Assembly (NCBI RefSeq): GCF_000018465.1
Contig: NC_010085.1
Coordinates: 1,200,001 to 1,232,000, forward strand
DNA length: 32,000 nt
From: Nitrosopumilus maritimus SCM1
Lineage (GTDB): Archaea > Thermoproteota > Nitrososphaeria > Nitrososphaerales > Nitrosopumilaceae
Direction: 5' to 3'
Every line of letters begins with the position of its first letter. Within the stretch, counting starts at the first letter, position 1. Shown piece by piece: positions 1-32,000 of this stretch. A program made the translations under genes and the position numbers. Under the pieces are notes generated by a model. The model did not search any database and was not told the origin of the DNA. It was given only the letters and a program-made list of their open reading frames with translations.

Positions 1-1121
1 TCATCAAAGGTCCAATAGTAACCCATGTTGTTTTGAACCCACTCCAGGTATGAGATACATACACCACCAGAGTTGGCCAAGATATCAGGAATAACCAAAA
101 TGTTCTTTTTGTAAATGATTGGGTCTGCTTCAGGTAGTGTTGGACCGTTTGCAGCTTCGGCAATAATTTTACATTTTAGATTTTTAGCAATTTTAGCATC
201 AATTTGATTTTCCAGTGCACCTGGAACTAGTACATCACATTTTGTTGTAAGTAATTCTTCAGTAGAGATTTTTTTGCTACCAGGGAATCCAACTACGCTT
301 CCTTTCTTTTGTTTATGTTCAAGGATTTTGCTAACCTTTGCACCTTTTGGAATTGAGATGGAACCTTTAGAGTCACTGACTGCAATTACTTTTGCACCCA
401 TCTTCTCCAAGTATTCACCTGCAAATGTTGATGCATTACCAAATCCTTGCAAAACAACTTTGGCTCCTTTGAGATTAACTTTCAGTGTCTTTGCAGCTTC
501 TCTAACGGTATATGCTGCACCTAAACCAGTTGCAACATTTCTTGCAAGAGAACCACCCATTGAGATTGGTTTACCAGTAATAACTCCTGGAGAGTATTTG
601 TTTCCGTTTAGTTTGCTAAATGTATCCATGATTTGTGTCATCTCTTTTCCTGTTGTGTAAACATCAGGAGCTGGGATGTCTTTTTCTGGACCAATAACTT
701 CAGAAATTTTATATGCAAATCCACGAGTAAGTCTTTCTAATTCATTTTCACTAAGCTTTTCAGTTTTTGGATTAACGTAAATTCCACCTTTACCGCCACC
801 TAGTGGAACATCAACAATGGCACATTTCCAAGTCATCCAAGATGAGAGTGCCATGACTTCGCGTTCCATGTACTCAACACCACCTTCTGGGTTGAAGTAT
901 CTGATACCGCCTTTGTAAGGACCTCTATCGTTATTGTGTTGACTTCTAAAACCGGTGAAAACTCTAACCTTTCCATTATCCATAGTAACTGGAATTTTTA
1001 CTCTGAGAATTCTATTTGGTATTGCAAGATAATCGCGTATACCTTTGTCTTTAATTCCAAGAATATCACATGCATCATTAACCTGTTTTGTTGCATTTGC
1101 AAAAGGATCATTCTTTACCAA
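1..1121 (-). CDS. gdhA: Glutamate dehydrogenase (Glu/Leu/Phe/Val dehydrogenase family); C-terminus cut by the window edge
   Basis: Not in the supplied ORF track because there is no stop inside the window. My reverse-strand translation reads (TTG)VKNDPFANATKQVNDACDILGIKDKGIRDYLAIPNRILRVKIPVTMDNGKVRVFTGFRSQHNNDRGPYKGGIRYFNPE...AIVDVPLGGGKGG...LQGFGNASTFAGEYLEKMGAKVIAVSDSKG...ANSGGVCISYLEWVQNNMGYYWTFD. It carries the GGGKGG catalytic-Lys motif and the GFGN Rossmann motif. The only in-frame start after the upstream TAA is TTG at 1121-1119. Confidence 0.9.
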   Translation of the reverse strand, partial: MVKNDPFANATKQVNDACDILGIKDKGIRDYLAIPNRILRVKIPVTMDNGKVRVFTGFRSQHNNDRGPYKGGIRYFNPEGGVEYMEREVMALSSWMTWKCAIVDVPLGGGKGGIYVNPKTEKLSENELERLTRGFAYKISEVIGPEKDIPAPDVYTTGKEMTQIMDTFSKLNGNKYSPGVITGKPISMGGSLARNVATGLGAAYTVREAAKTLKVNLKGAKVVLQGFGNASTFAGEYLEKMGAKVIAVSDSKGSISIPKGAKVSKILEHKQKKGSVVGFPGSKKISTEELLTTKCDVLVPGALENQIDAKIAKNLKCKIIAEAANGPTLPEADPIIYKKNILVIPDILANSGGVCISYLEWVQNNMGYYWTFD

Positions 1122-1195
1122 GACGATCGATCTAGGAATATTCCAATTATATAAGTTTGGTTAAAAATTCCTGATCGCATTTCATAAAATGTGAA

Positions 1196-1579
1196 TTAGA
1201 TGTAGACTTTTTTGTGATTCATCTTTCTGTCCAGTTTATCAATTGCCTCATCTAAAGCAGAGATATTCATTTCAAGAAAGTTAGACAAGTGGAATATTGC
1301 ACCATATTTTTCACCAATTTTTGAGACCATGTTGTTTTTCTCAAGTACTTTCATGTGATGTTGTACGGCTTTGTAATCAAGTTCAAGTTCTTGAGATAAT
1401 TGATGAGTGTTGTATGGTTTATCAAGCAAACTCATAATGATTCTAAGTCTTGTAAATCCACCGCGAGTGCTTGTAAACAAGTAAAATAGTAATTTTCTGG
1501 TTTGTTTATCGGGTTTTCTTTGCTCAGATTCTTGTCTAGATCTAAGAATTTCTTTAAACTCTAGTAATTGATTTGTCAT
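1196..1579 (-). CDS. Small winged-helix (ArsR/PadR-like) transcriptional regulator
   Basis: 127-aa ORF. The segment TRLRIIMSLLDKPYNTHQLSQELELDYKAVQHHMKVLEKNNMVSK fits a wHTH recognition-helix pattern. Family-level call only. Confidence 0.65.
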   Translation of the reverse strand: MTNQLLEFKEILRSRQESEQRKPDKQTRKLLFYLFTSTRGGFTRLRIIMSLLDKPYNTHQLSQELELDYKAVQHHMKVLEKNNMVSKIGEKYGAIFHLSNFLEMNISALDEAIDKLDRKMNHKKVYI

Positions 1580-1689
1580 GTTTCTTAAGGAAGATATGCT
1601 CGTTTTGCTTAAAACAGTATTTCCAGATCTTTTCCATATTCAGCCTCGACAATTACCCTTAAATTGACTGAGGATGAACTCGTGATGAT

Positions 1690-2412
1690 ATGATGGCATC
1701 AAAGGGTTATGATATGACCCCTACAATGTATTCTCCAGACGGCAGAATTTACCAAGTCGAATATGCTATTGAGACTGTAAAAAGAGGAACTTTAGCAATT
1801 GGTGTTGCCAGTAAACAAGGAGTCATCATGGCAGTTGAGGAAAAACCTCGCACATTACAAAGTACTGATGTTACACAGAAAATTTTCCAAGTAGATTATC
1901 ACATTGGTGTTGCAGCAGCAGGATACATCCCAGATGCACGTGTTCAAGTTGACAGTGCAAGATTCTTCTCACAGGGAAACAGAATGACCTATGATGAATC
2001 AGTAGAGGTTGCTACAGTTGCAAAACATCTAGCAGACCAAGCTCATCAATTTACACAGTATGGAGGTGTTCGTCCAAATGGTGTTTCAATGATTATTGCA
2101 GGTGTTGACCAGAAAGGTGAATCAATCTATGTAACTGATCCAAGTGGAACATATGTTCAATTTGCAGCAATTGCAATTGGAGCAGGTTCAGATGATGTAA
2201 ATGCATTCTTGGAGAAAAATTACAAAGAAGACATGAGTTTAGAAGATGCAGCAGCATTAGCAATTGCAGCAATTAATCTAAAGGCAGAGGAAAAGGGCGG
2301 AGTCAAAGATATCAAGATGGCAAAGGTTTCAACTGAATCTAAAATCTTTGAAAAAGTATCTGAAGCAGACTTGCAAAATTATTCTCAAAACGCATCAAAG
2401 TTTGTTCCTTAG
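1690..2412 (+). CDS. psmA: Proteasome subunit alpha
   Basis: YSPDGRIYQVEYAIETVKRGT is the hallmark N-terminus of the 20S alpha subunit. Length is 240 aa. Confidence 0.95.
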   Translation: MMASKGYDMTPTMYSPDGRIYQVEYAIETVKRGTLAIGVASKQGVIMAVEEKPRTLQSTDVTQKIFQVDYHIGVAAAGYIPDARVQVDSARFFSQGNRMTYDESVEVATVAKHLADQAHQFTQYGGVRPNGVSMIIAGVDQKGESIYVTDPSGTYVQFAAIAIGAGSDDVNAFLEKNYKEDMSLEDAAALAIAAINLKAEEKGGVKDIKMAKVSTESKIFEKVSEADLQNYSQNASKFVP

Positions 2413-2460
2413 AATCTCAGATTTGAAAGATATTCATTTTAGTGTATGAGATGATAGATA

Positions 2461-3153
2461 ATGGGTTTAGGAAGTAGTTATTGGAGCGAAGTAATCGAAG
2501 TACTTCGAGAAATCATTCCAGTTTATGACAAGGTAAACTCAATCATATCGCTAGGAAAAGATGTAGAACATCGTAACCGTGGAATTTCAAACAGAGTTCT
2601 TCCAGGAAACAAGATACTTGATGCAGGTTCAGGATTTGGTAATATGTCAAAGACTGCGCTAAAACTAACTGATGGAAAGATTTCAGTTACACTTTATGAT
2701 CCTCTGGTTCCAATGTTAAAGAACACTGGAACCCATTTTGAAAAGACACCAGACATGGCAAATGGTGTTTTTGAGCACATTCCATTTAGAGATGAAGAGT
2801 TTGATGCAGTGCTTTGTGGTTATTCATTAAGAGATGCAATAAATTTGAGAATTGCAATATCAGAGATTCACAGAGTCTTGAAAAAAGATGGACGATTTGT
2901 AATTGTAGATTTGGGAAAGCCAGATAGCGGATTCATCAGAGCAGGAGTTGCATTTTATCTCAGATGCATCTTGCCAATTCTTGCATTTAGTGCAGGTGGA
3001 AAACTTGGATTAAAGTTTGGGACACTTTATGGAACTTTCAAAAGATGGCCACAAAACAAAAAGCTTGAAGGTTTACTGTTAGAGAAATTCTCCAGAGTGG
3101 AATTTGAGAAAGATCTTATGGGTGGAGCAATCATGGTTGCTGCATACAAATGA
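2461..3153 (+). CDS. Class I SAM-dependent methyltransferase, UbiE/MenG-like
   Basis: Motif I ILDAGSGFGNMS. The later segments FDAVLCGYSLRD and LKKDGRFVIVD are typical of the UbiE/COQ5 family. It overlaps the next gene by 4 nt (ATGA). Confidence 0.8.
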   Translation: MGLGSSYWSEVIEVLREIIPVYDKVNSIISLGKDVEHRNRGISNRVLPGNKILDAGSGFGNMSKTALKLTDGKISVTLYDPLVPMLKNTGTHFEKTPDMANGVFEHIPFRDEEFDAVLCGYSLRDAINLRIAISEIHRVLKKDGRFVIVDLGKPDSGFIRAGVAFYLRCILPILAFSAGGKLGLKFGTLYGTFKRWPQNKKLEGLLLEKFSRVEFEKDLMGGAIMVAAYK

Positions 3154-4304
3154 ACAAAGTTCTGATTCTAGTAAACATTACAGGTCTGATTATTGGAATT
3201 TCTTATGGACTACACGGACCAATACTTCCAGTCTTTGCAAAAAATGTCATAGGTGCGACATATTCTGAACTTGGATTAATCGGATTAACAAATTTCATTC
3301 CTTACATGTTCATTCCATTGTTTGTCGGAATTCTTCTTGACAGATTCAATAATGGATACTTGCTAGCATTGGGAACTGCAATCAATTCTGCATCAATTTA
3401 CCTTCTATCAATTGCACAATCAGTACCAGAGATTATGGGATTTAGAATTATGACAGGTGTGGCTCATGCATTTTTCTGGCCTCCATGTGAATCAATCATA
3501 TCAAATGAAAGTACAGAGAAAAACAGAGTAAAGAACATCTCGTGGTTTACAATGTTCTTTGTAATTGGGTTCATGGTAGGACCACTACTAGGTACCGTAT
3601 TTTTGGAGGGTCTTGATACAACATACAGAATCCTATTCCAGATTACTGCATTCATTTTAGCAACTGCATTGATTTCATCAATTCTAGTTTCAAGAAAAAG
3701 CGTTAGAAATCATCATGAACATTTTTCATTTTCATCAATCAAAGAGATGAAGAGATTTCCTGAAGTCATAATTTTGTTGCTTTTTTGTACATCATCATTT
3801 GGAATAATTCTGACAATCTATCCAGCATTTCTAAATGACAATGGAATGACAGACACAGACATTTTGTTATTGTTTTTTGTTTTTGGAATTTCACGGGTAA
3901 TTTCACTTGCACTGGCAGGAAAGTTTGCAAGAAAAACTAGTCAGACATTGATTGCAGCAGTATTTGCAGTATCAGCTGGACTGGCAATATCAGTTGTAGC
4001 AGACTCTATCATTACTTTTGGAATTGCACTAGTTCTAATGGGATTTGGATTCAGTATATTCTTCCCGCTAACTTTGGAGATTATTCTAAGCAAGACTAAG
4101 AAAGGAATTTCAGGAAAAATCATAGGAGTATATGAAACAGTCTTTGGAATGGGTTGGGCAATAGGGCCAACACTTGGTGGACCAATATCACAATCACTAG
4201 GAGATGATACACCGTATCTGATATTTTGTGTAATAGGAATTGGGGTAGCACTACTTGCAATCATTACTAGAAAGAAACTAGAGCCACAAAGAGTCTTGGA
4301 TTAG
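3150..4304 (+). CDS. MFS-type transporter
   Basis: 384 aa, about 12 hydrophobic segments, and an LLDRFNNG loop between TM2 and TM3 that resembles the MFS signature. Start is coupled to the upstream methyltransferase. Confidence 0.8.
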   Translation: MNKVLILVNITGLIIGISYGLHGPILPVFAKNVIGATYSELGLIGLTNFIPYMFIPLFVGILLDRFNNGYLLALGTAINSASIYLLSIAQSVPEIMGFRIMTGVAHAFFWPPCESIISNESTEKNRVKNISWFTMFFVIGFMVGPLLGTVFLEGLDTTYRILFQITAFILATALISSILVSRKSVRNHHEHFSFSSIKEMKRFPEVIILLLFCTSSFGIILTIYPAFLNDNGMTDTDILLLFFVFGISRVISLALAGKFARKTSQTLIAAVFAVSAGLAISVVADSIITFGIALVLMGFGFSIFFPLTLEIILSKTKKGISGKIIGVYETVFGMGWAIGPTLGGPISQSLGDDTPYLIFCVIGIGVALLAIITRKKLEPQRVLD

Positions 4305-4615
4305 ATATCCATTGTTCCGCGCTTTTTAGTGCAGATATCAAGAGCATCACAAATATCTGAAACATAGACTTTGCCATCTCCTTTAGTACCAGTACAAGCA
4401 GCACCTGCAATTGCATCAAGGATTTCATCTAGTTTAGGATCATCGACTACACAGACGATTAACACCCTGCTAAAGAAGTCACCAACTAAAGGAGGATCTT
4501 GTGCGCCTTGACCTTGAACTTTGCTAACAGTTACACCGCTAATGCCAACCTTTCTCATTGCATCAATAACTGCATTTTGAGCAGATTCGTTAACTATTGC
4601 TTCAACTTTTTTCAT
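4301..4615 (-). CDS. PII-like signal-transduction protein with a shortened T-loop
   Basis: MKKVEAIV...GISGVTVSKVQGQG...TGTKGDGKVYV matches the GlnB/PII fold motifs, including the B-loop TGxxGDGK. The region equivalent to the T-loop (GQGAQDPPLVGDFFSR) is about 8 residues shorter and lacks the YRGAEY segment. Confidence 0.7.
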   Translation of the reverse strand: MKKVEAIVNESAQNAVIDAMRKVGISGVTVSKVQGQGAQDPPLVGDFFSRVLIVCVVDDPKLDEILDAIAGAACTGTKGDGKVYVSDICDALDICTKKRGTMDI

Positions 4616-4667
4616 ACAGGTAAATAATTTTGAATTTATTTAAATCAATAACTACTTCTCATTCGTG

Positions 4668-4685
4668 ATATTCATGTATGAATAT
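4668..4685. promoter_or_regulatory. 18-bp dyad ATATTCAT-GT-ATGAATAT in the divergent PII-like/tatA intergenic region (candidate operator)
   Basis: Perfect 8-bp arms read directly from the sequence. It lies between two divergent start codons (4615 and 4740). Confidence 0.25.
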
Positions 4686-4739
4686 TCTAGGCATAATTTC
4701 AAACATTACGTTTAATTTCAAATTAGGCCTTTTGAGATC

Positions 4740-5087
4740 ATGATAGATTATTCACTAAATGTAGCAGGTAGTGAATGGATAATCATAATTTTTGTTGCTC
4801 TGGTTTTGATTTTGGGAACAGGAAAGCTTCCTGGTGCTGCAAGAAAGCTTGGAAAAGCAGTCAATGAATACAACAAAGCAAAAAATGACATTCAAGAAAG
4901 TATGAAAGAAGTTACAGAAGAAGCACCAAAGATTTCAGGACCTGTAGAATCAGAGAGACAGAAACTAGAGGTAATTGCAAAATCAATTGGAGTCAAAGTT
5001 GAAGGAAAGACTGATGATGAGTTGCGAAAAATTATTGCAGACAAGATTGGTCAAAAAAAGATAGACGAGTCAGAAAACAATCAGTAA
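4740..5087 (+). CDS. tatA: Sec-independent (Tat) translocase subunit TatA/E-like
   Basis: A single N-terminal TM (WIIIIFVALVLILG) is followed by TGKLPGAARKLGKAVNEYNKAK, the TatA hinge and amphipathic-helix pattern, and then an acidic tail. Confidence 0.75.
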   Translation: MIDYSLNVAGSEWIIIIFVALVLILGTGKLPGAARKLGKAVNEYNKAKNDIQESMKEVTEEAPKISGPVESERQKLEVIAKSIGVKVEGKTDDELRKIIADKIGQKKIDESENNQ

Positions 5088-5864
5088 TTATTTTGATTTT
5101 TTAATTCGATACAGGTCTTTGTCAAGTCGTTTTTTTGCAAATTTGTAATAGTCTGGAACAATTTCAAATCCAAGATATCTTCTACCAAGAGATTTACTTA
5201 CAACTGCAACTTGTCCTGAACCAATAAAAGGATCAAGCACAATGTCTTTTTTCTCACTAGAGTATTCCAAGATTTTTTGAATTAATTCAGAAGGTAGTTT
5301 GGTTGGAGTTTTTTCATCCCCAGTCCAGTATTCTCGTTTGATATCCCACACATCTTCCTTGTCTTTGTAGTGAAGACTGCGACCATCCTTTGTTTTATCT
5401 TCTTTTTTGAACCTAGAAAATGGAAAGAACTTTCTTTTTTTGTCATCTTTGCAGACATAAAGACAATGATAGTGAGATGTGACAAACTTCTTTTTTGTAA
5501 CTACACCAAATTGATACTTCCAGATTATGTGATTAATGGTAACAAATCCAACATCATCCAAGGCTCGTAAAATATCTTTGAGATTATTCCATCCTGAAAA
5601 TACATACATGCTTCCAGAATCCTTTAGGATTCGATAAACTTCAGTCATCCATGAAAATGTAAAGTCATAGTAGTCCTCAGGTTTGATTTCATTATATCCA
5701 GAAAGAACACGAGATGATGTTCTGTTGTAATTTGCTTTTTTTGCCTTGAAATTTATGGCAAATGGTGGATCGGTAATAACCAAGTCAATCTTGTTTTTAG
5801 GAATAGAACTCATTCCATCAATACAATTTTGATTGTAAATTTTGTTAATCTCAATTTTTTTCAT
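5088..5864 (-). CDS. DNA methyltransferase, N4/N6 beta class (motif IV before motif I); orphan, with no adjacent endonuclease
   Basis: VITDPPF (motif IV) lies near the N-terminus and LDPFIGSGQ (motif I, FxGxG) near the C-terminus. The track ORF starts at TTG 5876; the first ATG at 5864 (MKKIEINKIY) is preferred. Its stop abuts the tatA stop with zero spacer. Confidence 0.85.
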   Translation of the reverse strand: MKKIEINKIYNQNCIDGMSSIPKNKIDLVITDPPFAINFKAKKANYNRTSSRVLSGYNEIKPEDYYDFTFSWMTEVYRILKDSGSMYVFSGWNNLKDILRALDDVGFVTINHIIWKYQFGVVTKKKFVTSHYHCLYVCKDDKKRKFFPFSRFKKEDKTKDGRSLHYKDKEDVWDIKREYWTGDEKTPTKLPSELIQKILEYSSEKKDIVLDPFIGSGQVAVVSKSLGRRYLGFEIVPDYYKFAKKRLDKDLYRIKKSK

Positions 5865-5958
5865 TTTTAAATTCAAGACCAGTTCCTAGCATAATAATGT
5901 CATGGGTAAATCCTATGAAGTAACAATAAATCACTAATCGTTTCTTAGCAAATAGATC

Positions 5959-8469
5959 TTGAAACTATCATGTCCAAAATGCAAGTCCAGGATTGAGATC
6001 CAAAAGACTTTCAACAAAAAAATGCACGTCTCATGTAGTGGTTGTGGAATAGAAGATCTCCTAGAGTTCTCAAAGAATGTAGATGAAGTGTTTTTAGAAT
6101 TTCTTTCAAGATATGACAAGGGACTAGTCACAGAGAAAGGACTTTCTGAAGGCCTCAAAGATGAGGGAATTGTCCGTGCTGAAGTTGAAATCAAAAATAT
6201 GATTGGCAAAAACAAGCCAGACAAAATAACTGAAGAGATTCTATATTCCAAAAAAGACTATGTTTCACAATACAAGGTTTTGAGCAATCCTGAGCCTAAA
6301 ATGGGCTGCAAAGTAGAAGATTTGGGACTAGATGAATCAATTACAGAACATCTAAAGGAATTGGAAATAAAACAGTTTTACAAATTCCAAGAAGAGGCAA
6401 TTAGTGAGATTGCATATGGAGAAAATGTAGTAATTGAAGCTCCAACTGCTTCAGGAAAAACAGAAGCCTTTTTGATTCCAGTAATTCAGAGAATAAAAAA
6501 AGATTCCAGCGAAGGTAATGTCTTTGCAATCTTTGTATACCCAACAAAAGCACTTGCACGAGACCAATTCCCTAAAATCAAAAAATTTGTAGAAAAGATT
6601 GGGGTTAGAGTAGAGGTCTTTGATGGAGACACAAAACAAAACGACAGAAGAGAAATAATTGATAATCCACCACAAATTCTTGTTACAAACTTTGATGTAT
6701 TGCACTATCATATGTGGCACCAAACAAAATTCTCATCATTACTAACAACAACAAGAATTATAGTTACAGATGAAGCACATGTCTATTCAGGAATTTTTGG
6801 TTCTAATGTTCACTATATCATAAAGAGACTCAAAAGAGTATGTACAAACAAGCTGCAATTTGTTGCGGCATCAGCTACACTTGAAGATGCAAAAGAATTT
6901 TGTGAAAAATTGTTTGGAGAAAAGATGCAAAAAATTCAAGGGTCAGGAAAGAAAGGCCAGACAGACTTTGCAATGCTTTTCCCATCACTTCGAACTCAAA
7001 GGGCTTTGATGGTAGAACTCACAAAGAAACTAACTGAGAAAAATCACAAGACTATGGTCTTTAACAACTCGCATCTAAATTCCGAACTTTTAGCAATTCA
7101 GGCAAAAAAGCAAAAGGTCAACATCAAAGTTCACAGAGCAGGACTGATGGCAAATTACAGAACATTTGTTGAAAAACAGTTCAAAGATGATTTACTTGAT
7201 GCAATTTCATGCACTCCCACGCTTGAATTAGGCATAGATGTGGGAAATGTTGACTGTGTTATCTCATCTACCATACCAGTAAATCGACTAATCCAAAGAA
7301 TAGGAAGAGCCGCAAGAAAGGGTCAAAGAGGTTATGCATTTTTGGCATTGGGAAATGACCCAATATCACAATATTACAAGAATCATCCAGATGACTATTT
7401 TGAGGATACTGAAAAAACCTACATCGATCCCAAGAATCCATTTGTAGAAGAGTTCCAGGTATTAGCAATGGCATGTGATAGACCAATCTCAAAACATGAG
7501 CTTAAAGAACATCAAGAAGTAATAGAGCACCACATCATCAAAGAGAATCTAAAAGAATTCAACAATAGAATAATTCCAAATTTTGACAAGATCAATTCTT
7601 TACTCAATGAATACAGTATTAGAGGAATAGGACAATCAATTGATATTTTCTTAAATGGTAAAAAAGTAGGAGATAGAATTTTACCAATTGCATTAGAGGA
7701 GTTACACAAAGATGCAATCTATTTTCTTGCAGGTATTCGTTATAAAGTAAAAGAGTTTGATTATCCAGAAAAAAACTATGCAAAGATTGAGAAAATTCCA
7801 AGAGATTATCCATACTATACTAAAGCACTAACTGAAGAATGGCCTACAATTGAGACAGTTTTTGATAAAAGGATTGCAAACGGAGTTGAAGTTGCATTTT
7901 GTAAACTACACATTGAGAAAAAAGTATACGGCTATGTCAACATTGAGCTTGGACAAGAAGTAACACAAGGAGAAAAAGTTCTGCTAGATACACCTCTAGA
8001 ATATGATTTTGTTACAAAGGGGATTGTCTTTCATGCACCTAGACCTCTCAAAGTAATGGGAGAATCTGAAGATGAGGAATATACTGAAGCCAGCGGATAC
8101 CATGCAACAGAGCATGTAGTGATTGAGGGAAGCAATATGATTACTGGTGGAGTCTCTCAGGATTTGGGAGGCATATCACTGGGAACATCAGGCTTGATTT
8201 TCATCTATGATGGGGCAATTGGAGGAAGTGGGGCAAGCAAAGCTCTCTATGATAGATTTGAGCAGGCACTGGAGAGAAGCATGTTCATTGTAAAGGAATG
8301 TCCATGCAAAAATGAAGCCGGATGTCCAAGATGTACATTCTCATACAGATGTGGAAACAACAACGAATATCTGCACAAATATTCAGCACTAGAGATTTTG
8401 GAGAGAATTAACAAAGGAGAGAAAACAGAACTAGTTGATCCAACTGAAGGTGACAGACCTCTAGTATAA
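5959..8469 (+). CDS. DExH-box helicase with N-terminal zinc ribbon and C-terminal DUF1998/MrfA-type Zn-binding domain (YprA/MrfA/Hrq1/Hel112-like)
   Basis: Walker A APTASGKTEAF, DEAH box VTDEAHVYSG, SAT, and motif VI QRIGRAARKG. The C-terminus has HATEHVV and CPCKNEAGCPRCTFSYRCGNNNEYLHK, the four-Cys DUF1998 signature. The TTG start at 5959 is supported because it preserves the first CxxC of the N-terminal ribbon (CPKC...CSGC). Confidence 0.85.
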   Translation: MKLSCPKCKSRIEIQKTFNKKMHVSCSGCGIEDLLEFSKNVDEVFLEFLSRYDKGLVTEKGLSEGLKDEGIVRAEVEIKNMIGKNKPDKITEEILYSKKDYVSQYKVLSNPEPKMGCKVEDLGLDESITEHLKELEIKQFYKFQEEAISEIAYGENVVIEAPTASGKTEAFLIPVIQRIKKDSSEGNVFAIFVYPTKALARDQFPKIKKFVEKIGVRVEVFDGDTKQNDRREIIDNPPQILVTNFDVLHYHMWHQTKFSSLLTTTRIIVTDEAHVYSGIFGSNVHYIIKRLKRVCTNKLQFVAASATLEDAKEFCEKLFGEKMQKIQGSGKKGQTDFAMLFPSLRTQRALMVELTKKLTEKNHKTMVFNNSHLNSELLAIQAKKQKVNIKVHRAGLMANYRTFVEKQFKDDLLDAISCTPTLELGIDVGNVDCVISSTIPVNRLIQRIGRAARKGQRGYAFLALGNDPISQYYKNHPDDYFEDTEKTYIDPKNPFVEEFQVLAMACDRPISKHELKEHQEVIEHHIIKENLKEFNNRIIPNFDKINSLLNEYSIRGIGQSIDIFLNGKKVGDRILPIALEELHKDAIYFLAGIRYKVKEFDYPEKNYAKIEKIPRDYPYYTKALTEEWPTIETVFDKRIANGVEVAFCKLHIEKKVYGYVNIELGQEVTQGEKVLLDTPLEYDFVTKGIVFHAPRPLKVMGESEDEEYTEASGYHATEHVVIEGSNMITGGVSQDLGGISLGTSGLIFIYDGAIGGSGASKALYDRFEQALERSMFIVKECPCKNEAGCPRCTFSYRCGNNNEYLHKYSALEILERINKGEKTELVDPTEGDRPLV

Positions 8470-8507
8470 TCAAAATGGGATAAATATAACAAAAATTTAG
8501 AGACATT

Positions 8508-9338
8508 ATGCAAAAAGTAGCTCTTGTAACTGGAAGTTCTTCAGGAATTGGATTAGAAGCATCACTAGCACTTGCAAAAGATGGATATCACACATTTGCC
8601 AGTATGAGGGACACATCAAAAGCAGGAGAATTAGAGAATGCTGCAAAAAAAGATAATCTTCCAATCGAAGTAATAGAGCTTGATGTCGATAAAGAAGAAT
8701 CAATTGTTTCTGCAGTAAAAAAAGTAATAGATTCAGCAGGAAGACTGGATGTTTTAGTTAACAATGCAGGATATGGACAGTTTGGATGTACAGAAGATGT
8801 CTCAGTTGATGATTTTAGAAAACAATTTGAAACTAATTTCTTTAGTATTGTAAGAATTATTCAAGAAGTTACCCCAATTATGAGAAATCAAAATTCGGGA
8901 AGCATCATAAACATTAGTTCTGTTGCTGGAAGAATGGGATTACCAGGTTCTCCAGCATACATTAGCTCAAAATTTGCATTAGAAGGACTAGGAGAATGTT
9001 TACGATATGAATTAGGTCAGTTTGGAATCAAGACCACTCTAATTGAACCAGGAGTTATCAAGACAAACTTTTTTGAATCAATGAAAATTCCAGATTCAAA
9101 GACAGACCCAAAATACAAGGAATTAACTGATCACATCTTAGCAGGATTAAAGATGATGGTTCAGATGGGCACTGCTCCATCACAAGTAGCTGAAGTAATT
9201 ATCAAGGCAATTCATGATGATGAGATGCTTCCAAGATATGTGGTTGGAACTGATGCTGCAATGTTTATGGAGGCAAAAAAGATGAAGACAGACCTAGAAT
9301 TTGAGAAATACATGAGCAAAGAGCTCTTTCCAGGATAA
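8508..9338 (+). CDS. Short-chain dehydrogenase/reductase (SDR)
   Basis: VALVTGSSSGIGLE (TGxxxGxG), NNAG, and a catalytic S...YxxxK (SSVAG...YISSK). Confidence 0.9.
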   Translation: MQKVALVTGSSSGIGLEASLALAKDGYHTFASMRDTSKAGELENAAKKDNLPIEVIELDVDKEESIVSAVKKVIDSAGRLDVLVNNAGYGQFGCTEDVSVDDFRKQFETNFFSIVRIIQEVTPIMRNQNSGSIINISSVAGRMGLPGSPAYISSKFALEGLGECLRYELGQFGIKTTLIEPGVIKTNFFESMKIPDSKTDPKYKELTDHILAGLKMMVQMGTAPSQVAEVIIKAIHDDEMLPRYVVGTDAAMFMEAKKMKTDLEFEKYMSKELFPG

Positions 9339-9415
9339 CATTATTCGTACGTTAACTTGATATACACATAGAACCCAGTTTTTGTCAAAGTCCGCAATTT
9401 TAAGGTGAAAAGAGA

Positions 9416-11071
9416 ATGAAATGGAAAACACTACAACACAAAGGAATCTTGTTTCCTCCTGCCTATGAGGCACAAGGAATCAAGATAAAGATCAAGGGAG
9501 AGAAAGTCGATCTCAATTTAGACCAAGAAGAGATGATTTACCAATGGGCAAAAAAGAAGGACACACCATATGCACAAGACAAGGTTTTTCAAAAAAACTT
9601 TACAGCAGACTTTGCAAAAACTCTAGATTCTAAATTTAAAAAAATTTCATATGAAGATATTGATTTTTCAGATGCCTACAAACTAGTTGACAAAGAAAAA
9701 GATCTCAAGGAGATGATGACAAAAGAAGAAAAAAAGGCAATTGCTGCAAAAAGAAAAGAACTCAGAGAAGAACTCAAATCAAAATATGGAGTTGCGGTGA
9801 TGGATGGAAAAGAAGTAGAAGTTGGGAATTACATGGCAGAGCCTCCAGGAATTTTTATTGGAAGAGGAGAACATCCATTACGTGGAAGATGGAAACCACG
9901 TGTTACTGCGAAAGATGTAACACTAAATCTTGGAAAAGAAGCTAAAGTTCCTGAAGGAAAGTGGGGTAAGATTATTCATGATAAAGATTCAATGTGGTTA
10001 GCAAGTTGGATGGATTTTCTTACACAAAAAAGAAAGTATGTTTGGCTTTCAGATAGTTCCGACCTAAAACAAGGAAGAGACAAAGAAAAGTACGAAAAAG
10101 CTGTCAAGCTTGAAAAGGAGATTGAGAAGATCAAAAAAGCAATGGTCAAAGACATGAAAGATTCTAAAAAGAACAACGTTGCCACTGCATGTTATCTGAT
10201 TTACAAAACTGCAATGAGAGTTGGAGATGAAAAAGATGAAGATGAAGCAGATACTGTTGGTGCAACTACCTTAAGAAAAGAACATATCAAAATTACTTCT
10301 GATACAATTGAGTTTGACTTTTTGGGAAAAGATAGTGTTAGATGGCAAGAGACATTAAAAGTGGTTGGAGACGATAAACAATTTCAAGAAAATCTCAAAA
10401 AATTAATTGAAAAGAAGAAACCAAGTGAGGAAATTTTCCACGATATTACATCTAGAGATGTTAACAAGTATTTGTCAGGAATTGTGAAAGGAGTAACTGC
10501 AAAAGTGTTCAGAACATATCAGGCAACGACCGTGGTTAAAAATTACCTAGTAAATCATGACAACATAAAGGGAAAATCAGATAATGAAAAATTATACCAT
10601 GCAAAATTGGCAAATCTAGAAGCTGCAATAATGTGTAATCACAAAAGGACAATTCCAAAAACATTTGAGCAGTCATTGCAAAAAAAGAAAGATACTCTCA
10701 AGAAAAGAGAGAGAGAAAAAGCATGGGAAAAGACACAGCAAACTCTCAAAAAAGTAGAATCATCAGAGCCAAAAACAGATACTCAGAAAAAGAACAAAGA
10801 AAAGAGAATCAAGACATTAAATGAGCAAATCAAAAAACAAAAACAAAAACACAAAGAAAGAATTGAAAAACTAAAATTACAAGTTGACTTGTCTGAGAAA
10901 ACTAGAGATTACAACCTTGGAACGTCACTTAGAAATTACATAGATCCACGTGTTTTCAAAGCATGGACAGATGAGGTTGGTGCAGAATGGGAGAAACTAT
11001 ACACATCAGCACTTCAAAAGAAATTCCTTTGGGTCAAAAATGAAAACACAAAGTGGAAGGAAATCAAATAA
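9416..11071 (+). CDS. DNA topoisomerase IB, eukaryote-type
   Basis: GATTLRKEHI, KVFRTYQAT, CNHKRT and LGTSLRNYIDPRV align to the catalytic Arg/Arg/His/Tyr blocks of eukaryotic Top1 (compare human SKLNYLDPR). There is a Lys-rich linker before the Tyr domain. Confidence 0.9.
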   Translation: MKWKTLQHKGILFPPAYEAQGIKIKIKGEKVDLNLDQEEMIYQWAKKKDTPYAQDKVFQKNFTADFAKTLDSKFKKISYEDIDFSDAYKLVDKEKDLKEMMTKEEKKAIAAKRKELREELKSKYGVAVMDGKEVEVGNYMAEPPGIFIGRGEHPLRGRWKPRVTAKDVTLNLGKEAKVPEGKWGKIIHDKDSMWLASWMDFLTQKRKYVWLSDSSDLKQGRDKEKYEKAVKLEKEIEKIKKAMVKDMKDSKKNNVATACYLIYKTAMRVGDEKDEDEADTVGATTLRKEHIKITSDTIEFDFLGKDSVRWQETLKVVGDDKQFQENLKKLIEKKKPSEEIFHDITSRDVNKYLSGIVKGVTAKVFRTYQATTVVKNYLVNHDNIKGKSDNEKLYHAKLANLEAAIMCNHKRTIPKTFEQSLQKKKDTLKKREREKAWEKTQQTLKKVESSEPKTDTQKKNKEKRIKTLNEQIKKQKQKHKERIEKLKLQVDLSEKTRDYNLGTSLRNYIDPRVFKAWTDEVGAEWEKLYTSALQKKFLWVKNENTKWKEIK

Positions 11072-11078
11072 TTAAAAA

Positions 11079-12680
11079 TTAATTTTTAGGAACATATGCA
11101 AATCCAGGTCCCCAACTAGAACGTTGTTTTGCTTGATAATCTTTTGAAGACTCCATATCTCCTTTTTCAGCTGAAGTAAGGTGTATTTCCACTGGAGAAT
11201 ATCCTATACATTCAAAATGAAATTCATTAGTTAATGCAAAGCCTTTGTAAAAACTCTCTTCAAGATCATGTTCTGTTTTAAGTTTATAATCAGTTACATG
11301 ACATTTTGAATAATCATATCCACGAGCATGAATATTTCCATACATCATACTAACATTAACATCAAACAACTCATCAAGTGAAGAAACGCCAGTTGTTTTT
11401 GCACCAGTTTTTCTGGAATCATCAACTACTTCATATAACAACGGAGTGACTCCAGGTACCCCTACAAGTTCAAATGTTGGATTTGCTTTTGAAATCAAAT
11501 TACCTTGATAAAATTCAGGGAATTCTACAACTTCAGTTCCGCTATCAAAGCTAAATGTGGCTACTGCTCTAGGACCAGCACCCATGTTATAATTTACAGT
11601 TACAGGTTGAGGTTCATTGTCAGGATTCACAGGACTTAATCCAGAACATTCAACATCCAGTATTTCGGCAGTTGCAAATCCACGCTTACCAGTATAACCC
11701 TCTTCTTTATCTTGCAAAGTGAGTATATCATAACCACTCACAATACAATCTTCATAGTTAAGAGTACGTATTGTTTGAGTATCTGTTTTTGTTAATCCAG
11801 TTAACTTTTCAGGAATTACAAGGTCTACAGTTACATCAAAATCTTCATTATAACTTGTTGCAAGACCACCTACTTTTTGAGATTTTATGATTGCGTTATC
11901 AATCAATGGGTGAGGTAGAACTGCAGTAATGATTTGAAAACTAGGAGTTCCAATATCTTCCTCGCTATATCCTCCAGTTGATGTAAAAATTACTGATTCT
12001 ATTTTTTCAGCACCATTATCAAAGTCAAATGTTAGAAGAGTACGCATATCATTAGCTTGTTTAAATGGCAATAAACCATAATCTGTAAAAATTTTATCGC
12101 TAGGACGTGCACTTGCAAAAATTTCTTCTTGATTAATTGAAACACCACCACAGTTAAACTCTATTGAATTAACAATAGCAAATCCAGAATTTGGTACATG
12201 GTAGGATTCATAATCATCAGTTTGAGTTGTTACTGATTGTGAAGAAATTTCACAGTTTCTATATGAGAATGATTTCAACTCAGTAGTATCTTGCATTACT
12301 TGTACATCTACATCGAAAAATCGATGATCATAATCAAATGCACTACCAGCAGTTAATTTTGATTGTCTATGTTTGAATGCTTCATCTAATGCCATATGAA
12401 GATGAGGATTATGACCAACCACACCCTCTATTGAAAAACTTGTTCCAGCATCAGACACTATATCAGAGGTTGTTGAAAAAACGGGAAAGTTTACTGTTTC
12501 TACACCATCTCTAAAATGAAAAGTAATTACATTATGAATTCCTGCAACATAATCATAATCATGACTAATTGCTTCATCATCAGCAAATACAGTATTTGAG
12601 AAACCCTGTGTAGATAGTATGATCGTTGAAATTATCAAAATAGATGTTAGAATAGTGAATTTTGGGTAGGATTTGCTCAT
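11079..12680 (-). CDS. Secreted protein built from three tandem ~160-aa repeats (unknown family)
   Basis: The track ORF extends to 12779. The ATG at 12680 (MSKSYPKFTILTSILIISTIILSTQGFSNTVFA) gives a clean signal peptide. The module TF.F..G.E...F..F ... FDV.V ... Y..C.[IV]..Y ... GFA ... [FV]EC.G.SP is repeated three times. Confidence 0.7.
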   Translation of the reverse strand: MSKSYPKFTILTSILIISTIILSTQGFSNTVFADDEAISHDYDYVAGIHNVITFHFRDGVETVNFPVFSTTSDIVSDAGTSFSIEGVVGHNPHLHMALDEAFKHRQSKLTAGSAFDYDHRFFDVDVQVMQDTTELKSFSYRNCEISSQSVTTQTDDYESYHVPNSGFAIVNSIEFNCGGVSINQEEIFASARPSDKIFTDYGLLPFKQANDMRTLLTFDFDNGAEKIESVIFTSTGGYSEEDIGTPSFQIITAVLPHPLIDNAIIKSQKVGGLATSYNEDFDVTVDLVIPEKLTGLTKTDTQTIRTLNYEDCIVSGYDILTLQDKEEGYTGKRGFATAEILDVECSGLSPVNPDNEPQPVTVNYNMGAGPRAVATFSFDSGTEVVEFPEFYQGNLISKANPTFELVGVPGVTPLLYEVVDDSRKTGAKTTGVSSLDELFDVNVSMMYGNIHARGYDYSKCHVTDYKLKTEHDLEESFYKGFALTNEFHFECIGYSPVEIHLTSAEKGDMESSKDYQAKQRSSWGPGFAYVPKN

Positions 12681-12831
12681 TGTGGTACAAACATCAAAAA
12701 AAGAAGTTAAAGAGTAAGTATTCACTGCCGTGCAGTGCATTTTTGGCAAAAAAGTATGGTCAAAAAACAGAAAAATCAATCAAAATTTTGAAAGAATCAT
12801 TTAATTTCCCATATTTTCAGGCTTATACTAT

Positions 12832-12945
12832 GCCGGGGTAGCTCAGCCTGGTTAGAGTGCCAGTTACTTGGTAAACTCTAGCGGTTCTCCAACTAAGGCA
12901 ATACTCATAATCTGGAGGTCGCGAGTTCGAAACTCGCCCCCGGCA
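12832..12945 (+). tRNA. tRNA-Met (anticodon CAT; elongator Met or Ile2-type) with a 39-nt intron at a non-canonical position (30/31)
   Basis: Acceptor GCCGGGG (12832-12838) pairs with CCCCGGC (12938-12944), followed by discriminator A. T arm is GCGAG-TTCGAAA-CTCGC (12921-12937). The anticodon loop CTCATAA has CAT at 12906-12908. The anticodon stem CCAG+A/TCTGG forms only after removing 12864-12902. The mature length is 75 nt. Confidence 0.85.
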
Positions 12946-12990
12946 CACACAAATTAGTTTAAAACCCACCCCCAACCTATTGTAAAGTCA

Positions 12991-14319
12991 TTGAATACAA
13001 AGTATGGTTCAAGGCAAAAAATTGACATTCACAACTACCCATCACGCATGAAACAGGTCAATAATCAGATCGAGCAAGAATTGTCATTTGAGAACATTTC
13101 ACTAATCAAAAAATATGACAGGGAGATGGTATCACAATCAATTGCCATTGCAACACGTCAAAAGCATCTAAGAACATTGCTAACACTATCAAAATTGCTA
13201 AAGAAAAACTGGAAGGATGTGACCAGGGATGATATTGATGACTTGGTATTTCTGATAATGGACCAGTTTGCAGATGAAAGTGGTCAGGAAACACATTACT
13301 CTTATGATCACAAAAAGATTCTCAAGATTTTCTTTAGATGGTACAAGCTTGGCTCTAGAGAATTTGTTCAAGTTGGAGATCCACCTGAGACAAAAAATGT
13401 CAAGATGAAAAAAGTCAAAGACAAGATTGCACGTGAAGACCTCCTAAATGAAGAAGACAGAATAAAGATACTGTATGCATGTGGCGAGAATGCAAGAGAC
13501 AGAGCTCTAATTGATTGTCATATGGAAGCTGGAACCAGACCAGGTGAGATTCTAAATTTGAAGTTAAAACATGTAAAGTTTGACAAGCATGGTTGTGTAC
13601 TTCAAGTGGACGGAAAGACAGGAGCTAGAACAATTAGAATCGTAAGGGCTACTCCAAACTTGGCTGCATGGATTGCAGTACATCCATACAAAGATGAACC
13701 TGAAATGCCATTATGGCCAAATATTAGCCATCATAAGAAAGGCAGTCCAATTACATATGCTGCAGCAAGACAGATCTTACATAGAAGATGCAAGATTGCA
13801 AATATCTCAAAACGTGTTTATCTGAATTTATTTAGACATAGTGAGGCCACAACTACAGCAAACTTCATGACTGAAGCTCAGATGAGAAAAAGACATGGAT
13901 GGTCGTCTGACTCTAAAATGCCTGCAAGATATGTCCACTTGGTAAATTCTGATGTGGAAGATGCAATCTTCAAGCACTATGGAATCAAAAAAGAAGATGA
14001 AAAGATGCCAGAAATGCCTGTAAAGTGTCATTTTTGTGAAATGTACAATCCATCAGACAGCGTAACATGTACAAAATGTGGAAAACCATTGAATCTTGAG
14101 AGTGCAATAAAAAGAGAAGAGCAAGAAAATGCTGAAAAGAAAAAACTTGAAGAAAAGATCAAGATGCTAGAGCAAAGACAGATTGAATCAGAAAAGAATC
14201 AGAAAGGATATTCAGATTTAAAATCAATTGTAGATGAATATTTGAAAGAATACTTTGAGGACGTATTTGACAAGATAGAGTTTGTAAAGAATCAAAAACA
14301 AAATAGTATTACAAACTGA
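12991..14319 (+). CDS. Tyrosine recombinase / integrase with a C-terminal zinc ribbon and coiled-coil tail
   Basis: Box I is AGTRPGEIL (Arg), followed by GKTGARTIRI (Lys), LFRHSEATT (Arg-His) and HGWSSDSKMPARYVH (catalytic Tyr). There is an N-terminal SAM-like core-binding region. The C-terminal extension has CHFCEMYNPSDSVTCTKCG and then a Glu/Lys-rich helix. Start is either TTG 12991 or the first ATG at 13048. Confidence 0.85.
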   Translation: MNTKYGSRQKIDIHNYPSRMKQVNNQIEQELSFENISLIKKYDREMVSQSIAIATRQKHLRTLLTLSKLLKKNWKDVTRDDIDDLVFLIMDQFADESGQETHYSYDHKKILKIFFRWYKLGSREFVQVGDPPETKNVKMKKVKDKIAREDLLNEEDRIKILYACGENARDRALIDCHMEAGTRPGEILNLKLKHVKFDKHGCVLQVDGKTGARTIRIVRATPNLAAWIAVHPYKDEPEMPLWPNISHHKKGSPITYAAARQILHRRCKIANISKRVYLNLFRHSEATTTANFMTEAQMRKRHGWSSDSKMPARYVHLVNSDVEDAIFKHYGIKKEDEKMPEMPVKCHFCEMYNPSDSVTCTKCGKPLNLESAIKREEQENAEKKKLEEKIKMLEQRQIESEKNQKGYSDLKSIVDEYLKEYFEDVFDKIEFVKNQKQNSITN

Positions 14320-14577
14320 AATTATTTATAAAAAATTAATTTATAAATTATTTTGAAATTATTTATAAAAAATTACACTTGAGAAAATTGTTTATGCAAA
14401 AATGATACGCAGGAAAATTGTTCATAAAAAATAATTTATGAATTAAAATAATTTATAAAAAATTAAGCACAACAAAATAGAGCAGATAAAAAAGCCATGA
14501 CTATAACTTGGGCACAAAAAATAATTTATAAATTTCTAAAATTAATTTATAAATTAATTTTATTTATAAAAAATTCT
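14317..14577. repeat. Array of AT-only TATA-box-like motifs (consensus AAWTATTTATAAAAAATT and the palindrome TAATTTATAAATTA)
   Basis: Perfect 22-mer TGAAATTATTTATAAAAAATTA at 14317-14338 (overlapping the integrase stop codon) and at 14354-14375. Variants occur at 14446-14465, 14517-14535 and 14560-14575. The 18-mer AAATTAATTTATAAATTA occurs at 14333-14350 and 14539-14556. GAAAATTGTT[TC]AT occurs at about 14383 and 14412. Confidence 0.8.
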
Positions 14578-14610
14578 TAGTCTATATTTTTTCAAAGATA
14601 GAATTTTGAT

Positions 14611-14851
14611 AGGCACAAATTCATTATATCTTTTTTATCCTTACCAAAAGATACTCAAGAGATACAGCATCTTTTGTAAGATCTTACCATACCTTACCAA
14701 GATCTTGGTATAGATACTATCTTTTAGTTGATTTAGCCTCGATTCTGTAGATAGCAAGATCTTACCATCTCTTACTAAGATCTTACCATCTCTTACCCAT
14801 ACCTTACTAAGATCTTAGTATCGATGCTAGTAAGGTTGAAAATTTGTGCCT
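14611..14851. repeat. Inverted-repeat-bounded core with clustered AGATCT-centred palindromes and a tandem 21-bp repeat
   Basis: The IR is AGGCACAAATT (14611-14621) / AATTTGTGCCT (14841-14851). Palindromes are GTAAGATCTTAC (14676-14687), TACCAAGATCTTGGTA (14695-14710) and TACTAAGATCTTAGTA (14805-14820). Tandem unit AAGATCTTACCATCTCTTAC[T/C] lies at 14756-14776 and 14777-14797. A 29-mer at 14687-14715 is repeated at 14797-14825 (26/29 identical). Confidence 0.85.
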
Positions 14852-14903
14852 AAGTAAGGTAGCATCAACACTCCAAGATACCTAAGAAATTTTTTGTAAA
14901 TAA

Positions 14904-14923
14904 AAATAATTTATAAAAAATTT
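14904..14923 (+). promoter_or_regulatory. Isolated eighth copy of the TATA-like motif (AAATAATTTATAAAAAATTT); possible promoter for the downstream non-coding region
   Basis: It belongs to the same motif family as 14317-14577. TTTATAAA at 14910-14917 would place an archaeal TSS near 14940. This is a positional argument only. Confidence 0.35.
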
Positions 14924-14939
14924 CTACATGAGTATTGAA

Positions 14940-15225
14940 TCAAAATCATAAAACCCTATGAGAGTGTAGAGGGTTGAACCAATCAGATAATTCCCTTTAA
15001 GAGAATAAGAGTATCAAACCAATACTTCGATACCGCAATGGGGTTTGAATCCGACCGGACTAGTAGAGCAAGTTGTCTCTAAAAAAGTTCCATTTAGGCA
15101 TAAAAATCAAACGAGATATTGGTTTGCACGCCAAATACTGTTTACCGAGTATTGGCTTACGTGTAGTTGGTGCAATCCAACGGAATGAAAACCTTCATTT
15201 TATGCACGTCAGTATTTTTTACATA
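14940..15225 (+). ncRNA. Candidate structured non-coding RNA of unknown class (strand uncertain)
   Basis: No ORF longer than 17 codons on either strand. The two 60-nt lines I counted (15001-15060 and 15121-15180) are 45% G+C, against near 10% in the adjacent repeat array. Hairpins: AACCCT/AGGGTT (14952-14975), GTTGG/CCAAC (15166-15181) and AATGAA/TTCATT (15184-15199). A long-range helix pairs CCAATACT(T)CG at 15019-15029 with CGAGTATTGG at 15146-15155. The region ends in T6 (15215-15220) and T5 (15227-15231) runs. Confidence 0.3.
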
Positions 15226-15264
15226 GTTTTTGTGACTCTATCATTCTAAATAATTGGAATCATA

Positions 15265-15280
15265 ATACAAGATTGAATTT
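15265..15280. repeat. 16-bp direct repeat ATACAAGATTGAATTT, copy 1 (79 nt beyond the stop of the 15359-16840 gene)
   Basis: Identical 16-mer read at 15265-15280 and 16880-16895. Confidence 0.6.
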
Positions 15281-15358
15281 GAAGCAAGATTAAATACAAA
15301 TTTTGCAAACAAGGTCATGAAAAACATTATCGAATCAATTGTTGACTTTTTTACTTCA

Positions 15359-16840
15359 TTACTTGGGTAATGGTGTTATCATGACCAATCCAGAATTATC
15401 AGGAACAAACCTGATCATGGAAACATCGTCTCCCAAAACATTTCCCTTGGCACTAATACTGTTGGGGATTTGTCCATCAACTGTTACTGCCATTTTTGAA
15501 GTCAGAAACTCATTTGGGACATACATTACAACGTACTGAGGCCTGTCAATTACAAATGAAATTAATCCTGCCTCAGGTACAAATTGAAAGTCAGATATTA
15601 TTGCAGGACTTTGTATGTCAATTACCTTAGACGTCTCATCTACAAACTGAGGCTGAAATTTTTCTCTTTTATCTAAAGTCAGAGGCTCTTCTTCATATTT
15701 TTCTGAATCCTGAATTTCCAATTTCAGTCCTTCTAGGCAATAGTTCTGTCCTTGCTTGTTTTCAATCAGATTACATGATTTTGCGCCTTCATCAAAATTA
15801 TGATTTGTAAAGAATGCCAAAGTAGTTCCAATAGACATGCTGCATTCAGCAAAATCAATACCACTTAGTTGTGATTCTTTACAAAGATCAGACAAGACAT
15901 CTCCTGACATTCCCTGTCTGGTCAAAACATTGTCTGTATACTGCATCATGACTCCTTTCATGCAGAGTCTATTCTGATAAAACGACAAATCATGGCACAT
16001 TTGTAGTGACGAGTCCAAGTTTTCATCAAAATAATGAACCAAACCATGTCCCAGACCATGAATACAGTCCTGATAGTTTGATGTTCCTATCAAGGCATTA
16101 CAGACAGAATCATAGTCAGAGGGAAATGACTCTCCATCTTCTTGAACATCGTGAAAATATGCAGCCAATACGCCATGAAAATATCCTCCTCTGCACATGG
16201 TCCCATCCATTCCAATTAGATTTTCAATGACATCGGGATTCTCATTGAACGCCACATGTCCTACTTCATGGGATACAAAATGGCAATCGTCAATTAGTCC
16301 AATTTTTGATAATGCTATAGACAATTCCAAGGCATCAGAGTTGTTTTCTTGATTCTGAGCAACTTTGCCAAAAAATTGAGAGTAACACAACAAACGAGAT
16401 GAGCCCTCATCTATTTTTGTACAGTCCTGTATATCTTCAAGATACTTTATGGCTAGCTCTTCAGAGATTGGAATAGGAACAGCATCCCTAGAGTCTAGGA
16501 TTCCGTCATTGTCATCGTCAGGATCTATATTACTTCCTATCCCATCAAAGTCAAAATCCGACCACTCTTCAGGATTATCATCAAACACATCAAGAATATC
16601 TAAAATGCCGTCATTGTCATCGTCAGGATCACAGAGATTCCCAACAGCGTCATTATCAAAGTCTGTCTGATTCTCATTTTTGATTGTAGGACAATTATCA
16701 GAAGTATCGCTAATTCTATCTTTGTCAGCATCTGCCCTTACCAGATTTATTTCAGGAAACTCTTCAAAATTTATTGCAACAACAGTAACAGACAAGCCAA
16801 CTGCAATCATAATATGAATTATGAAAAACCTGCTAATCAA
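15359..16840 (-). CDS. Membrane-anchored or secreted protein with thrombospondin type-3-like Ca-binding repeats, a Cys/His-rich repeat region and a C-terminal beta domain
   Basis: N-terminal TM MISRFFIIHIMIAVGLSVTVVAINF (TTG start). D-rich repeats DxDxDGxxD occur twice as DPDDDNDGILD, encoded by an identical 23-nt DNA repeat at 16503-16525 and 16608-16630. About six C..G.(G)H(G)....F modules follow. Confidence 0.8.
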   Translation of the reverse strand: MISRFFIIHIMIAVGLSVTVVAINFEEFPEINLVRADADKDRISDTSDNCPTIKNENQTDFDNDAVGNLCDPDDDNDGILDILDVFDDNPEEWSDFDFDGIGSNIDPDDDNDGILDSRDAVPIPISEELAIKYLEDIQDCTKIDEGSSRLLCYSQFFGKVAQNQENNSDALELSIALSKIGLIDDCHFVSHEVGHVAFNENPDVIENLIGMDGTMCRGGYFHGVLAAYFHDVQEDGESFPSDYDSVCNALIGTSNYQDCIHGLGHGLVHYFDENLDSSLQMCHDLSFYQNRLCMKGVMMQYTDNVLTRQGMSGDVLSDLCKESQLSGIDFAECSMSIGTTLAFFTNHNFDEGAKSCNLIENKQGQNYCLEGLKLEIQDSEKYEEEPLTLDKREKFQPQFVDETSKVIDIQSPAIISDFQFVPEAGLISFVIDRPQYVVMYVPNEFLTSKMAVTVDGQIPNSISAKGNVLGDDVSMIRFVPDNSGLVMITPLPK

Positions 16841-16879
16841 TCAGTTTTTTTTAAAAAGATAAGATATACTTTGTTTGTG

Positions 16880-16895
16880 ATACAAGATTGAATTT
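16880..16895. repeat. 16-bp direct repeat ATACAAGATTGAATTT, copy 2 (40 nt upstream of the start of the 15359-16840 gene)
   Basis: Identical to 15265-15280. Confidence 0.6.
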
Positions 16896-17101
16896 AAATT
16901 GTATTTTCAGAAATAGTTTTAAAAATAAACTAAAAACAGGCAGGAATGATTTGTTCCACAGTCAAAAAAATTTCAGACATTTTGATTTGTAGTTAACCAG
17001 AGCATCCTATGATACAAGTCTAGATCTGACAAAATAAAATTTACCAACATTATGTAATAATTTGTAGAATAGATTAAATTCGTGATTTGGCAAGTTAGTT
17101 C

Positions 17102-17617
17102 ATGGACGAAGTGCTGGCATCTCCAAAAGAGAAGATTTTGGACTTTATAATAAACAATCCAGGGTCTCATTTGAGAATGATAAAAAAGAATGTTCAGTTC
17201 TCTATGGGTACAGTTCAATACCATCTAAACACACTTGAAAAAGAAGGCAAGATAAAATCAAGTAAAACAAGATTTTACAAAAATTACTACCACATAAACG
17301 AGTCTGATGAAAAACTGTTATCTGTTTTCAACTTGGAATCCCCACGAAGCATAATCATGTATTTGCTTCAACATCAGCCATCTACGCATCAGGAGATAGC
17401 AAAAGGAATAGAGTTATCATCATCAACTGTGAGCTGGCACATGAAAAGATTGTTAGAATCAAATATTGTAGAATCAGAATACTCAGGAAAATATACCCTA
17501 TATCGTCTAGTTGACAGAGAAAAAGTGTTAGAGAATCTCAAAAAATGCAGTTCAACAACATGGAACTCTATGATCAACAGCATGGTAGATATATTTTCAG
17601 CATTTGAGCAGAAATAG
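17102..17617 (+). CDS. Transcriptional regulator with two tandem winged-helix (ArsR-like) domains
   Basis: Two copies of the pattern: ILDFIINNPGSHLRMIKKNVQFSMGTVQYHLNTLEKEGKIK and IIMYLLQHQPSTHQEIAKGIELSSSTVSWHMKRLLESNIVE. Confidence 0.75.
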   Translation: MDEVLASPKEKILDFIINNPGSHLRMIKKNVQFSMGTVQYHLNTLEKEGKIKSSKTRFYKNYYHINESDEKLLSVFNLESPRSIIMYLLQHQPSTHQEIAKGIELSSSTVSWHMKRLLESNIVESEYSGKYTLYRLVDREKVLENLKKCSSTTWNSMINSMVDIFSAFEQK

Positions 17618-17628
17618 TCAGATGCATA

Positions 17629-18000
17629 ATGTTAGAGCCATACCTGCTAGCGATATCAAATATTTTTCTGCAGCTTGACTACATCAATCCTTTTGATGAT
17701 CCTAGTGACATTGTAACACAGGACGACGTTATTGCAGGATCTGTGACAGTTGCAATTGCAGGACTGTCCATATTTTTGACAGTGATGGCAGTTTCAGCTT
17801 ATAGAAAAACAGGAGTCTCACAATTAAAGTATGTTGCATTGGCATTTTCGCTGTTTACTATTTATCTAATAACAGAAGCGCTACAGGAATTATTTCCAAT
17901 TGATGATGACTCTTTTGACTTGTTCTTGTCAATAATCATGATGGCAATTCTGATCAGTTTCTTTTTTGGAATAATGAGAAAAAAGAAAAACAACATCTAA
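17629..18000 (+). CDS. Small integral membrane protein (3 predicted TM), unknown function
   Basis: 123 aa with three hydrophobic segments and a basic C-terminus. It starts 11 nt after the wHTH gene. Confidence 0.6.
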   Translation: MLEPYLLAISNIFLQLDYINPFDDPSDIVTQDDVIAGSVTVAIAGLSIFLTVMAVSAYRKTGVSQLKYVALAFSLFTIYLITEALQELFPIDDDSFDLFLSIIMMAILISFFFGIMRKKKNNI

Positions 18001-18184
18001 AGACTTGTCTGGTCTTTGTTTTTAGATTTAAAATCAATATTTAACATGTTTTCGTGTAAAAATTATCAAAGCTTTAGTTACGTGTGCCGACATATTGAAT
18101 AAAATTTTGCATGAGCTCTTTTTATTTTTGAAATCGAATCTTGCACCATAAAGTAATTTTAATACAGAGCATATTTCAGAACAA

Positions 18185-19645
18185 ATGAATAGCATTAGAT
18201 TGTTTTCAATATCTAGTGTAACAGCAATTTTTTTGTTGCTTTCTTTGTCCGTGTTTGTTCCCGTGTTAGGAGAAATTGCACCGCCAAACAAACAGATGAA
18301 ATTAGGAGTACTTGCCGAGGATGTAATTTGCAAGGAAGGATTACAGCTAATGATTAGAAGCAGTGGAAATGCCATATGTGTAAAAGATTCTTCTACAACT
18401 CGCCTAGCTGACTCTGGTTCTGCAATAGTTGTCCCAAACAATCCAATTCCTCTCATAGAAAAACAAACAGAGGAATCTGAAAATACAGTGCAAGATGAAA
18501 TTACTCAAAAGGCTGAAAAAACCATAGTAATTGAGCCTACAAACGTAGGTTACTTTCCTGGCGATACAATTGATTTTTCAGGCAAGGCAAGAGGTAACCA
18601 GAATCTTGAGATAACCTTGATTGATCCTAACGAAAAAGAGGTTTTCACGGAGGTTTTTGAATTGGACTCTTCTGGTAATGTGAGCTTCCAAATAGTAACT
18701 GAGACTTTTTTTGTAGAGGGACGTTACTTTCTGATTGCAGAACAAAGTGATGACTCTGAAATAACACCTGTAACTATTGGACATAATTCTAATGACATTC
18801 AATTGGTAGTGGATGATTTTTACAACAAATTAGATTCCGAATTATTAATTGAGATGTATAGTGATCCTCTGTCCACAGTAGAGTTGGCAGTGTATGATTA
18901 TGCAGAACATGAAAAATTTAGATCTGACATCACCGTCAATTCAAATGGCTATGCGGAAACTACCATAGATCTGAGCGGATACAAGTCAGGAGTTTACTCT
19001 GCAGTGCTAACACATGGAACCGAAGATGTTGATGTAGATTTTGCAGTGGGTCTAAAAACAGGTTCCACCTTACCAATAACACTCAGTGTCACCAAAGAAC
19101 ACTATGTTCCTAATGAACGGGTTCTAATTTTTGGAACAGCAAGTAGTAATTCTGCAGTTACATTAGATGTGATAAATCCTGATGGTGATCTTGTTCACGA
19201 GATTGAATCATACTCTGATGCATCTGGAAAAATTTCAACCATGTTTAATCTTCCTACAAGTGCAGCTACAGGAGAATGGAAGATAGCAACTACAGGAAGA
19301 TCCATAGTTAACGAAGCCACTTTTCATGTAACCGGAAATGATCCCCCATTGTCTTTTGAGATAGACAAGGTAGAGCCATACGAGACAGGAGATGTTTTAA
19401 CATTGGTGGGAAGTGGCGTAGACACCGTATCTAAAATTGCAATTAGCATCACATCAGGTGAAGTAATAGAAAAATTCGAGGTGTTTGCTACAGAAGACGG
19501 GGATTTCTCTTTAAGTTGGAGCATTCCTGAGGATTTAGAGTCAGGAACACATACCATTACTGTTGATGACAACATTACAACAGTTACCAAAAACTTTGAG
19601 GTCATTAACCCTCTCTATGAGAAAAGTTATTTTACATCTCCATGA
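18185..19645 (+). CDS. Secreted protein with an N-terminal Cys-pair module and several Ig-like / MG2-like beta repeats (adhesin-like)
   Basis: Signal peptide MNSIRLFSISSVTAIFLLLSLSVFVPVLG, then PPNKQMKLGVLAEDVICKEGLQLMIRSSGNAICVK. About 90-aa repeats follow with the pattern G(D/E)...(I/L)...G.....V.(I/L).(I/V).(D/N)P.G. Confidence 0.75.
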   Translation: MNSIRLFSISSVTAIFLLLSLSVFVPVLGEIAPPNKQMKLGVLAEDVICKEGLQLMIRSSGNAICVKDSSTTRLADSGSAIVVPNNPIPLIEKQTEESENTVQDEITQKAEKTIVIEPTNVGYFPGDTIDFSGKARGNQNLEITLIDPNEKEVFTEVFELDSSGNVSFQIVTETFFVEGRYFLIAEQSDDSEITPVTIGHNSNDIQLVVDDFYNKLDSELLIEMYSDPLSTVELAVYDYAEHEKFRSDITVNSNGYAETTIDLSGYKSGVYSAVLTHGTEDVDVDFAVGLKTGSTLPITLSVTKEHYVPNERVLIFGTASSNSAVTLDVINPDGDLVHEIESYSDASGKISTMFNLPTSAATGEWKIATTGRSIVNEATFHVTGNDPPLSFEIDKVEPYETGDVLTLVGSGVDTVSKIAISITSGEVIEKFEVFATEDGDFSLSWSIPEDLESGTHTITVDDNITTVTKNFEVINPLYEKSYFTSP

Positions 19646-19853
19646 TTTTCTCTTGCACTGATTCTTTTAATCAAACACAACCAGCAATGTAATCAATTCA
19701 ATCAGAATTTTACAAGTATTGAAATCTTTTAAGGTATGATTAACTAGTTGCTATTTTTTTAATACAATCATCAATCTGACTCTACTAATTTCAGATGAAT
19801 TGATCATTTTTTTGAATATTCCAAATTAACTTTATTTTTATAAAATCAATTTC

Positions 19854-20738
19854 ATGTTAAAAATTACATCTACAGTATTGCTCTCATGCATGATTGCAAT
19901 ATCAATGACTAGCATATCATGGGCTGAAGAAAATTTCATGCTGACAATCAGCAGTTTGTCTGAATATGAGGAAGGCCAACATTCAATCATTAATGGCAAA
20001 ACAGAAACATTGGACGGCAAGCCGGTATCTGAAGTAACAATTCATGTGTACTTTCCATCTGAAATCATTAAAACATCTACAAACGCTACCGGACAATTTT
20101 CGGTAACGTCTCCACTGCCAGTCAAAGTTGGAGAAAAAGACATTGAAGTATATGCTCGAAAAGACAACAAACAGGCAAATTCACAAATTACATACAATGT
20201 AATTGAAAGCAAGCCGATAATCATTCAGGAAGCAAAACAGACTAAGCCAGAATCAAAGAAACCAAAAGAGATAGATCCTTTCTCAAAAATGATTCAAGAG
20301 CTTGAAAAACAAAAGGCAGAGAAAATAGAAAGAGAGACAAGCATCAAAGAACAGCAGGAAATCAGCGAGAAAAGAAGACTGGCGCAAAAAGACCTACAAA
20401 ACGATCTGACAGAGTCTGAAAAAAGAAACGAGGTAAACAGTCCTCGAAATGTCTTCTACAGATTCATACAAGAAGTAGATAGTTCTGTCAGAGGAATATT
20501 CTGGCAACAATTCTTGTTTACAGAAAGGATTACTCAGCAGGCACATGAAGCCAAAGAAATGGCACTAAAAGACGGAAGAACGTCATTTGAAGCCATGAAA
20601 ATCTTTCAAAACGAGGCTGCAGTAACCCAACAAGAAGTTATGGAATTTAACAAGAATCTGAGCATGCAATATGGAAACGCCACAGAAAGCATTCAAAACA
20701 TGTTTGATGAGAATGGGAAACTTCCTAGGGAAGACTAG
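19854..20738 (+). CDS. Secreted protein with an N-terminal carboxypeptidase-regulatory-like beta domain and a Glu/Lys-rich coiled-coil C-terminal half
   Basis: A signal peptide ending in SWA. INGKTETLDGKPVSEVTIHVYF...TNATGQFSV is a CarboxypepD_reg-like pattern. The C-terminus is a charged helical region. Confidence 0.65.
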   Translation: MLKITSTVLLSCMIAISMTSISWAEENFMLTISSLSEYEEGQHSIINGKTETLDGKPVSEVTIHVYFPSEIIKTSTNATGQFSVTSPLPVKVGEKDIEVYARKDNKQANSQITYNVIESKPIIIQEAKQTKPESKKPKEIDPFSKMIQELEKQKAEKIERETSIKEQQEISEKRRLAQKDLQNDLTESEKRNEVNSPRNVFYRFIQEVDSSVRGIFWQQFLFTERITQQAHEAKEMALKDGRTSFEAMKIFQNEAAVTQQEVMEFNKNLSMQYGNATESIQNMFDENGKLPRED

Positions 20739-20814
20739 CATTTGAGAACAATTTTTTCATTTAGTCCAATTGCAAATCAAGTTTGAATACAAAAAAATGA
20801 GAATTGAATCTCAG

Positions 20815-21078
20815 CTACTTTGTTTGAGAAGCTCGTTTTTGTGCTTTCTTGTAGTCTGCTTTCTTTTTTCTTGCAGTTTTTTCAGCAGTTCTTAGTGCTT
20901 TTTTCAAACTTTTGATCTTGTTGTTTGCTTTTTGTAGATCTCGTTTTCTTTTGTTTGCTACTAGTGTTGCTCTGCGTTTTGCCTTGCTGACAGGCTTTGA
21001 ACGTCTTACAGTCTTCTTAGATTTAGAAGCAGTTTTTCTAGTAGAACGTCGTTTGGTAGCACGTTTCTTTGTTGCCAT
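20815..21078 (-). CDS. Very basic Lys/Arg-rich small protein (probable nucleic-acid binding)
   Basis: MATKKRATKRRSTRKTASKSKKTVRRSKPVSKAKRR... is rich in K and R throughout. The track start at 21096 adds an implausible MFCHYF; the ATG at 21078 is preferred. Low-complexity composition, so coding status is less certain. Confidence 0.5.
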   Translation of the reverse strand: MATKKRATKRRSTRKTASKSKKTVRRSKPVSKAKRRATLVANKRKRDLQKANNKIKSLKKALRTAEKTARKKKADYKKAQKRASQTK

Positions 21079-21244
21079 AAAGTAATGACAAAACATGTTA
21101 ACTAAATAGAGGACATATCAGATAATTTTGAAGCAAACTCAACTTTTTTGAATCCTTTTCATGCAAATTTGTTGAAATAATTAGAGTCATAATTGTTTTC
21201 AATAAACCGATCATTACATTAAAGATGAATCCGATAAAACAGCA

Positions 21245-22054
21245 GTGAGAAAATACAAGCCTACAATTTCTTACAGACTAAAGGAAATACCAATTAAACA
21301 GATCAAAGTGTGGAAGGAAGCACAAGCTCGCAAGCTAGACAGAGAAAACATTTCAGAACTTGCAAAATCAATTAAAAATGAAGGGTTGCTAAATCCTCCC
21401 CTAGTTCAAAAAGAAGGCAAAAACACTTTTTTGTTAATGTCAGGGCAGCGAAGGCTTGCCGCAATGAAGAGACTTGGCGCAAAAAAAATCCCAGTACATG
21501 TGCTCACAAAGCAGACATCATATAATCTAGAGAACGCAAAGGCAGCATCAGTTGTTGAAAACATACACAGAAACGACATGAATCACAAAGAAATTGCAGA
21601 TTCTTGCAAATTTTTGACAGAGCAGATGGGAAAATCAGCTGCTGCAAGATCTATGGGCATGTCATTGCCAACCCTGAACAAGTATCTTGGATTTTCAGGC
21701 GTTCCAAACAGACTAAAGCTACTGGTACCAAAAGTTCTTTCGCGCGACGAGATGACAAAAGTATATCGAATCATACCAAACATTACAAAAGCAGAAAAAA
21801 TAGCACAAAGAATCTCAAAGCTAGACTCGGGGTTGAAAAAGAAATACATCCAAGCGTTATCCCAATCACCAAAATCATCGCATCAAAAATTGCTAAAGCG
21901 TGCAAAATCAATGCGTATAAAACGGAATTTGTCATTTAAGATCTCAAAAACAAATGCAAAAAGACTTGCAACAGTATCAAACAAAAAGGACATGTCACCT
22001 GATGAATTTGCAGGAAAAATCATTTCAGACTATCTAAAACGTAAAAGAAGATAA
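21245..22054 (+). CDS. ParB/Srx-domain plus HTH protein (ParB-like), with no ParA partner in the window
   Basis: IPIKQIKVW...LAKSIKNEGLLNPPLV...LMSGQRRLAAMKRLG is the ParB N-terminal domain with a GxRR box. MGKSAAARSMGMSLPTLNKYLGF is the HTH. The C-terminal tail is basic. GTG start. Confidence 0.75.
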   Translation: MRKYKPTISYRLKEIPIKQIKVWKEAQARKLDRENISELAKSIKNEGLLNPPLVQKEGKNTFLLMSGQRRLAAMKRLGAKKIPVHVLTKQTSYNLENAKAASVVENIHRNDMNHKEIADSCKFLTEQMGKSAAARSMGMSLPTLNKYLGFSGVPNRLKLLVPKVLSRDEMTKVYRIIPNITKAEKIAQRISKLDSGLKKKYIQALSQSPKSSHQKLLKRAKSMRIKRNLSFKISKTNAKRLATVSNKKDMSPDEFAGKIISDYLKRKRR

Positions 22055-22074
22055 TAAGAAAGAGGAATTAGTTT

Positions 22075-22167
22075 TTAGTCTTCACAATATTTTGCAGGCC
22101 TTCCAAATTTATCACTACAAAGCTCACATGGGTCATCCAGATGACACTCTGGCAAATAACAGCTCAT
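22075..22167 (-). CDS. 30-aa Cys-rich small ORF (MSCYLPECHLDDPCELCSDKFGRPAKYCED), below the ORF-track length cutoff
   Basis: Its ATG (22167-22165) overlaps the TGA stop (22166-22164) of the upstream USP gene in an ATGA arrangement. It has five Cys, including a CxxC. Confidence 0.35.
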   Translation of the reverse strand: MSCYLPECHLDDPCELCSDKFGRPAKYCED

Positions 22168-22601
22168 TGTATCCTCAACAAAGAACAATTAAGATTCCTT
22201 GAAATTTTGTCAACAACACTCTGGTGAATCTCAGTAGTATTGATGTTCTCAGACGGATTCATAACCACCAGGTCAACGTCACTTTTGTTTGCATAATCTA
22301 TAATGTATTGATGGGGATCATCCTCTATTTTTTCTATTTTTGTTGCAACATTAGCACCATACTTTTTTGCAATTTCTCTAAATTTAGAAGCCTCGTTTTC
22401 AGCGATATTTACATCTCTTGCGGCATCTATCTTGTCTTGTTTTGTTTTAAAGAACATGAATTTTGGAATCTTTTTTTCCACACATTGCAAAATTGTGATT
22501 TTTCCTCCAAGATTTCCCGCAATTTTTGACGCAGTAGTAATGGACTTGAGGCCTTTTTCAGAATTGTCAAAGGGTACCAAAATATGCTTGAATTCAGTCA
22601 T
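22164..22601 (-). CDS. Universal stress protein (UspA family)
   Basis: ILVPFDNSEKGLKSITTASKIA...ITILQCVE...DLVVM is the USP fold pattern. The G-x2-G-x9-G(S/T) ATP motif is not recognisable. Confidence 0.85.
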   Translation of the reverse strand: MTEFKHILVPFDNSEKGLKSITTASKIAGNLGGKITILQCVEKKIPKFMFFKTKQDKIDAARDVNIAENEASKFREIAKKYGANVATKIEKIEDDPHQYIIDYANKSDVDLVVMNPSENINTTEIHQSVVDKISRNLNCSLLRIQ

Positions 22602-22736
22602 GATTTTTGTTGTGGGACAATATTGATTAGTAGTCCTAAGCTTATTAGCTGAATTTCAATATCAGAGCTTACTGCCAGTTATTAGATACAAAATCCTAGA
22701 ATGTAATGCAGATAAACAATTTTTCACATTACAATA

Positions 22737-23168
22737 ATGAATATAAAAAATCCACGAATTAAACCAGGACACGTGTTACGCGTGCCTAAAAAAAGAAAGG
22801 TGAGAGTCAATCCGTTAGGAATTGACAAAAAACGATTAGTAAAGAATCATGGAAGCCCTAAGATCACAAACATATCCAAACAAAGAAAAAACAAGCAGAA
22901 TCAGAACAAAAAGCATTCAAACATAAGAGAAAAAATTAAAGATGAAAAACAGATCTTATTAAAAGATTCTGAAAAACTAAAACAAAATCTCAAGAAGCTG
23001 CAAACTCTTGTAATCTCCATGTCAGGATTAGAAAAACTGAGCAAAGACTCGATTAGAAGAATACAGCAAAAGCGTCAAAAAATATGTAAAGAAAATGAAA
23101 GACTGTTCAAAAAAATCAATTCATCTGCCAAGCGACTCTCAGAACTTGAAACAAAATTTGGCCGTTAA
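22737..23168 (+). CDS. Basic protein with a Lys/Asn-rich N-terminal half and a coiled-coil C-terminal half, unknown function
   Basis: 143-aa ORF. There is no competing ORF, but the composition is low-complexity. Confidence 0.5.
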   Translation: MNIKNPRIKPGHVLRVPKKRKVRVNPLGIDKKRLVKNHGSPKITNISKQRKNKQNQNKKHSNIREKIKDEKQILLKDSEKLKQNLKKLQTLVISMSGLEKLSKDSIRRIQQKRQKICKENERLFKKINSSAKRLSELETKFGR

Positions 23169-23211
23169 GTAATTTTTTTTCTCCAAGTATTAAATAGAAT
23201 CATCATAAATT

Positions 23212-23658
23212 ATGTTCATGGTAATAAAAATCAAAAAAATTCTAGTTCCATACGATGCAACACCTAGTAGCGAAAAGGCTGTCAAAAAAGTGCTGCCTCT
23301 AATTGAGAAGCATGACTCAAAGATTCTATTTTTATCGTGTGTACATGACAAGGCGACATTTGGATTCTTTAAGACAAAGTCTGATAAACGCGAGATTGCC
23401 AAGGAAAAGAAAAAAGCTGAGAGACATCATGAAAGGCTGAAAAAAGAAGCAGCAAAATTTGGCATTCCTTCAAGCTCAAAGATAATCAAGAGTGATTTGG
23501 AATCAAAATCAATCATTGAATATGCAAAAGATCAAAACGCGGATTTAATTGTGATGAGTAAATCAAAAATCGGAACACATGCTGAAAAAATGTACTACAA
23601 CAGTACAGTTGATGCCGTTTTCAAAAAAACGCCATGTCCCTTTCTATACATCCCATAA
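23212..23658 (+). CDS. Universal stress protein (UspA family)
   Basis: ILVPYDATPSSEKAVKKVLPLIEKHDSKILFLSCV...DLIVMSKSKIGTHAEK...TPCPFLYI. The true start may be the Met at 23218. Confidence 0.85.
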   Translation: MFMVIKIKKILVPYDATPSSEKAVKKVLPLIEKHDSKILFLSCVHDKATFGFFKTKSDKREIAKEKKKAERHHERLKKEAAKFGIPSSSKIIKSDLESKSIIEYAKDQNADLIVMSKSKIGTHAEKMYYNSTVDAVFKKTPCPFLYIP

Positions 23659-23762
23659 GCGATTGTAACTTGGACATCCCACAAAGGGATACTTTTAGCT
23701 GTTTGGAATTCAGGCCAAAATCTCATCAGGATTATTCCATCACAAAGAACATATTTTAAAAA

Positions 23763-24590
23763 TTAATTCTTGTTGTGAATTTCTACGACTCTTTGAGGAA
23801 ATGGAATTTCTATACCGTTCTCATCAAGAGTAGTTTTTACTACCTCACACAATTCCGGATAGACTTTGCCCCAGTGATCCCTGTGATGCCAGACCATAAC
23901 TTGTAAATTCACACTGCTGTCTGCAAGCTCTGTAACATGTATTTCCGGCTCGGGTTTTGCCAAAATATAGGGCATTTTTTCATTCAAAGTTTGTTTCAAT
24001 TTGGAAATTGCCTTCTTGGTATTTGCAGAATAGCTGATTCCTACTGAGACAGATGTACGTCTTGCATTTGTTGAAGAAAATCCTCGAATTCTTGACGTGA
24101 ATACTTTGTCATTTGGAATTCGCATTGTTGTTCCATCAAACTTTCTGACCATTGTGGAGAACATTGTAATGTCCAATACAGTTCCAAGCACATCCATGTC
24201 TGGAATTTCTATTGTATCGCCATGCTTGAGTGGCTTTTCTATCATTAAGAATATGCCTGAAATTAAGTTGGATACGACTGATTGTGTGGCAAATCCAATG
24301 ACCACTCCAAAAATACCTCCTGCCACCAATAGACCGCTAAGATCTATTCCTGTGCTTGTCATTACACCTGCAAAGGAGAGCAAAATTATACCATAGTACA
24401 GCAATTTCCCAATATTTTTTGATGTATGCTCGGGCAATTTTGATGCAAATTTCTTTGTAAAAACGGATTTTGAGATTGACGCGATTGTAAATCCTGCCAA
24501 CAAAAAAACCAATGACGTAGCTACTAGACCCAGTCCAATCGTGTTTCCCAATATGTCAAATGAGTATTGGTCAAGAAATTCCAGCACCAT
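23763..24590 (-). CDS. mscS: Small-conductance mechanosensitive channel, full-length MscS type
   Basis: Three TM segments. The TM3/beta-domain signature is ATQSVVSNLISGIFLMIEKPLKHGDTIEI...TMRIPNDKVF. A C-terminal alpha/beta domain is present (275 aa). Confidence 0.9.
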   Translation of the reverse strand: MVLEFLDQYSFDILGNTIGLGLVATSLVFLLAGFTIASISKSVFTKKFASKLPEHTSKNIGKLLYYGIILLSFAGVMTSTGIDLSGLLVAGGIFGVVIGFATQSVVSNLISGIFLMIEKPLKHGDTIEIPDMDVLGTVLDITMFSTMVRKFDGTTMRIPNDKVFTSRIRGFSSTNARRTSVSVGISYSANTKKAISKLKQTLNEKMPYILAKPEPEIHVTELADSSVNLQVMVWHHRDHWGKVYPELCEVVKTTLDENGIEIPFPQRVVEIHNKN

Positions 24591-25333
24591 TAATCATACC
24601 CCGAATCCATTACAAATGGTTGTGATTTTTCTGGAACTGTACGCAATGATTTCTCTAGATTATCAGAACAAGGACTGACGGTAAGAGTTGCATGTTTCTC
24701 ATCATTTATCTCCATAGAAATAGAGTCGACAATGATTTTGTTATTTGAATAGTACACGTTTTGAGAAGATGCATCAAATACTATTTTTCCGACTTTGACT
24801 GCATGATCCAAGTTGTTTTTTATTTTGACATTTACTACTGCGTGATGGTATGGCTTGATTTTTTCTTTGTCATCAATCTTGGAATACTTACAAAAATCCC
24901 CGTCAGTTGGCAATCCATAAAGTGCAAATTTTGATAACAGAGGATCACATGAAAAAGAATCTACCAGTACATCCTCTTTAGGAGTCTTTGCAAAGACGCC
25001 TATCTCAATTGGACACTTTAGTGATATCTCTGCACTTACAGATTTTCCAACAAGTATCGGGTTTTGAAGATCCAAATACAGCAACGAGGTTATCGGTTCA
25101 GGTACATTTAGGGGCAGCATAGGACAAATGTGAATTTTTACATCATCCCCCACATCCAATGCATGTCTGATATGTGAATCCGAAGATATTCGCATGTATT
25201 GAAATTGATTCGTATTTGTTTTTGATATTTGAATTTCATTGTTGGCAAATGTCAAACTTAATGGTTCGTCAACATCATGTGTTCCAAAATTTGCATAGTC
25301 AAACTCTGACTGATACTTCATCAAACTGTGCAT
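24590..25333 (-). CDS. Cytoplasmic protein of unknown function, translationally coupled to mscS
   Basis: 247 aa with no TM segments. Its TAA stop overlaps the mscS ATG by 1 nt (TAATG). The segment PMLPLNVPEPITSLLYLDLQNPILV...CPIEIGVF reminds me of archaeal DUF432-type proteins, but that is an unverified recollection. Confidence 0.7.
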   Translation of the reverse strand: MHSLMKYQSEFDYANFGTHDVDEPLSLTFANNEIQISKTNTNQFQYMRISSDSHIRHALDVGDDVKIHICPMLPLNVPEPITSLLYLDLQNPILVGKSVSAEISLKCPIEIGVFAKTPKEDVLVDSFSCDPLLSKFALYGLPTDGDFCKYSKIDDKEKIKPYHHAVVNVKIKNNLDHAVKVGKIVFDASSQNVYYSNNKIIVDSISMEINDEKHATLTVSPCSDNLEKSLRTVPEKSQPFVMDSGYD

Positions 25334-25395
25334 GAGTTTGCTTGTGTTCTACTTGTAATAATACCTCTTAAGCTGGTATGTTGAATTTACACATA

Positions 25396-25866
25396 TTAGC
25401 TTACGTGACGCTTTTTTGGGAAAATTTCCACCATCTCTTCGCTTAGCTTGTGATTTGGGATTATGATTTTACTGCCGTCATTTGTCACAGCAACTACCTT
25501 TGTCAGATGCAAACCGGTAATTTGGCACCGAACATAATCAAACTCTATTTTATCCCCTACGTTAATTTGAGGATTAAGGAATATTCCTATTCCTGAAATG
25601 ATGTTTTTTAATTGATTTTGTAATGCAATTCCTATCACTACTGCGGCTGCCCCAATTGACGTGATTACCTCAAGGGCTAGATCAAAAAGTCCAAAAGTAG
25701 TTCCAAGATATATTGCCTCCCCCAGAGTAATGAAGATTAGCAGCATTCCCAGCAATTTGTCTGAGCCTTGCAGATCTTGTAGTTTGTTATTGATGACTTG
25801 TCTTGTAATGAAATATAGCACTGCAGTTATGGCTAGTGATATTACTGCTAAGTAAATGTCAGACAA
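25396..25866 (-). CDS. Truncated mini-MscS-like channel protein (3 TM plus the beta domain only)
   Basis: NIISGIGIFLNPQINVGDKIEFDYVRCQITGLHLTKVVAVTNDGSKIIIPNHKLSEEMVEIF aligns with the E. coli MscS TM3-beta region and ends where the alpha/beta domain would begin. The TTG start is supported by alignment to the paralogue at 30309-30806. Confidence 0.75.
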   Translation of the reverse strand: MSDIYLAVISLAITAVLYFITRQVINNKLQDLQGSDKLLGMLLIFITLGEAIYLGTTFGLFDLALEVITSIGAAAVVIGIALQNQLKNIISGIGIFLNPQINVGDKIEFDYVRCQITGLHLTKVVAVTNDGSKIIIPNHKLSEEMVEIFPKKRHVS

Positions 25867-25869
25867 TTC

Positions 25870-26121
25870 TCAATACAACATATCCTCTTCAAAGAATTCC
25901 AGGATGCTGTCTTTGATTACAATGTCAGAATTCTTCTTAAAACTAAATGACTCTGTATAGTTTGCTTTTATGATTGACAGTTCCACTGAAGCTCCATCTT
26001 CTAATGAGGTGTAATTAGGTGGCAGTAATTTGTCGATTCGTTTCCATTTACCCACCAGCTTGCATGTGTCAAAAAGCTTCTGGCTCTTGATTCTCTTATG
26101 TGTTTGTGTTTTTGCGCTCAA
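25870..26121 (-). CDS. Hypothetical 83-aa protein (only TTG or GTG starts are available)
   Basis: The ORF is in the same frame as the upstream 60-aa ORF, separated by TAA plus one codon. There is no internal ATG until the last four codons. Confidence 0.4.
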   Translation of the reverse strand: MSAKTQTHKRIKSQKLFDTCKLVGKWKRIDKLLPPNYTSLEDGASVELSIIKANYTESFSFKKNSDIVIKDSILEFFEEDMLY

Positions 26122-26124
26122 GAC

Positions 26125-26307
26125 TTAACTCCTCTTTTGTTTTGAGAATCTTTTTTTGTACTCTTGCATCAACAATATTGGAAACGGGGTATACTCTACG
26201 TTTTCATAAAATATCTTTAACTGCTCGTTTGAAAGTTTTTTTAAATAATTCTTGATGTTCTCTTCACATGAAAGATAAGACATGTTTGGATCAAACAGCT
26301 TGTCCAT
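26125..26307 (-). CDS. Hypothetical 60-aa protein
   Basis: ATG start and basic C-terminus (KKRFSKQKRS). It is the first gene of the tightly packed minus-strand cluster. Confidence 0.45.
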   Translation of the reverse strand: MDKLFDPNMSYLSCEENIKNYLKKLSNEQLKIFYENVEYTPFPILLMQEYKKRFSKQKRS

Positions 26308-26367
26308 AGGATAACAAGGAATCTTTTAGAATATAGCATGTCGTAAGCTAAATGAGATATTTTCAGC

Positions 26368-27165
26368 TTATTCTTTTAATTTAAACTCCTTGAATGCATC
26401 TGATATGTTCCAATAGTGTTTGAAATAATCCAGACACCACTCTCTAAATGCCTCATCCTGACTGTAGAACATGGAACGCAGGTCTGGTTTTCCACTCAAA
26501 TCAGGAAACATCAATCCTGCAGAATGCTCGTTTAGAATTACAGACACCTGAACTGTTTTTAGCATCCTTCTTTCGATCTTTCCGGATTCCAGCAATGGAT
26601 AAAAGCCGGATTTCTCCAAGAGTTTCTTGCGCCCTGCAGGAATTGACGCATTCTCAGAGATGATATGACGGTACTTTACGCCACGCTTTACACGTCTTAT
26701 CATCAATTCAATCAGATCCAAGGGAGTTTCTGACAATATGTTGAAGATATACTCATCAGACGTCCTGTAGATTTTCTTCCATGTTTCAAGCACCTTGGAT
26801 ACGCCTACAATTTCCTTTGAATTGCTAAGATCACCTATGCGTCGCAGGAATTTTGGAGGAATGTTTCCAAAGTCATGAGTTTGCAGATATTTCTTGTTTT
26901 GAGACAAATATGAAAATGAGTGTATCTGAGTGCTAATTGATCTTCCAAAAGTTGTAAGTGTGTAGAAATTGTTCTCTTGTTTTCTTATCAGTCCAGAGTT
27001 GACCATGCGTTCAAAATTTCTGTGTATTTCCTGGGGCGATACATTGTATTTTTTTGCCAACGTAGTAAGTCTTGATGGTTTTTGAATCAAATCAAATAAA
27101 ATTTTTAATCTAATTTCGCTGGCAAGTTCTAAAAATTCTGCAGATGTGTATTCAAAGTCTACCAT
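26368..27165 (-). CDS. Archaeal wHTH transcriptional regulator (N-terminal ArsR-like HTH plus a C-terminal sensor-like domain, FilR1/DUF1724-like architecture)
   Basis: EIRLKILFDLIQKPSRLTTLAKKYNVSPQEIHRNFERMVNSGLIRK is the wHTH, followed by a C-terminal domain of about 170 aa. The family name comes from my recollection of the architecture and is not verified. Confidence 0.7.
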   Translation of the reverse strand: MVDFEYTSAEFLELASEIRLKILFDLIQKPSRLTTLAKKYNVSPQEIHRNFERMVNSGLIRKQENNFYTLTTFGRSISTQIHSFSYLSQNKKYLQTHDFGNIPPKFLRRIGDLSNSKEIVGVSKVLETWKKIYRTSDEYIFNILSETPLDLIELMIRRVKRGVKYRHIISENASIPAGRKKLLEKSGFYPLLESGKIERRMLKTVQVSVILNEHSAGLMFPDLSGKPDLRSMFYSQDEAFREWCLDYFKHYWNISDAFKEFKLKE

Positions 27166-27217
27166 GATAAAAAGAGGAAACGTCTTCTTTAAAGTGCTTG
27201 TGATGATCTTAAATTCA

Positions 27218-27379
27218 CTATAACAGTTCGTCTAACTGGCCTTTTTTAGCCATGTCTAAAACAAATGATTGAATTTTAGTAATACCGCATCGTGGAAACT
27301 GTTTTGTGTCGTTGTTCTGGTTTTTTACAATTATAGCATCATCAAGAATATAGATGTCAAGTCTAGACTTTCCAAACAT
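27218..27379 (-). CDS. 53-aa small ORF (MFGKSRLDIYILDDAIIVKNQNNDTKQFPRCGITKIQSFVLDMAKKGQLDELL), below the ORF-track cutoff
   Basis: The ATG lies 3 nt after the stop of the RAM-domain gene. It fills an otherwise empty 217-nt gap. There is no recognisable motif. Confidence 0.3.
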   Translation of the reverse strand: MFGKSRLDIYILDDAIIVKNQNNDTKQFPRCGITKIQSFVLDMAKKGQLDELL

Positions 27380-27382
27380 TTT

Positions 27383-27637
27383 CTAAATCACTGTAGATGG
27401 TGCATCATGTAATGTAATAACGCTACGTACATTTCTCATAGGACGGATAATGGATAGAACTAGTTTGTGTAGTTTGTCATGCGGTAGTTCAGTTTTTACA
27501 ATACAATCATATGCGCCATGGACAGGTGTCGCTTCCTCTACACCAGAAAGTTGTTGGATAGAATTTGCAACTTCAATGTTCTTGTTGACCGCACATGTAA
27601 GAAGCAAATACGATGTATCCATACCTTTTTTGAGCAA
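27383..27637 (-). CDS. Stand-alone Lrp/AsnC ligand-binding (RAM) domain protein
   Basis: 84 aa. LLLTCAVNKNIEVANSIQQLSGVEEATPVHGAYDCIVKTEL...VRSVITL fits the beta-alpha-beta-beta-alpha-beta RAM pattern. No HTH is present. Confidence 0.7.
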   Translation of the reverse strand: MLKKGMDTSYLLLTCAVNKNIEVANSIQQLSGVEEATPVHGAYDCIVKTELPHDKLHKLVLSIIRPMRNVRSVITLHDAPSTVI

Positions 27638-27902
27638 GAATCATTATTATTGTTTCATAAGCTTAAGTGTTGATTTTCAAGTGTTTTGTTGAATGGGGAT
27701 TATAGGTGATGCCAGCGTAATGTAAGCATGACAAAAAATAGGGATTTGGAGGAATACGAAAGAAAAAGACTCGAGAAATGGAAGATTGGCAGAAAAAACT
27801 ATCCATAGAATTCTTTAGGCAAGATTTGCAACATCAGTTCCATGGGCTAAGATCTAATCAAGTATTACGATGTAACACATTTCAGAGGTATTGATGTTTT
27901 AC

Positions 27903-28823
27903 TTAGATCATTTGTTTGAGACCTTTGCATCTGTTTCTGACAGTAACCTCTGTGATTCCCGCTGCATCTGCAATTTCTTTTTGAGTCCTAAATTCCTCCA
28001 AATCTATTGACGCCAGGTATAATGCAGAGGCAGCCAGTCCCATAGGATGCTTCCCTGCAGACATGTTTTGTTTTTCTGCCTTTTTTAGAATTTTTATGGC
28101 ATATCTTTTTGTTTTCTCAGACAGTTCTGCATTGCTTGCAATTTTTGCAATACAGGAGACAGAGTCAATTACGGGCATTTTAAGGTCTAACTCTTTGAAT
28201 ATGAGCCGGTATGTTGCAGAGATTTCTTTGCGTTTAATTCCTATGGATGCTGCAACTTCTCGGAGTGTCCTGGGAGCTTCTGATTCACGGCATGCGGCAT
28301 AAAGACAAGCTGCAACAAGAGATGCAATAGAACGCCCCTTGACCAGTTTTTTCTCCAGTGCCTTTCTATAGATGTACGATGCTTTTTCAGCAATTGCGTC
28401 AGACAAGGACAATTTTTCTTTCATTTTTGACAATTCCAGCAGTGCTTGTTGCAAATTTCTGTCATCATTGGTCTTTATGCGACTTCGATTATCCCATTTC
28501 CGGAGTCGTGTCATGGATGATTTCATTGACGCAGACAAGGGACTTCCAGCAGAATCTTTGTCAAAGGGGTTAATCACAGTGCTAAGTCCCCTGTCATGTC
28601 TTGTCAAAGATGTCTTGTCGCCAGTATGGGATTTATCGGTAGTTGAATTTGCAAATGCTCTTTCGGGTCTGCGGTCATTAGTTTTCTCTTCAACCACAAT
28701 ACCGCAATTTGAACAAAATATTTCTGACGATTCAACATCAGTGACTAGCGCGTTTTTTCCACATCTAGGACATTTGATTTCTTGTGAACTCATGATATGA
28801 TCAAAAAACCTTCCCGACGACAT
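27903..28823 (-). CDS. tfb: Transcription initiation factor B (TFB), canonical
   Basis: Zn ribbon CPRCG...CSNCG, a B-reader/linker, and two cyclin-fold repeats (ASYIYRKALEKKLVKGRSI.. and KRYAIKILKKAEKQNMSAGKHPMGLAASALYLAS). The start may instead be the Met at 28793. Confidence 0.9.
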   Translation of the reverse strand: MSSGRFFDHIMSSQEIKCPRCGKNALVTDVESSEIFCSNCGIVVEEKTNDRRPERAFANSTTDKSHTGDKTSLTRHDRGLSTVINPFDKDSAGSPLSASMKSSMTRLRKWDNRSRIKTNDDRNLQQALLELSKMKEKLSLSDAIAEKASYIYRKALEKKLVKGRSIASLVAACLYAACRESEAPRTLREVAASIGIKRKEISATYRLIFKELDLKMPVIDSVSCIAKIASNAELSEKTKRYAIKILKKAEKQNMSAGKHPMGLAASALYLASIDLEEFRTQKEIADAAGITEVTVRNRCKGLKQMI

Positions 28824-29189
28824 TGGGATTTGAAAATTTGTGTGCTCGTATGATCTTACCTATTGCCAATTCTTTCATGTTGGCAAAATATTATCACCTT
28901 ACATGTTATAAAACCATCGATAAAAATATCTGTGAATTATTAATGCAATAATTTTTAAACAAACTTTGTAATACTGTTATTACGATTTTGATGCAAGGAG
29001 CTAGAATATTACCCAAGACACACTCTCTTTGCATCAATCTCGATTCAATTTAAAAAATACATCAATGAAATTTATGAGATACGTGCATATTGGAAAAAAT
29101 TTCAATAATGCATAACATTTCAGCTAATAACTTGATTTTCAGCTCAAAACGGTATGAAGTATAATATGATTTGATGGGAAATTAAACGT

Positions 29190-30119
29190 ATGAAGCAAGT
29201 TCTGGAATATTGTTTTAAGAACAACCACACATCTCCGATTACAGACATCACTACAGGTGAGATTTGCTGCAGTGATTGTGGTACAGTTATTGTTGAAAAA
29301 ACTATTGACCGTTCAAACGGTTTACCTGCCAATACAAAAGAAGATTTTATGAATAGAACTCAATACGGCCCTCCAACTAAAATTGCAATCTCAGACATGT
29401 CAAAGACATCAATGATTTCAAAGAAAAACCAGGATTCTGCAGGACAAAAACTGCACAGTGATGCAAAAAGGCATTTTTCACGACTAAGATTGTGGGATTC
29501 ACGCAGCAAGTCTGACAGAGCCGAAAGAAATCTTGTAAAAGCATTTTCAATACTAGACGCATATGCAAGTAATTTGGGCATTCCAGAAAACGCAAAAGAA
29601 CATGCAGCATATATCTACAGAAAGGCACTGGAGAAGAACCTCATAAGAGGAAGCTCAATTCATACAATGGTAGCAGGCTCTGTTTATGTGACATGCAAGC
29701 AACTTGGAATTCCGAGAAGTGCAGACGATACAACAAGAGTGTCCAACATCAGCAGAAGAAGGTTGTCAAAAGCATACAAACGTCTTGTAAAAAATCTGGA
29801 CCTGAAAATTGATCCTTCAGAAACAGATTTTGTGACGCAGGTTGCCAACTCATTGTCTGTCAGTGAAAAAACAAAACGGCTTGCAATAAAAATAATCAAC
29901 GATGTCAAAAAAGAAAAAATACATGTAGGAAAAAGACCTCTTGGGATTACGGCTGCAGCTGTGTATCTTTCTGCAATAAATTATGACGAGCCAAAGTCCA
30001 TGGCAAAAATTTCAAAGGTAACCAACATAAGCACAGTTACAATTAGAAAAATAATAAAACTAGTAAGACCATTTGCTGCCAAATACATCAAAAGCATTGA
30101 TGTTGGAATAACACAGTAA
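29190..30119 (+). CDS. tfb: TFB paralogue with a degenerate N-terminal Zn ribbon
   Basis: Cyclin repeats are conserved (AAYIYRKALEKNLIRGSSI.., KRLAIKIINDVKKEKIHVGKRPLGITAAAVYLSA). The first CxxC of the ribbon is replaced by C-x4-H (YCFKNNH), and the second half is CCSDCG. Confidence 0.85.
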   Translation: MKQVLEYCFKNNHTSPITDITTGEICCSDCGTVIVEKTIDRSNGLPANTKEDFMNRTQYGPPTKIAISDMSKTSMISKKNQDSAGQKLHSDAKRHFSRLRLWDSRSKSDRAERNLVKAFSILDAYASNLGIPENAKEHAAYIYRKALEKNLIRGSSIHTMVAGSVYVTCKQLGIPRSADDTTRVSNISRRRLSKAYKRLVKNLDLKIDPSETDFVTQVANSLSVSEKTKRLAIKIINDVKKEKIHVGKRPLGITAAAVYLSAINYDEPKSMAKISKVTNISTVTIRKIIKLVRPFAAKYIKSIDVGITQ

Positions 30120-30120
30120 G

Positions 30121-30312
30121 ATGTCTCAAAATGAATTTGAAAAAATAAAAAGATACGAAAGTTTGCAGGACGAATACAAGAATCTCCTTTCAGAATACGA
30201 AGAGCTTAAAACAAGCAATCCTTACAATTTGCAGTTAACAAATAAAATTGTCGAACTTACCGCAAAACAGAAAGAAATTGAAACATCTTTGTCAGAACTC
30301 AAAGAAATCTAG
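30121..30312 (+). CDS. 63-aa coiled-coil protein, coupled to the TFB paralogue
   Basis: The ATG lies 1 nt after the TFB stop. The sequence is heptad-like and Glu/Lys-rich. It overlaps the convergent mini-mscS stop by 4 nt. Confidence 0.45.
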   Translation: MSQNEFEKIKRYESLQDEYKNLLSEYEELKTSNPYNLQLTNKIVELTAKQKEIETSLSELKEI

Positions 30313-30806
30313 TTTTTATTTTCTAGATTAATCGTAGAGGGTTTTTGTTCTTTGCGAGAAATTGAAACAAGAACCTCGTCAAATTTTTTATTTGGAATCC
30401 AGATTCTTTTTTTATCTTCATCAATCTCAATTATTGTTTTTGTCAAACCCAGCTTGAGAATAGTTCCTTTGCGATTTTCTATTTCAATCTTGGAACCGAC
30501 ATGAATGTTTGTGCTTAATGCTATGCTTATGCCAGATGCGGCATTTTGTAATTTGTTGAGATACACAAATGCTGCAAAAATCAGTATTGCACTAAGGGAC
30601 GTTACAGTCTCCAAGGCATACGTTAGAAGATCAAAATTTATTGAAAGATAGATTCCCTCTGCAATAACTATTAACAATATAATGACGACTAGTGCCTTGT
30701 AGGATCCTTCTAGCTTTTTGAACTTGTAAAAATCAACAAGTTTTGCAGATGCAATGGCAACAACAGTAACTAGAATTGATATTATTGCATGGATTTCTAA
30801 AGCCAT
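30309..30806 (-). CDS. mscS: Mini-MscS-like channel protein, last gene of the ectoine operon
   Basis: It is a paralogue of 25396-25866 (EGIYLSINFDLLTYALETVTSLSAIL...LQNAASGISIALSTNIHVGSKIEIE). It lies 24 nt downstream of ectD on the same strand. An ect-linked mscS is published for Nitrosopumilus maritimus. Confidence 0.8.
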   Translation of the reverse strand: MALEIHAIISILVTVVAIASAKLVDFYKFKKLEGSYKALVVIILLIVIAEGIYLSINFDLLTYALETVTSLSAILIFAAFVYLNKLQNAASGISIALSTNIHVGSKIEIENRKGTILKLGLTKTIIEIDEDKKRIWIPNKKFDEVLVSISRKEQKPSTINLENKN

Positions 30807-30830
30807 TTTCTTCTCACATGCGTTTCAAGT

Positions 30831-31745
30831 TTAGTTTAGAAAGTTTTCTATAGGATCCAATACAGAAAACTCTCTGGATCCAATGTAGTTGGGGCGAGGT
30901 TCCAATCCACAAAATGGTGTGATTAGTTTATTGTGAATACTATTGAATACAATAAACGCGTTGCTTCGCGGATAAGGGGAAATATTTCCATTAGAGCCAT
31001 GCATGATATTGCAGTCAAAGAATATTGCAGAGCCTGCATCACCTTTGGCAGATACAATTCCTCCTTTTTCTACCATATCCTCAAGGATTTTCTTGTCAGG
31101 AGTACCTATCTCTTGTCTTTTTAGGGATTGTTTGTAGTGTTTGTCAGGAGTTGTACCAGAACACGAGACAAATTCTTTGTGAGATCCTGGAATGACCATC
31201 AGAGGACCGTTAAACTCATAGTTTTTTGTAAGACTGACAGAGCACGAGACAGCACGCATGTTTGGCATGCCATCCTCAGAGTGCCACGTCTCAAAGTCCG
31301 AATGCCAGTAGAACTCTTTTCCATCAAATCCAGGTTTCAGATTAACTCGGGATTGATGTACGTACACTTTGCTTCCTAAAAGCTGCTGAGCCACATCTAC
31401 AAGTCTACTGTCTTTGCAAAGTCTGCTAAAAATCTCACTTAGTTTATGTATTTCAAATATGGAACGTACATCTTTTTTTGTTTCCTCCAAGATGAATTGA
31501 GGCAGTTCTTTTTTAGAGTCATCTTTTGACAATGCCTTTAGTTCATCAAGTAATGCAGTCACCTCATCTATAGAAAACAGATTCTCAAATACAAGATATC
31601 CGTTTTTCTCAAAAAAATCCTCTTGTTTCCTAGTCAAAGAGGTTAAAGAACTTGGATATACCACAGGATCAGTCCTTGGGATAATTTTTGATTCAGAATT
31701 CATTCTTGTTGGATAAAAATCCATTTCAGTGTTATTTTGATACAT
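30831..31745 (-). CDS. ectD: Ectoine hydroxylase
   Basis: FYWHSDFETWHSEDGMPNMRAVSCSVSL matches the EctD signature F-x-W-H-S-D-F-E-T-W-H-x-E-D-G-M-P. Length is 304 aa. Confidence 0.92.
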   Translation of the reverse strand: MYQNNTEMDFYPTRMNSESKIIPRTDPVVYPSSLTSLTRKQEDFFEKNGYLVFENLFSIDEVTALLDELKALSKDDSKKELPQFILEETKKDVRSIFEIHKLSEIFSRLCKDSRLVDVAQQLLGSKVYVHQSRVNLKPGFDGKEFYWHSDFETWHSEDGMPNMRAVSCSVSLTKNYEFNGPLMVIPGSHKEFVSCSGTTPDKHYKQSLKRQEIGTPDKKILEDMVEKGGIVSAKGDAGSAIFFDCNIMHGSNGNISPYPRSNAFIVFNSIHNKLITPFCGLEPRPNYIGSREFSVLDPIENFLN

Positions 31746-31746
31746 T

Positions 31747-32000
31747 TTACTTCTCCGTTAATAATGGATACACTCCTTGGGTATCATGAGTTTCAGGACC
31801 CACAAGTGGAGGATTAAAGACGCATATCATCTTCATTTCTGAAAATGCGCGTAGTACATGCTTGTCATGTTTGTCTAATGCATAAATTGTTCCTGGATGA
31901 ATTTCATGTCTAGTCCCGTCTTCTTCTTCAATTTCGCCGACTCCTTCCAGACAAAACACAGCTTCGAGGTGATGCTTGTACCAAATCTTTGTTTCTGTTT
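31747..32000 (-). CDS. ectC: L-ectoine synthase, N-terminus cut by the window edge
   Basis: The reverse translation continues upstream of the track's Met as ..[28 protein letters not shown]..., a cupin-type EctC sequence. Its stop lies 1 nt before the ectD start. Confidence 0.9.

Follow-up and report, generated by a model that had tools for sequence, protein, structure and literature searches.

A 241-bp non-coding block (the core) lies just 3' of an integrase gene, beside a tRNA gene, in the stretch of Nitrosopumilus maritimus SCM1 DNA that we analyzed (the window; 32,000 nucleotides). The tRNA gene (12832-12945, + strand) contains an intron and is the integration target; it was found with the Rfam tRNA model (48.3 bits) and is not detected by ARAGORN. 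Homology to an integrase-free tRNA site (L019) stops at 12949 (after …CCCCCGGCACAC), placing attL at or just past the 3' end of the tRNA. The tyrosine integrase is encoded at 12991-14319 on the + strand (PF00589, E = 4.7e-11, plus a zinc ribbon). Its first in-frame ATG is at 13048, giving a protein of 423 aa with a catalytic domain, a C-terminal zinc ribbon and a 73-residue terminal helix, which the AlphaFold model places at residues 350-422 with a pLDDT of ~80. Homologues of the integrase are 96% (P0001; locus L010/L011) and 89% (L001) identical. The phage database returned distant matches alone, to archaeal virus integrases at no more than 37% identity, a search of viral contigs with the integrase gave no match, and 14320-15358 has no DNA match in the phage database.

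Some way to the right of the core lies a conserved hairpin block, GCCAAATACT-GTTTACCG-AGTATTGGC (15120-15156, + strand), which is 100% identical to L010 1956-1992. A related copy of this block is found ~100 bp after the integrase in L029, and beyond its right edge no two of the three loci agree in sequence; we consider it a candidate for the right end of a ~2.2-kb integrase-only module. The repeat array of the core lies ~1.7 kb from attL and 270-540 bp from this inferred end at 15156. Both distances exceed those of classical arm-type sites, a point against reading the array as a protein-binding one. The right end of the island itself is outside the window, in which a search for attR found no repeat of the tRNA 3' region of at least 12 nt and short matches only at chance level.

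The core consists of helically phased direct repeats

The earlier note on this DNA had described the core as bounded by an 11-bp inverted repeat and free of ORFs longer than about 12 codons. The inverted repeat is present, with AGGCACAAATT at 14611-14621 and its exact complement at 14841-14851 (arms that can also be written GGCACAAATT and GGCACAAAT). On reading of the sequence it extends to 12 bp (T14610/A14852), and ~219 bp lie between its arms. By itself it is not significant, since 13% of shuffles of the surrounding 783 bp hold a spaced inverted repeat that is 11 bp or longer. As for coding capacity, no ATG-started ORF of at least 20 aa exists inside the core, but the bound of 12 codons fails for TTG starts, which under table 11 open frames of 35 aa (14606-14713, + strand) and 38 aa (14641-14757, - strand). 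The 35-aa frame is not kept in L001 as the alignment reads, and the idea that the small ORFs encode type I toxin-like peptides was rejected because they start with TTG and lack conservation. The analysis supports the non-coding nature of the block.

The basic repeat is a 10-11-bp direct repeat with the core CTTA/TCTTAC (consensus A-N3-TCTTAC-Y), in phase with the DNA helix. Six copies stand in a row in the window and seven in the relative L001, with CTTA spacings of 10, 11, 10, 11 and 11 bp and of 10, 11, 10, 11, 10 and 10 bp, respectively. Against the chain of six CTTA, shuffles average 1.9 and never exceed 4, and the base autocorrelation at lag 21 is 0.43 vs 0.275 +/- 0.037 in shuffled sequence (z ~4). 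A period of 10-11 bp could also stem from minisatellite-type duplication of a chance length, which would count against a protein-binding array.

Following the core from left to right, the left arm gives way at 14622-14675 to AAAGATA / TATCTTT words in alternating orientation (e.g. ATCTTTT…AAAAGAT…ATCTTTT, by sequence reading), which are kept in L010 and L001 and include a conserved T6 run at 14631-14636. The repeats then form two blocks, of 3-4 and ~7 units, separated by a ~35-bp spacer. The left block (14676-14715, + strand) reads AAGATCTTACC / ATACCTTACC / AAGATCTTGGT / ATAGAT… and includes the palindromes P1 (14676-14687) and P2 (14695-14710). The spacer (14716-14751, - strand) carries a conserved central motif, TTAGCCTCGATTC at 14733-14745, which is GAATCGAGGCTAA on the - strand. 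The right block (14752-14829, + strand) comprises seven 10-11-bp units, including a 21-bp tandem pair and the palindrome P3 (14805-14820), with invariant CTTA at 14761, 14771, 14782, 14792, 14803 and 14814; its counterpart in L001 has seven phased CTTA and three tandem AAGAACTTAGTATCTCTTACT units. The 21-bp tandem unit and the 29/33-mer recurring at 110 bp with three differences, both described previously, were recovered as repeat families D3 and D4.

Five AGATCT hexamers, as had been claimed, start at 14679, 14700, 14757, 14778 and 14810, within 137 bp; 17 others are scattered elsewhere in the 32 kb, and the window total of 22 compares with 12.4 +/- 3.1 in shuffles. The palindromes were also found as described, GTAAGATCTTAC being P1, TACCAAGATCTTGGTA P2 and TACTAAGATCTTAGTA P3, the latter two perfect (8/8 pairs). 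All four matches to a degenerate palindrome pattern with up to three mismatches fall within the core, vs 0.66 expected. What did not withstand comparison with relatives is the proposal that dyad symmetry itself is selected. At orthologous sites the outer arms of the palindromes differ (site 2 has 8/8 pairs in the window, 7/8 in L001 and 5/8 in the closest relative, L010) and the phased direct repeat is kept instead. AGATCT and the 16-bp palindromes appear wherever an AAGA-type unit abuts TCTTA; they are by-products and not the selected feature. A GATC/methylation cluster was rejected as well, given that GATC is not depleted in the window (92 vs ~104 expected) and that three of the AGATCT are changed to AGAACT in L001.

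The core is conserved together with the integrase

The block belongs with the integrase, as had been proposed: it follows the integrase gene in the window, in L010/L011 and in L001, while the DNA further right is unrelated between them, and the "empty" site L019 has no block. In L029/L030 a related integrase occurs with the terminal hairpin and without an array, so at least some modules of this integrase family can do without one. Divergence between the window and L001 is 0.156, and in the left core, where the AAAGATA / TATCTTT words lie, 0.12, vs 0.417 at fourfold-degenerate sites (P ~1e-22 for the former); between the window and L010 it is 0.048 outside one central patch vs 0.114 at fourfold-degenerate sites (P = 3e-5). 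By these sequence comparisons the block appears to be under purifying selection, judged from three orthologous sequences, a number that leaves the tests of selection and covariation little power. The arm-to-arm length is 241, 241 and 243 bp in the orthologues, even though there are indels and L001 carries one 21-bp copy more. Such concerted turnover of repeats at conserved length is a point for a protein-binding array.

The central motif is invariant within an otherwise hypervariable patch. A related pattern, CGAGSCYAWT, occurs eight times among 30 loci, always inside post-integrase arrays and in either orientation; the window's own motif ends in A, so it does not match this pattern exactly. 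Its orientation relative to the integrase differs across loci, as a double-stranded DNA site would allow. Analogous arrays made of other repeat words lie 3' of integrases that are 56-61% identical, with AAGCTT + CAAGATCTTG in L016/L017 and AAAGATGGTATC in L018. Arrays linked to the same integrase-tail type hold 16-23 AAGAT words vs 1-2 with another type (background, 3.3 per 600 bp). This correlation between tail type and repeat word comes from few loci and from physically linked features, and physical linkage alone may account for it.

The suggestion, raised in the earlier note as an alternative, of a MITE- or cassette-like non-autonomous element, which we extend to a functionless, neutrally expanding minisatellite, appears unlikely. 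Repeat copy number does differ between relatives, the core has ~68-bp imperfect terminal inverted repeats (see below), and on reading, the site without its insert would be a perfect 16-bp palindrome, GGCAC-AAATT-TGTGCC, resembling GGCACACAATTTTTGTG of the empty site. AAATT, considered as a target-site duplication, stands just inside both arms and is itself part of the inverted repeat, again by reading. However, each locus has a single copy, and its position 3' of the integrase does not change; length is conserved, divergence falls far short of the rate at fourfold sites, and the units occur singly too, not just in pairs. No further copy was found in the window, the other loci or the metagenome and viral scans, which yielded chance coding matches only. 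The ATCTTTTGTAAGATCTTAC pattern matched one viral contig and one metagenome contig, both by chance in coding genes (L008, L009), the inverted-repeat-bounded pattern gave one chance match in a coding region (L038), and the central-motif pattern gave none.

An invertible switch of the fimS type, flipped by the neighboring tyrosine recombinase, is in our view highly improbable. The inverted repeat around ~219 bp beside a recombinase gene invites the comparison, the arm motif matches the att junction motif (see below), and the central motif has opposite orientation in some lineages, e.g. L012 vs L013. Nevertheless, the orientation of the core is the same in all three orthologous lineages (window, L010/L011 and L001), and four independent same-strain assemblies span it in that orientation at ~100% identity. 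The sequence was identical in assemblies from five public runs (ERR14380316, SRR000222, SRR000223, SRR6025872, SRR27204715). Moreover, each arm reads as a single half-site, where a full recombinase site would have two with a spacer between them; an inverted repeat is lacking in L016/L017, and the difference between L012 and L013 is ancient (75% identity over 65 bp).

Inward-pointing units with AT boxes flank the core

Each arm of the 11-bp inverted repeat is the inner end of a longer unit of ~68 bp, made of an AT box, a leader and TAGGCACAAATT, which brackets the core on both sides with its copies pointing inwards. The left unit (14556-14626, + strand) runs from the AT box through CTTAG and a ~30-nt leader with an invariant GAT to TAGGCACAAATT, and its last 11 bases are the left arm. 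The right unit (14836-14906, - strand) is an inverted copy directed toward the core, its inner tip being the right arm, and this arrangement is also present in L010 and L001. Single units occur as well, namely a third copy in L001 and copies in L017 and L018. With the unit pattern written as ATTTAYAAAAAATT-N34-36-TAGGCA, the alignment of seven copies (A6) is nearly gap-free with a mean column identity of 76%, and GAT follows the AT box by ~27 nt in 7/7 copies, a conserved spacing.

The box, ATTTATAAAAAATT, has five exact direct copies. Four of them lie in an AT-rich cluster of 18% GC between the integrase and the core (14320-14575, + strand), at 14324, 14361, 14451 and 14562, together with partial copies in both orientations; ~145 bp of this cluster (14375-14518) are absent from L010 and L001. 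The fifth (14909-14922) points away from the core and is followed by a conserved segment (TCTACATGAGTATTGAATCAAAATCATAAAACCCTATGAGAG…; with the box, 14909-14987, + strand) that is ~97% identical in L010 and of which 14930-14964 is 88.6% identical to L017 2292-2326. Allowing one mismatch, the box has 10 matches, all in 14320-14922, vs 0.38 expected. We rejected the box as a generic host promoter because it occurs nowhere else in the 32 kb.

The motif G[GC]CAC-N0-4-AAAT occurs just four times in the 32 kb, at the tRNA 3' end/attL (12942), at 14511 and in the two inverted-repeat arms. GGCAC…AAAT is common to the inner tip of the unit and to the tRNA 3' end, where the island meets the chromosome. 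The idea that the TAGGCA units are decayed tRNA 3' ends, i.e. old att junctions, was rejected because L018 targets a different tRNA, ending in …GGGAC, but still has a CAGGCG unit.

The flanking units resemble archaeal promoters, with a TATA-like box and GAT ~27 nt downstream, so the core could simply be transcribed. A transcribed non-coding RNA locus is the main rival to a DNA array, and we regard it as possible though doubtful. The flanking units would be convergent promoters with 5' leaders ending in UAGGCACAAAUU, and the product would be a ~295-nt G+A-rich RNA from the - strand (the most plausible variant) or a sense/antisense pair. The AT boxes contain TTTATAAA, the - strand is without a U5 run until 14575-14570, and the order of unit, repeats and CGAGGCUAA from the - strand unit matches, on reading, that of the + units of L017 and L018. 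On the + strand, however, T6 at 14631-14636 would end a transcript after ~40 nt, and in L018 a T8 directly follows the unit.

Evidence from folding is likewise divided. Both strands fold far better than shuffles (z = -4.7 and -5.4), yet the palindromes guarantee a good fold, and folding therefore does not discriminate between the strands. The left-arm variants (A>G in L010 and in L001) keep G·U pairs on the + strand, but on the - strand, the one without terminators, they are A·C mismatches. The covariation term is unfavorable on both strands (+3.68, three sequences), and pairs changed on both sides number 3/71 (+) and 1/73 (-), in poorly aligned repeats. Furthermore, Rfam gives no match in 14250-15450 at E <= 5 and, apart from the tRNA, none in the window at gathering thresholds, and helical phasing would be meaningless for RNA.

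The integrase alone is conserved beside the array

The integrase is conserved with the array, and nothing else is: no regulator, Rep or Par gene is conserved beside it in the window, L001 and L010, which counts against a protein-binding array. The cargo of L001 consists of a peptidase-like protein, an MscS channel and unknowns, that of L010 of a wHTH gene and a nitroreductase only, and no RDF-like gene (excisionase/directionality factor) was found. The binders that the earlier note had nominated fared poorly. The ParB-like protein (21245-22054), the sole ParB_N protein, is encoded 6.4 kb from the array and has no homologue downstream of the array in L001 (~10 kb) or L010 (~1.9 kb). For the wHTH protein at 17102-17617 there is no homologue in L001 and, in L010, only a weak match over 66 residues to the wHTH gene of that locus; L010 alone has a wHTH gene, which is a 51%-identical paralogue of window 26368-27165. 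Binding by the integrase through its tail, as an array-specific DNA reader, is weakened too, given that the tail after the zinc ribbon is predicted to be one long helix and not a DNA-binding fold; a single long helix suggests oligomerization rather than DNA recognition.

The same gene content speaks against an origin or centromere, which had also been proposed. That the core and the AT-rich cluster are a replication origin or partition site of an excised element is very unlikely in our estimation. Its geometry would suit such a site, with 21-bp tandem repeats in 2-3 copies adjoining an 18%-GC region that holds five direct 14-mers, and with two 10-11-bp phased clusters around a central spacer as in parC of plasmid R1. 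Against this, no Rep or Par gene travels with the array, and no Orc/Cdc6, MCM, primase, ParA or ParM/ParR gene is conserved with it. Rep, MCM, primase and Orc genes were missing from the Pfam results for the window and for the cargo of L001, as well as from the genes called in L010, and no ParA was present among the window ORFs scanned (~11-30 kb). The conserved module, moreover, looks integrase-only (~2.2 kb), and the ParB-like gene is remote and has no homologue in the stretches of the two relatives.

Discussion

A protein-binding array, the interpretation given in the earlier note, is still the best reading of the core. We tentatively regard the core as a putative cis-acting double-stranded DNA array that binds a protein and lies within the non-coding DNA of a small integrase module, targeted to tRNA genes, of a Nitrosopumilus genomic island, a reading in which our confidence is limited. 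One protein, or the integrase together with a host architectural protein, would bind cooperatively along one face of the helix, and the bound array could form a wrapped or looped nucleoprotein complex. Such a complex might control the integrase module, either its recombination, as an accessory or arm-like region, or the flanking promoter-like AT boxes. A more general and more speculative proposal, which we put forward with considerable reserve, is that this family of tRNA-targeting Nitrosopumilaceae integrases carries a dedicated, fast co-evolving non-coding module that serves as the cis-acting scaffold of a minimal, integrase-only mobile element or as a new, integrase-borne ncRNA cassette transcribed convergently. 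The module would comprise the AT-box units, TAGGCAC, lineage-specific phased words and a conserved CGAGGCTAA centre, a composition that we offer with the same reserve.

Ammonia-oxidizing Thaumarchaeota are abundant in the oceans. To our knowledge, their mobile elements are known almost solely from gene content, and almost no characterization exists of cis-acting DNA of archaeal integrases outside the short att core. A literature search for N. maritimus origin motifs, transcription start-site maps and this island found nothing usable. The locus is compact and experimentally tractable, consisting of one integrase gene and ~840 bp of highly organized non-coding DNA, with relatives that use other "words". 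If the integrase or a host protein does assemble on the array, this would show how such islands are controlled and could also explain why variable cargo, including defense genes, accumulates at the same tRNA site. Should the scaffold reading hold, it would give the tyrosine recombinases of archaea their first described accessory-site (arm-like) architecture; if the array is merely transcribed or a neutral repeat, it is a well-described curiosity.

Among known systems, the cryptic integrated elements of Thaumarchaeota (Krupovic et al. 2019; PMC6563490) are similar in being integrase-borne, at a tRNA gene, with very short att identity and beside a variable island. The survey reports elements down to 2.6 kb in size and att sites of as little as 8 bp; in the passages searched, it does not describe arrays of non-coding repeats 3' of the integrase. 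The module inferred here would be integrase-only and ~2.2 kb.

Accessory DNA of tyrosine recombinases (lambda attP arms/Xis, cer/psi) is comparable in that the array adjoins a recombinase gene, is bracketed by the att-junction motif GGCAC…AAAT and co-varies with the integrase lineage; the P2 Cox and 186 Apl boxes, one helical turn apart, resemble its phased direct repeats. It differs in lying 1.7 kb from attL and 270-540 bp from the candidate right end, and it comes without an excisionase/directionality gene or an evident arm-binding domain. The terms "arm-type" and "arm type" do not appear in a review of archaeal tyrosine recombinases that was searched for them (PMC8371274). With fimS switches the locus shares a short inverted repeat around a 200-300-bp segment beside a tyrosine recombinase gene; it differs from them in having one orientation (three lineages, four assemblies), no evident outward promoter inside the segment and single half-site arms.

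Iteron origins (pSC101, R6K, RK2, P1) have ~21-22-bp tandem repeats beside an AT-rich region with repeated A+T-rich 13-14-mers, much as seen here, but none of our three loci has a Rep gene and the perfect tandem copies number only 2-3 (two in the window, three in L001). The parC site of plasmid R1 has a central spacer between two groups of repeats phased at 10-11 bp. Compared with the type II centromeres (R1 parC and pSK41 parC, bound by ParR), the array has no adjacent or conserved ParM/ParR or other partition operon, belongs to an archaeal host, is linked to an integrase and is flanked by inverted AT-box units. It is nevertheless like them in its two clusters of repeats with a one-turn period around a ~35-40-bp central spacer and in its 20-21-bp unit made of two half-repeats, for which cooperative binding on one face of the DNA would be expected.

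A direct repeat phased with the helix underlies the core

Pattern search and reading of 14200-15300 confirmed that the 241-bp core downstream of the integrase gene is bracketed by an exact 11-bp inverted repeat (14611-14621 and 14841-14851). The other elements claimed in the earlier note were also found: five AGATCT, all within 14679-14815, two perfect 16-bp palindromes and one of 12 bp, a 21-bp tandem unit and a repeat spaced by 110 bp. The inverted repeat alone is unremarkable, since one at least as long turns up in 13% of shuffled versions of the region around it, and AGATCT occurs 22 times in the window (12.4 +/- 3.1 expected), the other 17 being scattered over the 32 kb. The earlier statement that no ORF exceeds about 12 codons needs correction: two ORFs that start with TTG, 35 and 38 aa long, cross the core, though nothing suggests that these are genes.

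What is repeated in the core is not AGATCT but a direct repeat of 10-11 bp in which CTTA is invariant (consensus A-N3-TCTTAC-Y). CTTA starts at 14761, 14771, 14782, 14792, 14803 and 14814 in the main block; a second block has it at 14683 and 14693, and the related MAG chromosome L001 carries seven CTTA consecutively. A chain of six was obtained in 0 of 300 shuffles (shuffle maximum 4), and the top autocorrelation of the core lies at lag 21 (z ~4), equal to two helical turns. AGATCT arises wherever a unit starting with AAGA precedes TCTTA, and a 16-bp palindrome results where the adjoining unit is by chance the mirror word. AAAGATA/TATCTTT words in alternating orientation make up the left third of the core, and the ~35-bp spacer between the repeat blocks holds a central motif, TTAGCCTCGATTC (14733-14745).

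Orthologous cores are conserved in length and position while their palindromes are not

Searching species-representative genomes for the integrase and then looking up its homologues identified an orthologous core in three lineages: the window, L010/L011 (integrase 96% identical) and L001 (89%). In a three-way alignment of window, L010 and L001 the core, the upstream AT box and the leader are conserved, and homology to the window stops at ~14987 (L010) or 14922 (L001), the DNA beyond being unrelated. Array and integrase are tightly linked in all three lineages, in line with the array's assignment to an integrase-linked element, and the arm-to-arm length is 241, 241 and 243 bp despite inner indels. 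Using fourfold-degenerate sites of the integrase as a neutral benchmark (0.417 for window-L001, 0.114 for window-L010), array divergence was lower in both comparisons, at 0.156 for window-L001 and, excluding a ~55-column central patch, 0.048 for window-L010. Within this patch (14703-14757, alignment columns 165-220) window-L010 divergence reaches 0.31, ~3x the fourfold-site rate, and spares the 13-nt central motif, a pattern that suggests a local replacement or conversion tract. Farther right, at window 15043-15064, a 22-nt motif (GTTTGAATCCGACCGGACTAGT) is reversed in L010 (1901-1922, 19/22 identical) with both flanks collinear.

Turnover has altered the right repeat block: L001 has three tandem copies of AAGAACTTAGTATCTCTTACT there, and three AGATCT sites are therefore lost. 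The earlier note had proposed selection on dyad symmetry itself; among orthologues the palindromes are not kept as palindromes, the pairing at site 2 being 8/8 in the window, 5/8 in L010 and 7/8 in L001. The compensatory C>T/G>A pair cited for such selection is real between the paralogous copies, but the orthologues give no support for dyad selection, and exchange among repeat variants (...ACCA / ...GGTA / ...AGTA) would account for the pair equally well. Two further readings of the core are disfavoured: an invertible switch, as one orientation is present in three lineages and four same-strain assemblies, and a MITE, the alternative offered previously, as there is one copy per locus and scans of the window, the related loci and metagenome and viral contigs found none dispersed.

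Two inward-facing units bracket the core

When the two flanks of the core were aligned in all three lineages, the left read on the + strand and the right on the - strand (alignment A6), both proved to be copies of one ~68-nt unit with a mean identity of 76%, composed in order of ATTTAYAAAAAATT, (T)CTTAG, a ~30-nt leader with an invariant GAT, and TAGGCACAAATT. The 11-bp inverted repeat is thus the tip of a larger unit, two of which face inward and bracket the core; L001 carries a third copy, facing outward. The AT box has five exact copies, all on the + strand, and ten at <=1 mismatch. A generic host promoter was ruled out for this box because all ten copies are confined to 14320-14922, with none elsewhere in the window. 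Across the 32 kb, only four sites match G[GC]CAC-N0-4-AAAT: both arms, position 14511 and the 3' end of the tRNA, at the attL junction. A segment of ~145 bp (14375-14518), missing from L010 and L001, has a 30-bp repeat twice in tandem (14368-14427) as well as an additional AT box with ...TTGGGCACAAAAAAT after it, and looks like an additional, core-less unit.

The main rival reading is that the core region is transcribed as an RNA locus. The units resemble archaeal promoters, with a TATA-like box and the invariant GAT ~27 nt downstream, and the - strand lacks any U5 run over the core; any + strand transcript, however, would meet a conserved T6 after ~40 nt, no Rfam match was obtained, covariation was unfavourable on both strands, and the strong folding z-scores follow automatically from the palindromes.

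The array lies in a variable island next to a tRNA gene

Contigs assembled from five public runs match the window at 99.99-100%, and L001, a Nitrosopumilus MAG chromosome, is 89.5% identical to it across 9.7 kb; the source is a Nitrosopumilus-type archaeon. An intron-containing tRNA (12832-12945, 114 nt owing to the intron) was matched by Rfam at 48.3 bits and not detected by ARAGORN; we read its anticodon loop as CTCATAA, with a putative CAT anticodon. It is followed by the tyrosine integrase (12991/13048-14319), a 1-kb gene-free stretch holding the core, and a cargo of adhesin-like, wHTH, ParB-like, Usp, MscS and TFB genes. L019-L028, loci without integrase whose topoisomerase is 95% identical to that of the window (topoisomerase IB, 9416-11071), are collinear with the window to base 12949, just beyond the tRNA 3' end, and continue with genes unrelated to it. 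Because collinearity ends there, all window DNA right of the tRNA is assigned to the island. Paired paralogues in this part, with sequence missing from L019, comprise TFIIB/TFB (27903-28823 and 29190-30119), Usp (22164-22601 and 23212-23658) and MscS-type channel genes (23763-24590 and 25396-25866); as the right end of the island is not located, some pairs may be chromosomal. This tRNA/integrase site is a hotspot for variable islands: other loci carry defence-like cargo there, namely two ThsB-TIR proteins, SLATT, Fic and QueC/QueF/TGT in L013 (1984-7461) and, in L029/L030 (10642-12297), an integrase whose fused C-terminus is weakly SIR2-like. Across the tRNA from the island lies a second variable spot, a 566-aa ORF without Pfam match between topoisomerase IB and the tRNA (11079-12779, - strand), with a 515-aa counterpart in L019-L028 and none in L001, L012 or L016.

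L029/L030, whose related integrase is followed by no array, carry a hairpin block (GCCAAATACT-GTTTACCG-AGTATTGGC) common to the window (15120-15156) and L010 (1956-1992), located in L029 at ~12385-12420 and lying right of the integrase. To its right, sequence and flanking genes differ in all three loci, and we infer that the block is a candidate right end of a ~2.2-kb integrase-only module.

Arrays and integrase tails vary together across the family

Analogous non-coding modules follow more distant integrases of the family. L016/L017 (integrase 58-61% identical, same tRNA site) have two successive modules, each with AT box, leader, GGTAGGCA and a core of ~150-190 bp, and repeat words AAGCTT, AAGCTAAGCTT and CAAGATCTTG; in L018 (56-58%), which targets a different tRNA, the word is AAAGATGGTATC. 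L002, L012 and L013 (81-83%) differ in the C-terminal tail and carry arrays of CTTATAAGAC and CAGCTA/CTGCTA words, their DNA homology to the window ending inside the integrase 3' end (~14090-14160). AAGAT/ATCTT words number 16-23 per array with the first (window) tail type and 1-2 with the second. Among 30 loci, CGAGSCYAWT occurs 8 times, always inside post-integrase arrays and in either orientation relative to the integrase; the window's own copy of the central motif, CGAGGCTAAA, ends in A and falls just outside the exact pattern.

Some short elements recur farther afield. The array motif (ATATTTTCGAGGCTAATAC in L013, ~1706-1727; window 14733-14745) is near-identical to ATATTTCGAGGCTTATAC-TAT-tRNA of L019 (~10390-10410), where ATATTTCGAGGCTTATAC sits just upstream of the target tRNA in an empty-site genome. 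The unit motif TTTT-N-AGGC resembles the usual tRNA 5' flank, TTTTCAGGC(A/T)TATAC, and L018 keeps both motifs despite its different target. Two loci with integrases of only ~58-61% identity share a 35-nt element, GAGTATTGAAYCAAAATYATRAAWCCCTATGAGAG, at 88.6% conservation (window 14930-14964 and L017 2292-2326); the L017 copy precedes, by ~120 bp, a Cas1 gene (2447-3490) that possibly belongs to a casposon.

Integrases of the family (P0001-P0120) end in a zinc ribbon and, after it, a hypervariable K/E-rich tail, the two together lying at window 13990-14319 (residues ~324-423). The tail co-varies with the array, and tail types differ sharply among close relatives; since the loci stop being homologous within the integrase 3' end (~14090-14160), the tail travels with the array and not with the catalytic domain. 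It was predicted as a single 73-residue helix after the zinc ribbon (pLDDT ~80), a model that suggests a role in oligomerisation.

A possible protein-binding scaffold and its relation to known systems

We regard the array as cis-acting repeat DNA belonging to a mobile element. In favour of a double-stranded DNA site we count the phasing of the repeats with the helix, the indifference of the conserved central motif to orientation, the length kept despite repeat turnover, the lineage-specific repeat words present in both orientations in leader and core, and the tight linkage to the integrase. A cooperative protein-binding scaffold on the core would control recombination or expression of the integrase module, a reading we hold tentatively, at somewhat under an even chance, and in which both the binding itself and the protein that binds are inferred. 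Two binders named in the earlier note fared poorly: the ParB-like protein has no homologue in the stretches examined of L001 and L010, and the wHTH protein (17102-17617) has none in L001 and no more than a weak, partial match in L010. An origin or partition site, which the note had also considered, is disfavoured in that the array is accompanied by no conserved Rep or Par gene.

Term searches of a survey of thaumarchaeal integrated elements (PMC6563490) turned up no account of arrays like this one, and 'arm-type' or 'arm type' has zero occurrences in a review of archaeal tyrosine recombinases (PMC8371274). In geometry the array is closest to the parC centromeres bound by ParR and to the helically phased Cox/Apl/Xis-type sites of temperate phages, and its AT-rich region and 21-bp repeats recall iteron origins. 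Lacking the cognate genes, it belongs to none of these families, but it may work as they do.
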